Source: an uncultured archaeon (GTDB lineage: Archaea; Aenigmatarchaeota; Aenigmatarchaeia; CG10238-14). Taken from it: a stretch of 64,000 nucleotides of DNA. The position numbers and the translations under genes are program-made. Shown in pieces: positions 1-64,000 of the stretch; positions within the stretch are counted from its first letter, which is position 1; each line of letters opens with the position of its first letter. The stretch is from the NCBI GenBank assembly GCA_964373575.1, contig CAYJVB010000001.1, positions 8,262 through 72,261 of the forward strand. The letters are read 5' to 3'. The notes under the pieces were generated by a model that was not told the DNA's origin, made no database searches, and saw only the letters and a list, made by a program, of their open reading frames with translations.

Positions 1-101
1 ACGAAGGCCAGCAATATTCTGAATATAACAGTTAATGTTGAAACAGGTTCAACCAATGCACCACCAATAATAAAGGAATATAAGTTACTTTTAAAGTTAT
101 C

Positions 102-527
102 TTAACGAATATCAACTTTTATTGTTTTCTCTAGATGTGTACAAACAGCATCTATAGATAATCTCGTATCGAACCCCCCTCTAGCATCAAATTCAGGGCT
201 CAAATAAACAAATAAATCAGATGTTTCATTAGTGTTGATTTCCAAAACACGTGGTCTTACAACAACCCAACTAGGCCCCTCTAAAGAAACAAAAAACTCG
301 TTATCAAATCCTGTATTAGTCAATTTACCCTTGATTAGCCTACCTTTACCTGTCTCTAAAGTTACATCTGTAGATTGCAGTTGTAGATTTGCAGAAAAAT
401 TTTTACAAAACATCTTTGAGTCTAAAACATCGAAAAACTGAAACAAAATGAAGGAAAACACAAAGATTAAAGAAATCATTGTTAATAAGAAAGCCACTAC
501 ACTTTTCAATTCAATCATTAGAATCAC
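102..527 (-). CDS. Membrane-anchored protein with one CARDB-like beta domain. It is a paralog of the C-terminal repeat of the 686..2188 protein, and its GTG start overlaps the stop of the upstream micro-ORF.
   Basis: N-terminal TM helix. The motif FVYLSPEFDARGGFDTRL matches FAYYSPEFGAKGKFDTRL in the neighbouring 500-aa protein. It is the last gene of a tightly coupled three-gene minus-strand unit. Confidence 0.45.
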   Translation of the reverse strand: MILMIELKSVVAFLLTMISLIFVFSFILFQFFDVLDSKMFCKNFSANLQLQSTDVTLETGKGRLIKGKLTNTGFDNEFFVSLEGPSWVVVRPRVLEINTNETSDLFVYLSPEFDARGGFDTRLSIDAVCTHLEKTIKVDIR

Positions 528-685
528 TTGAAAAGCAAAACTAATGCATAAACTAAGTCAACAATACCAACAATAACGCCGCTAAATACAATTAGATAAC
601 CAAGTCTCGATGTTACTTTGGACTCTAACACTATCGCGAGAAAAAGAAGGAAATTTGAAATCAGCAGCAGTTCAACCAAAACCAT
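524..685 (-). CDS. Small hydrophobic protein of 53 aa (MVLVELLLISNFLLFLAIVLESKVTSRLGYLIVFSGVIVGIVDLVYALVLLFK). It is translationally coupled between the two CARDB-like genes and is not in the ORF track (<60 aa).
   Basis: Its ATG at 685..683 directly abuts the TAG of 686..2188. Its TGA overlaps the GTG start of 102..527 (GTGA). The product is two predicted TM helices. Confidence 0.35.
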   Translation of the reverse strand: MVLVELLLISNFLLFLAIVLESKVTSRLGYLIVFSGVIVGIVDLVYALVLLFK

Positions 686-2188
686 CTAATCACCCCTCAT
701 TACGAAAAAATAAAGCACTACAAAAACACCAATTGCAATTAAAGCCCCGACTAGTATTGAAAGTAGAAATCTGTTTTCTTTAACCCTTTCAAGCAAAGAT
801 CCTCCAGCTTGAACTTCAGTAGTAGTTTCATTTACAGAAACTATTGTATCTGTGACCGGCGAAATATCGATGCTTTCATTCAATGTTGTGCTTGTGGAAG
901 TTGTAGATGTCTCTTCTTTATCAACAACATTAACACTAACCATTTCTTCATCTTGACTTCTTTCAGATTTAGCTGCCAATCTTGTATCAAACTTACCTTT
1001 GGCCCCAAATTCAGGACTATAATAAGCAAAAAGTATCCCACTTTCATTTCCTTCAAGAGTTAGATTTTGTGGTCTTATCGACACCCACGGAACATCAATT
1101 GTTAATTCATAATTATCAGGTAAACTACCTTTGTTCAAAACCTTTGCCGTCAACAATTTTCCCTTCCCAGAAACAATTGTTATCTCATTCGATTCAACTT
1201 GTACATCAACATCATAGCAACTTTGCGCAACAAAATCTATTGAATCTTCCTTGGTTGCAACCGATGAACTCACAGTAAATGTTATATTATATATTCTTGC
1301 GTTTGTCGTCAAGAAAGTAGAATTTATCGTTGCAGATTCCTCTGGCGATAAGGTTGTTTTTTGTGTTACATTAAATGCAGGGATATTTACCTCAAATGTA
1401 TCTGTTTTACTTCCGGTATTTTTAACAACTATAGAAAATGGTTTCTCTTCCACAGCACATGTAATGATTTCTTTATCAAAAGTAACATCAAAGTCATGGC
1501 ATTTATTTCTTTTTATAACAGAAGCAGCAGAATCTTTAGCATAACTGTTTCTCGATTTAGCTACTACCTCCAATGAACTTATAGAATGTTCAGACTGGCA
1601 CATATTTGCAATGGTCAAATTAATGGTTCTAGATTCGCCTGTTTTTAATGCTAAACCCGTTGTTGTCATAGAAACAAAAGATATTGAAGTTCCACCTAAA
1701 GTCAAATCAATATCTTCATCAAACAATCCTTTATTACTAATAGTTACAGGTATCGTTCCTTCTTCACACAAACAGAATGAAATATCATTCTGCAGAGCAA
1801 CGTCAATTATGTGGTCAGGTACAACTGATAGAGTGAATGGAACTGTGCTTTTGGACTGGCCTTTAATTGTAACATTACCTTGATATGTTTTTTCTGGTGA
1901 GAAACAGTCAGCTGTGACGAAGAGATAAATTGTTTTTGTTTGTTCACTCTTCAACTGAACTACATCATCAGTAAGTGTGTACCAATCAGTTGGAATACCA
2001 TCAATAAAAACAGCAAATGTATCATCCTTTCCAGTATTATTAATTAGGATATCATAAGTTGCGATTCCACAAGGTGCAGCCCCAAAACTTTTAGGTACAA
2101 CATCAACATCAACGCTGAATTGTGCAAATGCGATGCCACCAAAAGTGAAGATAAAGACCATGAAAGATATTAAAATCTTATTTTTCAT
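686..2188 (-). CDS. Secreted cell-surface protein with repeated CARDB-like (COG1361-type) beta domains and a C-terminal TM anchor
   Basis: Sec-type signal peptide (MKNKILISFMVFIFTFGGIAFA). Repeated NNTG/KNTG...TF.V motifs (ILINNTGKDDTFAVFIDG, VVKNTGSKTDTFEVNIP, KVLNKGSLPDNYELTIDVPW). Thr-rich stretch, then a hydrophobic C-terminus LLSILVGALIAIGVFVVLYFFV. Confidence 0.55.
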   Translation of the reverse strand: MKNKILISFMVFIFTFGGIAFAQFSVDVDVVPKSFGAAPCGIATYDILINNTGKDDTFAVFIDGIPTDWYTLTDDVVQLKSEQTKTIYLFVTADCFSPEKTYQGNVTIKGQSKSTVPFTLSVVPDHIIDVALQNDISFCLCEEGTIPVTISNKGLFDEDIDLTLGGTSISFVSMTTTGLALKTGESRTINLTIANMCQSEHSISSLEVVAKSRNSYAKDSAASVIKRNKCHDFDVTFDKEIITCAVEEKPFSIVVKNTGSKTDTFEVNIPAFNVTQKTTLSPEESATINSTFLTTNARIYNITFTVSSSVATKEDSIDFVAQSCYDVDVQVESNEITIVSGKGKLLTAKVLNKGSLPDNYELTIDVPWVSIRPQNLTLEGNESGILFAYYSPEFGAKGKFDTRLAAKSERSQDEEMVSVNVVDKEETSTTSTSTTLNESIDISPVTDTIVSVNETTTEVQAGGSLLERVKENRFLLSILVGALIAIGVFVVLYFFVMRGD

Positions 2189-2303
2189 GATATCTAGATA
2201 TAAACTTGAGTTAAAAGATATATGTGTGTTGAGGAAAAGTTTTAATAATGTTCGCTATACTAAAAGAGGAAAAATTACAATATAAGTTAGAAAAACTAGA
2301 TAA

Positions 2304-2410
2304 GCCTCGATAGCTCAGTTCGGTAGAGCATCTGACTTGTATCTGATCTGACGATAAAAGGATGAGTGAAAGATATCAGAGGGTCGAGGGTTCGATTCCC
2401 TCTCGAGGCT
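2304..2410 (+). tRNA. tRNA-Thr(UGU) with a ~33-nt anticodon-loop intron at the canonical 37/38 position (about 2342..2374)
   Basis: Acceptor GCCTCGA/TCGAGGC. D-arm GCTC-AGTTCGGTA-GAGC. Anticodon stem TCTGA/TCAGA, loop CTTGTA with anticodon TGT. Variable loop GGGTC. T-arm GAGGG-TTCGATT-CCCTC. No encoded CCA. Confidence 0.8.
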
Positions 2411-2579
2411 TTAACATATCAACCTTCGTTGCATATTCGTGTAAGGAGACAAAAACCGTACCTTTTCCATAATAAGTATTTTGTTAAATGTTTTGGATTA
2501 TTAAATCCTATTAATTTCATCTCAATCAATTATAAAGTTCTAAAATTGCTTTATATAAATCAGAAATTTAGCGCCAGCC

Positions 2580-3659
2580 TTAATCAAAAAGTAAATCCAT
2601 GTCCAAATTTTTCATCATAGAAGAAAATGGTTTAGCTAAACTAATACCAAAACTAAGCATCCAGTCAGGAACAAAATGCAAAACTCTATGAAGTATTAAA
2701 CTCCTCTTAATTCCAGGACCCAATTTCTCTTTCCACTTTTTATCATAATGCTCCTTCAAAAATCCATAGTCAAACTTATTTTTCTCAAGAGCCCTATAAC
2801 ATGCACCTGCTGCGAATTTCGCACCTATCAAACCATAAACTATTCCCCCACCAGAATATGCTTTAACCTGGCTTGCCGCATCTCCAACAAGCAAAATATT
2901 ATCAGCAGTAGAATCTTCAATCAACCCATATCTAATGACTCCACCTAACACATCCTTTTTATTAGATACATGGCTAAATCTTCTGGCAGCAAAATTTCTG
3001 AAATATTTTACAGCATCCTTCTTTGCAGCCAAACCAACTCTTGCCCAATTCTTATGTTCAGGAACTATCCATGCAAAAAAATCCGGCGTTATTTTTGATC
3101 CAAACCACAATTCGACTACATTTTCACTAAAATCACCTTTGATAGTTTCCTGATAACCGATGACATACTCTTCCGGTAGTTTTATCCCAGCTTTTTTTGC
3201 AACATCAGAATTCGGTCCATCCGCTCCCACCAAAAGTTTCGTTTCATAATTTTCTTTATTAGTCTGTACTTCTAAATGACCATCAACTCTTTTGAACCCT
3301 TCAAATCTAGTTGAAGTCATAATTTTTGCACCAGCTCTTTTAGCCCTCCTTGCAATTTCATCATCTAATCTATGTCTATCAAAAACACGAACCATGTATC
3401 TCGCTTCAAGTTCAAGATAATTTCCAGATTGCGCATAAAATCTTGCTTTGTTAACTTCATTCATAATAATTTTTTCTGGTGCTCCACTTAAAGGTAAAAT
3501 TCTAGGACTATCAATACCAGTGCATTGAACAGGATTTCCTATAGTTGGGTGTTCCTCTAAAACTAACACATCCTTTCCAGTTAAAGCCAGCAACTCAGCA
3601 GTTTTTGACCCGGATGGTCCAGCACCAACTATAATTGCATCATACATATTATTTACCAA
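2580..3659 (-). CDS. Geranylgeranyl reductase family FAD-dependent oxidoreductase (digeranylgeranylglycerophospholipid reductase-like)
   Basis: N-terminal FAD Rossmann motif MYDAIIVGAGPSGSKTAELLA and the overall GGR-family pattern. This is an archaeal membrane-lipid saturation enzyme. Confidence 0.8.
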   Translation of the reverse strand: MVNNMYDAIIVGAGPSGSKTAELLALTGKDVLVLEEHPTIGNPVQCTGIDSPRILPLSGAPEKIIMNEVNKARFYAQSGNYLELEARYMVRVFDRHRLDDEIARRAKRAGAKIMTSTRFEGFKRVDGHLEVQTNKENYETKLLVGADGPNSDVAKKAGIKLPEEYVIGYQETIKGDFSENVVELWFGSKITPDFFAWIVPEHKNWARVGLAAKKDAVKYFRNFAARRFSHVSNKKDVLGGVIRYGLIEDSTADNILLVGDAASQVKAYSGGGIVYGLIGAKFAAGACYRALEKNKFDYGFLKEHYDKKWKEKLGPGIKRSLILHRVLHFVPDWMLSFGISLAKPFSSMMKNLDMDLLFD

Positions 3660-4284
3660 AATTTCTCTTCACATTTGAGAACCATTTAATTGCTTTCATA
3701 AATTCTTTTTTAGAAAAGTCCGGCAACAAAATTTTGGTCACATAAATTTCTGAATACGCCCCCTGCCATAACATAAAATTAGATAATCTACTTTGTCCCC
3801 CTGTCCTTATGAAAAGATCTACAGGCGTTTGTACCAAAAGGTTATTTTCAATATCCTTTTCAGTTACCTCTATCTTACCAACTTCCATCATTTTTTTTGC
3901 AACCTTCTTGAAAGCCTCAAGCAATTCAAATTTACCTCCATAATTAACCATAATATTTAAGATTCTTTTTTGGTGCTTTGCAGTGCTTCTCATTATCTTG
4001 CCCATTAATCTAAAGAGTTTTCGAGGCAATTTCTCAATATCACCAATGAACCTAACTTTAATCTGATATTTTTCTAATAATGATTTAGTTTCATTCTTTT
4101 CCCATTTGCTGAGAAATTCATAATAAAGTTTGTATAATTCCACTACTTCCCTCTTCGGTCTTTTAGATATATTCTCAGTTGAGCCTATCCATACGGAAAT
4201 TTGTGGAATTTTAAGATCAAGACATAACTTTACAAAATTATCCACAGCTTCTGCTCCCTTTCTATGGCCTTTCCACGAAGCCAA
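3649..4284 (-). CDS. uppS: UPP-synthase-family cis-isoprenyl transferase. The TTG-started ORF lacks the catalytic N-terminal motif, which lies upstream behind an in-frame TAA (see findings).
   Basis: RRWAEQRGL...GHRKGAEAV matches the UPPS region DGNRRWA..RGL..GH.AG, and C-terminal features are conserved. It overlaps the downstream GGR gene by 11 nt. Confidence 0.65.
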   Translation of the reverse strand: MASWKGHRKGAEAVDNFVKLCLDLKIPQISVWIGSTENISKRPKREVVELYKLYYEFLSKWEKNETKSLLEKYQIKVRFIGDIEKLPRKLFRLMGKIMRSTAKHQKRILNIMVNYGGKFELLEAFKKVAKKMMEVGKIEVTEKDIENNLLVQTPVDLFIRTGGQSRLSNFMLWQGAYSEIYVTKILLPDFSKKEFMKAIKWFSNVKRNFGK

Positions 4285-4372
4285 ACCTCTTTGTTCAGCC
4301 CATCTCCTATATACGGGATCTTAGAAGATCTTTCCATCAGGAATTAAGGCAATATGATTCGGAATAACTAAA

Positions 4373-5278
4373 TTATCTAATGTCAAATTTATACCACCCC
4401 ACTTTAATCCTTTTTGCTATTTTAGATTTTACAAATAAATTTAAATACCCCAACAATGTGTTTCTATGAAATACAATTTGATATTTTTGTTCTATGTTAT
4501 CTTTTATGCTTTTAAAATTTATTTTATCTGGATAAGAGTTTCGCAGTTGATTATAAATTTCCTTTAAGAATGGTAATTTTGAGTGTGTTTGTTCGGGAAA
4601 CAATTTCATTAACCTATCTATATCTAATTTTTCACCTTTTTTAATGACTTTCAGTTTTCTCTTCTTTGGTCCATCCAAAATATTCATGAAAAAGTCAGCA
4701 GATCTACTACTAAAGCCGTATTTCCATCCAGTAGACCATTTTGTGATTTGGTATCTAAATTTTCTAATATGAATCTCCTCTTTTTTAAGAATTGAGATAA
4801 TCTGGTCGTACAATTTTCTGCTTTTGGTTGAAAATTCTATTGTTCCATCTATTTTAACAGTACCATCGAATATCAACAATCCTGAAATAAAAGCTAATTT
4901 ATGTTCTCTAGTATTATTAAGAATCTGACTTGGTACGGAAACTGTAGTTGATTTTTTGCCATAAGGAAATTCTAAACTATGAAAATATTGGACTAAGATT
5001 TTATTTCCAATGCGATAACGATGCCATTTTCTATGTGACTCAATTGAACCTTTCTTTTTTATTATAGATTTTATCCATTCTGATGCAAGAAAAATGTTTT
5101 CTTTCCATCCATCTGCAATCTCAAAATAGTATGACGAAGCTGGATAGCCGTTCCAAATTTTATTTTGTTTGTATATAGTTCCATCAGCTGCCAAAGCACC
5201 GCACAGTTTACTTATTGTTATACCATTCTTATTATTAGGGATAAAATTATTCTTGAATTCTATAGTATTATTGTACAC
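4373..5278 (-). CDS. Free-standing double-motif LAGLIDADG homing-endonuclease-like protein
   Basis: Two LAGLIDADG-type motifs about 95 aa apart (LCGALAADGTI and FISGLLIFDGTV). The product is basic and Lys-rich. It is not embedded in a host ORF or in an rRNA/tRNA intron. Confidence 0.55.
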   Translation of the reverse strand: MYNNTIEFKNNFIPNNKNGITISKLCGALAADGTIYKQNKIWNGYPASSYYFEIADGWKENIFLASEWIKSIIKKKGSIESHRKWHRYRIGNKILVQYFHSLEFPYGKKSTTVSVPSQILNNTREHKLAFISGLLIFDGTVKIDGTIEFSTKSRKLYDQIISILKKEEIHIRKFRYQITKWSTGWKYGFSSRSADFFMNILDGPKKRKLKVIKKGEKLDIDRLMKLFPEQTHSKLPFLKEIYNQLRNSYPDKINFKSIKDNIEQKYQIVFHRNTLLGYLNLFVKSKIAKRIKVGWYKFDIR

Positions 5279-5314
5279 ACGTACAATTATAATAAATTAA
5301 ATATTTATATTTTT

Positions 5315-5330
5315 CTGTACAATTGTACAG
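5315..5330. promoter_or_regulatory. Perfect 16-bp palindrome CTGTACAATTGTACAG 2 bp upstream of the ATG of the wHTH regulator gene. A second TTGTAC-N4-GTACAA site lies at ~5272..5287 and an AT-rich TATA-like box at ~5298..5310.
   Basis: Read directly from the sequence. The GTACA half-sites are repeated twice upstream of a winged-helix regulator, which is a typical autoregulatory operator arrangement. Confidence 0.4.
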
Positions 5331-5332
5331 TA

Positions 5333-5545
5333 ATGGTAAGAGTAATTGATAAAAGTAAAATCCAGACTATTATAAACTGCCTCAAAAAACACCCAGAAGG
5401 TACTTATATTTCTGAAATAGCTAGAGAAACCAAATTTGCTAAAAGCACAGTTAGTTACATATTGAACAAATATTTAATAGACGAAATAGACGAAATAAAA
5501 TCTGGAAAAGGTGGATTGTTTAAGATTTTTAAATTGAAGAAATAG
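5333..5545 (+). CDS. Small winged-helix transcription regulator. It is the ORF-track ORF 5165..5545 trimmed to the ATG that follows the palindromic operator.
   Basis: MVRVIDKSKIQTIINCLKKHPEGTYISEIARETKFAKSTVSYILNKYL is an HTH of the ArsR/TrmB-like type. The upstream ORF extension overlaps the promoter and the LAGLIDADG gene. Confidence 0.5.
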   Translation: MVRVIDKSKIQTIINCLKKHPEGTYISEIARETKFAKSTVSYILNKYLIDEIDEIKSGKGGLFKIFKLKK

Positions 5546-5561
5546 GTATAACGTATAGTAT

Positions 5562-5695
5562 GGGGCTGTCGTATAACCCGGCTATTATATCTCTCAGTGA
5601 GTAGAAACCGGGCTCCAGAATTTGTTCATGGAGCATTGAAACAAAGATGAAATGAAGAAACCCGCGAGATCTGGGTTCGAATCCCAGCGGCCCCA
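5562..5695 (+). tRNA. tRNA-Trp(CCA) candidate with a ~41-nt canonical intron (about 5619..5659) and an unusually long region (about 20 extra nt) between the D-arm and the anticodon stem
   Basis: Acceptor GGGGCTG/CGGCCCC with discriminator A. T-arm CTGGG-TTCGAAT-CCCAG. Anticodon stem CCGGG/CCCGC, loop CUCCAG with anticodon CCA. The intron contains TGGAGC, complementary to exon GCTCCA, which gives the anticodon-intron helix of a BHB motif. Confidence 0.6.
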
Positions 5696-5792
5696 ATTTA
5701 ATGGATTTATTTAGTTCAAAAGTAATTAAGTACATATTACCCTAAAAATTGATTTAAACAAAGATTTAGAAAAAAGATTCCGACAACTCGCT

Positions 5793-6008
5793 ATGGAAAA
5801 ATTTGGTTACTCTAAAGGTTCTATAAAGAAAGCCACACACAATGCAATAGAGTTATGGACGAAAGAAAACTTAAAATGTGATAAAGAGAAGGAAGTAGAA
5901 GGAAAAAAATTTGTTCTCGAATTCTTATCCATACCGAAAAAAAAGTTTAAAACAAGAATAGATATCAAAAAAATTATCGAGGAAGAATATGAAGTACATT
6001 TATTCTGA
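5793..6008 (+). CDS. Hypothetical small charged protein (71 aa)
   Basis: This ORF stands alone in an intergenic gap downstream of the tRNA. It has no recognisable motif. Confidence 0.3.
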   Translation: MEKFGYSKGSIKKATHNAIELWTKENLKCDKEKEVEGKKFVLEFLSIPKKKFKTRIDIKKIIEEEYEVHLF

Positions 6009-6264
6009 TATTTTCATTTTACCAATTATTTATGACAATGAAACAGATAAAAGAGCAAAAAACGCAAATTTGCTGATAAAGATAGCTGAAGGCAACGTGA
6101 ACTACTTCCATCTTGCGAAAGGAGACTTCCCGCCAACGAAGTTAAAGAAATAGTTAGCGACGACTCAGATTTTGATGGAATAAAAGAAATACAAAGAATT
6201 CCCATATAAACAAATTATTCTACCAACACGTTTTCTAACAAAAATAAAAGAAAAAGGAGAGAGC

Positions 6265-6567
6265 TTATTTCGCCAAAGTTATGCTCATTGTGGAAACGTT
6301 GATTTTGTTTCCCCCTTCAACTTCTCTCTCTTCAGTTCCTATCTCAATGTTTCTAACCTTAACATCTGATAGGAATTTGTGTTTCACAATCTCTGTCACG
6401 TCCACAGCTCTTGATATACTTCTACCTCTAGCTTTGATATATACCTCATTGACGCCACTTGTAAATTGCGTCATTACAGCTAGAACATATGCCATCGCAG
6501 GTTTCTTACCAATAAAGACAACATTATCACCTGCTTTTACTCCTTGTTCCACTTTCTTCTCTACCAT
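6265..6567 (-). CDS. albA: Alba, archaeal DNA/RNA-binding chromatin protein
   Basis: [20 protein letters not shown]...[20 protein letters not shown] matches the Alba signature (IGKKP, KARGRAIS.AVD). Confidence 0.85.
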
Positions 6568-6647
6568 TGTTTCACCTCTCTAGTTTAAAGAGCATTACTG
6601 TTGTTGTATCACTATATTTAGAAGCGAAAAAGCATTTAAACTTTGTG

Positions 6648-8717
6648 TTAACAACTCATTCCTTCTTGTCTTAAACTAAACGCGTCAAACCACCAATTAT
6701 TTCTATATGGAAATGGTGAGACAACTTCTATGCAAATTTTGTTGGTAGACGATTTTGCTGTTATAGTCCTACTAATTTCATTATATTGACCATATTTAAT
6801 TTGATTTCCGTCCATCGACCCACTGTCATAACCATCATTTGTAAATATACGGATACGACCAGACGCTGGATCAGTAGCATATATTTTGTTTTCATTTTGA
6901 ACATCGTATAGGTCTGGATATACGTTAATTGTAAAATCGTATTGTCCAGGAGTCAACCCAGAAACATCTTGACACATCGTAAACTGGGTTGGGCCCCATT
7001 TGAAAATTTTCAAATTTCTATCATTATCAACATAAAACTGATCATCAACAGTCCCTTTTGCAAGCGTATTTGCTTCTGGGGGTAGATATTCTATAGTATC
7101 AAGATTATTTCCTGTTCCAGGATCTATTGTTTCAATATTTTCATTGTCACTACAAGAAGGTGTCTGACCACATGTTAAAGTCCAATCACCCGGCATATTA
7201 ATACTCGTGCCTGTTTGTGCATATGAACCACCGAAACTAGGGTTAGTCAACATGTTAGGACATTTTGGAATAGTAGTTGAAGTCGTTGTTGTAGTTGGTT
7301 TTGGTATAGGCACACCTAATTCCTTAACGCACCATCTACTTCCAGTATTTGGCGTAGGCATGGGAACACCAGATTGATCTTTACAATTACAATCAGTGCA
7401 TTCCCAAAGTATCGGCACATCTTCGCACTCCCTAATACCAGTAATAGGATCAATATTACATACTGTTTTCCATTTTATTGGTGTCCAAACACAATCATTT
7501 ATGTCCATTATAGCAGAATTTTCAGGGCAATTTTTCTTTTTAACATCTATTGTGGCATATACGGAAAATTCTAATTCATCATGATCTTTTGTAGAAAGTA
7601 AATGTTTTTTATCTATACAAGTGAATGTTGCCTCCATTGCACCTCTAGTTTCTTTCCAAAATTTACAAACTTTACCATTACAAAAATCTTCATTTGTCCT
7701 TTGACCTTTCGGTGGCGTCCAACTAAAAGCCTCTTGTAATTTTTCTTCAGAAACACTCCCAATGACTGATTTTCTGTTCCCGTTTGAATCCAATTTAATG
7801 CCTCCACCACACAATGGCCCTGTTGTTCCAAGTTCGCATCTATTACAAAACGGTGGATTTTCCCATGTTTGCACTTCATCACTTCCGGCACACTCTTCTG
7901 TTTCAGTATAATTACAAGCAAATCCGCCACTACAAGTTATCCTTGAACTCGTTGGAAATCCCCCATCATCAAAACCCCTTTGTAAATCCTTCACAGCTAC
8001 TTGTGTGGCATGTTCAACACATGTTTGGAAAGTCGGACAGTGATCAATGCTGGGACAATCACAAATTTTCTCTAGGCAAGTCGCCACTTCATGTTTCAAA
8101 ACATTTCTATTCGCCCATTCACTATATTGCCTGTACATGAGCCAATATCTCACCGGACTTACTTCCTCATAAACATCATTATCAGATTTTGCATTTCCAT
8201 CTTCCCCGATTACTTCAATATTGCTCCCATAAGAGCCAATATTATAGCTAATATCATTTAATCCACTATCAACGCTGCTCTGACTAACATCATAATCAAC
8301 GCAAGCATATTTGGAAACACCATACCTCAGTATATCTCTTTGATTTGCCACATTCAGATTGACAATGTATCTATTAAGATAATCAATTGTATCTTTTGAA
8401 AGATGATATCTTACTTGATCAACAGGTGGAATTTTCGGATCAGTACAGATCCAATTTCTCTCTTGTGGTATACCCAATACCCCACCAAGCTTTCCAGTAT
8501 CTCTCAATGCATTATGACTTGAGAATATCAATGCCACCCTGGAGAAACCCTTCATATAATCAGTCTCCTTGTAAACAAGCTGTTGCTTGATTTGTTCGGT
8601 TAGTCTCTTGCCTGTAGAAAGATTAGTGAATGACGATGAAGCCCAAATAATAAGAAACATTGTAATCAAACTAACTATTACCATAAGACTTGTTTGTGCC
8701 TTGATTTTCATCACCAT
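6648..8717 (-). CDS. Large secreted or membrane-anchored Cys-rich protein (689 aa) of unknown function. It is the first gene of the surface island.
   Basis: N-terminal TM/signal-anchor (MVMKIKAQTSLMVIVSLITMFLIIWASSSF). More than 40 Cys. A poly-Thr linker (TTTTTSTT). No catalytic motif recognised. Confidence 0.5.
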   Translation of the reverse strand: MVMKIKAQTSLMVIVSLITMFLIIWASSSFTNLSTGKRLTEQIKQQLVYKETDYMKGFSRVALIFSSHNALRDTGKLGGVLGIPQERNWICTDPKIPPVDQVRYHLSKDTIDYLNRYIVNLNVANQRDILRYGVSKYACVDYDVSQSSVDSGLNDISYNIGSYGSNIEVIGEDGNAKSDNDVYEEVSPVRYWLMYRQYSEWANRNVLKHEVATCLEKICDCPSIDHCPTFQTCVEHATQVAVKDLQRGFDDGGFPTSSRITCSGGFACNYTETEECAGSDEVQTWENPPFCNRCELGTTGPLCGGGIKLDSNGNRKSVIGSVSEEKLQEAFSWTPPKGQRTNEDFCNGKVCKFWKETRGAMEATFTCIDKKHLLSTKDHDELEFSVYATIDVKKKNCPENSAIMDINDCVWTPIKWKTVCNIDPITGIRECEDVPILWECTDCNCKDQSGVPMPTPNTGSRWCVKELGVPIPKPTTTTTSTTIPKCPNMLTNPSFGGSYAQTGTSINMPGDWTLTCGQTPSCSDNENIETIDPGTGNNLDTIEYLPPEANTLAKGTVDDQFYVDNDRNLKIFKWGPTQFTMCQDVSGLTPGQYDFTINVYPDLYDVQNENKIYATDPASGRIRIFTNDGYDSGSMDGNQIKYGQYNEISRTITAKSSTNKICIEVVSPFPYRNNWWFDAFSLRQEGMSC

Positions 8718-9181
8718 GTATACAATTTTCCTAGAGTGAATTGACCGTCATCACTTGGAATAGGTATTATTATAGTGCTGGCCCTAACCCTTCCATTTAT
8801 TGGAATATCTTGACCCCATTCAAACCCCACGGATTGTACAGTGACATGCCATTTACCAACACCAAAGTTTGTGTCAAAATATTCATAAGTTAATTTTGAT
8901 ACATTCACTCCAAAATCCCCAAATCCATAATTGACAGTTCTTTCTTTCAATAAAACAGCATCACCCAGCATTTGCATAGTGTTTCTTCTTGCTGGCGGAA
9001 CCTTTTTGTAATAATAATCAATCAATGCCGTGTTCGCTCGATCATTCTGGTAAGTGTCAACGAAAAGTTCCTCAATATCCTTTTTGTTTGACGATATGAA
9101 ATACATCGAAATAGCTAGAATTATGACTGAAGTTGCAACCAACAAAAATATTTCCAGAATCTCTTTTGTCTGACCTTTCAT
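8711..9181 (-). CDS. Pilin-like protein with a class III-type N-terminus
   Basis: MKG|QTKEILEIFLLVATSVIILAI has a basic residue, Gly, then a hydrophobic helix, like archaeal prepilin signal peptides. A ~120-aa globular domain follows. Confidence 0.45.
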   Translation of the reverse strand: MKGQTKEILEIFLLVATSVIILAISMYFISSNKKDIEELFVDTYQNDRANTALIDYYYKKVPPARRNTMQMLGDAVLLKERTVNYGFGDFGVNVSKLTYEYFDTNFGVGKWHVTVQSVGFEWGQDIPINGRVRASTIIIPIPSDDGQFTLGKLYTW

Positions 9182-9185
9182 AAAA

Positions 9186-11180
9186 TCACTGTGTAACTAA
9201 AATCTTTTCCCCAGCATTTCTGATATTAAAAATATAACTTCCAGCAGCTTTAACATCTTCAAACTGAATGTCTTTCGTGCAAGAGAGTTTTCTGCAAGAC
9301 GTTGTACCATCATTATAAAACATACATAATTTTTTGTCATCAACATTAGGGCTTTTTGTTACTTTAATCGTTACAGCATCGCAGACTGGCTTGGAGGGGT
9401 TCAGATTAGTCTGTTCAGAATCGATCTTAACATCTCTATCTTGTGATATTGTGTAAGATGTTGTTGCTTCGCATTTTATGGATGCAGGAATACCTATGCA
9501 TGAAGCCCCATCCTTTTCTCCACTAAATTTAATATCATAAGTTCCCGGTTTCTGCGGAGATCCTTCCCACTCCCATACCGAAAAATCAGGACTTCCTGAA
9601 ACAACATTAGGATTAGGGTCGACTATTGTTGTTCCTCCATATGTGTTCAGCAAAACACAAGTATAACCGAAAGATGATTCAACCCTAAACCTTACTCTAT
9701 TATTTCCTATGGAATAAACAGGATAGTGCAGGTTGATTTGATATTGTGAATCAGTTTCAGTCTCACAACTTTCATCTATTTTTCCACTTAATTCTTCTAG
9801 TTCCCCATCAGTCATTTTTATTTGCATTATAGCCGGAAAATATCTCGATTCATCTATTTTTATTGCAACAGGATATCTTGCTGTAACCTGATTTCTCAAA
9901 GCATTATCTTTCGACGCCTCTTCTTGGCCAAACGACCACACCTCTTTTTTAGCATCAGGGTTCTGGAAAAACAAAGATTCTAGCGCTATTGGAGATAGAA
10001 TTGTTCCATGCGTATTTAGGAGCAATAAATCAAACTTCTTTATATCCTCCAAATTTGTTTGCCCGATAAAAAGCCAATCCGAATCAACTTTTATACCAAT
10101 CGGTTGAACATTAACAACAGTCGGGTTTCCATACCCGCCATTATTATGTTTAACAGCAGGACATCCATCATTAGCGCATTTCTCCATCATCATAGCCCAC
10201 AAACAATCAGCATCATAAGGATCAATTATATCCATTATATATCCAATTCTCACAGTATCAGTCTTTCTTTTTTCCGCAGTATATTTTATTACATTCAGTC
10301 CAAACGTAATATCTTCAAAATCAGTATAAGTAAGCCCTCTGCTAGGGCATGCTGTTGGATTACTGCACCAATTATTTGCCTTTTCTATCCACTGTTCTAT
10401 GCTCTCAGTTTTGTAAAATCTGAAACACTGCTGCGGTGTACATCCCCTTCCGGCAGTGGGATCATTTATACCACAAGAAATATCCTGACCTGTAGCGATG
10501 AATGCACCCTTGCCCACAATATGACTATCTTCTGTGTATGCAGCTGTTGTCCTTCCGCTTGTTGTATCAATTAAAATATCTCTCCACGATCCACCAATAG
10601 GTACAACAGAAGCGGATTCACTATGACAATCACCTAAATTGTTTAACGTGTCAATGCCATTTGTAAATGTTTCATCAACCGATTCTTCATTAACATTTGT
10701 CAAATAAGGCGTAGTGTTTTCATAAACAAAAGGTATAAAGAATTCTGGATCAACATCTATCCCTCTATCCCCATCACTCCAAAGCACACCTCCGCTAAAA
10801 ACATAATTCTTTAACTTGTCAAGTTCCTGAGATGTTTCGATATCAACTTTGTATCCAAAACTATAATCTCTAGCACAGCTTGGCTCTATATTAGAATATT
10901 TACTTTTGAATTCATCTAATTTTTTCTTGTCCAAAATCCTATGCGTTGCAAGTTCACCCTCACTTCCTGAGACTCTACCAATTTCATCATAAGCCAAACA
11001 ACTTTTAGAACCAGATAAAACTTCTAAAGTGTTTATCGCCTTGTTGTTTAGCCTTTGTTCTGCAGACTCTTCAGCTGTAATGACATTCAGTGAAAAAAGC
11101 CTGTTGACAGAAATTCCAATTATTAATAGCGTCAATATAAGAAAAACCCCTTTGATTAGAAATTGGGAGATACCTTTCAT
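9186..11180 (-). CDS. Large secreted protein (664 aa) with a class III/pilin-like N-terminus; function unknown
   Basis: MKG|ISQFLIKGVFLILTLLIIGISV at the N-terminus. Cys-rich. Sits within the contiguous minus-strand array. Confidence 0.45.
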   Translation of the reverse strand: MKGISQFLIKGVFLILTLLIIGISVNRLFSLNVITAEESAEQRLNNKAINTLEVLSGSKSCLAYDEIGRVSGSEGELATHRILDKKKLDEFKSKYSNIEPSCARDYSFGYKVDIETSQELDKLKNYVFSGGVLWSDGDRGIDVDPEFFIPFVYENTTPYLTNVNEESVDETFTNGIDTLNNLGDCHSESASVVPIGGSWRDILIDTTSGRTTAAYTEDSHIVGKGAFIATGQDISCGINDPTAGRGCTPQQCFRFYKTESIEQWIEKANNWCSNPTACPSRGLTYTDFEDITFGLNVIKYTAEKRKTDTVRIGYIMDIIDPYDADCLWAMMMEKCANDGCPAVKHNNGGYGNPTVVNVQPIGIKVDSDWLFIGQTNLEDIKKFDLLLLNTHGTILSPIALESLFFQNPDAKKEVWSFGQEEASKDNALRNQVTARYPVAIKIDESRYFPAIMQIKMTDGELEELSGKIDESCETETDSQYQINLHYPVYSIGNNRVRFRVESSFGYTCVLLNTYGGTTIVDPNPNVVSGSPDFSVWEWEGSPQKPGTYDIKFSGEKDGASCIGIPASIKCEATTSYTISQDRDVKIDSEQTNLNPSKPVCDAVTIKVTKSPNVDDKKLCMFYNDGTTSCRKLSCTKDIQFEDVKAAGSYIFNIRNAGEKILVTQ

Positions 11181-11294
11181 TTTATCTGAATGATTATTAA
11201 TTTCATGATTTAATTATTTTGTTGATTATCGTCTGTACGGTAACACAATTGCTGTTGCGTTTTTTAGGACAAAAATACTGTGACACTACAATTA

Positions 11295-13784
11295 TCAGGG
11301 TAAAGGATAGTCAGTGGCAATACTAACAACAGAAGCTAATTCAGTGGAATCTACATGATCCTTTGAAGAAAATCTATTCATTATTGATAATATTCCATTA
11401 AGGTTCCTGTCCAACTCCACAGATGAGTGATCTTGAAATTCTATTTCTATACCTGCAATACCAACTGAATCAAGATAATCAATTGCATCTCCCGTTACTG
11501 GATAACCTGCAGAATAAGAAGGTCGATTACCACAATATCCAGCAAATATCATGCCATTTGGAGCAACACTACTATGATAAAAAATTACACCTTTGACATT
11601 ATTTGAAATAAGGAAATCACGCACAGCCCGCGTTTCAGGTTCTGAAAATGGGTTGCTCCCACCACTAACTATATTGTCTTGCCAATAGGCTGTCTCATCC
11701 CAATTACAGTCCCAGTTTCTATTTAAATCAACATTGTTAGCATTAAGTCTTCTAGATAGGTATTCGTTAAGTGTTAGTCCTGGGGCCCAAATACCCGAAG
11801 AATAACCATCTGGATTCATATTTGGAATTATGAAAAGAGTTATATCATCTGGTATTTGTTGAGGATTTGATTCAAAATACGATACCACATTTGATGCTAT
11901 TTCAATGCCATTGTGTTCATAGCCACCATGAATTCCGCCAACAACAAGTAGTTTAGTATTCCCATGACCAAATTTAAAAACTTCTATTTCCCTTCCTTCT
12001 ACAGATTTTCCTATTATGAATTTATTTGAAAACTCTTCAGAACATAAAAATTCAGGTTTGACATTTTCTCCATTTACTTTCAATTCAATGTGAACATGCG
12101 TTCCTTCACCTAAATTAAACAATGTACCCACCTGTGTTCCTGAAGGGACATTTTTCACGTTACCTTCACCCCGATTTAAATGACTAAGCCAAATTTCATA
12201 ATTATTACCTTCGTCATCAAAGCCTTTGTAAATTCTCAAATAACCCCACATTGGATTTAAATCATTAGGAACACCAAGTTCTGCTCCAGTCCACGACCAT
12301 GTAATAGTTTTGCCATTAATAGAAGGGAGAAAAACAGGTGCACCTGGCCCCGTACTTGATACATCTATTGCATACCCATATGTTTGACTAAGTTTCCATC
12401 CAGCTCTTTTTTTATGGCATACATTAATAGTCCCATCAGGATCTATAGAATCTAATGGACCGGTAGCACCACCAATATTATACGAACATCTACCTGCAGC
12501 GCTAGCAGATCCAGACCAGTAAACATTACTTCCATGACCTCCTTTACATTTAGGGTAATTACTGTTATACGATCCACATGTGATAGTAGGCGATTTAACG
12601 AGACATGTTCCTTGAAGACTGGAAGTTGTTGTCGTTGTACAACGTGTTTCTTTTTGACATTGAGGCCAAACAGGATAATACTGTCCAGCCTTGATATTGA
12701 CATAAGTCATAACTACAGCAGCTTCGCACTGGTAACAATCATATCCCTGGCTTTCACAGTATGGATCACCTGTAATACAGACATCATATTTTCTAGCACC
12801 TATGGTGAGAGAATCTAAATTACCATATACGTCCCAATTCGTGCTACCTGTATCTTTGACAGCTTCAAATATTAGTGCAGCTCCTCCATTGTATGCAGCC
12901 AATGCAGATTTAATGTAGTTGTCAGTTCCGTGTTGCTTAAAATTATAGCCAAAAGACGCGTAAGTGTCTAACGAACTAAATTTATTTTTTAAAACTCTTA
13001 TACCACAACGGAAATTTTTGACTGCAACAGCGCTAATTTCCTCGTAAGTCCCAATATCATTACACGATGATTCCGCCGTACTTCTTGTAACCTGCATAAG
13101 GCCGCCTCTTTGCAAAATATAATCGGCTTCATTCCACCCGGTTTCCGTTCCGATAACAGATGCTACTAGATATACCGCATTTTCTACACTACCCGTGTAC
13201 TGTTGCAAGTTTTCCACAATCACAGCTTCTTTTATCTGATTGTAATATTTGTTGAATCCGTCAATGCATTTTTGATTTCCAACATGGGAAAGGCATATAT
13301 TAGCAGGACAAGAAACTAATTTTTCTTCACAAACCTGAGGAAGTGTTGTGGTTGTAGATGTCGTTGTCGTAGTTAATTTAACACCACCACATCCAATATT
13401 ATTTTCTGGCTTAATGTCAAGTTTTTGTTCTTCTTTTCTGACAATTATTTTATCAGAATCTTCAAAGCACACATCACTTATCTTATTACCTTCTATGAAA
13501 AATGATACCGACTTTCCAGTAGTCTTGTCTTGTACCGAAACTATATTGTCCGAAACACGGAATACATATTTTTTTACCAAAGGACCATAACTTAATGAAA
13601 CATCATTGGTTGAAGCAACAACCCTATAAATTGTGGTTTCTATGTCAGAAGAAAATTCTGCTAAAGGCTGATCTTGGGACGATTGACTCTCCTTGAAAAA
13701 AATTGGTCTCAACAAAAATAATGCTATTCCCACTGCTATCAGTATTCCAACAGTCAAAATAACTTCTGATACATCTCCTTTCAT
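11295..13784 (-). CDS. Pilin-like N-terminus fused to a three-domain murein hydrolase: lytic transglycosylase (SLT), M23 peptidase and M14 zinc carboxypeptidase
   Basis: N-terminus MKG|DVSEVILTVGILIAVGIALFLL. SLT motif ETGWNE...GGLMQV at ~aa 195-330. Poly-Thr linkers. M23 motif GEGTHVHIEL at ~aa 560. M14 motifs HGGYEHNG, IIPNMNPDGY and DLNRNWDCNWDE at ~aa 600-829. Confidence 0.65.
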   Translation of the reverse strand: MKGDVSEVILTVGILIAVGIALFLLRPIFFKESQSSQDQPLAEFSSDIETTIYRVVASTNDVSLSYGPLVKKYVFRVSDNIVSVQDKTTGKSVSFFIEGNKISDVCFEDSDKIIVRKEEQKLDIKPENNIGCGGVKLTTTTTSTTTTLPQVCEEKLVSCPANICLSHVGNQKCIDGFNKYYNQIKEAVIVENLQQYTGSVENAVYLVASVIGTETGWNEADYILQRGGLMQVTRSTAESSCNDIGTYEEISAVAVKNFRCGIRVLKNKFSSLDTYASFGYNFKQHGTDNYIKSALAAYNGGAALIFEAVKDTGSTNWDVYGNLDSLTIGARKYDVCITGDPYCESQGYDCYQCEAAVVMTYVNIKAGQYYPVWPQCQKETRCTTTTTSSLQGTCLVKSPTITCGSYNSNYPKCKGGHGSNVYWSGSASAAGRCSYNIGGATGPLDSIDPDGTINVCHKKRAGWKLSQTYGYAIDVSSTGPGAPVFLPSINGKTITWSWTGAELGVPNDLNPMWGYLRIYKGFDDEGNNYEIWLSHLNRGEGNVKNVPSGTQVGTLFNLGEGTHVHIELKVNGENVKPEFLCSEEFSNKFIIGKSVEGREIEVFKFGHGNTKLLVVGGIHGGYEHNGIEIASNVVSYFESNPQQIPDDITLFIIPNMNPDGYSSGIWAPGLTLNEYLSRRLNANNVDLNRNWDCNWDETAYWQDNIVSGGSNPFSEPETRAVRDFLISNNVKGVIFYHSSVAPNGMIFAGYCGNRPSYSAGYPVTGDAIDYLDSVGIAGIEIEFQDHSSVELDRNLNGILSIMNRFSSKDHVDSTELASVVSIATDYPLP

Positions 13785-13787
13785 CTT

Positions 13788-15269
13788 TTAACACGCCAAT
13801 CCATTCATATATGAAACTAGAGGACCATTATTTCCTGCATCTCCAGTTAAATCCGGATAAATTTCAAATGAACCCCAACCAAACTGCCCATAATGAAATA
13901 TAGCTGCGCCAACAACATAGCTATCTTCCTTCAACTTGGAATCATACCATTTAAGGTCCTCAAGATATGAGCTCGCGTCAGTATGAGCCCTCCAACCACA
14001 ATTATCTTCACAACCTCCAGAATCAATTCCAGTTTCAGTTATTACCAAAGGAATTTCTAAATTATTTGGTTGCAAATATTGTCTGTAAACTTTTCTATAT
14101 CTCAGTGTAAGCCATCCAGTGTCTCCATCCAAATTACATTGCATTGAAGGTGAACAATATTCATGTAAGCTAAGATATCCACCATTTTGTTTTGCAGCCT
14201 CTAATGCAGGCTTAAATTCAGACCATAAAGCCAAATCAGGGTTACCAGCTGAGAACGACCCAATACACGCCTTTCTACTTATACTGTTCAGCAATTTTAT
14301 TCTTTCAACCTCAAAAGAACTCATCCACTGCATTTCTTGAGCTGTATGACCTGGAACAGGTTCATTATATCCTTCCCAACAATCTACACTATTAGTAGAC
14401 TCAATAGTACCTCTATTTCTATTAAACCAATCTCTAGCCCTTTGTGCAGCATCTCCATCAGTTGGCTGTTGTCCAGCGGATTCAACAATTCTTCCAACAA
14501 TAAATGTGCATGGTGACGTCTGTTTTATTTCCTCAGCCTTCCCATAATCGCTATTAAGTTTAACAACAGATGGTTTTGTTGAATCAACAAATTCCATCAC
14601 ACCAGATTTTTGAAATTGTGTCTGAATTCCAAGCTTACTGCGACACGCTAAATTCAAATCACAAGTTCTTGGAGGCATTGTCGTTGTACTTCCAGGCAAT
14701 GTAGTCGTCGTTTCCTCATCCCCACCATAATTGTCAGTAGGTACATGAATAGGTGGTGGCGGGGGTTTAGACAATTCCAAGTTTACAGCATTACTAGTTC
14801 TCTTGAAAGTAACCTCATACTCCTTCACCAACGGCCTTCCAAGTATCTTGTTCACCGCAATCTGAAAATCATTATAATCCTCTAGTGTTCCCATATGCGG
14901 CAACCTAGTCCTGCATCTCAGCTTACTGCATCTATTAAACTGCTCCGACTTAAACTGGAAGCATAGATAATCTCCCTCACTTAACTTATCACTCTTAATG
15001 AGATCGCTAACAGTCGGCAATACATCATCAGGTTTGTCAGTTGTATAAAACACACGTACTTGACTTGGTATCAATAAATCAAAGGTCAAAAAATTTCCCG
15101 GCTCTTGAGAGCATACAGAATCTAAATCTTCGTTTATATTGGAAAATTGCTCAAGAAAAGTTTGTTTTTGAGATTCAATGACAAACGATGCTATTAACTG
15201 ATAACCTATTGAAAAAACCATTAATCCTAATACAATCCCACCAACAGCTAGTAAAATAGTGTCAGCCAT
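13788..15269 (-). CDS. Membrane-anchored, pilin-like N-domain fused through a Thr/Pro linker to a clan GH-A (GH5-like) glycoside hydrolase
   Basis: N-terminus MADTILLAVGGIVLGLMVFSIGY. Linker TTTTLPGSTTTMPP. The catalytic-type motifs WEGYNEP (acid/base NEP) and LVITETGIDS (nucleophile TE.G) are typical of GH5/clan A. Confidence 0.5.
   Translation of the reverse strand: MADTILLAVGGIVLGLMVFSIGYQLIASFVIESQKQTFLEQFSNINEDLDSVCSQEPGNFLTFDLLIPSQVRVFYTTDKPDDVLPTVSDLIKSDKLSEGDYLCFQFKSEQFNRCSKLRCRTRLPHMGTLEDYNDFQIAVNKILGRPLVKEYEVTFKRTSNAVNLELSKPPPPPIHVPTDNYGGDEETTTTLPGSTTTMPPRTCDLNLACRSKLGIQTQFQKSGVMEFVDSTKPSVVKLNSDYGKAEEIKQTSPCTFIVGRIVESAGQQPTDGDAAQRARDWFNRNRGTIESTNSVDCWEGYNEPVPGHTAQEMQWMSSFEVERIKLLNSISRKACIGSFSAGNPDLALWSEFKPALEAAKQNGGYLSLHEYCSPSMQCNLDGDTGWLTLRYRKVYRQYLQPNNLEIPLVITETGIDSGGCEDNCGWRAHTDASSYLEDLKWYDSKLKEDSYVVGAAIFHYGQFGWGSFEIYPDLTGDAGNNGPLVSYMNGLAC
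14811..14982. repeat. Copy 1 of a ~171-bp perfect direct repeat. Copy 2 is at 15342..15512.
   Basis: Compared base by base: acctcatactccttcaccaacggcc ... agataatctccctcact is identical in both copies. The flanks diverge. Confidence 0.85.
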
Positions 15270-15293
15270 TATTATAATTTGTTTTCAAGTATT

Positions 15294-15800
15294 TTATTTT
15301 TTAAAATCAATATTTATTCCGTTGACAGTCCTGGTAAACCTCACCTCATACTCCTTCACCAACGGCCTTCCAAGTATCTTGTTCACCGCAATCTGAAAAT
15401 CATTATAATCCTCTAGTGTTCCCATATGCGGCAACCTAGTCCTGCATCTCAGCTTACTGCATCTATTAAACTGCTCCGACTTAAACTGGAAGCATAGATA
15501 ATCTCCCTCACTCAATTTGTTATTATCTATCAGTTCATCGACATTCAGTAATATTTGATCAGGATTATCGGTAGTGTAAAGAACCCTGACTTGGTTCGAT
15601 ATTCTTATATTTGAAAGATGCGAATTCCCTGGTTCATTTTGGCATACACTTTCTATTTCAGCATTTATTGTATTGATCTGGTTGAGAAAATCATGTTTCA
15701 TAGCCTGTAAAATATTGTTAGTTAACAAATTATATCCTATGAGAAAAATCATTAACCCTATTATAATTCCACCCGCAGCAAGAATAATCGTCTCTGGCAT
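15294..15800 (-). CDS. Truncated paralog of the N-terminal (pilin-like) domain of the 13788..15269 protein. A 60-aa stretch is identical at protein level and 171 bp are identical at DNA level.
   Basis: MPETIILAAGGIIIGLMIFLIGY..., then the stretch LSEGDYLCFQFKSEQFNRCSKLRCRTRLPHMGTLEDYNDFQIAVNKILGRPLVKEYEV, identical to the stretch in the upstream gene. Confidence 0.45.
   Translation of the reverse strand: MPETIILAAGGIIIGLMIFLIGYNLLTNNILQAMKHDFLNQINTINAEIESVCQNEPGNSHLSNIRISNQVRVLYTTDNPDQILLNVDELIDNNKLSEGDYLCFQFKSEQFNRCSKLRCRTRLPHMGTLEDYNDFQIAVNKILGRPLVKEYEVRFTRTVNGINIDFKK
15342..15512. repeat. Copy 2 of the ~171-bp perfect direct repeat. Copy 1 is at 14811..14982.
   Basis: See copy 1. Confidence 0.85.
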
Positions 15801-15824
15801 TATTATAATTTCTCTTCACAGCAT

Positions 15825-16433
15825 TTATCGTTTGAACAATTTGTCTTTGTTTTTAAGATAAACGACTACAGCAATAATTATCAAGGCAAATAATATTAAC
15901 AAAATTCCTATAGTCACATTTCTACTGCTACTGGTTTTTGTAGGCAAAGTAGTAGTTGTGCTTCTAACAGTAGTCGTTGTAAGTCTTGTTGTTGTAGTTG
16001 CCTGCAATGTTGTTGTAGTTGCCTGCAATGTTGTTGTAGTTGCCTGCAATGTTGTTGTAGTGATAGAACTAGGCAATGTAGTAGTCGTCACTGATGGTTG
16101 ATTTACATCTATAAAAACCTCATCGGATTGACCCTCATTACAGTCTGCTTTAATCTTAACTGTTCCGAGTGGTGAGCCACAACTGGTCCAATTTATACTT
16201 GCAATTCCCGTCGATGATATCTTTGGTAGGCACGAAGGACTGCTGACAAGCAATTTGTAAACAATTAAATTTCCTTGTGTACAATTTTCTACAACCTTGC
16301 ATTCACAAGTCTTGTCAGTGTCGCATTTCCAGTTTTCATTTCCCGATTTGCAGTATTGAATAGTAATAGCAGCTGACACATTACTAATAATAACCAAAAA
16401 AACCATAGCTGTAATAAGCATTTTTTTCAGCAT
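15825..16433 (-). CDS. Secreted Cys-rich protein with a (TTTTLQA)n repeat linker and a C-terminal TM anchor
   Basis: Sec signal MLKKMLITAMVFLVIISNVSAA. Eight Cys in the first 100 aa. TTTTLQATTTTLQATTTTLQATTTT. C-terminal stretch IGILLILFALIIIAVVVYL followed by basic residues. Confidence 0.5.
   Translation of the reverse strand: MLKKMLITAMVFLVIISNVSAAITIQYCKSGNENWKCDTDKTCECKVVENCTQGNLIVYKLLVSSPSCLPKISSTGIASINWTSCGSPLGTVKIKADCNEGQSDEVFIDVNQPSVTTTTLPSSITTTTLQATTTTLQATTTTLQATTTTRLTTTTVRSTTTTLPTKTSSSRNVTIGILLILFALIIIAVVVYLKNKDKLFKR
15988..16060. repeat. 21-bp tandem repeat (gttgttgtagttgcctgcaat, about 3.5 copies) inside the CDS. It encodes the TTTTLQA repeats (minus strand).
   Basis: Three exact consecutive 21-nt units at 15988..16008, 16009..16029 and 16030..16050, plus a partial fourth unit. 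Confidence 0.8.
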
Positions 16434-19400
16434 GTGAACGCCTCCTGTTTTAATCTATAAATTCTATTCAATGGATTATCAAATCTGTATACAGATATTA
16501 TTGCAGTTAGCTTTGTCCCAGTAGAGCATGTTAGAATATTTGCTAATGGAATAGATAAAATACCTGTTGATCCCGCATTTAATTTTTGGAATTGTGCATA
16601 ATAAATTATTCCCTCGGGTTCATGAATTAAATTAACATAAACTATTACATCAACACCCACCAAATTTTTAGTTATTTGTAAATTGCACTTTTCTTTACTG
16701 CAAGTAACGTCACTCATATCGAATTGTTGATTTGGTAATGTAGTTGTTGTAGTTGAAGAAGTGGTGGTTGTAGCCTGCAAAGGCACAACATTTGCTGTTA
16801 TAGACAATTCATCTATCACTGCAGTCGCTTGACTAACTTTATCCATGTTAGACCCAATAAACAAATCATTTCCCAGTGATGATGGAACATTTACAGACAG
16901 ATCACTTCCTACAAGAACACCATCAACATAAAGCATTATCTCATTGGATCTCCAAGTCGTCCTGATATTGTGCATCACATTTGCCTTCCACGATGAAACA
17001 TCAGCACTTACAGTATTGATATTGCCAGCACCATCAATTAAATCAAATACAAGTCTGTTGCCAAAGTTTTTGTATATAGATATCCTGTTGCTGTCTTTGC
17101 TTTCTCCAACATCAATGAAATAATGTGAAGAGTCATCATTACCATTCCAATATGGTTTAACCCAAAAATCAACTGTTCCCTTGTTGGGGTCGATATTTTT
17201 TACAGTCGAATAAGTTAATACATTGTTTGTTTTAATTACAACCCCATCATTTTTTTTGCCCGTATCAAAGCCAGTCGGTGATATTTTGATGTTATCTAAT
17301 AATATTGTTCCCACATCGGTAGCAGACTCGAAATCAATCTTCAACTTGTTTATCTGTCCGTCATTATCTGTCCACTCAGTATCAGTGATATCAAATGATA
17401 GTGTTGCATAATCATTGCTATCAGTTATTGAAAATGACTGTGAGCATGCTTCATCAAACACAGCGCAATCCACTCCATCCGTATAGTATACCTTGATGCT
17501 CTTCGGTCCTCCCTGGTACCCCTTGTATCTCAACGACAAGTGATTTAGCGAAGCATCAAAGCTTACTGATTTGAAAATATAGGGGTCAAATGTTGAAGTC
17601 AATTGCCCTTGATATTCGCCTCCACTTACACTCCCTCTTATCATATTTTCCTGCCAGTCTTCAGTATTGCTTGTAAAGTCGTCTATCAACACCTCTTTTT
17701 GGTTAGGATTTTCACCACCCTGGCACGTCAGAGTATTATCAAAACCGCATAATAATTCAGTTGAAGTTGGTGTAGTAGTAGTAGAAGTAGTGGTTGTTGC
17801 TCCCGGTAAAGTTGTACTGGTCGTTGTTGTTGCACCGGGAACAGTTGTAGATGTTGTAGTAGTTCCACCCGGAGATAAAGTGACTGGAATTATCAACTTT
17901 TTAACGATTTCTGTTATTCCGCTTGGATCAAAGCATATTGAAAGTACTTTTATCTTTCCGTCAGTACCTGTTGGAACAATAGTAACCTCTGTTGGTGGAA
18001 TGTCGACTACAGGTGATTGAATGAGATAATCTAATGGCGTCTTATCTTCATTTGTGATGACCCATAACCCCCCATTACAGTTTTGAACAGTGCACTTAAG
18101 AGGTTGACCTGTTTGAACTGAAGTTTTGTCACATGCAAGAGTATATTTTGGCGGCAAAGTTGTTGATGTAGTAGTACCACCTCCCACACCACCAGATGGT
18201 GTACACGCTCCATTAGAACATGTTTTATCTGCTGAACAAACATTATTACATCCACCGCAATTATTTTTATCTGTTTTTAAATTTACACATGTTCCAGCAC
18301 AATTTGTAGTTCCACTTGGACATGTACCACCTCCCCCGCCGCCAGAACTAACGCCATAACCAACAGTCTCAGATTGGCATTGATCGCTTATGAATTTTGC
18401 CTGATAAGTTTTTTCCGTTGATGAAGCCGTTCCTTTGAAAGTCCATGTCCACTGCCCACCAGTAGGACCGCTTATTTCTGGTTTATCATTGGGATTGGGT
18501 GTTGCACCATCACCAGTGTTAATTTTTACATTGGTGTATCCACTTGAAGCAGTAAAAACAAATTTAATTCCACCACCAGGTGTTACAGTAGAAGGGTCAA
18601 TATTTAATTTTCCACAAGTGCTTGAACCACTACCGGAAGCAGTAGTCCAACAAGGATCATTTATATTCTCACAACTGCACGCGTGATTTCCTTTTTCAGG
18701 AGTTCCTCCAACTGAATAACACCAATAAGCGTATCCATCTATACATTTAGCTCCTATAGAAGTACAACTGCCACCTGTTCCAGTTCCAGGACTTGTTGTC
18801 CAACACGATGGTGGCGACGAAACCTGATTTGAAGTAATATTGCAACTACAAGGATGGTTTCCTTTGTCAAAACCACGGCTATCAGTATAACACCACCAAG
18901 CCCAACCTTGACTGCATACAGGACCTGCAGGAGAACATGAAACACCTTGGGTTGTACCGCCACCAGTTCCAGTTCCTCCACCCCCGCCGGAAGACTTTAT
19001 ACTAAAACTATATGTCGAAGAATCATATGAAGCTTCACCATTCTTGGCAAATACAATCCATTCATATCTATGACCATTGACTAGACCACCAACAGAACAA
19101 GAAATAGTCACAATATCAATATTATCCCCACCACCACCACATTTTACATCGAAGTCTCCGCCTACTGTTGCATCTTGGAATTGTACTTCATGAACGCGTG
19201 AACCACCGATGCAACTGTCAAGTTTATAATCAATTTTAACCTTAAGAGTTACACTAGTAGTTCCAGCTGCCAATTGGGCACCGCTGACAGGTTCAGGAGA
19301 AGTGATTGTTGGTATCCGTGATTCACAAAGTGCGCTGCAACACAAATATGGAGGTGTACATGTGTTTGCGACATTACAAGGGGGAACAGCCAACACAAGA

Positions 19401-19459
19401 CTCAAATTATTTAACATTACAACTAAAATTACAATAAGTATTTTACTACGTGATTTCAT
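16427..19459 (-). CDS. Giant secreted Cys-rich modular protein (1010 aa). It has duplicated Cys-rich WCY modules, poly-Gly/Thr linkers and a C-terminal LamG/concanavalin-like lectin domain.
   Basis: Sec signal MKSRSKILIVILVVMLNNLSLVLA. Repeated modules GWAWWCYTDSRGFDKGNHPCSC and GYAYWCYSVGGTPEKGNHACSC. Linkers TTTSTTVPGATTTTSTTLPGATTTTSTT. LamG-like segment ~aa 720-880 (HYFIDVG...LVFDLIDGAGN...IMLYVDGVLVGS). Confidence 0.55.
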   Translation of the reverse strand: MKSRSKILIVILVVMLNNLSLVLAVPPCNVANTCTPPYLCCSALCESRIPTITSPEPVSGAQLAAGTTSVTLKVKIDYKLDSCIGGSRVHEVQFQDATVGGDFDVKCGGGGDNIDIVTISCSVGGLVNGHRYEWIVFAKNGEASYDSSTYSFSIKSSGGGGGTGTGGGTTQGVSCSPAGPVCSQGWAWWCYTDSRGFDKGNHPCSCNITSNQVSSPPSCWTTSPGTGTGGSCTSIGAKCIDGYAYWCYSVGGTPEKGNHACSCENINDPCWTTASGSGSSTCGKLNIDPSTVTPGGGIKFVFTASSGYTNVKINTGDGATPNPNDKPEISGPTGGQWTWTFKGTASSTEKTYQAKFISDQCQSETVGYGVSSGGGGGGTCPSGTTNCAGTCVNLKTDKNNCGGCNNVCSADKTCSNGACTPSGGVGGGTTTSTTLPPKYTLACDKTSVQTGQPLKCTVQNCNGGLWVITNEDKTPLDYLIQSPVVDIPPTEVTIVPTGTDGKIKVLSICFDPSGITEIVKKLIIPVTLSPGGTTTTSTTVPGATTTTSTTLPGATTTTSTTTTPTSTELLCGFDNTLTCQGGENPNQKEVLIDDFTSNTEDWQENMIRGSVSGGEYQGQLTSTFDPYIFKSVSFDASLNHLSLRYKGYQGGPKSIKVYYTDGVDCAVFDEACSQSFSITDSNDYATLSFDITDTEWTDNDGQINKLKIDFESATDVGTILLDNIKISPTGFDTGKKNDGVVIKTNNVLTYSTVKNIDPNKGTVDFWVKPYWNGNDDSSHYFIDVGESKDSNRISIYKNFGNRLVFDLIDGAGNINTVSADVSSWKANVMHNIRTTWRSNEIMLYVDGVLVGSDLSVNVPSSLGNDLFIGSNMDKVSQATAVIDELSITANVVPLQATTTTSSTTTTTLPNQQFDMSDVTCSKEKCNLQITKNLVGVDVIVYVNLIHEPEGIIYYAQFQKLNAGSTGILSIPLANILTCSTGTKLTAIISVYRFDNPLNRIYRLKQEAFTC

Positions 19460-19620
19460 AATTAAAATATTGAATTCTTTTAATATTAAATTTTGTGAGA
19501 AAGGTTTACTTCTTAAGGAACAACAACGTTCATCGTCTTAGCCGTTCTACTGCACACTAAAGTCGCCAAATAATTTTCATCCACATCATCAATAGTAACA
19601 AAATAAATTATTTTTAGCCA

Positions 19621-20532
19621 TTAACACGAATCCACCGTCAATGCAGCTGTTGCCTTTCCCTGTGGTCCAGTACAAATCAACTGCACAGTCCATGTATCAG
19701 GTGCCTTTGTACAAATTTGATTCAAAGTATTTGTTATAGAAGGCTGAGATCTAACCTTGCCACCAGAAACAGTTGGTGTTGCTCCTACAGTCGGCGTGTA
19801 TTCCCCATTAAGAACAACTATCCCCGAAGCCGAGTTACATCCAGTATTGCAATCTATTGACCACGGTGTTGTAGTTTTATCCAATTTACAATTAGACAGA
19901 GTTAGCGAACCACCAGTAACTATATTCATACATGAAGCCGATGCATATCCAGCCTGCTGCCACCACCAATCTGCCTGCAAATCAGTTGGTGGAGTATATC
20001 CCAAATCAGCCCACATCTTCGGATCTTTGTTGCAGCTTCCGGAATAAATACCAGTATTCTCATTTGTGATTAGCTTAATTGCAGTATCACCCGGCAATCC
20101 TTCATCAAGTTGATAATAATCACACAATACTCTCAAACAATTTTCAGCTGTCAGTCTGTAATTACCGCAGCTGCAGTCTGTTACATGGAAGCAATAAAGC
20201 GCATCTTCGCAATAAGGTAAACTTCTGACAAAATTACCTCTATATTTTTCTCCAGGTCTTTTATCACCAGTAATATCTAGATTGACCTTCTTCAAACAAT
20301 AATCAACAGCATCCCTTCTGTTACAATTACCATCTCTATAGCTGTCACAAACCTGGTTGCACGAAGCCTTTTGCGCTGTTATCTGATACGCATCTTCAAA
20401 TGCCCTTAACTGTTCATTTATCTTGTCAGGCTTTACTATAGCCGTGAACATCCTTATCAAAACAAGAACAACAATTATAAGAACAAACATACCAAATATA
20501 ATTTCCAAAGCCCCAATACCCTTCTTCTTCAT
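19621..20532 (-). CDS. Pilin-like protein: class III N-terminus plus a Cys-rich globular domain
   Basis: MKKKG|IGALEIIFGMFVLIIVVLVLI has a KG cleavage-type site, a Glu early in the mature part and a hydrophobic helix. About 20 Cys follow. Confidence 0.5.
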   Translation of the reverse strand: MKKKGIGALEIIFGMFVLIIVVLVLIRMFTAIVKPDKINEQLRAFEDAYQITAQKASCNQVCDSYRDGNCNRRDAVDYCLKKVNLDITGDKRPGEKYRGNFVRSLPYCEDALYCFHVTDCSCGNYRLTAENCLRVLCDYYQLDEGLPGDTAIKLITNENTGIYSGSCNKDPKMWADLGYTPPTDLQADWWWQQAGYASASCMNIVTGGSLTLSNCKLDKTTTPWSIDCNTGCNSASGIVVLNGEYTPTVGATPTVSGGKVRSQPSITNTLNQICTKAPDTWTVQLICTGPQGKATAALTVDSC

Positions 20533-20610
20533 TCTATCCTGTAACTATTATTATTTTTCCTAAATAAATGTTATTGTTTGTTTGTCCACAGGTTTTCACA
20601 TGTTATCTAG

Positions 20611-20919
20611 TCAAATTCTGTAAAACTTCTTCATAATCTGCTCTATTTGTGAAGATCTTCTTGGATTCAAAGATACCTCCATACCATAGTGAGTTGGTTT
20701 ACTCAAAATAAATCCATCTCTAATAAGATCTCTTGTAATTTCTTGAACTCTTTTCAAACCATGTTTTCCAAGATCACGCTCATTCCATCCCCTTTTCAAA
20801 TTGTCAAATGAAGTGTGGGATTCTCCCCACTTACCTCTTTTAGTTAGCTTCAGAAATATTCTTACCCTTATTTCGTCATCTGAAATCATAGGTACACTTA
20901 TAATACCTTTGAAAGTCAT
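20611..20919 (-). CDS. Hypothetical basic protein (102 aa), divergent from the wHTH regulator gene
   Basis: The ORF shares a ~30-bp AT-rich divergent promoter region (20920..20950) with the 20951..21286 regulator. No motif recognised. Confidence 0.35.
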   Translation of the reverse strand: MTFKGIISVPMISDDEIRVRIFLKLTKRGKWGESHTSFDNLKRGWNERDLGKHGLKRVQEITRDLIRDGFILSKPTHYGMEVSLNPRRSSQIEQIMKKFYRI

Positions 20920-20950
20920 GTTTAAATACCTACAGATATATGTATTATTT

Positions 20951-21286
20951 ATGACAGACGATACACTGCTAATTCAATTTCTTGGAAACAACCCAACCTT
21001 AAGGGTAATCGACTTTTTTTTAGATAATAGAACTGATTATTCAAAAAAAGAAATAATAAATGCTCTTGGAATGTCAAAAACAACTTTCTACAAAGTTTGG
21101 AAACAATTGGAGAAATTTGGTGTAGTAATGCCTACAAGAAGATATGGAAATGCGGTGTTATTCAAAATTAATGAAAACAACCCCATTGTCAGAAAACTGA
21201 TGATTTTTGACTTTACATTAATTAAACAGGCTATTCCTTACGCAAAACAGAAAGTTAACACATCTAGAAGACCATTGAAACTATAA
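20951..21286 (+). CDS. Winged-helix transcription regulator embedded in the pilin island. The ORF-track ORF 20801..21286 is trimmed here to an internal ATG.
   Basis: MTDDTLLIQFLGNNPTLRVIDFFLDNRTDYSKKEIINALGMSKTTFYKVWKQLEKFGVV is an HTH + wing. The ORF-track extension overlaps the opposite gene. Confidence 0.5.
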   Translation: MTDDTLLIQFLGNNPTLRVIDFFLDNRTDYSKKEIINALGMSKTTFYKVWKQLEKFGVVMPTRRYGNAVLFKINENNPIVRKLMIFDFTLIKQAIPYAKQKVNTSRRPLKL

Positions 21287-21391
21287 TAAACAATATTTCT
21301 GTAAAATAACTGTTAACTTGAATTTCCTTTACAGTTAAAGATACACAAGAATATTCAAACTAATTCAATATGATAGTAATTACTAACATAA

Positions 21392-21838
21392 TCAATCCAA
21401 ACAAATCAATATATCATTATTCAAAACACGTTTAGATGCCATCGATATTTTTTTATTTTCTACATAATCAAATCCAATATAAATTGTATTAGTATTTATC
21501 TCAGGAGAAACGCAACTTTCCACTCTAGCTACATCTCTTTCTTTACTTATCGTTCTAACAAAATTCTGTATGTCATTAAATGTAATTCTTTCTTTTGCCT
21601 TACCCTTGAATTCGAAACACTGATTAGTCACAAATCCATACAAAACATTTTTAAAATCTTCATAGCTTATCTCACCGCCATTCAAAAATTCACACAAATA
21701 AGTTGCATTAGCCACAGGAACAAAACTAGACTTATCCTCACCCTGTCTGAAAATTGAAATCATTATCGCACTTGCAATTCCAACAAAAACCAGTAATAAA
21801 AAAAACCCAAAAGCATAATCCAAAGCTAATCCCTTCAT
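21392..21838 (-). CDS. Pilin-like protein with a class III N-terminus
   Basis: MKG|LALDYAFGFFLLLVFVGIASAIMISIF. Confidence 0.45.
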   Translation of the reverse strand: MKGLALDYAFGFFLLLVFVGIASAIMISIFRQGEDKSSFVPVANATYLCEFLNGGEISYEDFKNVLYGFVTNQCFEFKGKAKERITFNDIQNFVRTISKERDVARVESCVSPEINTNTIYIGFDYVENKKISMASKRVLNNDILICLD

Positions 21839-21839
21839 T

Positions 21840-22250
21840 TTAACACGTTATCTTTACTTTTCTGATAAGTGAATCATATTGGAAAAATACAGTCTTCGTA
21901 TTCTTATTGCACTCAATATTGCAGTATTCTTTAACATCATTTTGTAACAAAATTGATGAAGGGTTAACATCCGTTTCTAAACTAACAGCATAGCATAACC
22001 CATTTTCAGGGCATTGGCCTTCTTCACTTTTGCCCCAGCATAAATTACAATATTTTCCAACAATATCTGCTGTTAACGAATTCTCATTTGATGGCTTATC
22101 TATTTTAATTTCGCATTTATTTTCATTGCATGGGGGAAAAATACAAATCCTACTTATATTATCCCTGAAAGTCCACATGATACCTATGAGCACCATAACT
22201 ACAACAAAATACAAAATCATCTTCATCGGATATTCTAAAACCATCGACAT
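21840..22250 (-). CDS. Small membrane-anchored Cys-rich protein (136 aa)
   Basis: N-terminal TM (ILYFVVVMVLIGIMWTF) and 11 Cys. Coupled to neighbours (1-nt spacing). Confidence 0.4.
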   Translation of the reverse strand: MSMVLEYPMKMILYFVVVMVLIGIMWTFRDNISRICIFPPCNENKCEIKIDKPSNENSLTADIVGKYCNLCWGKSEEGQCPENGLCYAVSLETDVNPSSILLQNDVKEYCNIECNKNTKTVFFQYDSLIRKVKITC

Positions 22251-22781
22251 CTAAATTACCTCTATTTTCTTAGCATCAGCATTATATCTTATAGCAATCG
22301 ATTTAGGTCCTGATATTACTCCTGTTTTCCACAATAAAATATTCGAATATCCCTGGTTGTCAAGCAAGGTCTTAACAGAACTTTCCAATACTTCGCCGTT
22401 AACACCTGAAATAATCATTTCATAGCATAACTGGTTTCTTCCGAAATTAGCTGCACCCGTTTTTTGCCAGCATGCAGCTACATGAGTAGCAATTTCGAAA
22501 GATATCTTTTCCGGAATGTTAGTATTCAGTTCTATTGTCTCCAGATTAACAGAAATTTCAGATGAACAATAAACAGGCAATGACGGTCTAAGATGTGAAG
22601 GCAACGGCAGAATAGAAGTCACGCCTTGAAATACAGAACAATAAGCCTTACTCAATGCAGGTTTAATCCTCGTTCCTATCAATGCTATAAGCAGTGATAT
22701 CGCTACGATCGCAAGAATCATGTAAGCAATTGTTGACAATGCAATGCCTTTCATTTTCTCTGTATAATTTATAGCTTTCAT
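22251..22781 (-). CDS. Pilin-like protein. The likely true start is the internal Met at 22754, which gives MKG|IALSTIAYMILAIVAISLLIAL.
   Basis: A class III-type motif follows the second Met. A globular domain follows that. Confidence 0.45.
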   Translation of the reverse strand: MKAINYTEKMKGIALSTIAYMILAIVAISLLIALIGTRIKPALSKAYCSVFQGVTSILPLPSHLRPSLPVYCSSEISVNLETIELNTNIPEKISFEIATHVAACWQKTGAANFGRNQLCYEMIISGVNGEVLESSVKTLLDNQGYSNILLWKTGVISGPKSIAIRYNADAKKIEVI

Positions 22782-22864
22782 AAAATAAACAGATCGGTCG
22801 CTTTGAGAACCGCTGGGAAAAATGCTGAAGTTGTCAGGAAAAGTTGAAATTATTTACACTTACA

Positions 22865-24319
22865 CTAAACGCTCTTCAACAAACTATATTTTTCCTTGAG
22901 CACCATAATCCTAGTTATCTTTTCTTTTATCAACTCTTTTGAAATTTCTCCAGAATTAATCATAGATACAATAGTCGAATATGCCGCATTAGCATTAGAA
23001 GAAGAGCTAAACAACAGTATATCAACATTTGTCGCAGCCCTTTTTACCATTTCTTCAAATGTTATTCCTAAATGTGTATTTTTGCCTGTAAGCGAATCTG
23101 ATATTAACACAGCATTTGGTGATATTTGTCTAGCCCGGTTTGTTAATGTGGGTGAAAAAACAGCTAAATTATTAGGATCAATATTTGTGTAAACTATGTT
23201 ATTCATCATTATCATATCCAAATCATTTGACAATCCAGCATAAGGTTTTATATCACTATTTTCCAAATCCTGCATAGTTCTGCTATCTGTTGCTTTCTGA
23301 AAATCACTATTGTCCATCTGATTCCCATAACCTGGGAAATGTTTTCCTGTAGCTATGACACCCTCATCATGAAGACCTTTAGCAAAAGCCCTGCCTATAG
23401 TCTCAACATTTGCAGGATTTCCGGAAAAAGATCTTTCTTGATTATATATTAATCCAGACAAGGATACATCCAACACAGGCGCAAGATTGGTATTTAGATT
23501 ATGTTGTTTCATTTCTATTGCGATATCCTTCGCATGATTCTCAATATCTAATATACTCATAGTTCCAGATGTATACCTACTTCCAATATCCCTCGCAGAA
23601 ATTCTTCCAGGATTAAAATCTTTAGGCATTCTTCTAACCAATCCACCTTCTCCATCTGTAGCAACAAAAGGCCATATCTGCACATTGTTTATTACAGTAG
23701 GTATAGGAGAGAAACCGGCTTGTATATTAGAAGCAAACAAATAATAATTTTTATATTTCGTTCCATCAGGTGTAGACATTATCATTTGTTCCACCAATTG
23801 CTCAGTAGTCATTCCATTAACCAGATTAACAGCTAATGAAGGGATAGTTGTTGTAGTTGTAGCAACTGGAATTGTAGTAGTCGTTTCTTCAGTTGGTAAA
23901 GTAGTTGTTGTACTTTTTTTTATCACCTCTTCAGAGAATAATAAAACCTTTCTTTCATACCCATCATATCTTACTTTAATTTGGTATTGTTTGTTCGCAT
24001 CAATTTTTTTGAATTTAATATCCACAAAATCTCTTTTCACTTTTTCTAAATCCTGTTCTATGCCCTTGTCAGTCGAAATAGCTTTAATGACAAAACAGTC
24101 ATCTACAATGCTATCGCTACCAGAATTATGCTTACTCCAGCACAAGTTAGAGCATGTTACAAGATTCTGTACTATTAGCTCTGAGGCCGTATTCTGATCC
24201 AGGTAACATATCTTTGGAACCGTCTGCCAACTAATAGTAATCAAAACAATAACTGTGAATATTGGAACAACAATAAGCAATAACCCAACAACATTTTTTT
24301 CAACAGACAACAGCACCAC
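22865..24319 (-). CDS. Membrane-anchored glycoside hydrolase family 3 (NagZ-like beta-N-acetylglucosaminidase) behind a poly-Thr linker
   Basis: N-terminal TM. Linker TTTTLPTEETTTTIPVATTTTTIPS. GH3 N-domain motifs NLAPVLDV, KHFPGYGN...DSR and VLISDSL (compare NagZ: PVLDL, KHFPGHG..DSH, SDDL). Confidence 0.55.
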   Translation of the reverse strand: MVLLSVEKNVVGLLLIVVPIFTVIVLITISWQTVPKICYLDQNTASELIVQNLVTCSNLCWSKHNSGSDSIVDDCFVIKAISTDKGIEQDLEKVKRDFVDIKFKKIDANKQYQIKVRYDGYERKVLLFSEEVIKKSTTTTLPTEETTTTIPVATTTTTIPSLAVNLVNGMTTEQLVEQMIMSTPDGTKYKNYYLFASNIQAGFSPIPTVINNVQIWPFVATDGEGGLVRRMPKDFNPGRISARDIGSRYTSGTMSILDIENHAKDIAIEMKQHNLNTNLAPVLDVSLSGLIYNQERSFSGNPANVETIGRAFAKGLHDEGVIATGKHFPGYGNQMDNSDFQKATDSRTMQDLENSDIKPYAGLSNDLDMIMMNNIVYTNIDPNNLAVFSPTLTNRARQISPNAVLISDSLTGKNTHLGITFEEMVKRAATNVDILLFSSSSNANAAYSTIVSMINSGEISKELIKEKITRIMVLKEKYSLLKSV

Positions 24320-26345
24320 CCGAACCAGTGACTATAGGAATTATCAATTGTTGGAATGCAATCAATGCTATAACACTAACAGCGCCATAAACCATCATCC
24401 CAGTCATGAGACTCTTCGCTATTAAATAATTTCTTGAAGTTTCATCAAACCCATTCTCAATCCCATTAAGCAATATTGAAAAAATAGTAATGATCTCCAC
24501 AGTATAAATTCCAATAATTATTTGCAACACGGTCATAGGCATTACTTGCGTAAAATTCCCAACAAGGTCATTCAGAATGCTTCCAACACTAGCTGTTGCA
24601 CTTTGAACAAATGCTACACTAAAAGATCTTTCAATCTGTTGCAACTGGCACGAAAGTGTCCTCAGCATATTAAGAAAAAATATACCCAAAACTCCTGTCA
24701 TGGCACAAACAAGTGGCACAACAAAGGTACTCTCCAGTCTAGCACTCGCCCTTACATCCTCCAGCAATTCTTTTATCTTAGCTTCAATATTGTTTAAATT
24801 TTCCAGATACGATCCGATTGTCTTAGCAACATTTCCTAATAGAACAGAACTTTTTGATGAGGCATCACCCAAGATCCTCATTATCTCTTCAATAAGAACC
24901 GAGGGAAAAAATCTAATCAATCCATCTTTGCCAAAAATTGCATTCATAAAATCCGTGCCTAGGTTTTTCATTTTGTTATACAGTTGCGAAAAGAAATTGT
25001 AAGTGGGATTCTTCTGTAGCCCTAGTTTTTCATATTCATCCAAGCTCTTCTCAATACCCTTTTCAATAGGATAACCCTCAGAGAGGAAATTGCCTAAAGT
25101 ATACAAACCCAACTGGAAATCATTTTCAATGCCCTTTATCTGATTTCTGATATTAATTCTAGGAGCACTTTTCATGTAGAAATACAAAAAGAAGAATACT
25201 GCAACGCCGAATGTCACAGAAAATGTAGAGACCAAATTTTCCAGACTAAACTCAGCCTCCTTTTTCAGCATATCAAGCTTCACTCCTTCACTGGCCACCG
25301 ATAAGTTAGAATACAGATCAACAAAATGCAGGACACCATAAACCATTATCAGCAACGACACTACAACAGCAGCAGGCGCAATTGGTATCAAAACAGTTTT
25401 TGTAGATAACCTCAACGGATATCTATTTGTCGGAGGTAGTTGTGGATGTTTGGAAATATCCGGAACCATAAATGCAGATGGTCTCTTGAGTATTATCCTG
25501 TTTACAAGAAACAGCAGCAGCAAAGGCAGTACAACTGTATAACCAATTCCTAAATAAAATGGATTAATAGAGTTATGCAGAAACATTGAAATCAAGGGAA
25601 ACATTATTATTCCCATAACAGGCAGCAGTATTCCAAGAAAATACAAAATATTGATAGGCCCGTTAATATCCTCAACATAAGTCTTCATCTTCCTTTCCGT
25701 GCTTGTCAATAGAAAGTTAAGTGATTTCATCAAAATCCTTTCCCTCTCACCCTCGGATGGTTCAACCAGAATATTGTACAAAAGCGTAATCGATCTTACA
25801 AAATCCTCATTCCACACCCTCCACTTGGCCATATAAACTGCTAGCGCATCCTCAATTGTGTTATATCTCCCTATCTGCAGATCCCACATTACCTTTTTTA
25901 TATCCTTTGACAACGGCCCTTTAGAATGAGCTGCAGCAAAATTCATTGCGCCTTCAAAATTCGGATGCAGTTTAAGGTAGATTACCATATAGAGAATGAT
26001 CTTTATTGATTCGTCGCCTGTTTGTATTCTCAGTACTTGAGACATGAATCTCGGATAAGTGAATACCAGATAGCTTGTAATGGCTGGGATAAGAAGAAGA
26101 AACGGCAATGCACGCAAGTTATTTGCTATCAATGCAAAACTAGCGAATGCTATCGAAAGCAACAAGAATGTTAAAATTGTGGCTGATACAACACCTCTTG
26201 TGGAAACATTGAGTGTTGAAAATACAATATCCTCTTTCAACTGTCTACTTGATTTCTTCGGTAGATCGAGACCCAACACCTCACTATATCTACACAGCTT
26301 CTCAAAACCACTCTTAGCTTCCTTCGCTTCCTTCTCTTGAAACAA
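24300..26345 (-). CDS. TadC/FlaJ/GspF-like polytopic membrane platform protein of a type IV pilus-like system (paralog 1)
   Basis: 681 aa. Cytoplasmic helical domains alternate with TM clusters. Region-by-region similarity to the 39151..41196 protein (VMWDLQIGRYNTIEDALAVYMAKWRVWNEDFVRSI versus ILWDVHTRRYSSVEEALQDFGDKWKVQNEEFTRSL). Architecture matches the T2SS-F / archaeal FlaJ family. Confidence 0.6.
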   Translation of the reverse strand: MFQEKEAKEAKSGFEKLCRYSEVLGLDLPKKSSRQLKEDIVFSTLNVSTRGVVSATILTFLLLSIAFASFALIANNLRALPFLLLIPAITSYLVFTYPRFMSQVLRIQTGDESIKIILYMVIYLKLHPNFEGAMNFAAAHSKGPLSKDIKKVMWDLQIGRYNTIEDALAVYMAKWRVWNEDFVRSITLLYNILVEPSEGERERILMKSLNFLLTSTERKMKTYVEDINGPINILYFLGILLPVMGIIMFPLISMFLHNSINPFYLGIGYTVVLPLLLLFLVNRIILKRPSAFMVPDISKHPQLPPTNRYPLRLSTKTVLIPIAPAAVVVSLLIMVYGVLHFVDLYSNLSVASEGVKLDMLKKEAEFSLENLVSTFSVTFGVAVFFFLYFYMKSAPRINIRNQIKGIENDFQLGLYTLGNFLSEGYPIEKGIEKSLDEYEKLGLQKNPTYNFFSQLYNKMKNLGTDFMNAIFGKDGLIRFFPSVLIEEIMRILGDASSKSSVLLGNVAKTIGSYLENLNNIEAKIKELLEDVRASARLESTFVVPLVCAMTGVLGIFFLNMLRTLSCQLQQIERSFSVAFVQSATASVGSILNDLVGNFTQVMPMTVLQIIIGIYTVEIITIFSILLNGIENGFDETSRNYLIAKSLMTGMMVYGAVSVIALIAFQQLIIPIVTGSGGAVVC

Positions 26346-26442
26346 GAAATTTAGATATTCTTCCGAGATAAGAGGCTTTTGCTTCTCTTTGATTTAAACC
26401 ACAAATATTATTCCTTTAAATGAAGAAATATATTTAGATGTT

Positions 26443-27330
26443 ATGTCCAATTATCGTCTGCTTATACTTTTGGCAGTAATAATCTTTCTTTCAGGCTGCA
26501 CTACTCAGAACGGTGGGCAAACTTATAATAATGAAGTTATAAAAGTTGATGTTGAGGCCCCGCAAAAAGTTTTGCCAAATCAAAACATAGACATAACATT
26601 ATCAATATCAAACACTAACGCAAATCCAGTTTCAAATCTAGATGTTGTAATGACAGATACTTATGGCCTAGATATTGCAAGCATAAATTGCGATCGTGGT
26701 ACAAAAATAGACGGTGGTTGTCATTTCGATTCAGTTGCTGGCTTTGAAAATTTAAGAATAAACTATAAAACCGGAGTACCTAGCACATACGTCACAGGCG
26801 CTACAAGCGTTCAAGTAAATCCAGAAATAACAATAACTTATGATTATTCCGGGCAGACAGTATGGACTATACCGATAGTGAAAAAGAATTACGCGGGCAC
26901 TATTAGCACAAAGCCGCCCACGTCAACTGCAGGTCCGATACAGGCTACTATACAACGAGGCTTAGACGAGAGTAGTCAAGAACAAACCGATAGATTAGCG
27001 GAAGACGGCTATCTATTCATTACCATAACATTAAATGACGCATTAGGCAATCCTATAACAATAACCAAAGATAATTTATGGGTAAAACTCATCAATTTAG
27101 ATATAGACAAAAGTACTAGTGAAAATGTCTGTGATTTTCAGGGAACTCCTGTTAAACTAACTCCTTTAAAAGATGTAGTAATTCCATATGACCCAACATT
27201 AGAATGTGGTTTGCGGGCTAAAAGTGTATTGCAAGAAGATCTAGAAAACGCCCAAATTGAGGTTAATTTCAACTATCAATACAAAATAATCAAAAATACA
27301 CCAATGGAAATTCTTGCTAGAAAGAGATGA
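26443..27330 (+). CDS. Putative lipoprotein / surface protein with CARDB-like beta domains
   Basis: Signal peptide with a lipobox-like LSGC (MSNYRLLILLAVIIFLSGCTTQNGG). DITLSISNTNANPVSNLDVVM is a CARDB-like strand pattern. Confidence 0.45.
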   Translation: MSNYRLLILLAVIIFLSGCTTQNGGQTYNNEVIKVDVEAPQKVLPNQNIDITLSISNTNANPVSNLDVVMTDTYGLDIASINCDRGTKIDGGCHFDSVAGFENLRINYKTGVPSTYVTGATSVQVNPEITITYDYSGQTVWTIPIVKKNYAGTISTKPPTSTAGPIQATIQRGLDESSQEQTDRLAEDGYLFITITLNDALGNPITITKDNLWVKLINLDIDKSTSENVCDFQGTPVKLTPLKDVVIPYDPTLECGLRAKSVLQEDLENAQIEVNFNYQYKIIKNTPMEILARKR

Positions 27331-29885
27331 ATATCGTGATAAAAATAATTTTTCAAACACCAACATCAGATCCACCAAAAGATAAACCCGATTCACCAAA
27401 ACCAGAAGAACCAACAAAAGAAGAACCAAAATCAACAAAACCATCAATTGACTGGAGAACTATAATAATTTTTTTATCATCATTAGCAGTAGCAGGTTCA
27501 ACAGTATTTGCAATCTATTATTTCAAACTCATTACCATATTTCTAGATCCCACATTAGTGATGATCGCTTATGGACTGATTTTTCTCACTATTTTTTTTG
27601 GTATAATGGCTTTGTTCAATATTAGTTTCGCAAAGAAAATTTTAATATTGGTAATAGTAGCAGATATTATTTTTGCTTCTTTTTTCATCTTTGTAAGTAC
27701 TGCTTTTGGAAAGGAAGCTGCAGCATCTGCAATATTCTTCTTCAAAAAAGCCACAAAAGACATCGGTAAAAGTTTTTGTTACCTAAAGCCAGAAAACATT
27801 GCTACTGGCGATTATTCTGATTGTCGGGAAGATGAAGTTGAAAAGGAAGGAGAGTATGAAAGCTTAATGGTGGAGTTTGGTACAAAAGAAGGCAATAATT
27901 TAATACCAATATTAAAACCTGAAAAAGGAGAACCCTACACTTTAGATCTAACTTTGTCTAATGTCAATTCTCAGCAAGATATTGTTGTCAAATCCATTAC
28001 CGCATACGCTTCTGTAACACCCTTATCCGCTTTAAATGATCCAGAAAGATTGTCACTCACCAAAACAGAATATCTCGACGAATTTACATTGAAAGCCGGA
28101 AAACAGCAATGGTTAAGAATTAACTTTGATTCAATACCTGAATGTACTAGTTTAATATATTTCCTTACTAGAACAACAACTTTGCAAAAAGGCGGAGGAA
28201 TTTCATACTTCAGAATAATTCCAACACGTCAGGGCTTAGATGAGAAATATTTTGATACTAAATACACTCTACCATCAACAAAAACTGATGCAGGACCCGT
28301 CGATGCTTACGCCTTTGTCTATTCAACACTTCCTAAATTAATAGTAATGGACGAATTACAAGGAAATAGTTTCGATGTAATAATAAAAGTTGCAAACTTA
28401 TTCAAAAAAGGTGTTGCGGGTGTTAAATCTTTAAACTTATCAACGACTTTTGATTATATCACCATCGACAAATGTTCATCGCCAAAAATTCCTGATATAG
28501 AACTCACAAAATGTTCAGAGCAGGAGCAAGAAAACTGCGTTAAGATGAATTTAGAACAGGAAGAAAATTTAGACATCGCTGATACTCTTGAAATCGACTG
28601 CAAGGCAACAATCGATTCTTCAAAATATGATGAGAATGCAGTCACCGGTTGGATTCGTGTATCAACAGAATATGAACATTCAATAGATTCGGAAGATTTC
28701 CCAAGAAAGGCAGTATGTAATAATCCTACAATAATAGGAGGATCCTTTGGTACAGGCGGATGTCCAGAAAACCAGTGCCTGTTGGACAGACCTTCTAAAA
28801 ACAATGTTCAATATCCTTCATGTGGTAATAAAATTATAGTTGAAGGGACAGATCCAACAAAACCAGATTCATGTGACAGCCCGAAAAATATTTACAACTT
28901 CATACACGATAATTCAAAAACAGCATTGGATCCTTATGATGTAGATAATCCACAGCTCAAATCAGAAATAGAAAGTCAACTTACAACAACTAACTTTTTA
29001 GGTTTATCCGTTCGCATTAACAACAAGGTAGTTCCTAAATTAGCAGAAGTTGAAAACATAATTAACTCTAAATATTCGCATAGCGGTACAACATATGAAT
29101 TCCCAAGCGGTACATATACTTTCAAAAATAGCGGTAGCTACAATTTCAGGACAAATGTTAATAACCCAAGCGTTTTGAGTTCTCATTCTTTTGGTACAGC
29201 ATTGGATTTGAATGCAGAAACAAACTGGGGCAATCTTGCTGGTTACTCATGTCAATTTGATATTCCTCCTGAATTAGTTGAGGCGTTCGAATCTATAGGT
29301 TTCAGATGGGGAGGTAGATATTGGCCTCAGTTAGATCCAATGCATTTTGAGTATATACCAAGTTGTATCTCTACGTCGTCAAGTTCTACTGGAGATAATA
29401 CAATTTTAGCAAAATGTCCGAGCCAAGATGAAATAAAACAAAAAATTGCAAGCACAGCAAAATCTATTGGCGTACCAGTAGATATAATGTTAGCAGTATC
29501 TGAAGTTGAATCAGGCTTCTCGCATTGCGATGCATATGGTAATGTAAAAATAGGAAGAGCAGCAGGAGAAGTAGGTTTATTTCAAGTAACACCCGGAACT
29601 GCTGGTTGTTCTAAAGAATATCTTAGAGATCCAAATAACAATATCGAATGTGGTGTTAAAGTTTTCAAAGGAAAACATGATGCTTATTATCCATCAAATA
29701 GCAATGGCGATAAAACAGATCCAAATGATGTAGACTACGATCCTCTTAATTGCGGTTATTACTATCCCGATGAATGGGACAGAGCTATTAGAGGTTATAA
29801 TGGATGGGGCTGTCCTTACGAATCAAATAAAAATTATGTGAATTTAGTTAAAGATCGAGTGCCAAAATACAGCAGTTATAATTAA
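27327..29885 (+). CDS. Membrane-anchored bifunctional murein hydrolase: VanY/M15-type D-Ala-D-Ala (or L-Ala-D-Glu) peptidase domain plus a lytic transglycosylase (SLT) domain
   Basis: Pro/Lys/Glu-rich N-terminus, then about 4 TM helices. M15 motifs SHSFGTALDLNAE and DPMHFEY (~29170..29350). SLT motifs SEVESGFS ... GLFQVTPGTAG (~29440..29700). Confidence 0.6.
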   Translation: MNIVIKIIFQTPTSDPPKDKPDSPKPEEPTKEEPKSTKPSIDWRTIIIFLSSLAVAGSTVFAIYYFKLITIFLDPTLVMIAYGLIFLTIFFGIMALFNISFAKKILILVIVADIIFASFFIFVSTAFGKEAAASAIFFFKKATKDIGKSFCYLKPENIATGDYSDCREDEVEKEGEYESLMVEFGTKEGNNLIPILKPEKGEPYTLDLTLSNVNSQQDIVVKSITAYASVTPLSALNDPERLSLTKTEYLDEFTLKAGKQQWLRINFDSIPECTSLIYFLTRTTTLQKGGGISYFRIIPTRQGLDEKYFDTKYTLPSTKTDAGPVDAYAFVYSTLPKLIVMDELQGNSFDVIIKVANLFKKGVAGVKSLNLSTTFDYITIDKCSSPKIPDIELTKCSEQEQENCVKMNLEQEENLDIADTLEIDCKATIDSSKYDENAVTGWIRVSTEYEHSIDSEDFPRKAVCNNPTIIGGSFGTGGCPENQCLLDRPSKNNVQYPSCGNKIIVEGTDPTKPDSCDSPKNIYNFIHDNSKTALDPYDVDNPQLKSEIESQLTTTNFLGLSVRINNKVVPKLAEVENIINSKYSHSGTTYEFPSGTYTFKNSGSYNFRTNVNNPSVLSSHSFGTALDLNAETNWGNLAGYSCQFDIPPELVEAFESIGFRWGGRYWPQLDPMHFEYIPSCISTSSSSTGDNTILAKCPSQDEIKQKIASTAKSIGVPVDIMLAVSEVESGFSHCDAYGNVKIGRAAGEVGLFQVTPGTAGCSKEYLRDPNNNIECGVKVFKGKHDAYYPSNSNGDKTDPNDVDYDPLNCGYYYPDEWDRAIRGYNGWGCPYESNKNYVNLVKDRVPKYSSYN

Positions 29886-30790
29886 TTAGGAGAAACAATA
29901 GAGCAAATATCATTATTTGACATTATTACAAAATCATTTGAACATTTAACAACGCTAGGTAAATCTTCTGGTTTATATTTAGAGCCGGTAGCAATTTTTT
30001 CAACTAAAAACTTCACTCCTATTACACTTTCTGTTCTAGAATTTGTTTCAGAATCATATAGCCAATATTTTCCTTTTTCACTAATAACAACCTTAACATA
30101 ATCTAACCTATCTGTTAATTCTATTGCTATTCTATCATTTTCCAATTCACCTTTGATTTCATTCAAATCCTCACCAGAATTTATTTTGTTAATTACTTTT
30201 TCTGCAACATTCAAAATTTCAGCAAAATTTGTTTTCAAATGTGTTTTAATCGAAAATTCTTTAGATATCTTAAAAGGACTTTCATCATAAGTTATTGTAA
30301 CCGAACCCAGATCAACTGAAATTTCTTGCAATTCAAATACACCCACCGCATTTTTCTCATTCCAATCTAAAGACCAATATTTCGATCTACTTCTATCACT
30401 AAAAAATTTAATATAGTCGTTGAAGTAATTTTTGAAGTATGATTTTGATAAATCAGCAATATTTTGTTTAATTTCGTCTCTCGGAACGCTTTTCCAATAT
30501 GGCAATCGTTCTACAAGATTAAACTCAATTGAATTAGTTTTAGTTACCGAAATTTGCCCAATGTCTTTTACTGTCTGCAAAGTAGCCAAATCACCCGCCA
30601 TTTGTATCATTTTTCCTGTAGTTTCTAGTCTATTCCCCTCTTGCAGAATTTTTTCTTGAAACGACCTTTTTTCAATAATAATTTTCGTTCCAAAGAAGAA
30701 CAAAGCTCCTACCACAGCAAGTACTAACATAATAGCTATCCCAACTACAAAAAACCCCTTTTTATTGCTCGCCATTTCGTATCTAATCAT
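29882..30790 (-). CDS. Pilin-like protein (class III N-terminus); last gene of the minor-pilin operon
   Basis: MIRYEMASNKKG|FFVVGIAIMLVLAVVGALFFFG. Confidence 0.45.
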   Translation of the reverse strand: MIRYEMASNKKGFFVVGIAIMLVLAVVGALFFFGTKIIIEKRSFQEKILQEGNRLETTGKMIQMAGDLATLQTVKDIGQISVTKTNSIEFNLVERLPYWKSVPRDEIKQNIADLSKSYFKNYFNDYIKFFSDRSRSKYWSLDWNEKNAVGVFELQEISVDLGSVTITYDESPFKISKEFSIKTHLKTNFAEILNVAEKVINKINSGEDLNEIKGELENDRIAIELTDRLDYVKVVISEKGKYWLYDSETNSRTESVIGVKFLVEKIATGSKYKPEDLPSVVKCSNDFVIMSNNDICSIVSPN

Positions 30791-31259
30791 AAGTCGAAAA
30801 TTCCCCCGGAATTACGAAATTTCTACCATCATAAATTTGTGGAAACACAAAAGTTGTTCTAAAGTTATATTTTCCTGTTACAAAATTTCGTTTGCTATTG
30901 CAGGAAACGTCATGACCACCAGAAATAACATGATCTCTGTCATTTTTTATACCTCCAAGCAAAAATTTATAGCAGGTCGAAGAAGCTAATTTATTCATAG
31001 TTTCTTCTAATTCTGTTGAAGTTTGCACCTCATCCTTCACTAAAGCAACAGCCAAATTGTCGTTATTTAAATAATATCTTGAATTTACAATTGCAAGCGG
31101 TATTAAACTGTTCTGACTTAAAGTTATTGTCTGCTCTCTGGCAACTGTTATGGTATATGTAAAAAGGTAAACAAATATGACAAGTGAAATAGCTGCAAAA
31201 ACTAGAAAAATGTTTATTGCTAATAGAGTTGCAATTCCCTTAGAATCCATCCGGAACAT
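30783..31259 (-). CDS. Pilin-like protein (class III N-terminus)
   Basis: MFRMDSKG|IATLLAINIFLVFAAISLVIFVYLF. It overlaps its neighbours by 8 and 20 nt, which indicates operon coupling. Confidence 0.45.
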   Translation of the reverse strand: MFRMDSKGIATLLAINIFLVFAAISLVIFVYLFTYTITVAREQTITLSQNSLIPLAIVNSRYYLNNDNLAVALVKDEVQTSTELEETMNKLASSTCYKFLLGGIKNDRDHVISGGHDVSCNSKRNFVTGKYNFRTTFVFPQIYDGRNFVIPGEFSTYD

Positions 31260-32076
31260 TTAAAATCACTCTCGTACCATCGTTTTCTATTTTAGCAGGG
31301 AAACAGCCTATTGGCCATCTTTCAGTTGATATTTCATCAATTCTTTTGTTAACTTCTTGTATGTTAAAACCACAGCTTATAACTTTACAAAGCTCTGTTC
31401 CATCTGAGGATAAGATGCATATTTTATAGTTATTAGTAGAGGATATTTTTTCAATTTTGATACCATCACTCGTTTGCATCAATTCATAAATGCTTATATC
31501 ATTTGAATATTTATTTTTAGAACATGCAATAGCTAAATTATTAGCGATATTTGAAAGTGGTGTTTTTACCAAATTAATCTTCATTTCAGCAGGATATCTT
31601 TCATTGTTTCCATCTGCAATAACTACGGGTATGCTATAAGTCCTCAAAAACTTTTCACCAGGAATTTGTTTGCATTTTTTACCCTGTTCAAAAAAATTTT
31701 TAATTGAGACAGCAGGAAATCCGATATCAAAAGACTCTTCTGTCTTCAAATTTTTTACTTGGAGTGAATAATCATATTCTATGTAGCTGCAACAATCTAA
31801 CTCTTTTTTTGAATCTCTAATTTCAATCAACTTTTCTTTTGAAATAACCGCTTTCTCTGGCTGGTTATTAGTATCTTTGACAACGAGATCAGAAGATGTT
31901 GCTATAACATTCAATATATTAATCGCCTTTCCGACTTCTTCATAAACCTCCTTTTCATTTTTGAATTTTACAATGTCACCAGTTAGAAAACCAAAAATTA
32001 GAATAACAACGGATAAAGTAACTAAAGCGCCAATTAACTCTCCAAAACCTATTGCTATAGATAATCCTTTATTCAA
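31240..32076 (-). CDS. Pilin-like protein (class III N-terminus)
   Basis: MNKG|LSIAIGFGELIGALVTLSVVILIFGFL. The Glu in GFGELIG resembles the conserved Glu of type IV pilins. Confidence 0.5.
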   Translation of the reverse strand: MNKGLSIAIGFGELIGALVTLSVVILIFGFLTGDIVKFKNEKEVYEEVGKAINILNVIATSSDLVVKDTNNQPEKAVISKEKLIEIRDSKKELDCCSYIEYDYSLQVKNLKTEESFDIGFPAVSIKNFFEQGKKCKQIPGEKFLRTYSIPVVIADGNNERYPAEMKINLVKTPLSNIANNLAIACSKNKYSNDISIYELMQTSDGIKIEKISSTNNYKICILSSDGTELCKVISCGFNIQEVNKRIDEISTERWPIGCFPAKIENDGTRVILNVPDGF

Positions 32077-32527
32077 TAATTTCCACCTTCAATTTGTTAA
32101 TAGAATATTCTTTTCTGATTTTTACATCAAAAAAATTCTCAATTTTATCGGGTGCAGTGAAATCAACTCCAGAGCTCGATGAAGTTTTCTTGAAAAGGTT
32201 TTCCAGTTCTTCTTGATTAAATCCTAATGGCAATGATGTAGCTCCCTGTTCTGCATCTATAAAAACCATTCTTCTACCAAATAACGCCGTATAAAAAAAT
32301 TTTGTTGCTGGTTTTAAATAAATTATTTCAACAGAACCCGGAACACCAGCGGATACAGTAATAAGCTCGCTTAAACCATCACTTACAGCCTCTGAACTTC
32401 CTTTGACAAAAAAGTAAGTGAATACGGCAACACCTTCGAGTATTTTACCGGCCATCATTAAGGTAATAATAAAAATACCGATCGTAATTAAGATAAAATT
32501 TAACGCCTCTTTACCCATTCCAAACAC
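32069..32527 (-). CDS. Possible pilin-like/membrane protein in the pilin operon
   Basis: MFGMGKE|ALNFILITIGIFIITLMMAG hydrophobic N-terminus. Coupled to its neighbours. Confidence 0.35.
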   Translation of the reverse strand: MFGMGKEALNFILITIGIFIITLMMAGKILEGVAVFTYFFVKGSSEAVSDGLSELITVSAGVPGSVEIIYLKPATKFFYTALFGRRMVFIDAEQGATSLPLGFNQEELENLFKKTSSSSGVDFTAPDKIENFFDVKIRKEYSINKLKVEIIE

Positions 32528-33200
32528 ATCCTATTTGTTTTTCACAAGCTTCCTCGCCTTTCACTATAATATTTCCACTTGCATCTACTATATCGTGGAA
32601 TGAGTAGCAGGGTATAACTGTGCCTAAACATTTATCAATATCAGGACATATAGCTCGTCTACATGATGTATCTCTTGTTTTAACTAAACTACATCCTTTT
32701 TGTCCTCCGCATTTATCTAAAGGCGAACTGCTTGATACGCCAAACAATGTACAAATAGCTGCATCACCAGTACATCTCGGTATAAAAACTTCTTTCACTG
32801 TTATTACAACATCATACTCTTTAGCTTTAGAAGCGTCAAGTTTACCACCCTCTTTAGAGAAGTCAAAGATCACAGAATTCATTCCATATGGACACTGTGT
32901 ATTTATCTTTCGAATAAAATCTTCATTCTTCAACCGGTATTCTAAGTTCATGTCACTTCCTTTGAATTCAGCATACGTTACGCAATCCAGCAGCTCAATT
33001 TTAGAAATATCGTCAATATCAGAATCTCCTATTTGACAAGCCCTATCTATAATTCCACTTATTTTGTTTTTAAAAAGATAATTGCACGCATCATTTTTTA
33101 CTTTCTGTCCTATTACACCAGAAATCGCTACAACAACACCTATAATCAAAACAGTTCCTATAATTACCACTATGAACGAATCAACGCTGCCTTTCATCAA
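32511..33200 (-). CDS. Pilin-like protein with a Cys-rich globular domain
   Basis: MMKG|SVDSFIVVIIGTVLIIGVVVAISGVIG. Twelve Cys in the C-terminal domain. Confidence 0.45.
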   Translation of the reverse strand: MMKGSVDSFIVVIIGTVLIIGVVVAISGVIGQKVKNDACNYLFKNKISGIIDRACQIGDSDIDDISKIELLDCVTYAEFKGSDMNLEYRLKNEDFIRKINTQCPYGMNSVIFDFSKEGGKLDASKAKEYDVVITVKEVFIPRCTGDAAICTLFGVSSSSPLDKCGGQKGCSLVKTRDTSCRRAICPDIDKCLGTVIPCYSFHDIVDASGNIIVKGEEACEKQIGCVWNG

Positions 33201-33239
33201 TTAAGAATAGATTTTTGTGGTTATTTATTTTATCTTGAG

Positions 33240-33542
33240 TTAAACATCTTCGCAATCTATAATTGCACCACCTGAAGAACCAGGTTTGCATACTGCCTCG
33301 TTATCACAAAAATCTCCTCTACCACCAAAATTACCACTACATTTTCCATCTGTATCAGAAAAATCTTTTGGAAAATCTCCTGTTTGTAAAGTACACCACT
33401 CAGCTAACAACGCTTTACATCCATTGAAAGCAACAGAATCTCTAAATGGTCCCAATCCAAGATATAATAAACTTACAATAACACCAAGAACTATTAACGC
33501 TAAAATAATCTTAACAATCGTTTCTTGAGCCATTCCTTTCAT
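33240..33542 (-). CDS. Small pilin (100 aa). It is the best candidate for the major pilin or a pseudopilin subunit.
   Basis: MKG|MAQETIVKIILALIVLGVIVSLLYLGLG is a class III signal with Glu at +4 and a hydrophobic helix, followed by a short Cys-containing head. Confidence 0.5.
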   Translation of the reverse strand: MKGMAQETIVKIILALIVLGVIVSLLYLGLGPFRDSVAFNGCKALLAEWCTLQTGDFPKDFSDTDGKCSGNFGGRGDFCDNEAVCKPGSSGGAIIDCEDV

Positions 33543-33604
33543 TGTACCACTAAACTAGATTTGATTTTTTTCTATATTAATCTTTCCTATCACTCAGAAA
33601 TCCG

Positions 33605-33763
33605 TTAAAATATGTTTTCCAAACCCTTCTTAATGGTTTCTATAACTTTTGTGATTAAGTCGGGTGCAGATTTTGACAAAATAAACAGCGTTACAACTAG
33701 TAAAACTAAAAACACTATCCCAACAACTAATAAAACTAGAATTTTTTGGCTTTCTTCTGGCAT
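33605..33763 (-). CDS. Small membrane protein of 52 aa (MPEESQKILVLLVVGIVFLVLLVVTLFILSKSAPDLITKVIETIKKGLENIF). It is the first gene of the pilin operon and is not in the ORF track.
   Basis: Clean ATG...TAA ORF on the minus strand with a single TM helix. The plus-strand ORF 33612..33821 over the same DNA looks less plausible. Confidence 0.3.
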   Translation of the reverse strand: MPEESQKILVLLVVGIVFLVLLVVTLFILSKSAPDLITKVIETIKKGLENIF

Positions 33764-33789
33764 TGTACTAGCCCACCACATCTATCATT

Positions 33790-33905
33790 CTATCTCTAAA
33801 GTATACTTCACTTGGAGTTAAATATCCTAGTGCTTGATTCTTTTGTAATTGTAATATGTCACAAATCCATTCAATGTCTTGAATTTGTTGTCTTCTTCTT
33901 CATAA
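33790..33905 (-). pseudogene. Remnant of an integrase/transposase (rve-type DDE) C-terminus; degraded mobile-element scar
   Basis: The minus-strand frame translates to ELVKKIVIRWYRTYEEEDNKFKTLNGFVTYYNYKRIKH*. This resembles the conserved C-terminal FN..L..FI.YYN..R.H tail of IS3/IS481/retroviral-type integrases, but it is bounded by stops and no full ORF exists. Confidence 0.3.
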
Positions 33906-34142
33906 GTCCTATACCATCTGATGACGATTTTTTTCACTAATTCTTAAATGACTAGCAATCGTATAATTAGTCTACCATCAATTTTCTTTTCATAATCAAT
34001 CTTCTCTATCTTAATTCTCTACCCACAATATCGCCCCCTGTTTAATTGTTATAATAGGAGTGACTTATGTTATAGGACAGCACAAAATTTTCATGAACCC
34101 AATAAACTTAAATAATAATATGAGCCATTCTTTTTGATATAA

Positions 34143-34529
34143 ATGTTTCAAGATCCAAAAACAAGAGAATATATAAAAATTGAACCAAATTTGCTTTATA
34201 GAACTGATGAAGCAGCTGCTTTTTTAAAAGTTGAACCTGGTACAGTCAGGGTTATGATAAGAGATGGAAGATTAGATGCCACATATTTAGGAAGATATCG
34301 TGTTTTAGGTCAAACTTTATTGAATATGACAGAATATGCTCCTCCGATAGATGTTCTATATACTCCAGAAGAAGTCGCCGCATATCTAAGATACAGAACA
34401 CGTACTATACATGCTATGATAAGAAATGGGAGATTGAAAGCAGTTGATATTTCAGGAGGCGGAAAACCTCGTTATAGAGTCTGGAAAAAAGACATTCAAG
34501 CATTATTAACCAATTATTCAGTTAAATAA
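34143..34529 (+). CDS. Protein with two tandem excisionase-family (HTH_17/MerR-like) DNA-binding domains
   Basis: Internal repeat: AAAFLKVEPGTVRVMIRDGRLDATYLGRYRV versus VAAYLRYRTRTIHAMIRNGRLKAVDISGGGKPRYRV. This is the pattern of Xis / helix-turn-helix_17 domains. Confidence 0.5.
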   Translation: MFQDPKTREYIKIEPNLLYRTDEAAAFLKVEPGTVRVMIRDGRLDATYLGRYRVLGQTLLNMTEYAPPIDVLYTPEEVAAYLRYRTRTIHAMIRNGRLKAVDISGGGKPRYRVWKKDIQALLTNYSVK

Positions 34530-34557
34530 TAAAAAGCAAAAGAAACCTCTTATATTT

Positions 34558-35166
34558 TCAATACCGTCTATATTTTTCTTTAAGTTTCGTAAATTTATCA
34601 TCTTTTTTCTTTAGTCTCCAAACATAAATAACAACAGCACTTACAATCCCAACAATTGAAAATATAATGAGAGTTTTCATGTTACCGGGTTTTATAATTG
34701 TTGTGGTAGTCGTTATAGATACACATTCTTTCGGGCAAATAAGTTCAGATTCTCCCCTATCAGATTCACAAATATTATTCTCATTGCAGATGTAACCCGA
34801 AAGCTCAACCTCTTTTATAACCGTATCATTATGCAAAAATCTGATAGTTCTATATTCATCATTCCACGGTATTCTATGATACGCTCGCGAATAATTCACT
34901 TCACCAACTTCAAACTTATAGAAAACGACAGGAATCGTCAACGCCACTAAAGTGTTATTTCCTTCTCCTCTAATAAATAACTGATACTCCTCCGTTCCAG
35001 GTGTATAAAATACTGTTCCATTAGAATATTTTATATCAACTATCTCAATAGAATCATCTATGTATATAACATAATTCAAAATCAAAATCGGTTCTGCATA
35101 TGATATTTGTAACAAAAACAACAAACTAAATAGCAGACTAACAAAAACAATGATAAATTTAGTCAC
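34558..35166 (-). CDS. Secreted protein with a C-terminal TM anchor (202 aa); function unknown
   Basis: Sec signal MTKFIIVFVSLLFSLLFLLQISYA. C-terminal TTTTIIKPGNMKTLIIFSIVGIVSAVVIYVWRLKKKDDK. Confidence 0.45.
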   Translation of the reverse strand: MTKFIIVFVSLLFSLLFLLQISYAEPILILNYVIYIDDSIEIVDIKYSNGTVFYTPGTEEYQLFIRGEGNNTLVALTIPVVFYKFEVGEVNYSRAYHRIPWNDEYRTIRFLHNDTVIKEVELSGYICNENNICESDRGESELICPKECVSITTTTTIIKPGNMKTLIIFSIVGIVSAVVIYVWRLKKKDDKFTKLKEKYRRY

Positions 35167-37642
35167 AATAACCAGCCTCTCTAATTCTTACCAATATAGA
35201 ATTATAACCTTCCGAGCCAAATTTAACCGGATTTCCCACCATAATATAATTACCTTGACTATCTCTATACATATTTCCCCCACCACCCATTATATCTGTA
35301 TCATATGGTGGAGAGTTACCACCTATTTTCTTTCCACATGTTCCAAGATCGCAAGCAGTGTTATCAACACTGCAATCTGTATCACATTTATCATCTGGAC
35401 CTATTCCATTATCTAATGGATATGGGTTCCCACAACTAGAAAAAGGTTGAGATTCTTTCAGAATACCAAAATTCTTAAAACGAACATTTTGTCCTTCCCA
35501 AGTAAATCTATCATATTCATCGCATAACTTAAATTTATGTCCAATTTCATGCGCAGGACAAGTTCTATCAAGACCTTCAGGTAAACCACCGAAGCACATA
35601 GCAAAAGGTAACACCATATCTGCAAACCCATTTACTATAGGATCATCACTAAGTGCAAATACTAAATCATGATCATTTAAACCCATATTTTCAACACACT
35701 GTAAAACTTCTTGTTCGCAAATGTCCCATGTAGAATCATAATCACTTAAATCGGGGCATTGACAATTCTGATCTAAAATCCTTATGTCAATTCCATTTCT
35801 GCATTCTCTGAAAGGAGATTCTTCCAAAAATGTATTCATCCTATCTTGAGCTCTTTTTCTATATGCATTCATGTCGTCATAATTCACAGCAACAACATAA
35901 ATTCTATAACGATTAGCTAATTTTATTATATTTCCAGTATATTCAGCTTTATTAGAGTTACCCGCCTTATCGCCAGCAATTGTTACAAGTTTGTATTCCC
36001 CCACTCGGTTCAATATAAAGGAGCCAGTACAACTTACAAGGAAACTTACTCTATTATGACCTATTGATGCAGCTAAATCCAAACTATCACAATCTAGATC
36101 TTGACTATAATACCGAGCTCCATTTTGTTCTATGTACATTTCTATAGAATCTTTATCAAGGTTCACATCTTCATCATAGATTAGAGCTTTAGCAATAATA
36201 GGCGAGTTTGTGTAACCAAAAGTTGGTATAGTATACGCATCTATGACAGGCAAGTTATCGTCCGGTAATATTGTAACAGAAGTTTCAATATTATTTTCCT
36301 TTGTAGTTTCAAATCCAGACTGACTTCTGCAGGAAATGTAGTATTTTTTCTCTTCCACCATTCCATTGTTTAGGCCAAAACATAGTATATAATCCGAAAA
36401 TGTTGTTGTATTAGGGTATAAATTATCTTGAGTGACGAGATTGAAATTATCATAATTGGGGCAATCCAAAGTCATCTCATCGAAATTTAGATCTCTATCC
36501 GATATCCTACAAATTGAATTTTCTGAAGGAATAACCCGAATCATAGGATTTAATTGTTTTGTGCTGGAAGGACTATCAATAGATGCAAAACATTTAACAT
36601 CGGGTTTATTATCATATGTAATCTCTTCTTCACAAACTGGACAACTTTTTGTTGTCAAGACATTATAAGTACAAGATTTGTCAGAAGCAAAACACCCATA
36701 AAGCCTTCTTTCTGCTGTATAATCATTGGCACAAAACCACCCATTACTAGATGTACATGATTCAGGACACGAAATTATTTCTCTGTCTTTACACCCAGGA
36801 TATTCAGATAGGTCATAATCATAATAAGCTGGATTATCTTGCCAACTTATTTTATCATCGTCATTCAAATCACAATCATATGGAAAACAGTTATCTGCTC
36901 CTGAGTCATAAGTATCGTCAAATATGTTATAATCTAACTTATCCCTTATACCATCCACATTTATATCAGGACAAGCACCTATAGGACAATTTGAGAATTC
37001 TGAAGCCAATTTTCCTAAGTTATCTTCAACCCATTGACGGTCTTCTTCATCTACAATTCCATTATTATCAAAATCACAATCAGTTACCCATGCAGCAGCA
37101 CAATACGACTCCCCTAAACTATATCTAAGATCATCAACATCTTTCTGATCTATTAACCCATCTCTATTTCCGTCAGGACAATCAAATTCCAATTTTGGTT
37201 CAATAGTTAGACTTATAACATTACTCTCAAAATCAAGCTTCTCTTCTCTTACGTTGTATCCTCCAACAAGTCTAAGCTGATAATCACCACTTTCTTTTAT
37301 ACAGTCTGAAATTCTGAATTCTCCCTTTATGGCTCTTTCTCCTTTGACAATCACGAAATCTCCAATTTTATAAATTTTACAAAATTTCCATTCTTCATTA
37401 GAACTTGCCTTTCTATACTGAACTCCAAGCTGATAATCTTTTTCTGCCAAAAAAGCTTCAATTCTGTCAGTGAAATCAAATTCAAAAGTAAAAAAATCTT
37501 TCAGACTACCTTTTGTTCTTAACCCAAGAGTTGGTTCTGCAGCTTGCAGTGTATCTAATAGAATAACTGTTACAAGAATCGTAGCTAACAACACAACACA
37601 AAATTTTGTTTTATTCACGTAATCCTCCTCTAAATGTTTCAA
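35159..37642 (-). CDS. Secreted zinc metalloprotease (HExxH) with multiple Ca2+-binding Dx[DN]xDG (thrombospondin-type-3/dockerin-like) repeats
   Basis: Signal peptide. Repeats DCPDGNRDGLIDQKDVDD, DCDFDNNGIVDEED and CPDINVDGIRDKLD. C-terminal HEIGHKFKLCDEYD zincin motif. Confidence 0.55.
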   Translation of the reverse strand: MKHLEEDYVNKTKFCVVLLATILVTVILLDTLQAAEPTLGLRTKGSLKDFFTFEFDFTDRIEAFLAEKDYQLGVQYRKASSNEEWKFCKIYKIGDFVIVKGERAIKGEFRISDCIKESGDYQLRLVGGYNVREEKLDFESNVISLTIEPKLEFDCPDGNRDGLIDQKDVDDLRYSLGESYCAAAWVTDCDFDNNGIVDEEDRQWVEDNLGKLASEFSNCPIGACPDINVDGIRDKLDYNIFDDTYDSGADNCFPYDCDLNDDDKISWQDNPAYYDYDLSEYPGCKDREIISCPESCTSSNGWFCANDYTAERRLYGCFASDKSCTYNVLTTKSCPVCEEEITYDNKPDVKCFASIDSPSSTKQLNPMIRVIPSENSICRISDRDLNFDEMTLDCPNYDNFNLVTQDNLYPNTTTFSDYILCFGLNNGMVEEKKYYISCRSQSGFETTKENNIETSVTILPDDNLPVIDAYTIPTFGYTNSPIIAKALIYDEDVNLDKDSIEMYIEQNGARYYSQDLDCDSLDLAASIGHNRVSFLVSCTGSFILNRVGEYKLVTIAGDKAGNSNKAEYTGNIIKLANRYRIYVVAVNYDDMNAYRKRAQDRMNTFLEESPFRECRNGIDIRILDQNCQCPDLSDYDSTWDICEQEVLQCVENMGLNDHDLVFALSDDPIVNGFADMVLPFAMCFGGLPEGLDRTCPAHEIGHKFKLCDEYDRFTWEGQNVRFKNFGILKESQPFSSCGNPYPLDNGIGPDDKCDTDCSVDNTACDLGTCGKKIGGNSPPYDTDIMGGGGNMYRDSQGNYIMVGNPVKFGSEGYNSILVRIREAGYCD

Positions 37643-38663
37643 CTAGTTCTGAACCAAGTTTAGTAACTACAAAAGTAAATGGAAATGTGACAAGATCATC
37701 AGTTTTCTTAGGTAATAGAGCAGTTGTTATTTTATATTTGCTATCGCAAAATGTCATCTCCATATCACTATCGCTCGAACAAAATTCTTTTTGTTCCGGA
37801 ACTGGTTTATTTCCACATTTAAAATTGAGTTTAATCAAATAATCTTCTGAATTCGTGCAACCGTCGGGATAGACATCTTTTATTAAAACGCCATCATTCA
37901 GCCCTAAAGGATAAAATTCATTTAATTTTAAATTCATAGTTTTTTCAACATTCTGTTCAATATTTCTATCAGAATAAAAATCAAAAACTATTAATGATTC
38001 ATCAACGTTAGTTACAAAAGTTATAGGAATTGACTCTTCAATGAATTTTTGTTTTATTGCATCATAATAAAATGGGTTTGAATCACCAGATATTAATATA
38101 GTCTCCGACCCTCTTATTTTTACACCTTCTACACCACATTGAGACGGATCACTTCCATACTCATCAGTAACAATATTGTCAGTTACTACTATCGTATTTG
38201 GCTGAAGTAATCCTTTAAACATATTAGATAGAGCCAGATAATCAAGTGCGCCAGCAGTAGACGTTTCAATACATTGATAATTTTCTCCTAAATTGGATTT
38301 TTCAATCCATGAATCCTTATTGTCTAATTGCACGATTATAGGAAACTGAAATCCACAAATCCTATCACTACCAATAAAATTAATTATTTCAGGATTGCAA
38401 TAATTGCTACATCTAAAATCAGAAGCGTCATCTTTTATATTTTTTACTTCATCACTATCACACCCATAATAACATCTGGCCATAACACACTGAGCTGCTA
38501 GTTCTGCAACACTCGTTCCCTGAAAGCATTTAAATGGGTCTTCTTTAACACAGGGATTATTTCCTAAAATTGATAAAAAAGCAACTAAAGCAAGAATTAC
38601 AAAAACAGCAACTAGAAAATACATAACTAACTTGCTTGTACCTATATCAGAATTTCCTTTCAT
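37611..38663 (-). CDS. Membrane-anchored/secreted Cys-rich protein (350 aa)
   Basis: MKGNSDIGTSKLVMYFLVAVFVILALVAFLSILG N-terminal anchor and about 16 Cys. Its ATG overlaps the stop of the upstream micro-ORF (ATGA). Confidence 0.4.
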   Translation of the reverse strand: MKGNSDIGTSKLVMYFLVAVFVILALVAFLSILGNNPCVKEDPFKCFQGTSVAELAAQCVMARCYYGCDSDEVKNIKDDASDFRCSNYCNPEIINFIGSDRICGFQFPIIVQLDNKDSWIEKSNLGENYQCIETSTAGALDYLALSNMFKGLLQPNTIVVTDNIVTDEYGSDPSQCGVEGVKIRGSETILISGDSNPFYYDAIKQKFIEESIPITFVTNVDESLIVFDFYSDRNIEQNVEKTMNLKLNEFYPLGLNDGVLIKDVYPDGCTNSEDYLIKLNFKCGNKPVPEQKEFCSSDSDMEMTFCDSKYKITTALLPKKTDDLVTFPFTFVVTKLGSELVETFRGGLRE

Positions 38664-38788
38664 TTTATCACTTTACTAAACCAGTCAATAATATTATTGA
38701 ATAAACCATATGAACTTCCAATAAAAATTAGTAATATAGTTAAAATAATCAGTGCAATTATCAATCCAACAATAAATTTAGTCTCCAT
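38660..38788 (-). CDS. Micro-ORF of 42 aa, single TM (METKFIVGLIIALIILTILLIFIGSSYGLFNNIIDWFSKVIK); not in the ORF track
   Basis: Clean ORF. Its TGA overlaps the ATG of the 37611..38663 gene. Confidence 0.3.
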   Translation of the reverse strand: METKFIVGLIIALIILTILLIFIGSSYGLFNNIIDWFSKVIK

Positions 38789-38995
38789 TCAACCACATTT
38801 ACAATCCATGAAAACTCCTATTACGCCTAAAGTGCCTTGCATAGATTCGCATAGCTTACAACCAACTTCATCTACAAATTTTTTTCCACCTTCCGTTGCA
38901 TTGTTCAAAAAAATCCATAATAAAACCAATCCAAGCATAGCTACTATTAACGATATTACTATTACCAATGTATGTCCACTTATACCTTTTTTCAT
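38789..38995 (-). CDS. Small pilin-like protein (68 aa) with four Cys
   Basis: MKKG|ISGHTLVIVISLIVAMLGLVLLWIF, then CKLCESMQG...CKCG. The ATG overlaps the TGA of the upstream micro-ORF (TGATGA). Confidence 0.45.
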   Translation of the reverse strand: MKKGISGHTLVIVISLIVAMLGLVLLWIFLNNATEGGKKFVDEVGCKLCESMQGTLGVIGVFMDCKCG

Positions 38996-39150
38996 CACGA
39001 CACCTTCAACAAATTTCTGAAAACATCTCTTAGCGATTGGACAAACGATTCCAATTGTTCTCTAAATATAACTATGATTGAAACTAGAAAAAGAGTTACT
39101 ACTATGAGCATTATCACAGTTGTTATCACCTCTCTGGATACTCCTTTCAT
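38995..39150 (-). CDS. Micro-ORF of 51 aa with a class III-like N-terminus (MKG|VSREVITTVIMLIVVTLFLVSIIVIFREQLESFVQSLRDVFRNLLKVS); not in the ORF track
   Basis: Its ATG directly follows the TAG of the TadC-like gene (TAGATG), so it is translationally coupled. Confidence 0.4.
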   Translation of the reverse strand: MKGVSREVITTVIMLIVVTLFLVSIIVIFREQLESFVQSLRDVFRNLLKVS

Positions 39151-41196
39151 CTAGACACCAATATCTGAAATCAAGCGTCCTAGAACAAAGAATATAATCA
39201 ATACAGTAGCTGTAAATATCAATGCACCTCTCATCAAGCTTGTAGCTATAGAATATTGAATTTCTATATTGTCATCTCCCTTTTCAATTCTAACCGAAAA
39301 AACGCTAAGAGAAATCAGAACTTCTATCATATAAATACCAACAACTATCACAAAAATTTCTAGCGGCATTATGTTTTCAATCGATAAAGGTAAATTTTTG
39401 ACATCTTCTATAGGAAAAGATTTGAATAAATCGCTAATATAAATCAAAATTCTTACTAATATTCCACCTAGTCCAACAACAGCTCCAGCAGCCAATGGCA
39501 CTAGAACTATTGACATAATCTTCATCGATGAGATAACATCCTCCAAAATATCTTTCAAATTCTGGCTTACAGTTTGAATTCCTTTCAAATAATCCGAAAC
39601 AGCTATCAACGTCGTCGCAGCAATACCCATTCCTTTTGTCGTCGACTCAACAGTTATCCTCATCGTATTCTTAATCAAAGCCGACGGGTATTCATTTATC
39701 AACCCAACATCTTTATTGAACACAGCTTCTTTAAGAGTCAGTCCCATTTGCGATATCCTGTACAACAATTTCTCGAAAAACACATGAATCTTCTCATTCT
39801 TCACCTTTTCAGTAACTTTCTTTAATGAGTTCTCCAATGGCTGTCCCGATCTTAAAACAGTTCCAAGAATGAACATAGCATCCCCAAAATCTCTCTCAAC
39901 ACCCTCAATTTCTTCTTTGATTTTTTTATTTTTGTTGCTTGAAAAGAAAGTGTAAAACACAATAGCAATTATTAAACCCCAAAAAATACCTAACGAAGCA
40001 AACAACTTATCGTCAAGAGTTATACCTTCACTGGGATTAAATAAAGTCACCAATCCAAAACTTGATACCAATAAGAAAAACATTGCAGCAATAGGAACTA
40101 ACGGAATCTCTATCTTATTTTTACCAATAAATATAGCAGCATTCCCCGGTTTTGCAGCTTGAGGATGATTATATATATCGGGAACATAAAATCCATACGG
40201 CCTCTTCTCCAACTGATTTTTCATTAACCACAAAACAAGAAACGGCAGTATCAAATCATATAAACCAACAAGCACATATATCTTTGCCGTCTTCCCCAGA
40301 ACCAGCGTGACAATAGGAAACAAAATCAATGTTATAACAGGCAATAAAATCCCTAGCGCATGTATAGTTGTTATTGGCGCCTTCAACTCTCTAGAATATT
40401 CCTTCATCCTCTCCAAATTCGATTCAAGTATGAGTTTTACAGCATTATCAATAGTTTTATCTCTATTAACAGGTTCTAACAAAGAAGTTGTTAACATATC
40501 TAATGATCTAGTAAACTCTTCATTCTGAACCTTCCACTTATCTCCAAAATCTTGCAACGCCTCCTCAACACTAGAATATCTCCTAGTATGAACATCCCAC
40601 AGAATCTTTCTCAAATCCTTCCCTACAGCCCCAGGTAAATTAACAGCAGCGAACGTAACAGCATTTTCTAAATTAGGCGTATTCCTCAAGCCAATTGCAA
40701 TATACAAAACCGCAAGAACAAGTTCAGATGAAGCCCCCACTCTTACCTTTTTAGAATAGCTATTAGGATACGTCAGCAAGTAATATGAAAATGCAAAACC
40801 AACCATTGATTCCAGCAACAAATACGGTAGTATTTTCCCAAACGTTATTCCAGCTGATAAAATAAAAAACAACCCCGCCGATAGAAACATTGCAATTACT
40901 GTAGCTATCAATCCAAAAACAAAAGTTGAATAAACAGTATAAGGTTCTACATTAAGATTAGAAAAATTCAGTTTAGCATACAAATCTTTTTCTTTCTCAT
41001 CACTTATTTTTATCCTAATTAAATTTCCAGAAAATGCACACAATTTCTCATACCAATTTCTTTTCTCAGATTCTGTTTTGATGTATTCTAAAAAATCCTG
41101 TGACAGTCTTTTCCCAACAACATTGACAAAATCATCGTATAACTTGTCTAATTCTCTCTTCATCCTAACCACGTATTTGCCTTCTAAGCCAGTCAT
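39151..41196 (-). CDS. TadC/FlaJ/GspF-like membrane platform protein (paralog 2), immediately downstream of the ATPase
   Basis: 681 aa, the same length and domain order as the 24300..26345 protein. It overlaps the ATPase gene by 32 nt. Confidence 0.6.
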   Translation of the reverse strand: MTGLEGKYVVRMKRELDKLYDDFVNVVGKRLSQDFLEYIKTESEKRNWYEKLCAFSGNLIRIKISDEKEKDLYAKLNFSNLNVEPYTVYSTFVFGLIATVIAMFLSAGLFFILSAGITFGKILPYLLLESMVGFAFSYYLLTYPNSYSKKVRVGASSELVLAVLYIAIGLRNTPNLENAVTFAAVNLPGAVGKDLRKILWDVHTRRYSSVEEALQDFGDKWKVQNEEFTRSLDMLTTSLLEPVNRDKTIDNAVKLILESNLERMKEYSRELKAPITTIHALGILLPVITLILFPIVTLVLGKTAKIYVLVGLYDLILPFLVLWLMKNQLEKRPYGFYVPDIYNHPQAAKPGNAAIFIGKNKIEIPLVPIAAMFFLLVSSFGLVTLFNPSEGITLDDKLFASLGIFWGLIIAIVFYTFFSSNKNKKIKEEIEGVERDFGDAMFILGTVLRSGQPLENSLKKVTEKVKNEKIHVFFEKLLYRISQMGLTLKEAVFNKDVGLINEYPSALIKNTMRITVESTTKGMGIAATTLIAVSDYLKGIQTVSQNLKDILEDVISSMKIMSIVLVPLAAGAVVGLGGILVRILIYISDLFKSFPIEDVKNLPLSIENIMPLEIFVIVVGIYMIEVLISLSVFSVRIEKGDDNIEIQYSIATSLMRGALIFTATVLIIFFVLGRLISDIGV

Positions 41197-44100
41197 CCCA
41201 TCTATTGAAAATTTCTTCTGGATTCAAAACGCCATAATCCCTTTTTACATCATCCGAAATGAGGTGAAACATTTCGTTGCTCAATGAAACCCACTCAGCT
41301 TCTAATATATCCTTTCTATCAAGCCTGTTAGCATAATCCACCATCGTCTGCTTCATCTTTGCCCTCAACTCAATATTATCCCAAACAGCCTCCCAGTTGC
41401 CATGCCAATCTCTAACCCTTTTCGCAATCTCATTAACAACAAGCGATTCTCCATTAAGCAATGTTCCAGTTGGTTTCAACTCATCATCTTTAGCCGAATA
41501 TTCCATCAAAGTAACAAAACCCTTTTCATCCATAGGGTCACTCTTCCAATGTTTCCTCACTTCAGCAACTTCAAGTATTCTTCTATATCTATGCAGGCCA
41601 TCCCCAGATTTTATCATTCCTGAAATAACAATTACGTCAATTGCTTTGAAACTTGTCGCTGTCACACCCAAATCATTTACAACTCTATCAAAAACACCGT
41701 ATGGCGACTCTCCATGTATAGTTCCAGCGACAACATTGGATAACGCACCAATCCTCATCGCCTCAAACAAAGCTCTAGCTTCAGTATTATGCAACAATAT
41801 ACCACCAAACCCACCAACAAAATTTTCACTAGGATTAACTGATAAATCATAAACAAATTCACTCTTTTCTAGCTCTATTTCTTTGATTTCGACTATTTCG
41901 TCAAGGAAGAAATCTCCCCCTGCAAAATTCTTTAGTCTTCCTGACGTTTGACATTCTTTATCATTCACTACTCTCTCCAAATATTTCTTGCTGCATTTTT
42001 CAAAACGGAACAAATGTCTATATTTTCTAGGATATCTAGTAAGATGTTTTTTCAGTTCAATTTTATCGAAATATACCATATTAACCTTTGTGTGTTCCCA
42101 TCCCGCTTCAATCATTACAGGATCATATTTAGTAAAACCAACCTCTTTTAAAAATATTTTGACCATTTTCCTATCTTTAAATTCAACTGTCCATAAAGGT
42201 TTTCTGCTTTTTTTATTTCTTATTTCTTTAATTCTAGCAACTATTCCAAAAACAAGAAGTAGATATAACAGATCCTCAGCAAGCAACTTCGAAGTTGTGT
42301 AATATCTTACTGCATTTCCAGACCTTATAGATTTTGTGAAATTTCCGTCACCGCTATAAAGCCCACGTAAAAATGCCGCTATTTTCTTTCGGTTTAATCC
42401 AAAAATCAGTGGTGGAATTCTTTTATCGCCTGAAGTTCTGCCACATTCCAACTTTGATAAAAATGTTGATAACGGAGATGAGAATAAATGAACTTGAGTT
42501 GATTTACCCCAACCAGTGATCGATCTGAAAGACGGCTTGATATTGAAGGTTTTATTCGAAATATCTACAATTTCTTGAATTATTTCTGGATTAGAATTTG
42601 TTATTACAACACGGCCACCCCTACCTTCAGTCAAATCATAATAACCTTCTGCTACATAATAACCCAAAAATTTACAAAAATCTTCATTAACAGAAATCAC
42701 AGCAGGTATTGGGTTGCCGGTGCCACGGGTTATCATTAATTCTTCAGGTTCATAAAATGTATTTGTAGCCTTCATCAATTGAACAAAATTGTGAACCGGT
42801 ATGTTTGTTTTCTGGGCTCTGAAATAATTATAAATATCACCAGAAGTAACCTTACAGATTTCAGTAGCTTTTTTCCACCCAACTTTTTGAATACTTCTTC
42901 TTACAGCATCTTCAAAATTTTTTAATCTAAATTCCGGTAATATATCAATTAAATTTAGATCATCTATATCATTGAATCCACAAAGCATCTTAGAGGGTAT
43001 AACTACCTGATTACCAGGTTTAAGTTTATCACATTCTATCGCTGCAATTCTAAAATCTTTAGTAGCAGTAAATAAACTATGGTCAGGAGTAACTGTGACC
43101 TTCCTACCAGTTTTTGTTGTTATTTCAATAAGTTTTTTCCTTGGTGGGTGTTTAACAAAGTCTGCTAAGGGCCTTATATTCATTTTCAGATTGAAATCGA
43201 GAGTAGGCACATTGTAATTTTTGATCCCCCTGTTTTCCAAATCTTTTATCTTAACTCTTTTTGTAACATTATTTTCTATCACTAAAACTTCTTGATCCCC
43301 TCTAATAGAACTTCTCACCTCACCAACAATCAAACAAGAATCACCCAATCTCAACGCAGTTCTTAATGCATCATCTGCCGGCAACTCGGATTCAATTCTT
43401 GTAATAACAGATCGCGACTTCATCCTTTCGATATTATATCCTATGTCTCTTAGTTGTGTTATAGGTAATTCAAGCGTGTCCTCTAGGCTAATTACACGAA
43501 ACTTTTTCATCATTTCCAACATAGTCGCTCCTAGCAGTGATGATTTACCACTCGATCTTCCACCTGCAAACAAAATAGTCCTCGAACCGTCAACAAGAAA
43601 ACTCATCAATCCAGCAAACATCGAATTCATATATTTCGTGTTCATAAACAATGGATAAGTCCATGGTCTATCTCTATGCCTTCTCAATGCATATGCCAAT
43701 CCTTCTGGACTTAATGTCCTTGTAATAGCACCAACCCTAGCCCTCCCGCCAGGTACAAACAACTCAGTATCAAGAACAGGATTTGCCTCATCTAACGGTC
43801 TTCCAGAAAGCAGTCTGAACCTCGTAGCCCAACTCTCAGCATCCTCCCTTGTCGGTATTAAATTAGTCTCGCACTCTTCATAATCGTCATGCAATACATA
43901 AACCGGCGTGATCCCTATAGGCGAATTTATGTAAATATCTTGCAACTTGGTATCACTCAGCAACAATTCCAATATCCCAAATCCTGCAGTATATCTAACA
44001 AGTATATTCACCATCTCTTCCAGTTCCTTCGGTGTATATTGATTTTTTGCAGCCATCTGATTAATCATATCCTTTCCAATATTCAGGAAAATTTCCCTCG

Positions 44101-44914
44101 CCCTTTCAGGTTGTGTGAACTCCTTCTCTCCAGGCTTATGTTCAGTCAGCTGTGACCTTGCCGAATTAATAATCGCATACTTGTCATCCGTAAGCTTGAA
44201 CTCAGGTGCAATAAGATGATAAAAATATCTTACCTTATTTGGAACCCTGTAAATCTCAACCTGCAAATTTCCTTGTACATCATATCTCTCAACAAGCCTC
44301 CCACCCTTCGGCGGAAGAAAAGCATACCTCGTCAACATGAAAATAGGTCTTATAAGAGGATTGAATATCTGCCTATAGACATCTCTATTTCCGATAACAT
44401 ATCCATACAAGTTATCCTTGACAAGGCTGATCAGTTTTGTCTTCTCCAACTCTTTGAGTACCGGCTCTAGAACATTCCTCACAAACATCAGATAGTAAGC
44501 CCCATCTTTTGTTGTTTTGACCTTTGAATAATATTGCCTCATCATCCTCCTTATCTTAACATACGCCCCAATGGGATCTCTTTTGACCATCTGTTCCAAA
44601 ACAACCTTGAATTGATTGAGCGGCGCACCTAATATCCTTGCCGCAGCCTGACCTCCAATTTTTGAAAAATCAATTCCTTGTGTAGCGAGTCTATCATAAA
44701 CATCAGCCACTTCTAACAACAGCTTTGTCTGATCATAGTCATATTCATACTCCCTTGTTTCAGCAAGAATAATCCTCTCAACCCTTTTGAGTTGAAGTAT
44801 CTTATCAATAACACTGCCCATTATAATGTCAGAATCTTCTAGATTAGTGCCGTACACACTGTTCATTACATTAACCTTCAGAATACCGTCAATCATTTCA
44901 TGCTCTAATGCCAA
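41165..44914 (-). CDS. Type IV pilus/secretion ATPase (GspE/FlaI/TadA/VirB11 superfamily) containing a large intein
   Basis: Walker A FAGGRSSGKSSLLGAT. Asp/His-box region RLGDSCLIVGEVRS is interrupted and resumes TEARALFEAMRIGALSNVVAGTIHGESP, matching the host motif IIVGEVRG.EA...TGH.G..TTIHA. A long N-terminal domain is typical of archaeal FlaI-like ATPases. Confidence 0.75.
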   Translation of the reverse strand: MALEHEMIDGILKVNVMNSVYGTNLEDSDIIMGSVIDKILQLKRVERIILAETREYEYDYDQTKLLLEVADVYDRLATQGIDFSKIGGQAAARILGAPLNQFKVVLEQMVKRDPIGAYVKIRRMMRQYYSKVKTTKDGAYYLMFVRNVLEPVLKELEKTKLISLVKDNLYGYVIGNRDVYRQIFNPLIRPIFMLTRYAFLPPKGGRLVERYDVQGNLQVEIYRVPNKVRYFYHLIAPEFKLTDDKYAIINSARSQLTEHKPGEKEFTQPERAREIFLNIGKDMINQMAAKNQYTPKELEEMVNILVRYTAGFGILELLLSDTKLQDIYINSPIGITPVYVLHDDYEECETNLIPTREDAESWATRFRLLSGRPLDEANPVLDTELFVPGGRARVGAITRTLSPEGLAYALRRHRDRPWTYPLFMNTKYMNSMFAGLMSFLVDGSRTILFAGGRSSGKSSLLGATMLEMMKKFRVISLEDTLELPITQLRDIGYNIERMKSRSVITRIESELPADDALRTALRLGDSCLIVGEVRSSIRGDQEVLVIENNVTKRVKIKDLENRGIKNYNVPTLDFNLKMNIRPLADFVKHPPRKKLIEITTKTGRKVTVTPDHSLFTATKDFRIAAIECDKLKPGNQVVIPSKMLCGFNDIDDLNLIDILPEFRLKNFEDAVRRSIQKVGWKKATEICKVTSGDIYNYFRAQKTNIPVHNFVQLMKATNTFYEPEELMITRGTGNPIPAVISVNEDFCKFLGYYVAEGYYDLTEGRGGRVVITNSNPEIIQEIVDISNKTFNIKPSFRSITGWGKSTQVHLFSSPLSTFLSKLECGRTSGDKRIPPLIFGLNRKKIAAFLRGLYSGDGNFTKSIRSGNAVRYYTTSKLLAEDLLYLLLVFGIVARIKEIRNKKSRKPLWTVEFKDRKMVKIFLKEVGFTKYDPVMIEAGWEHTKVNMVYFDKIELKKHLTRYPRKYRHLFRFEKCSKKYLERVVNDKECQTSGRLKNFAGGDFFLDEIVEIKEIELEKSEFVYDLSVNPSENFVGGFGGILLHNTEARALFEAMRIGALSNVVAGTIHGESPYGVFDRVVNDLGVTATSFKAIDVIVISGMIKSGDGLHRYRRILEVAEVRKHWKSDPMDEKGFVTLMEYSAKDDELKPTGTLLNGESLVVNEIAKRVRDWHGNWEAVWDNIELRAKMKQTMVDYANRLDRKDILEAEWVSLSNEMFHLISDDVKRDYGVLNPEEIFNRWDDWLRRQIRG
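41786..43309 (-). other. Intein (~508 aa; protein residues ~536-1043) with a LAGLIDADG homing-endonuclease domain, inserted in the Asp-box/His-box region of the ATPase
   Basis: The insert starts with Ser after GEVRS and ends ...GILLHN, followed by extein Thr+1. It has Hint-like blocks and LAGLIDADG motifs (FLGYYVAEGY, LRGLYSGDGNF). Removing it restores the contiguous conserved motif VGEVRS-TEARAL. Confidence 0.6.
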
Positions 44915-44963
44915 TTATATCACAATATGAAAAATAATATCTCTTTAGTAATCAAAATAACTA

Positions 44964-45365
44964 TTGGTTGTTATGGTATTCGACAAAAAACCTGATGAAG
45001 GAGGTTTTCAAACAGAACTTGTGAGAAGAATCAACGACGGCACAAGAAGGATAAGAATGATAGAGCAGAACATAGATGTTCTCAATCTTAAAATAATAGG
45101 GATAGAAGAGAGAGTGATCAGTGACATGGAATCATTGAAAAAAAATTTTGATCAACTTTTTTTAGACATTCAAGAAATAACAAAAACTATGAACGAGCTT
45201 AGAGGAGAAATTCTTAAGATTAACAAAAATTTGGACAAGACAGCAAAAAAAACAGAAGTCAAAGAGTTGGAAGGTCTTCTAGATTTGTACAATCCAGTAA
45301 AATCAACATTTGTTACAAGAGAAGAATTGGAAAGACTACTGGAAGAAAAAATTAGCAAGAGATAA
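44964..45365 (+). CDS. Coiled-coil protein (133 aa), divergent from the ATPase operon
   Basis: Heptad-rich Lys/Glu sequence with no TM. Confidence 0.35.
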   Translation: MVVMVFDKKPDEGGFQTELVRRINDGTRRIRMIEQNIDVLNLKIIGIEERVISDMESLKKNFDQLFLDIQEITKTMNELRGEILKINKNLDKTAKKTEVKELEGLLDLYNPVKSTFVTREELERLLEEKISKR

Positions 45366-45413
45366 TAAATATAAGTTAAGTCAATTCTATTATATTAATT
45401 AAGGTGCCTTCAA

Positions 45414-46106
45414 TTGATAAAATTTCTAGGTCTTGCAAATAAAAAGGAGCCGGAAAGAATGGAATCTTTTGGAAAAGGTTTTGTACCAGCTGATAGAGTA
45501 AAACAACTTACAGGCAAAGGATTTTCAGAACCGGAGATTATAGACATACTTAGAAAAGAGGGATTTTCTTCTGAAGAGATAGATCGCGCATTGACACAAG
45601 CATTAAAGATTGGTGTTACAGGTGAAGAAGGAACAGGGCAATTGCCTACACTAAGAGATCTTCAAGCACAGCCAACAACCACACAAGAAGGCAGTCAGCT
45701 ATTTAATCTACCCACAGGACATCACGAAGAACCCGCTTCACAACAACCTGCATATCAAGATTATTATCAGCAACAGGAAGGTTACAGTGCAGAAGAATTG
45801 GTTGAAGCGATAGTTGAAGAAAGAATGATGGAACTCGATGGCAAACTAGGCGAATTCCGAGAAAAATATTCAAATCTTGAAAGAAAAATTTCAGATATCC
45901 ATCATAGACTTGAAATACTAGGAAAGAGCAGAAGCCAAAGGGATGAGGTCCTTTTAACAAAAATAGATTCAATGAAAGATAGCTTGTCTGAAATAGAGGG
46001 AAAAATGTCTAGCCTTGAAAAAGCATTCAAAGACGTATTGCCAGCATTAATAGAAAGTGTTCGTTCACTAACAGACCTTGTGCAGAGACTAAAAAGAGAA
46101 AGTTAA
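45414..46106 (+). CDS. Hypothetical protein with a small N-terminal alpha-helical domain, a Gln/Thr-rich low-complexity linker and a C-terminal coiled coil
   Basis: GFSEPEIIDILRKEGFSSEEIDRALTQAL is a UBA-like helical motif. The linker is QAQPTTTQEG...QQPAYQDYYQQQEGY. A coiled coil follows. Confidence 0.35.
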   Translation: MIKFLGLANKKEPERMESFGKGFVPADRVKQLTGKGFSEPEIIDILRKEGFSSEEIDRALTQALKIGVTGEEGTGQLPTLRDLQAQPTTTQEGSQLFNLPTGHHEEPASQQPAYQDYYQQQEGYSAEELVEAIVEERMMELDGKLGEFREKYSNLERKISDIHHRLEILGKSRSQRDEVLLTKIDSMKDSLSEIEGKMSSLEKAFKDVLPALIESVRSLTDLVQRLKRES

Positions 46107-46139
46107 AATTATTTATTGATAGACTAACAAATTGGTAAT

Positions 46140-46649
46140 ATGGTTAGTCCGTTTGAAGCAGCAGCTCAAAAAATAGCAGAACTCGGTTTTTTTAATTTCG
46201 TGGTACCATTTCTTATTACAGGTGCAGTCTTCTACGGCTTATTAAAAAAATCTGGTTTCTTTTCTTTTGGTGTAAATGCAACCCTTTCAATATCAGTATC
46301 ATTCTTGATTTGGGGTTTCTTGGTTGCATCACCCGGAGTAGAATTAGGAACGGCGTTTTCTAAATTTTTTACTCAAATATCAGTCATAATATTATTGTTC
46401 CTATTTTCGATTGTCGGCGCGAGTATGTTCTTCCCTGATTTTAATGAAGCTTTGAAAGCGGCCTTCCCCGGCGGGTCATTTATGTGGGTATTTTTCGCAA
46501 TTTTTTTGATAATATTTTTTGTATCTAGCGGTTTAGGTGATATATCAGGTTTACCACTTTTTTTTGGAGGTCCTGGAGGTATAATGATATTAATTTTATT
46601 TCTATTATTCATAGGTGTATTGATAGCAACACTTGTTGCAAGACAATAA
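46140..46649 (+). CDS. Polytopic small membrane protein; member 1 of a tandem triplicated family
   Basis: Shared N-terminal signature ELGFFNFVVPFLITGAVFYGLLKKSGFF, then 4-5 TM segments. Confidence 0.5.
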   Translation: MVSPFEAAAQKIAELGFFNFVVPFLITGAVFYGLLKKSGFFSFGVNATLSISVSFLIWGFLVASPGVELGTAFSKFFTQISVIILLFLFSIVGASMFFPDFNEALKAAFPGGSFMWVFFAIFLIIFFVSSGLGDISGLPLFFGGPGGIMILILFLLFIGVLIATLVARQ

Positions 46650-46658
46650 GGTGAAAAA

Positions 46659-47234
46659 ATGCCAGAAATATTCAGACCAATAATTTTGCAATTGAGAGAA
46701 ATGGGAGCATTCAACTTCCTATTTCCATTTCTTCTAACGTCAGCAATTATTTATGGTCTTTTAAGGAAATCAAAAATTTTTGGTGCACCCACTGAAAACG
46801 TTGCAATTAATGCTGTAATATCTTTAGTTGCTGCATTCATGGTCTGGGCGTTTCCAGTAATGCAAGGCATTGATATTGAGACACAGTTGGCAGCATTTTT
46901 CGCACAAGGTACATTTATTACACTTAGCATGATTTTTGCAATGATGTTTTTTAGCGTGGTAGTGCCGGAACCTTCCGAAACGCTGAAAAAATATTTTACT
47001 GAAAATAGGGCAGCAACTTTTGTAGTAGTTGCAATAATAGCTGGTATTTTTATTTTTCTGACAAGCGGTCTTTTTAATTTGATAATACCGAAAGAAACTT
47101 TGGCCGGAATACCTTCAGATGTTTTAATGGGTTTAGGCGTGATATTAATAGCGGTAGTACCATTATTTTGGATAGCTAGTGGAGACAGACCAACTAACTC
47201 TGGTGGACAACAAAAACCCCAATCAGGAGGATAA
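46659..47234 (+). CDS. Polytopic small membrane protein; member 2 of the tandem family
   Basis: EMGAFNFLFPFLLTSAIIYGLLRKSKIF. An RBS-like aggtga lies 8 nt upstream. Confidence 0.5.
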   Translation: MPEIFRPIILQLREMGAFNFLFPFLLTSAIIYGLLRKSKIFGAPTENVAINAVISLVAAFMVWAFPVMQGIDIETQLAAFFAQGTFITLSMIFAMMFFSVVVPEPSETLKKYFTENRAATFVVVAIIAGIFIFLTSGLFNLIIPKETLAGIPSDVLMGLGVILIAVVPLFWIASGDRPTNSGGQQKPQSGG

Positions 47235-47235
47235 A

Positions 47236-47814
47236 ATGCCAACAACAGCACTTTCATCGGCCCTTGATGTTTTGAAACAGTTTGGAGTTTTCGAAGTATA
47301 TCTTCCATTTCTTTTGACATTCGCCTTGTTTTATGGTTTGTTAAAGAAAATGAATCTCTTCGGTGAGGGTTCAAATAAAATCACAACTGTTGTTGCCGGC
47401 GTAGTTGCAGCATATGTAATGATATTTTCACCAGCCGCAATACCCATTAGTCAATTCTTCGCAACATTCTTTACTCAGGCATCTGTCTTATTAGTTGTGT
47501 TATTGGTAGGTGTAATGGTAGTCGGCCTATTATGGTCATCACCTCATTTAGGATTGAAAGTACCCGATTTAACGAAATTAAGTCCATGGATTATACTAAT
47601 GGCATTTTTGATTGTTTTCGGAATGTTCTTTTCAAGCGGTGGCGTTCAATTGTTTTCAAGAGTTATACCATCCGGTGTCAATATAAGTGGAGAAGATGTA
47701 GCATTAATTTTACTTGTTTTGATGACTATAGGTGTGATATTCTTCTTGGTTAGTGGAGATAAAGAAGAAAGATCTGGAGAAAGAGGTCACGGTTGGAGAC
47801 TTGCTCCATATTAA
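47236..47814 (+). CDS. Polytopic small membrane protein; member 3 of the tandem family. The ORF-track ORF 47179..47814 is trimmed here to the ATG after a ggagg RBS.
   Basis: MPTTALSSALDVLKQFGVFEVYLPFLLTFALFYGLLKKMNLF. Confidence 0.5.
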   Translation: MPTTALSSALDVLKQFGVFEVYLPFLLTFALFYGLLKKMNLFGEGSNKITTVVAGVVAAYVMIFSPAAIPISQFFATFFTQASVLLVVLLVGVMVVGLLWSSPHLGLKVPDLTKLSPWIILMAFLIVFGMFFSSGGVQLFSRVIPSGVNISGEDVALILLVLMTIGVIFFLVSGDKEERSGERGHGWRLAPY

Positions 47815-47857
47815 CTCAATATATGTAATCAAAGACTAAATAATTCATTTCTGGAAA

Positions 47858-48253
47858 TTACCACAAATTATATTGTTGTTTTGCTTGTTCTGAAGCAGCT
47901 ATTAGTGATGTTATACCTTGTACACCTTGGCTTAATTGGTAATGAGTATGTGTTAATTGTATCATATCAGCATCATATAATGCTTTAAAGCCTTCTATTA
48001 ACTGACCGGCTGTTTGAGCCATAGTTTGAGCATATAGTTGAAGAGCAGGATCTTGTGCACTGTTTTCAATAAACTGTTTATAAGCTACGAGTGCACCTAG
48101 TATTTCCCCCCATTTTTGGGCCCTGTCTTTGTCGGCAACTGCTTTCTGTAGCGGTTCGGTAAATTGTTGATAATCTCTATAAAATTTTGCAATTTTTCCT
48201 ACTTCTGGCTGTAAGGGTTCGTATAAGGCATTTACGAAATCTTGTGGTGCCAT
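47858..48253 (-). CDS. Hypothetical soluble alpha-helical protein (131 aa); locally higher GC than its surroundings
   Basis: Clean ORF rich in Gln/Ala. No motif recognised. Confidence 0.4.
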   Translation of the reverse strand: MAPQDFVNALYEPLQPEVGKIAKFYRDYQQFTEPLQKAVADKDRAQKWGEILGALVAYKQFIENSAQDPALQLYAQTMAQTAGQLIEGFKALYDADMIQLTHTHYQLSQGVQGITSLIAASEQAKQQYNLW

Positions 48254-48299
48254 AATTTATCACTACTCTATAGTAGTATTATATACTATTTAAGCATTT

Positions 48300-48539
48300 C
48301 TATTCCAGACTAGATACTTTGATTAATCCCATTTCCTTCCCGATTTCGACCCACGCCCAAGACCAAATAATCGATTCAAAAGCAAGGACATAATCTCCTT
48401 CTTTCAACCAGTGTTCACAATCATCAACATAAGCCTGGATATTTCTAATAAAATCAGGTTTACCCTTGATATTTTTCATCTCTTCTTTAACCTTTTCAAG
48501 CCACTTCTCAATCTCTTCTCTAGGAACCCTATCTCTCAT
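48300..48539 (-). CDS. Small conserved hypothetical protein (79 aa), co-oriented and overlapping with dph5
   Basis: 4-codon overlap with the downstream diphthine synthase gene. Contains acidic and Trp-rich helices. Confidence 0.4.
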   Translation of the reverse strand: MRDRVPREEIEKWLEKVKEEMKNIKGKPDFIRNIQAYVDDCEHWLKEGDYVLAFESIIWSWAWVEIGKEMGLIKVSSLE

Positions 48540-49302
48540 CTCTGAACATCTCCAAATACTCCCTTTCCGTAAAATGCAAAGATCCAGGCACTATAATCAA
48601 CATTGGCGGTTCTCCAAAATCTCTATCTAACATATCATTTACCTTTCCATAAACTATCAACGGTTTCTCACTATTAGCCCTGGCAAAAACAATAACATCA
48701 GTATATTCAGTGAAAACCTCCCCTCCCCTCCCCTTTTCCATCTCTAAAAATATCTTCATCCCCTCATTAGCAGTCATTATCTTCTTCTTTTCAACATCCA
48801 TATCCAACAGCATCAGTGTATGCAATCCCCTCTCTTTATTATCTCTCAATCTATCATAAGCCGAAAACGGCATTTTACCACCAACCTTCTCAAGATAAGG
48901 AATAGTTATCGTAGTTCCAAACTTGTACATATGCAGCCCGCACTCACTTACAGCTGAATATATAGAAGATGCGTGTACAATCTTCGTCTCAACACCTTCC
49001 TGCATAGCCTCATGCTTCAAAGCTATATGTGTTGTCGCAACAAAAGGATCGCCACCAACAAGCAACCCAACCCTCTTTGTCTTCGCCGGTTCAAGAATAA
49101 TATCTGTTTGCTCTTCCACTTGCTCTCTAGACAATTCAATAATTTTTTTTCCAATGAGCTTTCCCAATTTTTCTCTATCCGTGTTCATCTTCTGTGTATA
49201 AAATTCCACAAACAACACATCACATTTCTTAGCTACCTCTAACCCCTTCAAACTAATATCCTTCTCATCATAAAGCCCAATGCCAATAAAATACAGAACC
49301 AC
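48529..49302 (-). CDS. dph5: Diphthine synthase (EF-2 diphthamide biosynthesis methyltransferase)
   Basis: MVLYFIGIGLYDEKDISLKGLEVAKKCDVLFVEFYT is a tetrapyrrole-methylase-fold N-terminus typical of Dph5. Confidence 0.85.
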   Translation of the reverse strand: MVLYFIGIGLYDEKDISLKGLEVAKKCDVLFVEFYTQKMNTDREKLGKLIGKKIIELSREQVEEQTDIILEPAKTKRVGLLVGGDPFVATTHIALKHEAMQEGVETKIVHASSIYSAVSECGLHMYKFGTTITIPYLEKVGGKMPFSAYDRLRDNKERGLHTLMLLDMDVEKKKIMTANEGMKIFLEMEKGRGGEVFTEYTDVIVFARANSEKPLIVYGKVNDMLDRDFGEPPMLIIVPGSLHFTEREYLEMFRDER

Positions 49303-49983
49303 TTATATCCCACTATACAATCTCAATGCTAAAAAATCTGGAAGGCCAAATTTAATAATCTTTTGCGCAGCTTTCTCTATATCATAATCCACCCTAATTA
49401 TCTTTGCAAAAAGTCTTTCAACATCTATAATAGCAAAACTCGCCTTAGGATTAGAATCTCTCGGTTGTCCCACAGAACCCGGATTCAATATTAACTTGTT
49501 TCCAATTCTTTTCACGAAAGGAACATGTGTATGTCCCATTACTATTACATCAAAATATATATCCTTAACAAAATCACTATTGACATAAGTAGGATGTACA
49601 TATTCCCAAATAGGATTCCTCGGTGACCCATGAACCATCAATATTCTGTGATCTTTAACCACTACCTCATTTCTCTCTGGAAATTTTAAAATGAATTTTA
49701 CATCATTTTCTTCTAGATCATCGATAGTCAACAATATTGATTTAGCTGCATTAATATTGAACCATGTAACATTGTGGGTAACAACAGCCAAATCATGATT
49801 CCCCATAACAGAAGGTATATGAAATTCTCTAATTAACTTCAAACATTTGGATGGTGAAGCCCCATAGCCAACAACATCGCCGCAACAATATATCTTATCA
49901 ATTTGCTGTTTCTCTATCTCCTGCAGCACAGCTTCAAAAGCCTCCAAATTACTATGAACATCTGAAATTATAGCAAGTTTCAT
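49303..49983 (-). CDS. Calcineurin-like metallophosphoesterase (YfcE/MJ0936-like)
   Basis: ISDVHSN, GDVVGYG, GNHD and MGHTH phosphoesterase motifs. Confidence 0.75.
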   Translation of the reverse strand: MKLAIISDVHSNLEAFEAVLQEIEKQQIDKIYCCGDVVGYGASPSKCLKLIREFHIPSVMGNHDLAVVTHNVTWFNINAAKSILLTIDDLEENDVKFILKFPERNEVVVKDHRILMVHGSPRNPIWEYVHPTYVNSDFVKDIYFDVIVMGHTHVPFVKRIGNKLILNPGSVGQPRDSNPKASFAIIDVERLFAKIIRVDYDIEKAAQKIIKFGLPDFLALRLYSGI

Positions 49984-50008
49984 AATATATATTTCATAAA
50001 TTAAAGTT

Positions 50009-50833
50009 ATGGGTTTTTCTATTCCAAAAAGTTACGAGATAATCGGGTCAAAAGAATCTGCGATAGCTATAGTGGAAATACCAAACAACTTGAGAAAGAA
50101 AGAAAAACTGATAGCGAAAGAGATTATGAAAAGGCACAAAAATGTTAAAACAGTATTGAAAAAATTGTCTGAAAGAAAAGGAAAATACAGAACAAGAGAA
50201 TTTAAAATACTTCTAGGTTCAAAAAATACAGAAGTTCTGCACAAAGAATTTGGGTGCATGTTTAAATTGGATCCAACAAAAGTTTATTTTTCATCGAGGG
50301 AGAGCACAGAGAGATTTAGAATTGCCAATTTAGTTAAACCAAAAGAAACAGTAATGGTGATGTTCGCAGGAATAGGCGCCTTTCCAATTGTTATAGCAAA
50401 ACACAAACCCATGATAAAGCAAATAATTGCTATCGAAATTAGTCCCATAGCAGTAGCCTACATGAATGATAATTTAAGACTAAACAAACAGCAAGAAAAA
50501 ATTCTATCAATTCTCGGTAATGTAAAATTCAAAGCAAAAGGCTGGTTTGGAAAATGTGACAGAATTGTTATGCCTCTACCACATGATTCATGGAAATACT
50601 TTGATACAGCGTTGAAATGCATCAAAAATAAAGGTGATATTCATCTCTATACTATTGCAAGCGAAAAAGATATAGAAGTGGTGACAAAAAAGCATATGAA
50701 TAAATATGATAACATAATTTCCAAATATTCGATAAAAAAAGTTCTTCCTTATGCACCACGCATTAACAAATATTGTGTTGATATCAAAATTAAACTAAAG
50801 AGAAAAGTCCAGCGCCCGCATAAGCGACGATGA
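50009..50833 (+). CDS. Trm5/Tyw2-family class I SAM-dependent tRNA methyltransferase
   Basis: ETVMVMFAGIGAFPIVIAK matches the SAM-binding motif of Trm5/TYW2 (D.FAG.G.F.I). Overall length ~270 aa. Confidence 0.6.
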   Translation: MGFSIPKSYEIIGSKESAIAIVEIPNNLRKKEKLIAKEIMKRHKNVKTVLKKLSERKGKYRTREFKILLGSKNTEVLHKEFGCMFKLDPTKVYFSSRESTERFRIANLVKPKETVMVMFAGIGAFPIVIAKHKPMIKQIIAIEISPIAVAYMNDNLRLNKQQEKILSILGNVKFKAKGWFGKCDRIVMPLPHDSWKYFDTALKCIKNKGDIHLYTIASEKDIEVVTKKHMNKYDNIISKYSIKKVLPYAPRINKYCVDIKIKLKRKVQRPHKRR

Positions 50834-51281
50834 TATGTCTAATGAATTTTCCACTTACTAAAGCAACGATATATTTTTTGAAGTCATATCTGATAATACC
50901 ACAAAAAATCGATACAACGTCCAACGGAAGTGGTAGCAGTGATGCAATAAACACCAATATGAAAGCACCATGTTTCTCAAAGCTCTTTCTTGTGCTATCT
51001 ATTTGTTTCTGATATTTCTTTTCTAAAATCTCTTTTCCACCCAACCCAAGAACATATGCTAGAGAATCACCTATTACAGATCCTACAGTACCAAAAATCG
51101 CAACCCCAAAAGGATTCAATATTCCACCAGCAGCAAATATCAAAGCTTGTGAAGGGAACGGAAAGAAAAACAAACTCGCACTTGAAATTAGCGAAAAAAC
51201 AAACACACCTAGATATCCCCACTGGTAAATCAAATTATTACTATTTGTCAAAACTGCGGTTATAATATCAGAAACAACCAT
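50790..51281 (-). CDS. DedA/TVP38-family membrane protein
   Basis: GYLGVF..., IFAAGGILNPFGVAIFGTVGSVIGDSLAYVLG and the TM topology typical of the DedA (SNARE-associated) family. Confidence 0.6.
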   Translation of the reverse strand: MVVSDIITAVLTNSNNLIYQWGYLGVFVFSLISSASLFFFPFPSQALIFAAGGILNPFGVAIFGTVGSVIGDSLAYVLGLGGKEILEKKYQKQIDSTRKSFEKHGAFILVFIASLLPLPLDVVSIFCGIIRYDFKKYIVALVSGKFIRHIIVAYAGAGLFSLV

Positions 51282-51324
51282 GATTCTCTATTGAATAAAA
51301 AGATTTAAAAAACCGATAATCCTC

Positions 51325-51882
51325 TTAAATTACAATAAATGCAAGAACTGTTAATAGCACTAGAAAACCCCACATCTCAAAATTCCATAGCATTATTTTA
51401 CTTCCATCCAATGGGGGAATGGGCAACAGATTGAATATAGCTAACATAGCATTAATCTGAGCTAACAAGTGAAATATTTCACCACTGAGAATTCCAAATA
51501 ACCAGGCAAAAATAATATTTATACCAACACCAGCCAGCGCAATATGTCCTAAATCTCTAGGAGTTACTTTTATCACTTTTATTCCCCATCTTCCGAACTT
51601 GTAAGGAACTATCTCAACATATCCTGGAGCAAAAAATCTAATAGGCAAAACCAGCGTAACCAGCCCCGCTAATATACCAAACGGCCACATCTTGAATGTT
51701 GCGGTGCAATCAAGTTTTGAGGCCCACATTTTATGACCCATCTCATGAAGGAAAAAAGATAGAAAAATAACAACTAAAGCTAAAAAGAATTTCTCCTGTA
51801 AATTAGGATAGGCAAAAATTAACGCTAAAGCAAGGATTGATATCGTAAAATCTCTTAGTTCTTCAACTGTAAAAAGCTTCAT
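51325..51882 (-). CDS. M50-family (site-2 protease-like) intramembrane zinc metalloprotease
   Basis: HEMGHKMWASK HExxH motif within a TM helix, and a later LDGS-like motif (PPLDGSKI). Confidence 0.6.
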   Translation of the reverse strand: MKLFTVEELRDFTISILALALIFAYPNLQEKFFLALVVIFLSFFLHEMGHKMWASKLDCTATFKMWPFGILAGLVTLVLPIRFFAPGYVEIVPYKFGRWGIKVIKVTPRDLGHIALAGVGINIIFAWLFGILSGEIFHLLAQINAMLAIFNLLPIPPLDGSKIMLWNFEMWGFLVLLTVLAFIVI

Positions 51883-51981
51883 ACAAATGATTTCGTTTTG
51901 TTTTTATTAATTTGTTATTTTGTTGCCGCTATGGGAAAGCATAAATACGATTACGTTATATTATTTGTGTGATAAAAATGG

Positions 51982-52194
51982 GTGAAAGCCTTTGCATCCA
52001 GAAGAATCATCTTAGCTTTGTCTAGTCCTAAAACTCGTTTAGAACTTCTTAGAATAACAAACCTTCCTGATAGAACATTAAGATACAATATCGCAATTCT
52101 GAAAAAGAAGAAATTGGTAAGAGAAACTCTAATTTTCACCGATATGCGAGCCAAGATGTTCGTTTTAACTTCAGGAGGTAGTGAAAATGTATAA
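51982..52194 (+). CDS. Small winged-helix regulator-like protein
   Basis: LALSSPKTRLELLRITNLPDRTLRYNIAILKKKKLV is an HTH-like segment. Confidence 0.4.
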   Translation: MKAFASRRIILALSSPKTRLELLRITNLPDRTLRYNIAILKKKKLVRETLIFTDMRAKMFVLTSGGSENV

Positions 52195-52513
52195 GCAAGA
52201 TTTTGAAATAGGTTTCACAGATGATGCAGACGTATTACTTACAACACTAGCTAGAGCGGCATTATTTGACATCAAATCAGTAACTAAACTGGATTTTCAA
52301 TTGGTTAAACATCAGATAGGAAAAAAACGTACATACCAAATTATCATTGGCGATACTAGAATAGGACGTTATTATCCTGATGCTAAAGGAGGAGAGATTA
52401 TTCTTTACAATCTAGAGGGGGTTAACAGGACTAGTGGGAATTTTGTTTTGCACTTCAAAGTATATGGTGTGAGATTGTTACACTATGGTGGTTGTGGCAT
52501 AATTTCACTATAA
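52181..52513 (+). CDS. Hypothetical protein (110 aa)
   Basis: ORF only. Confidence 0.3.
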   Translation: MKMYKQDFEIGFTDDADVLLTTLARAALFDIKSVTKLDFQLVKHQIGKKRTYQIIIGDTRIGRYYPDAKGGEIILYNLEGVNRTSGNFVLHFKVYGVRLLHYGGCGIISL

Positions 52514-52659
52514 CATGTTGATAACAGGTTGTCTTTTTAAATTTGATTATATATGAAATATCTATAAATGGTGGGTTAAGTGACCGGCGAAGATCTTTGC
52601 AACTACTAGATTGAATTTATCTAGTTCTAATTCTATTAACATGAAAAATATTGTTTTAA

Positions 52660-52775
52660 GCGAGGTTGGCAGAAACTATTTAGCTGGAACGGCGATGCAG
52701 CCGCCTGCAGCACATTTTCTCGAATTAATGAAGTGCAGAGAGCGGCGCAAAGGGGTTCAACTCCCCTACCTCGCT
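52660..52775 (+). tRNA. tRNA-Cys(GCA) with a 30-nt canonical (37/38) intron and an expanded D-region; located immediately upstream of cysS
   Basis: Acceptor GCGAGGT/ACCTCGC with discriminator T. T-arm AGGGG-TTCAACT-CCCCT. Anticodon stem GCCGC/GCGGC (5 bp), loop CUGCAG|A with anticodon GCA. The intron carries GTGC, which pairs with GCAC across the 5-prime splice site. Confidence 0.7.
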
Positions 52776-52795
52776 TTAACATAAAGGTGCGATGA

Positions 52796-54151
52796 ATGAC
52801 ACTAAAATTATTCAACACAATGACAAGAAAAAAAGAAATATTCAAACCAATGAAAGGAAAAAAGATAAACGTGTTTGTTTGCGGCCCAACTGTTTACGAT
52901 TATTCACACATCGGTCATGCAAAAACTTATATTCAATTCGATATTATAGTAAAATATTTACGATATAGAGGTTATAACGTCTTCTATCTTCAAAACATCA
53001 CAGATTTAGACGACAAAATAATACAACGTGCAAAAGAAAAACAAATAATACCTAAAAAACTTGCAGAACAATTTGAAAGGGAATATTATAAAGATATGAA
53101 AGCATTAGGAGTAAATAGTGTAAACAAATACGCACGAGCAACTGATTTTATAAAAACTATAATACAACAAGTAGAAACTTTGACGAGAAAGAGTTTTGCT
53201 TACGAAATAGATGATGGTATCTATTATGACTTATCAAAATTCTCAGAATACGGAAAATTATCTGGAAGAACAAGTTTAGAGGCAGAAGATGCTGTCACTA
53301 GAATAGACGAGAATATTGCTAAGAAAAACAAAGGAGACTTTTGCTTATGGAAAAGATCTAAGCCAAATGAACCGAAATGGCCATCAAATTGGGGGAATGG
53401 AAGACCGGGTTGGCATATTGAAGATACAGCTATAACCGAAAGCTTCTTTGGTCCTCAATATGATATTCACGGCGGAGCAAGGGATTTAATATTTCCACAT
53501 CATGAAGCAGAGATCGCTCAAATGGAAGCAGCTTCAGGCAAAAAACCTTTTGTGAAATATTGGTTACATACAGGATTTCTAACAGTTAACGGTCAAAAAA
53601 TGGCTAAGTCTCTAGGCAACTTCATTACAATAAGAGATGCATTGAAAAAATGGGATGCAAAAACCCTGAGATATCTTTTCATTTCGACTCATTACAAAAG
53701 CACCATTGATTTCTCAGAAAAAAATTTAGACAAAGCTAAAAATAGTTTAGATAGACTGAACGAGTTTGTGAGAAAAACAAAAAAAGGCAAAGACAACTAT
53801 GATCCAAAATTGATAGAAAAAACAAGAGAAAAATTCATCAAAGCAGTGGATAACGATTTCGATACTCTTAATGCACTTGCAATTATATTCGATTTCGTGA
53901 AAGAGGTTAACAAAGTTGGTGGCGGAAAAAAAGCATATAATCTTATGATGGAATTTGACAAGATATTTGGGATACTTTCTAATGTTGGGGAAATTAAATT
54001 GTCAGGAGAAGCTATGAAACTTATTGCAGAAAGAGAAAAAGCCAGAAAAAATAATGATTGGGAAAAAGCAGATAAAATTAGGGAAGAGTTAAAGAAAAAG
54101 GGAATAATTCTGGAAGACACGAGAGCTGGTGTTAAATGGAAATTAGTTTAA
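52796..54151 (+). CDS. cysS: Cysteinyl-tRNA synthetase
   Basis: HIGHAKTY (HIGH) and KMAKSLGN (KMSKS) class I motifs. Cys-binding region CGPTVYDYSHIGH. Confidence 0.9.
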   Translation: MTLKLFNTMTRKKEIFKPMKGKKINVFVCGPTVYDYSHIGHAKTYIQFDIIVKYLRYRGYNVFYLQNITDLDDKIIQRAKEKQIIPKKLAEQFEREYYKDMKALGVNSVNKYARATDFIKTIIQQVETLTRKSFAYEIDDGIYYDLSKFSEYGKLSGRTSLEAEDAVTRIDENIAKKNKGDFCLWKRSKPNEPKWPSNWGNGRPGWHIEDTAITESFFGPQYDIHGGARDLIFPHHEAEIAQMEAASGKKPFVKYWLHTGFLTVNGQKMAKSLGNFITIRDALKKWDAKTLRYLFISTHYKSTIDFSEKNLDKAKNSLDRLNEFVRKTKKGKDNYDPKLIEKTREKFIKAVDNDFDTLNALAIIFDFVKEVNKVGGGKKAYNLMMEFDKIFGILSNVGEIKLSGEAMKLIAEREKARKNNDWEKADKIREELKKKGIILEDTRAGVKWKLV

Positions 54152-54177
54152 TTACCCATTAATTCATAATACATTCT

Positions 54178-54804
54178 ATGGAATCAAAAGAGAAAAAAAA
54201 CAGATTATTTTCTAGAATGAAAGAAGTTTGGATTAAAAATAAAGATGGCACTTTGGAAAAATTTAATAAAGAAAAAATAAAGGAAGCATTGGTAAAAGTA
54301 GGCACTCCTCTAAGATTGGCATCTGAAATCTCATCGAAAGCGCTTTTATGGTCTAAAAAGAAAAAAGAAATCGATGTCAATGAACTAGAAAAAAAAGTAT
54401 TTGAATTGACTGCTCAAAAAAGTATTTCTGCCGCGTACGCTTTCAAAGAATTTACAACGAAAAAAATTATTGGAAAGGTTAGACAACAATTTACTAAAAA
54501 AGAAGTTGCAAGAATGCTAACATCATTGTTCGTCATTATTCAAATCTATGCATTTCGAGGTGAATATTTTGAAATAAGTAAAGGATTACTGATCTTATCA
54601 TTAAGCATAGTCACATCATCAATTGTCCTGTTATTGTATGTTGGAAAAATTGAAATGTGGAAACATTTATTTGTCGGCATTTTAGTATCACTCATACTTT
54701 CAACAACTGCAGCATTGATATTAAATGTGAAATTGGAAGGAATTGTTGTAGCAGCTTCAGCTGCTTTACCCGTATCAACTATGGTTAATGTATTAAAATC
54801 ATAA
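54178..54804 (+). CDS. Membrane protein with an N-terminal ATP-cone-like domain
   Basis: VWIKNKDGTLEKFNKEKIKEALVKVG resembles an ATP-cone. Three to four TM helices are at the C-terminus. Confidence 0.4.
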   Translation: MESKEKKNRLFSRMKEVWIKNKDGTLEKFNKEKIKEALVKVGTPLRLASEISSKALLWSKKKKEIDVNELEKKVFELTAQKSISAAYAFKEFTTKKIIGKVRQQFTKKEVARMLTSLFVIIQIYAFRGEYFEISKGLLILSLSIVTSSIVLLLYVGKIEMWKHLFVGILVSLILSTTAALILNVKLEGIVVAASAALPVSTMVNVLKS

Positions 54805-54806
54805 AT

Positions 54807-55081
54807 GCAAGGAGCACATCCTTGGTGGATATGACTCTACGATTAAGTTTATCCGAGATCTTTCCTCCACCTTCTGAACTCGTGAGCACTGAAGCATATA
54901 CCTTATGGCTGCTCGGTTCCCCGACTGACCAGTTTCGATATACATACAGTCCCAGGAGGGAAGGCTTCTCAGTCCAGATTCCGGGCTTAATCATGAAACC
55001 ATACCGCCCTTGAACTTCAACCCCCGCTGTAGCTCACTTCGGGTTACAGGGAAGAGCTAACTCCCCGGTCTAGCTCCTTGC
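54807..55081 (+). ncRNA. GC-rich structured ncRNA (~275 nt) with base-paired termini; candidate SRP (7S) RNA, or alternatively RNase P RNA
   Basis: A ~50%-GC island in a ~30%-GC genome. The 5-prime GCAAGGAGC pairs perfectly with the 3-prime GCTCCTTGC, like helix 1 of archaeal SRP RNA or P1 of RNase P. There are internal helices (GGUGGA/UCCACC) and CCGGGCUUA- and GGAAGG-containing internal loops. No ORF is plausible across it. Confidence 0.4.
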
Positions 55082-55217
55082 AATTAAGTTAATAGGATCG
55101 AGATATTTTAAATTACCTTTCGTAACCAATAGTTCATATAAAAAATATATTATGGAGTATATAAAAACTTAAATACTATATGTTACTATTAAGTAGTAAT
55201 AATCAAGGTGAAAATAT

Positions 55218-55625
55218 ATGGTACTAGATACAAACCAAGAAATCACTGTATTCTATATACTTAATCCCTTTTTAGGTGAAGATAATTACTTTCGATATTT
55301 GCTTGAATTCACTGGCGGGTCGGATTTTCCTAACGACCAATTAAGAAATGACTTTGAGATGATCACAAGATCTATAGGTCAAATTCCCGGTAGTACTGAT
55401 TATTATGCTAGTATATACCAAAGAGATGCGGAAGGCGGATTAATAGACTTTGCTAGGGAAAGAGGATATGTCGTTGTACAATTTGATGAAGGAAGAAAAC
55501 AATTATCTGATGCTAAACACCCCCTTAGAATTGCCGGTATTACAACCCCATACCATAAAACAGCTTCTGAGTTATCTAGTCTTTTGGAAGAAAGAGGGTA
55601 TGCTGTAAAAAAGGGATATCAATAA
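55218..55625 (+). CDS. Hypothetical protein (135 aa)
   Basis: ORF with a plausible AT-rich promoter; no motif. Confidence 0.35.
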   Translation: MVLDTNQEITVFYILNPFLGEDNYFRYLLEFTGGSDFPNDQLRNDFEMITRSIGQIPGSTDYYASIYQRDAEGGLIDFARERGYVVVQFDEGRKQLSDAKHPLRIAGITTPYHKTASELSSLLEERGYAVKKGYQ

Positions 55626-55676
55626 TTTAACTTTCCTTTCCGAACTTAACAAGAGAAATTTCTTCGATAAAATGAA

Positions 55677-56852
55677 CTATCCTAATACTTTCTCTATTCT
55701 AGCCATCGCTTCCTCAATTTTATGATAAACAGTAGCATAACTTATCCTAACAAACCCTTCTCCATACTTCCCAAACTCAGTTCCCGGCACAACCAACACC
55801 TTAGCCTTCTTCAGCAAAAATTCGGAAAATTTGACAGATTTCATTCTAAACGATCTAATATTTGGGAAAACATAAAACGCTCCTTTAGGCTCTAATGTCT
55901 TAAATCCAGAAATTTCATTTAATCTTCTCATCACCAACTTTCTCCTTCTATCATATTCACCAACCATCTTCTTTACTGATTTCTGCGGACCTTTCAATGC
56001 GGCAACAGCAGCTAATTGCGAAATTGTCGGTGTAGATAGTGTAGTCCCCAATTTTAATCTCGTCATCGCTTTAATCAATTCAGGATGCCCTGTGGCATAT
56101 CCAACCCTGAACCCCGGCATCGCATAAGTCTTAGAAAACGTGAAAATACTTATGACATATTCCTCCATACCATTCAAACTACCAATACTCACATGTTTAG
56201 CATTATCATAAACAAAATCCTCGTATGCCTCATCAGAAATTACAACTAGTTTACTATCAACCGCAAAATCTGCAATCTCTTCCAATCTCTTCTTACCAAA
56301 AACTGTTCCAGTCGGGTTCGACGGCGAGTTCAATATAACAGCTCTAGTTTTCTTGGGATGTATAACCTCTTTCATTCTATCAATGTTATATTCAAAATGC
56401 TCATCTTGCCTCAACTGGAGAGATAACGGAACACCATTCAGGCTTTCAACTATTGGAATATACGCCAAATATCCGGGATTAGGAACAATGACAGATTCTC
56501 CAGGATCAACTAATGACATTAACGATAGCAAAATAGCCTCCTTTCCACCGACAGTTATTACAATATCTTCCGGTCTAGTATCTATCTTATTTTTCCTTTT
56601 CAATTTCCTTGCTATAACTTCTTTAACTTCTGCCATTCCGCCAATAGCAGTATAATGTGTAAAACCCTTATCTAGCATTCTTTTAGCATAATCTCTTACA
56701 TTTTTTGGTGCAACAAAATCCGGTTCACCGGGTCCAAGAGAAATAACACCTTTCTCCTCCTCAGCAATCTTCATTATCTCTACAAATTGCGTCTCCGGCA
56801 ATTCCATCTCTCTTTCAGAAATAATTCTTCTGATAGCAAAATGTTTTTTCAT
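55677..56852 (-). CDS. Class I/II pyridoxal-phosphate aminotransferase (aspartate aminotransferase-like)
   Basis: Fold-type I AAT pattern: ...SFSKTYAMPGFRVGY (PLP-Lys region), LNSPSNPTG, GEPDF. Confidence 0.8.
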   Translation of the reverse strand: MKKHFAIRRIISEREMELPETQFVEIMKIAEEEKGVISLGPGEPDFVAPKNVRDYAKRMLDKGFTHYTAIGGMAEVKEVIARKLKRKNKIDTRPEDIVITVGGKEAILLSLMSLVDPGESVIVPNPGYLAYIPIVESLNGVPLSLQLRQDEHFEYNIDRMKEVIHPKKTRAVILNSPSNPTGTVFGKKRLEEIADFAVDSKLVVISDEAYEDFVYDNAKHVSIGSLNGMEEYVISIFTFSKTYAMPGFRVGYATGHPELIKAMTRLKLGTTLSTPTISQLAAVAALKGPQKSVKKMVGEYDRRRKLVMRRLNEISGFKTLEPKGAFYVFPNIRSFRMKSVKFSEFLLKKAKVLVVPGTEFGKYGEGFVRISYATVYHKIEEAMARIEKVLG

Positions 56853-56890
56853 AATATGAACATTTTAATTCGCGAAAATAAATTATTACC

Positions 56891-58264
56891 ATGAACGTTT
56901 CAAAGTCCTTTTTCAATCCCAAATCAGTTGCTGTTATAGGTGCATCCAGAGAACCAGAAAAATTAGGCTACATAGTTTTTTCAAATTTCATAAAAAGCGG
57001 ATACAAAGGAAAGGTATACCCAGTTAATCTAAATGCAGAAATGATTCTTGGTAAAAAATCGTACAAATCAGTTCTTAACATTCCGAATGAGGTTGACCTC
57101 GCCATAATTATTATTCCTGCTAAAATTGTCTCAACAATTCTTAATGAGTGCATAGAGAAGAAAATCAAATCAGCTATTGTGATTTCGGCTGGTTTCGCGG
57201 AAACAGGGAGTCAAGGAAAAAAATTGGAGGACGATCTGAAAAAAATAATTTCTGGAAAAATTACAAGAATCATAGGTCCAAACTGTTTGGGCATATACGA
57301 CGCATATTCTAAGGTAGATACATTGTTTCTGTCTAAAGAAAGGTGTGGTAGGCCAGAAAAAGGCAACATTTCCTTCATATCTCAATCCGGGGCTGTTGGT
57401 TCTACAATTCTCGATTGGCTGGCAGAAGAAAATATCGGAATCAGCAAATTCATCTCCTACGGGAATGCACTTGATGTAGATGAAAGCGATCTTATCGAAT
57501 TCCTAGGCAACGATAAATCCACTGATGTTATTCTAGTCTATCTAGAAGGTATAGAATCATCTGGTGAGAAATTCATTGAAATAACAAAAAAAGTTTCAAA
57601 AAAAAAGCCAATCATCGTCTTGAAATCAGGTAAAACAAAAAAAGGTATGCAAGCAGTTTCTTCACATACAGGTTCCTTAGCAGGGTCAGGCCAAATTTAT
57701 TCTGCCGCCTTCAAACAAGCCCATATTATCGAAGCCGACAACTGGGAAGAGCTTCTTGATTTTGGTTTAGCGTTTGCAACCCAAGAATTGCCTAAAGGAA
57801 ATAGAATAGCCATTATTACAGACGGCGGGGGTTTTGGTGTATTAGCAACAGACGAAGCAGAAAGACAGCAACTATTTCTACCAGAACCATCATCAGGATT
57901 AAAACAAAAAATGTCAAAACTAATGCCACCTTACGTTAGTCTTCACAACCCTATTGATTTAACTGGCGATGCAGATGCAAAACGGTACAAGCTAGCCATA
58001 GAAGAATGCATGAAAAGCAAGGAGTTCGATGGTGTAATTGCTATAACATTGTTTCAAGTTCCAACACTGGGAAAAGAAATTGTTGATTATTTGTCTGCAA
58101 TAAAAAGAAAATATAAAAAGCCATTATTGGCTTGCGCAGCGGGAGGAAAATTTTCTAATGAATTAAGCAACAAATTAATAGAAAAAGGAATTCCAGTTTA
58201 TACGACACCTGAAAGAGCAGTTAAGGCAATGAAAGCTTTAGTCAACTTTGGCATTTCTCACTAA
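56891..58264 (+). CDS. ADP-forming acetyl/acyl-CoA synthetase alpha subunit (CoA-binding + succinyl-CoA-synthetase-like flavodoxin domain)
   Basis: N-terminal CoA-binding motif KSVAVIGASREPEKLGY. Catalytic-His region SHTGSLAG. About 457 aa, as in archaeal ACD alpha. Confidence 0.7.
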   Translation: MNVSKSFFNPKSVAVIGASREPEKLGYIVFSNFIKSGYKGKVYPVNLNAEMILGKKSYKSVLNIPNEVDLAIIIIPAKIVSTILNECIEKKIKSAIVISAGFAETGSQGKKLEDDLKKIISGKITRIIGPNCLGIYDAYSKVDTLFLSKERCGRPEKGNISFISQSGAVGSTILDWLAEENIGISKFISYGNALDVDESDLIEFLGNDKSTDVILVYLEGIESSGEKFIEITKKVSKKKPIIVLKSGKTKKGMQAVSSHTGSLAGSGQIYSAAFKQAHIIEADNWEELLDFGLAFATQELPKGNRIAIITDGGGFGVLATDEAERQQLFLPEPSSGLKQKMSKLMPPYVSLHNPIDLTGDADAKRYKLAIEECMKSKEFDGVIAITLFQVPTLGKEIVDYLSAIKRKYKKPLLACAAGGKFSNELSNKLIEKGIPVYTTPERAVKAMKALVNFGISH

Positions 58265-58886
58265 CACGATTTACATTACTCGCATTGGTTGGGATGAACT
58301 GTTGACCACAATAGAAATTATCATCAACTCTACCGCAACACAGTATTTTCGAATTAGAAAATGTATAATAATCACAATCTTTATCCTTAGCATAACTACA
58401 CTCTAGACTCCTATAACTGTTTTCTAGTCCTGTATGTTTGTTTTGTAAGTCATTAAATGCGCCTTGTATAGCAGCACTGGTGTTGATTAATTGTGTAAAC
58501 TCTGCATTGCAGCTAGTTAACTTTTCTTCAGTAACTTTCAGGTCAGCTTCAGTTCTATTTAACATCTCTTTTCTATTTCCCAAATCTGTATTACACACAG
58601 CCAAGCTGGTTTCATAATCTCCAACTTCTTCTTTCAACGCATTAATCTGACCTTCTTGAACAACAAGTTGCGATTGCGTTTCAGCTATCTTTGCTGTATA
58701 AGATGCATATCCAGTATAAGACAAACCGCCTATAGCTAAAACAGCCAAAATGACTACGACAAATGGGAACTTGTTATCCCTAAAACTGTAGGAAAAAATA
58801 TTTTTTATGGGTCTCTGGACTCTATCTTTCAATCTTTCAAAGAATTCTCTTGCCTTGGTCTTCTTCTCTTCATAAGGTTCGTACAT
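58242..58886 (-). CDS. Membrane-anchored coiled-coil protein (214 aa)
   Basis: TM FPFVVVILAVLAIGGLSYTGYASY, followed by a coiled coil and a Cys-rich C-terminus. Confidence 0.4.
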   Translation of the reverse strand: MYEPYEEKKTKAREFFERLKDRVQRPIKNIFSYSFRDNKFPFVVVILAVLAIGGLSYTGYASYTAKIAETQSQLVVQEGQINALKEEVGDYETSLAVCNTDLGNRKEMLNRTEADLKVTEEKLTSCNAEFTQLINTSAAIQGAFNDLQNKHTGLENSYRSLECSYAKDKDCDYYTFSNSKILCCGRVDDNFYCGQQFIPTNASNVNRVSEKCQS

Positions 58887-58923
58887 TATTATCTGAAATA
58901 CTTTTGACTTTCAAACTATATAT

Positions 58924-59205
58924 TTATTTTTTAAAAGCCGTTTCGAACTCTTTTCTCAATTCCTTCAATTCTACTTGAACCCTATTTGCACTATCCCTCA
59001 AAGCCTTTTGTGGTTGTGCCCTGCCCTTCATCTTTACAAAAACTTTGGGTTCTGCCATGTACGGATGTTCTTTTACGCTAGCAGATTCTTCAACATTTTC
59101 ATCATTCCACAGCTCATCCCTGATCAAATTTGCAAATCCAATAGTATCCCCTTTCAGCTCAACAAGAATAGTGTTCCCATCACTTTTGACCTCCCTTACT
59201 TCCAT
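58924..59205 (-). CDS. rpoL: DNA-directed RNA polymerase subunit L (Rpo11)
   Basis: MEVREVKSDGNTILVELKGDTIGFANLIRDEL...HPYMAEPKVFVK is the RpoL/Rpb11 fold signature. Confidence 0.75.
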   Translation of the reverse strand: MEVREVKSDGNTILVELKGDTIGFANLIRDELWNDENVEESASVKEHPYMAEPKVFVKMKGRAQPQKALRDSANRVQVELKELRKEFETAFKK

Positions 59206-59870
59206 TATTTCACCTCAATTACAAAAAGATCAACATCAAACTCCACTTTAGGTTTTCTGTGGAACCTAAACATATGTGGTATCCTAAATTTATAAGTGAT
59301 AATACTTTTAACCTTTCCGTTTCTTGCTTCTACAAAGTCCCTGATAAAATTTCTAGACTTTTCATAGCTCCGATGCAGGGTATATATATTCTTAGCCACT
59401 TCCAGAGCCTTCTTTAAAAAAGGCCTATCAGCATGCTTGTTTTGAATGCCAAAAGGAGGATTTTGTATCACAGTATCAACATTCTCATCCCATTCATTAA
59501 TGTCAGAATTGACAAAATCGATTTTTATTTGTTCTTGGGTCATTTTTCTGATAATTTCAACATTTTCTCTAGCAGTTTTCAAGGCATTTTCATCTACGTC
59601 TAGTGCAACAACCTTTTTTGCCCCCAATAAAGAAGCTCCTATCGCTAACCTTCCACTCCCACATCCAAAGTCAGCAACAACCCTGTTTTTTATATGTTCA
59701 GAAATATACGCAAGATTCAAAATCTCAGCAGCCAAATCTCCGGTTATAGTATACTGCTCTAGACTAGGCTTCGGGTTAAATTGTTCCTTTAATCCAGATA
59801 ATATAATTTCCAATTCCTTCTTCATCCCCATTCTATCAGAAATAATAATCAAATAAAGGTTATAAACCAA
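59205..59870 (-). CDS. SAM-dependent N6-adenine-type (NPPF motif) RNA methyltransferase, METTL5/HemK-like
   Basis: VADFGCGSGRLAIGA (motif I) and VIQNPPFG (motif IV). Confidence 0.7.
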   Translation of the reverse strand: MVYNLYLIIISDRMGMKKELEIILSGLKEQFNPKPSLEQYTITGDLAAEILNLAYISEHIKNRVVADFGCGSGRLAIGASLLGAKKVVALDVDENALKTARENVEIIRKMTQEQIKIDFVNSDINEWDENVDTVIQNPPFGIQNKHADRPFLKKALEVAKNIYTLHRSYEKSRNFIRDFVEARNGKVKSIITYKFRIPHMFRFHRKPKVEFDVDLFVIEVK

Positions 59871-59872
59871 AC

Positions 59873-60640
59873 TCAGAGAACTCTCCTAAGAAGCTCTAAA
59901 ATTTTATCAAGAATTAATGTAATCCATGCAGTTGGCTTAGTTTTGAGCAAGTGTGAATAATCACCTTCTTTTATTCCCAAGTTCTTACCTACAGCCGAAT
60001 CTGTTTTTTCAAGAACTTCAATAACATCTTCATAGCTGTATGATATCTCAGCATAGTATGAATTGGAACATTTTCTAGTCACATTTCTTTCATTTGAACA
60101 AGGGAAATAAAACTTGCATGGTTGTGTTATTGTCCAAAATTTTTCACCCTTCTCTAGTTTGTTATCCACTTTGCTCTCAAAAGGTAAATGGCACTTGAAA
60201 TAATCCTCTCCCATTGTCTGATGAACAGGAACATAGCTATCAGTAAAATAATGGGCTGCAACACCAACATAAAACGAGAAATTACTAATAGTAGCATTAT
60301 TCAATGCCTCCTCGAAATTTTCCATTGCAGGACAATCAAAATAATTATCTTCCATGCACTCCTGAAAATCAGTAAAATATGGTAATTCACCAGCATTTGT
60401 TCTGTTTACATCGATTACTTTACACTGCTTAGCAACATAGCAATAATGATTTCTCGAATCTTTATACTCTTTGTCAGGAGCAAGACACCCTCTCAGAAAT
60501 TCATCTCTATCTAATCTTTTATTTAGTTCTATATTAGAATTGTAAATGTGTTCACAAAAAAAAGAATGTGTTTCCCATCCCCAGCTATAGACAGCAGGGA
60601 TAGTTAGCAAGAATGCAGCCAAAATTGATAATAATTTCAT
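59873..60640 (-). CDS. Secreted zinc-dependent phospholipase C / S1-P1 nuclease-family protein
   Basis: Signal peptide, then a mature N-terminus WGWETH. The Trp1/His6 zinc-ligand signature is typical of the PLC/P1 nuclease fold. His/Asp-rich. Confidence 0.45.
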   Translation of the reverse strand: MKLLSILAAFLLTIPAVYSWGWETHSFFCEHIYNSNIELNKRLDRDEFLRGCLAPDKEYKDSRNHYCYVAKQCKVIDVNRTNAGELPYFTDFQECMEDNYFDCPAMENFEEALNNATISNFSFYVGVAAHYFTDSYVPVHQTMGEDYFKCHLPFESKVDNKLEKGEKFWTITQPCKFYFPCSNERNVTRKCSNSYYAEISYSYEDVIEVLEKTDSAVGKNLGIKEGDYSHLLKTKPTAWITLILDKILELLRRVL

Positions 60641-60654
60641 GTAAAGAAATTATT

Positions 60655-61533
60655 TTACTCTAATAAATCCTCATCGTCCATTCTAGGGCAAACAAGATTT
60701 AGTATAACATCAAACTTCATTCCAATAGTTTTGCTTTTAGCAATTGTATCGAAAGCGAGTATATGTACCTCTTTTCCTTCTGATTCCAATTTCTCCTTTA
60801 CCCTCATAGCCTCTTCAATCCTATTCTGTCCTTGCTTCCATGAAACTGTTATACCAACAACTTTAGCTTCCTTTAATTTGTAATCATGCCAAGCCTTCTT
60901 CTGAAGATACTTTTTCTTTTCCGGTTCCAAGCTGATAATATCATTTCTTTCAACATCTAATGAAAAAACTGGTTTTTCAGTAATTAATGCTAAACCCAAA
61001 GGATGAAACTTTCCACCGCCAACATACAAGAAGCAATCAACTTTGTCTTCTATCGCTTTCCCTGCATAAACCCTGCAACCAAGAACCTGACCTTCATGTT
61101 TTTGTGACTTGTAAACATAAGCCTTCTTCCCATATTTTTCTAGATATTCTTTCACCATTTTGAGCGCAGGAACATATTGAATACTGCAAAACAATCCAAT
61201 ATTCTTGAAATCTTTCAGTTTGTCAAAATTCTTTTTCAAAGCTGGTATAGGATCAACGTCTAGAAAATAATCCCAATAAACAACAGGTAATTCCGATTTA
61301 ACACCAAAATCTGAGTGTGCTATGTGTAAAACAGCCTGACAATCAAGTCTCTTAGCCTCGAAATCCCTGATGTCACATGCCCCAAAAACAGGTTCACAGC
61401 ATAATACTGTTTCAAATCCCTCTTTCTTCAATTGTTTATCTATATTTTGTATCTTTGTCTTTAAACCTTCCGGATACTGCACAAAGACCCTTTTTGCTTT
61501 CAATTTTTTCAGTTCTCGAATCGCTTCTTCCAT
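60655..61533 (-). CDS. dph2: Diphthamide synthesis protein Dph2 (2-(3-amino-3-carboxypropyl)histidine synthase)
   Basis: KRVFVQYPEGLK...LCCEPVFGACD...three-Cys radical-SAM-like Dph2 pattern. Confidence 0.8.
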   Translation of the reverse strand: MEEAIRELKKLKAKRVFVQYPEGLKTKIQNIDKQLKKEGFETVLCCEPVFGACDIRDFEAKRLDCQAVLHIAHSDFGVKSELPVVYWDYFLDVDPIPALKKNFDKLKDFKNIGLFCSIQYVPALKMVKEYLEKYGKKAYVYKSQKHEGQVLGCRVYAGKAIEDKVDCFLYVGGGKFHPLGLALITEKPVFSLDVERNDIISLEPEKKKYLQKKAWHDYKLKEAKVVGITVSWKQGQNRIEEAMRVKEKLESEGKEVHILAFDTIAKSKTIGMKFDVILNLVCPRMDDEDLLE

Positions 61534-61572
61534 AATTCTAGCCTTTTATTTCATTAAACGCATAAGATTTAT

Positions 61573-62751
61573 ATGTTTTCAGACATTCGAAAAATGTACA
61601 TCTTTACATTTTTAAGAAATTTTTTCCTCATAGGAGCTGTCACAGTACCATTTTTTATGGAGTGGGGAAAGTTAAGTTACACTCAATTATTTTTTCTCCA
61701 ATCATGGTTTTCCTTCTGGCTTTTTGTTTTAGAAATACCTACAGGCACAATTGCAGATAGATTCGGCAGAAAAGTTTCAATTGCTTTAGGGGCTCTTAGT
61801 ATTGCTATTTGTTTCTTAATATATTCAACCACCCCAAATTTTATAATTTTCTTGATCGCAGAATTCATTGCTGCTTTAGGTGGCGCATTAATTTCAGGTG
61901 CAGACAAAGCTCTAATTTATGATAAATTGAGACGACTGAAGAGATCTAAAGATGCCAAACACATTTTTTCAAATTATTCAATTGCAAGTACTTTAGGAAT
62001 TATCGTTGCACTACCAATCGGTTCGCTTATTGCAAGCATGATGATACTGCCGTATCCAAACAATTTTTCTTTAGTGATGGCAATATCAGCAGTTCCTCTT
62101 TTTATTGCATTCTTAATTGCTCTAACAATAAAGGAACCAAAAACTAGAACACCACCTGAAAATTATTTTATGATTGCTAAAAAGGGATTGCAGTACTTCA
62201 TTGCTCATAAAACACTAAGAGTTTTAGCACTAGATTTAACTCTAACATCAGCAGTAACATTTTTCATTTTTTGGTTATATCAGCCATTGTTGAGAAACGC
62301 TGGTATTGACATAAAATATTTCGGATTTGTTGGTTCGGCATTTAATATTTTTGAAATAATCCTCTTAAGAAATTTGAGATTTTTTGAAAAAACCTTCAGT
62401 AATAAAAGAATCATTTTTTTCACTGCATTAATTCCTTCAGTAATGTATATTATTTTAGGAATTTCTACAAATATCATGTTAATAACACTTGCTTTCTTTC
62501 TAATAGTCGGACTGCGAGAATTGAGAAGACCTATTTTCGAACATTATATAAATAAAATAACACCAAGCAAACAAAGAGCGACAATATTATCATCCGTTTC
62601 CATGCTTGAACGATTCATAATAGCAGTAATGTATCCATTCTTAGGCCTCTTGTTGGACTGGTCATTTAACAAAGCAATAATAATTCTTGGTGTAGTTTCA
62701 CTTTTTCTTGTTTTTACATCCAAAGTAACGGAAGATATGTTAATAGACTAA
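61573..62751 (+). CDS. MFS transporter
   Basis: Twelve TM helices with the GTIADRFGRK motif in the loop 2-3 region. Confidence 0.7.
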   Translation: MFSDIRKMYIFTFLRNFFLIGAVTVPFFMEWGKLSYTQLFFLQSWFSFWLFVLEIPTGTIADRFGRKVSIALGALSIAICFLIYSTTPNFIIFLIAEFIAALGGALISGADKALIYDKLRRLKRSKDAKHIFSNYSIASTLGIIVALPIGSLIASMMILPYPNNFSLVMAISAVPLFIAFLIALTIKEPKTRTPPENYFMIAKKGLQYFIAHKTLRVLALDLTLTSAVTFFIFWLYQPLLRNAGIDIKYFGFVGSAFNIFEIILLRNLRFFEKTFSNKRIIFFTALIPSVMYIILGISTNIMLITLAFFLIVGLRELRRPIFEHYINKITPSKQRATILSSVSMLERFIIAVMYPFLGLLLDWSFNKAIIILGVVSLFLVFTSKVTEDMLID

Positions 62752-63032
62752 TGTTTAAACCTTTTCTCAGCCAAAATAAACTTATGCTCACAGTATCAAC
62801 AAAAACACGTCAAAAAGGCTATTGGATTTTCAAAGAGGGCAAAGCAAAACTTGATATCGACACACCTAAAAGAAAATACTACAAGGTTGAAGGAGAAAGT
62901 AGCGAATATTCTGTAATTTATGATAAATCCAAAAATCAGTGGAAATGCGACTGTCAATTCTTTTCCCTCAAAATCCAGGATTGTTCTCATACAATTGCAT
63001 GCCGCTTGCTTGAAGGTGAAAAGATTGAATAA
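62751..63032 (+). CDS. SWIM zinc-finger protein
   Basis: CDCQFFSLKIQDCSHTIACRLL is a CxC...CxH SWIM motif. Confidence 0.5.
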   Translation: MFKPFLSQNKLMLTVSTKTRQKGYWIFKEGKAKLDIDTPKRKYYKVEGESSEYSVIYDKSKNQWKCDCQFFSLKIQDCSHTIACRLLEGEKIE

Positions 63033-63192
63033 AAAAAGCTTCTACTGTCCCCATTGTAAAAAATTTGTCAATGATTATATAATCGAACCCCAAGTTACAG
63101 CAAGAGCAATATCCCTCACCTTCGCCTCAGGACCAGTAGTAGCAGTATGCAAGAAATGCAAATCCGTATTACTACAACTCACAGAGGATTAA
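63016..63192 (+). CDS. Possible small zinc-ribbon protein (GTG start overlapping the SWIM stop). This is the ORF-track ORF 62920..63192, trimmed.
   Basis: CPHCKKF...CKKCKS gives two CxxC pairs. Confidence 0.3.
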   Translation: MKRLNKKSFYCPHCKKFVNDYIIEPQVTARAISLTFASGPVVAVCKKCKSVLLQLTED

Positions 63193-63193
63193 T

Positions 63194-64000
63194 ATGCCAG
63201 TCAATGCTCCAGTAGAATATTACAAAGCAGAAGATGCATACAAATCAGCCAAAACTAGGGAAGAAAAAATAAAATGTTTGGAGGATATGATACGTTTATT
63301 ACCTAAACACAAATCAAGCGAAAACGTTCTTGCTCAATTAAGGAGAAGATTATCCAAGATAAAACAGCAAAAGGAAATATCAGCAGGGAAAAAACAATCA
63401 TTTTCTATAAAAAAAGAAGGTGTAGGTCAAGTTTGTCTAATAGGTTTACCCAATTCAGGAAAAAGTACCTTATTCAAACAATTAACTAGTGTAGATGTAG
63501 AAATAGCAGATTTCCCTTACACTACAGTAAAACCTGAAGTTGGGATGATGAAATATGAAGATGTTTGGGTTCAAATAATAGAGATACCATCCACATTTTA
63601 TCCTCAATGGATGGGCATTGCTCACTCAACAGATTTAGTTATAAGAGTAATTGATGGAGATGGGGATCTTAACAGGCAGAGAAAAGATTTGAATGACATT
63701 ATGAACAAGTTTCACGTAAAAACAAAAACAATCAAAGTCACTTCTAAAAGGCCAATAAATCTTAGCAAACTGAAATTAGAAATTTGGAACAATTTAAATG
63801 CTATCAGAGTATATACTAAAGTTCAGGGAAAACCTCCGGAAAAGAAACCGATAGTAATGAAAAAGGAAGCTACAGTGAAAGATGTAGTGAAAGAAGTGCA
63901 TAAAGAATTTCTTAAAACTTTCAGATTTGCAAGAATTTGGGGCAAGTCTGTTAAATTTGATGGGGCAAATGTTGGGTTAGCACACAAATTGGAAGATAGA
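63194..64000 (+). CDS. Drg/Obg-family GTPase with a C-terminal TGS domain (partial; runs off the window end)
   Basis: G1 GLPNSGKSTL. G2 region YPFTT-like FPYTTVKPEVG. C-terminal TGS-like IRVYTKVQGKPPEK...IWGKSVKF. Confidence 0.75.
   Translation, partial: MPVNAPVEYYKAEDAYKSAKTREEKIKCLEDMIRLLPKHKSSENVLAQLRRRLSKIKQQKEISAGKKQSFSIKKEGVGQVCLIGLPNSGKSTLFKQLTSVDVEIADFPYTTVKPEVGMMKYEDVWVQIIEIPSTFYPQWMGIAHSTDLVIRVIDGDGDLNRQRKDLNDIMNKFHVKTKTIKVTSKRPINLSKLKLEIWNNLNAIRVYTKVQGKPPEKKPIVMKKEATVKDVVKEVHKEFLKTFRFARIWGKSVKFDGANVGLAHKLEDR

Follow-up and report, generated by a model that had tools for sequence, protein, structure and literature searches.

The archaeal COG0630/VirB11-type ATPases are already catalogued as intein hosts (PMC4760082, main text and Table 3; for KlbA see PMC2807308). 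Table 3 of the survey by Novikova et al. 2016 gives 21 inteins in archaeal VirB11/COG0630 and 5 in CpaF/COG4962, and in the main text of that survey such counts come without insertion sites (PMC4760082). The hosts tabulated there are archaeal T2SS/T4P P-loop ATPases, the same class as the protein described below, and the theme of the survey's main text, that inteins cluster in conserved ATPase motifs, is common to both. The KlbA inteins (Methanocaldococcus jannaschii MJ0781, Pyrococcus; PDB 2jmz/2jnq) likewise have a host from the archaeal GspE/VirB11/FlaI superfamily and belong to class 2, with Ala1 and Cys+1 (PMC2807308). Here we describe an intein in another such ATPase, encoded in a 64-kb window, by which we mean the whole stretch of DNA that was analyzed.

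The ATPase gene and its insert

The ORF at 41165..44914 (minus strand) consists of one reading frame of 3750 nt without stop or frameshift. It starts at a TTG codon that agrees with the N-termini of homologues, and the 1249-aa precursor is identical to a database protein (P0001) whose entry carries no protein name. The original prediction had read it as a single FlaI/GspE/TadA-like ATPase split by an intein, and on this the Pfam and PDB matches and the AlphaFold model agree. The features of the locus are as follows (a slash in a motif marks an insertion point):

41165..44914 (-), precursor gene, assembly ATPase (T2SS/T4P family) with in-frame intein, 1249 aa, TTG start
43310..44914 (-), N-extein, aa 1-535, aligns to AfGspE (2oap), CpaF and FlaI, with Pfam T2SSE matches
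43541..43564 (-), Walker A, GGRSSGKS, aa 451-458
43469..43492 (-), Asp box, ISLEDTLE, aa 475-482, intein site b elsewhere, empty here
43310..43333 (-), Walker B, LIVGEVRS, aa 528-535, aligned with CpaF GE357-V-R359-G
41786..43309 (-), intein, 508 aa (precursor aa 536-1043), class 1 by sequence, Ser1 ... His-Asn / Thr+1
42950..43309 (-), N-terminal splicing (Hint) subdomain, intein residues 1-120, TIGR01445 intein_Nterm
43280..43309 (-), block A, SIRGDQEVLV
43070..43108 (-), block B, GRKVTVTPDHSLF, T74 and H77 invariant
41930..42949 (-), central region, intein residues 121-460, helical DNA-binding-like parts and LAGLIDADG endonuclease core
42638..42670 (-), LAGLIDADG motif 1, FLGYYVAEGYY, acidic E221
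42338..42379 (-), LAGLIDADG motif 2, AAFLRGLYSGDGNF (LRGLYSGDGNF), invariant G320-D321-G322
41786..41929 (-), C-terminal splicing subdomain, intein residues 461-508, TIGR01443 intein_Cterm
41165..41785 (-), C-extein, aa 1044-1249 plus stop, Thr+1 first
41711..41728 (-), His box, AGTIHG, in the C-extein
39151..41196 (-), downstream T2SSF (FlaJ/TadC-like) platform gene, polytopic, 681 aa, Pfam T2SSF matches

The host protein belongs to the GspE/PilB/FlaI/TadA superfamily. All characteristic motifs of the RecA-like C-terminal domain are there (GGRSSGKS, SLEDTLE, LIVGEVR as the atypical Walker B of the hhhhGE type, and AGTIHG), PF00437 (Pfam T2SSE) is above cutoff, scoring 27 bits with the intein and 45 bits once this is excised in silico, and the spliced sequence matches 2oap (E 1e-26), CpaF and FlaI in the PDB. 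The N-extein comprises a family-specific N-terminal extension, the N-domain, Walker A, the Asp box and Walker B. In Walker B lie the catalytic Glu and the conserved Arg, which contact the gamma-phosphate (names of the Asp box and Walker B and roles of these residues after PMC11300603); the motif ends with the residue at position -1 to the intein. The conserved motif of the original prediction included TGH, the first His of the His box, which does not apply here as RIGAL is found instead throughout the family of this ATPase. The archaellum motor FlaI was rejected as identity, because the NCBIfam model NF058587 yields 91 bits against an equivalog cutoff of 550. The 741-aa extein has extra N- and C-terminal regions, and its clade comprises proteins of ~745 aa, the named members of which are mostly labelled Aenigmatarchaeota.

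The extent of the insert, put at ~508 residues and 41786..43309 in the original prediction, proved exact to the base. Its position was described as inside an Asp-box/His-box motif; it in fact lies between those boxes, directly after Walker B (GE-V-R-S/, with GEVRS at aa 531-535) and one residue past the conserved Arg, 56 residues past the Asp box and ~25 ahead of the His-box histidine. Excision in silico rebuilds one ATPase of 741 aa from the two halves. Across the junction its alignment with AfGspE, CpaF and FlaI, and likewise with intein-free orthologues, is gap-free; ivgevrSTEA is there aligned with ivgevrGREA of AfGspE. The sequence GEVRS-x-EA is found in 98 out of 98 relatives with an uninterrupted site. 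Since only the removal of residues 536-1043 gives the correct length with respect to these 98 relatives, the boundary was placed at S536; a start at Ser535 was rejected, because the mature protein would then be shorter than all of them by one residue. At +1, Thr or Ser is found in each complete allele read that carries an intein at this post-Walker-B site (site c). The equivalent position of relatives with an uninterrupted site is mostly Val or Lys, with Thr or Ser in 16 of the 98.

The insert represents a full intein plus homing endonuclease, and the resemblance is far outside chance. It opens with SIRGDQ and ends with ILLHN, after which the C-extein resumes as TEARALFEAM...GTIHGESP, so that Ser1, the His-Asn followed by Thr+1, the two LAGLIDADG motifs and the resumed motif were all recovered in the translated ORF as originally proposed. 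The intein blocks A, B, F and G were all identified and Hint-domain conservation is present: the TxxH of block B reads VTVTPDH, block F (EFVYDLSVNPSENFVGG) holds the invariant D488, and block G (GGILLHN) the invariant H507 and N508. With Ser536 as nucleophile, the block-B TxxH, the block-F Asp, His-Asn and Thr+1, the intein has the complete set of class 1 residues, and with E221, D321 and an I-DmoI/PI-SceI-like core the endonuclease is of the two-motif monomeric LAGLIDADG type. Pfam recovered Intein_splicing (PF14890, E 1e-21) and, in two stretches, LAGLIDADG_3 (PF14528, E 6e-25), and of the NCBIfam models both intein_Nterm (TIGR01445) and intein_Cterm (TIGR01443) were above cutoff. The sequence matches in the PDB were PI-PkoII (E 1e-22), TFIIB mini-inteins, VMA inteins and PI-PfuI. 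The AlphaFold model of the intein (pLDDT 84.6, pTM 0.86) has the Hint fold and matches PI-PkoII best (E 4e-28, TM 0.67); it was matched over its full length by PI-PkoII, the TliVMA intein, PI-PfuI and PI-SceI, and in its nuclease core by I-DmoI (TMt ~0.7).

Relatives with and without the intein

Intein-free alleles, already anticipated in the original prediction, are plentiful: 109 of the best 120 homologues lack any intein. Among these is an orthologue that is 81% identical (P0002), encoded in a syntenic locus (L001) with the empty site GEVRS/IEA, for which the coding sequence reads ...GTTGGAGAAGTGAGAAGT/ATCGAGGCCCGTGCC.... An intein at site c was found in more than 20 metagenomic proteins, on independent contigs from different projects. 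These alleles (P0071, P0073, P0121-P0137 and P0166-P0171) share the site of the window ATPase, with the pattern GE[VI]R[SG]/S[IL][RP]G ... [IL]LHN/[TS]EA, and their inteins measure 494-528 aa and are 46-62% identical to the one in the window. Within a set of nine site-c inteins with identities of 46-61%, S1, T74, H77, G320-D321-G322, D488, H507 and N508 are invariant. The C-exteins of the other hosts are 53-78% identical to that of the window ATPase, and two of the hosts (P0170 and P0171) belong to a different ATPase clade, which is much more FlaI-like.

The recurrence of the arrangement bears on the question whether the long ORF could be an artefact, composed of two ATPase half-genes around a free-standing endonuclease gene or arising from a chimeric contig. 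The metagenome-type assembly and the presence of a free-standing LAGLIDADG ORF within the window (4373..5278) speak for it, but the precursor occupies a single uninterrupted frame, the endonuclease is flanked by Hint-domain blocks, the halves join gap-free onto intein-free homologues, and both architecture and junction residues return on the >20 independent contigs. We therefore consider an artefact hardly credible.

The site-c intein is one of several within this ATPase family. Other occupied sites are Walker A (site a, GK/C..HN/T, in P0027), the Asp box (site b, ED/S..AHN/TLE) and a position before the His box; some alleles have at least two inteins, and in several of the other site-c alleles site b or site e carries an additional intein. 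When nine sequences are compared pairwise, the identities of inteins and exteins do not run in parallel, which argues for mobility: the closest inteins (62% and 59%) have hosts whose exteins are more distant (53% and 58%), and the closer exteins (74% and 78%) contain more distant inteins (54% and 47%). The occupied site c in the FlaI-like clade of P0170 and P0171 points the same way. Base composition was rejected as a sign of foreign origin. The GC3 of the intein (0.24; exteins 0.35-0.39) falls within the range of the other genes in the window (0.18-0.37), and thus provides no independent sign of recent transfer. The free-standing LAGLIDADG ORF was also considered as a relative of the intein and rejected, the similarity being not significant (E 0.03).

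Predicted splicing and homing, and the putative role of the ATPase

Considering the above, the locus very probably (a probability of roughly 0.88) encodes a type IV pilus-like assembly ATPase of a small, symbiotic DPANN (Aenigmatarchaeota-like) archaeon, the gene having been invaded by a full-length class-1 intein capable of splicing and homing; the taxonomic assignment is based on the named homologues. Translation would yield the 1249-aa precursor, and given that the intein lies one residue past the Walker B Arg, the RecA-like core should lack its nucleotide site until excision; the unspliced precursor is thus predicted to be inactive. Splicing to ligated exteins, presumably autocatalytic, would start with an N-O acyl shift at Ser536, assisted by block-B Thr609 and His612, and continue with transesterification by Thr1044 and cyclization of Asn1043, assisted by His1042. 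The subsequent O-N shift would then produce the 741-aa ATPase (...LIVGEVRS-TEARALFEAM...). The freed intein, the endonuclease of which is expected to be active and site-specific, would cut the GEVRS/xEA coding sequence of intein-free alleles, and repair of the cut allele would copy the intein in. Such homing would account for the patchy distribution of the intein among orthologues and paralogues, and is indirectly supported also by the empty sites of close orthologues and by the discordant intein and extein identities.

The genomic context resembles that of a pilus system. The ATPase gene and the platform gene overlap by 32 nt, and the intein-free locus has the same ATPase/T2SSF arrangement, with a 32-nt overlap too. 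Downstream there are around 8 small ORFs with pilin-like N-termini. The original prediction spoke of the single ATPase of the system, which would apply at most to the window: one T2SSE gene, that of the ATPase described here, and two T2SSF platform paralogues were found in it, and the second T2SSF paralogue is a hint at possible additional ATPase genes in other parts of the genome. The ATPase is putatively the motor of a pilus-like system, the alternatives being another surface filament or secretion, and the idea of the original prediction that pilus assembly would depend on protein splicing is a reasonable one.

It is very improbable that the intein has decayed and lost the ability to splice, with the ATPase gene being close to a pseudogene or the precursor functioning in another way. 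Splicing is predicted here from conserved residues, the catalytic His-Asn falls within the final 10 residues of the intein model, for which the pLDDT is below 50, and the possibility of additional ATPase genes could be taken to point in this direction. Yet the ORF is intact across 3750 nt, the catalytic positions (S1, the TxxH of block B, the Asp of block F, HN and Thr+1) are all invariant across alleles with only 46-61% identity, the exteins retain Walker A, the Asp box, Walker B and the His-box His, and the platform gene is still translationally coupled, the overlap being equal to that of the intein-free locus.

A different proposal is that the intein is kept as a conditional switch, through which temperature, pH, ions or host contact gate the motor post-translationally. 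This is an extension of the reading as an invading, splicing and homing intein and does not exclude it, and we consider it unlikely. The site adjoins the Walker B Glu and Arg, the gamma-phosphate contacts, which is why the precursor should be inactive; sensor roles for inteins in ATPase motifs have been put forward as an idea by Novikova et al. (PMC4760082), and the splicing residues are strictly kept in 9 of the 9 alleles compared. On the other hand, the 109 orthologues among the best 120 that do without an intein include the nearest one, and the endonuclease motifs are conserved equally with the splicing motifs, as would be expected of a selfish homing element. Moreover, the nucleophiles are Ser and Thr and not Cys, so that known redox-controlled mechanisms would not apply. 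Type IV pilus-like structures are thought to serve DPANN-host contact (PMC5498576), and in a bolder reading conditional splicing at the post-Walker-B site might gate pilus assembly, and hence host attachment, in a symbiont.

Position among known inteins

All in all, the intein of the window represents a fairly ordinary case, in which both the type of mobile element and the type of host gene were already known, and it leaves the current understanding of inteins and pili unchanged. The annotation should record the mature 741-aa ATPase and not a 1249-aa 'hypothetical' protein. As alleles with no, one and two inteins occur for a single essential motor protein, the family suits studies of homing, of interference among adjacent inteins (compare PMC10643990) and of possible conditional splicing. 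The Ser1/Thr+1 intein, with its cysteine-free chemistry and a probably mesophilic source, is a possible tool for protein engineering.

A literature search that combined inteins with type IV pili and insertion sites gave no hits. DPANN genomes were scarce in 2015. The post-Walker-B site (GEVRS/T) might be new to intein catalogues, although we are doubtful, and DPANN T4P/FlaI-type ATPases would then form an under-appreciated hot spot. If true, the hot spot would extend over DPANN and related archaea and include the alleles with at least two inteins, and five or more of its sites would be occupied: Walker A, the Asp box, the positions behind Walker B and before the His box, and that of KlbA.

Compared to KlbA, both inteins reside in the C-terminal ATPase domain beside a nucleotide-site motif, and their Hint domains show weak similarity (E 4e-4). 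The KlbA site is located inside the His box (MNTGHDG/ALAY...VSN/C-SGTLHH), ~17 residues downstream of the window site; these flanks were read from PDB 2jmz alignments with guessed exteins, the M. jannaschii KlbA query being 100% identical to 2jmz. The M. jannaschii KlbA intein is a mini-intein of 168 aa without endonuclease, whereas the window intein has 508 aa and a LAGLIDADG endonuclease. A class 2 KlbA allele was thus rejected, as the window reads GEVRS/S...HN/TEA, with Ser1 and Thr+1, and not His box, Ala1 and Cys+1.

The best sequence and fold matches are PI-PkoII (Thermococcus kodakarensis Pol intein-2; PDB 2cw7), PI-PfuI and TliVMA/PhoVMA. PI-PkoII, PI-PfuI and the VMA inteins share with the window intein the Hint splicing domain, a LAGLIDADG endonuclease with two motifs and accessory parts for DNA binding, and the motif residues align, those of PI-PkoII over both motifs (KLLGYYVSEGY versus KFLGYYVAEGY in the window, and AFLEGYFIGDGD versus AFLRGLYSGDGN in the window). 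Their hosts are DNA polymerase, RNR and V-ATPase, unlike that of the window intein, and the identity in the structure-based alignment is only 14-19%, from which it follows that the window intein represents a distinct lineage. It is the site-c inteins of the metagenomic archaeal ATPases that make up its true allelic family.

Intein boundaries and host protein

The secretion ATPase of the window is encoded by a single ORF of 1249 aa with a TTG start, and its N-terminus, ALEHEMIDGILKVN, agrees with the N-termini of homologues, for example P0003 (MVFEHELIDNILKVN). The coordinates and junction residues of the intein proposed from the sequence alone proved exact in the translated ORF, and both LAGLIDADG motifs were located:

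41165..44914 (-), precursor ORF
41786..43309 (-), predicted intein, aa 536-1043, 508 aa
42638..42670 (-), LAGLIDADG motif 1, FLGYYVAEGYY
42338..42379 (-), LAGLIDADG motif 2, AAFLRGLYSGDGNF

The insert follows GEVRS (aa 531-535), starts with SIRGDQEVLV and finishes with GGILLHN, after which the C-extein opens with TEARALFEAMRIGALSNVVAGTIHGESP. As all 98 relatives in which this site is uninterrupted read GEVRS-x-EA, the intein must start at S536, and S535 could be ruled out as its first residue.

The precursor matched Intein_splicing (Pfam, E 1e-21, aa 546-1043) and, in two stretches, LAGLIDADG_3 (Pfam, E 6e-25), and exceeded the cutoffs of both intein_Nterm and intein_Cterm (NCBIfam). Among PDB sequences the intein was most similar to PI-PkoII (E 1e-22), in three stretches that together take in the N-splicing, endonuclease and C-splicing parts; further top matches were the TFIIB mini-inteins of Mja and Mvu, VMA inteins and PI-PfuI. 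Modelling with AlphaFold2 on the basis of nine allelic inteins gave a structure (mean pLDDT 84.6, pTM 0.86, poor over the last 10 residues only) that resembled PI-PkoII over its full length in a Foldseek search (E 4e-28, TM 0.67/0.64) and also matched TliVMA, PI-PfuI and PI-SceI, while its nuclease core matched I-DmoI. In an alignment of nine inteins (46-61% identity) the invariant splicing residues include S1, T74 and H77 (block B), D488 (block F), and H507 and N508 (block G); within the endonuclease G320-D321-G322 of the second LAGLIDADG motif is invariant. Given this invariance, both the splicing and the endonuclease residues appear to be under purifying selection. The intein blocks by which the original prediction could be checked (Ser1, block B, block F and HN) are all present in the alignment. 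The independent tests agree that the 508-aa insert is an intein, and we put the probability that it is an intact class-1 LAGLIDADG intein at about 0.93.

Joining aa 1-535 to aa 1044-1249 yields a 741-aa extein that aligns without a gap at the junction to Archaeoglobus GspE (2oap, E 1e-26; iivgevrGREAqtlfqam against livgevrSTEAralfeam) and likewise to the PDB sequences of Caulobacter CpaF and Sulfolobus FlaI, which bears out that the flanks are two halves of one ATPase. Removal of the intein raised the T2SSE score (Pfam) from 27 to 45 bits. A search with the spliced sequence against 5.8 billion proteins returned thousands of homologues. Among the best 120, intein-free alleles were plentiful (109, length ~745 aa), with Candidatus Aenigmatarchaeota as the usual label of the named ones. 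The closest of these, P0002, is 81% identical and lies in a syntenic locus, L001, where the gene of a T2SSF-type membrane protein again overlaps by 32 nt and the same small divergent genes stand upstream. Its empty site is identical to the joined window exteins at 73 of 90 DNA positions, the junction reading GEVRS/IEA in L001 and GEVRS/TEA in the window (slashes mark insertion points).

A structural study of CpaF names Asp-box E312, Walker-B E357, R359 and His-box H382 (PMC11300603), which align with SLE(478)D, GE(532)V R(534) and GTIH in the window protein. The intein is therefore inserted one residue past the conserved Arg, immediately behind Walker B, with the Asp box 56 residues before it and the His-box histidine about 25 residues after it. 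The initial description of an 'Asp-box/His-box motif' is a loose label for this position. In the His box (41711..41764 (-)) the first His of the TGH found in GspE, CpaF and FlaI is replaced (RIGAL), while the second (GTIH) is retained. The same holds throughout the ~745-aa clade (P0002-P0120; RIGAL or RVGAL), which compared with FlaI and AfGspE carries an extra ~200 aa N-terminally and ~110 aa C-terminally.

Other alleles, insertion sites and possible mobility

Of the 120 best homologues 11 carry inteins, and their sequences revealed three insertion sites; a fourth was found in related ATPases:

Site a, Walker A, GK/C...AHN/T: one of the 11, a 160-aa mini-intein (P0027)
Site b, Asp box, ED/SVTGD...AHN/TLE: seven of the 11
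Site c, behind Walker B: three of the 11, the window included
Site e, immediately ahead of the His box, QGM[AS]/S...HN/SGH: a set of 30-33%-identical inteins

A search with the intein only added more than 20 proteins with site-c junctions, many truncated by contig ends, with labels that include Aenigmatarchaeota, Micrarchaeota, Nanoarchaeota and 'archaeon GW2011_AR18'. An exhaustive intein search of 1.84 billion representatives gave 5161 matches (E up to 0.001); its best matches include the ~1775-aa ATPases P0166, P0167 and P0169, in which sites b and c are both occupied, the site-e set above, and P0170 and P0171, whose site-c inteins lie in a clade that is evidently more FlaI-like (341-359 bits with the FlaI model versus 91 for the window protein).

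Two or more inteins per polypeptide occur in archaeal T4P/FlaI-type ATPases P0166, P0167, P0169 and P0171-P0177, in the combinations b+c, c+e, b+e and a+e; these reach 2011 aa around a core of about 550-750 aa, and in P0171 about 11 residues separate sites c and e. Furthermore, P0138 has a 34%-identical intein in the P-loop (GGVGK/S...FLHN/ST) of a ParA/MinD-type ATPase (Pfam CbiA), so the intein lineage is not restricted to secretion ATPases.

The inteins nearest to that of the window are those of P0121 (62%) and P0122 (59%), although their C-exteins are merely 53% and 58% identical, whereas the nearer exteins of P0071 (74%) and P0130 (78%) hold more distant inteins (54% and 47%). This discordance, based on pairwise identities rather than phylogeny, is suggestive of horizontal movement. 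The +1 residue is Thr or Ser in all complete site-c alleles read, consistent with the need for a +1 nucleophile. In the 98 uninterrupted relatives the equivalent residue is V (39), K (27), T (13), M (5), L (4), I (3), S (3) or one of four others. Val or Lys thus prevails among these alleles (P0002-P0120); the 16 with Thr or Ser may have lost an intein in the past or be pre-adapted to invasion.

The putative pilus locus and its surroundings

The ATPase gene overlaps by 32 nt with that of a 681-aa T2SSF (FlaJ/TadC-like) platform protein. The surrounding features are:

24300..26345 (-), second T2SSF paralogue, 681 aa, 29% identical to the first
29882..33542 and 37611..38998 (-), about eight prepilin-like ORFs downstream of the ATPase
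35159..37642 (-), Cys-rich secreted protein, 827 aa, inside the pilus locus
16427..19459 (-), Laminin_G_3 (concanavalin-like lectin) protein, 1010 aa
11295..13784 (-), 27327..29885 (+) and 22865..24319 (-), large proteins with bacterial cell-wall-degrading domains
4373..5278 (-), free-standing LAGLIDADG_3 ORF, 301 aa (domain E 6e-7)
2304..2410 (+), tRNA (Rfam, 107 nt, 61 bits, full model)

No ATPase gene was found adjoining the second T2SSF paralogue, so the notion of a 'single ATPase of the system' holds within the window but not necessarily beyond it: either one motor serves both platforms or a further ATPase is encoded elsewhere. The prepilin-like ORFs, without a Pfam match, have N-termini that by eye consist of a short charged Lys/Gly leader and a ~20-residue hydrophobic helix (e.g. 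MKGMAQETIVKIILALIVLGVIV, MMKKGISGHTLVIVISLIVAMLGLV); they probably encode the pilins of the locus, minor ones included. The Cys-rich protein, likewise without a Pfam match, displays by eye several repeats of the form DxDxDGxIDxxD, dockerin/EF-hand-like, and at its C-terminus the zinc-protease motif HEIGH (HExxH). Laminin_G_3-type proteins are abundant in DPANN and have been tied to type IV pilus loci (PMC5498576).

Also present in the window are genes for housekeeping enzymes and an archaeal SRP RNA. The wall-degrading domain sets (SLT lytic transglycosylase with M14 and M23 peptidases; M15 D-Ala-D-Ala carboxypeptidase with SLT; glycoside hydrolase family 3) are remarkable for an archaeon, which produces no murein; interaction with bacteria, or predation on them, is a possible explanation. 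The free-standing LAGLIDADG_3 ORF lacks a surrounding Hint domain and may encode a homing endonuclease that stands alone or once belonged to an intron; its similarity to the intein endonuclease was not significant (E 0.03). ARAGORN found no tRNAs in the entire window, and the Rfam hit is probably an intron-containing archaeal tRNA.

Proposed splicing pathway and known inteins

The most likely account is standard class-1 splicing with homing, in which Ser536 and Thr1044 would act as nucleophiles, Asn1043 would cyclise and a 741-aa motor ATPase would result; once excised, the LAGLIDADG endonuclease would propagate the element through homing. Efficient splicing in vivo is probable. Because the intein adjoins Walker B, the unspliced precursor is, on structural grounds, expected to lack ATPase activity. 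Conditional splicing could in principle give the intein a regulatory role, a possible yet unsupported and unlikely reading.

The classical inteins of the GspE/VirB11/FlaI-type secretion-ATPase superfamily, the host class shared with the window intein, are those of KlbA. As read using PDB 2jmz, the KlbA intein of M. jannaschii has the native flanks MNTGHDG/ALAYDEP...AVSN/(C)SGTLHH and so interrupts the His box itself, some 17 residues downstream of site c. With Ala1 and Cys+1, KlbA inteins belong to class 2 (PMC2807308), whereas the window intein is a separate allele and by sequence an ordinary class-1 intein. We found no literature on inteins in DPANN pilus ATPases, which is weak evidence given the limited coverage, and the insertion site behind Walker B may be little documented or undocumented. 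Novikova et al. tally 21 inteins for archaeal ATPases of the VirB11/COG0630 type and 5 for CpaF/COG4962, and describe inteins as clustering in ATPase motifs (PMC4760082). The feature is real and the type of element already known, and the host ATPase family is a rich intein host among metagenomic archaea.
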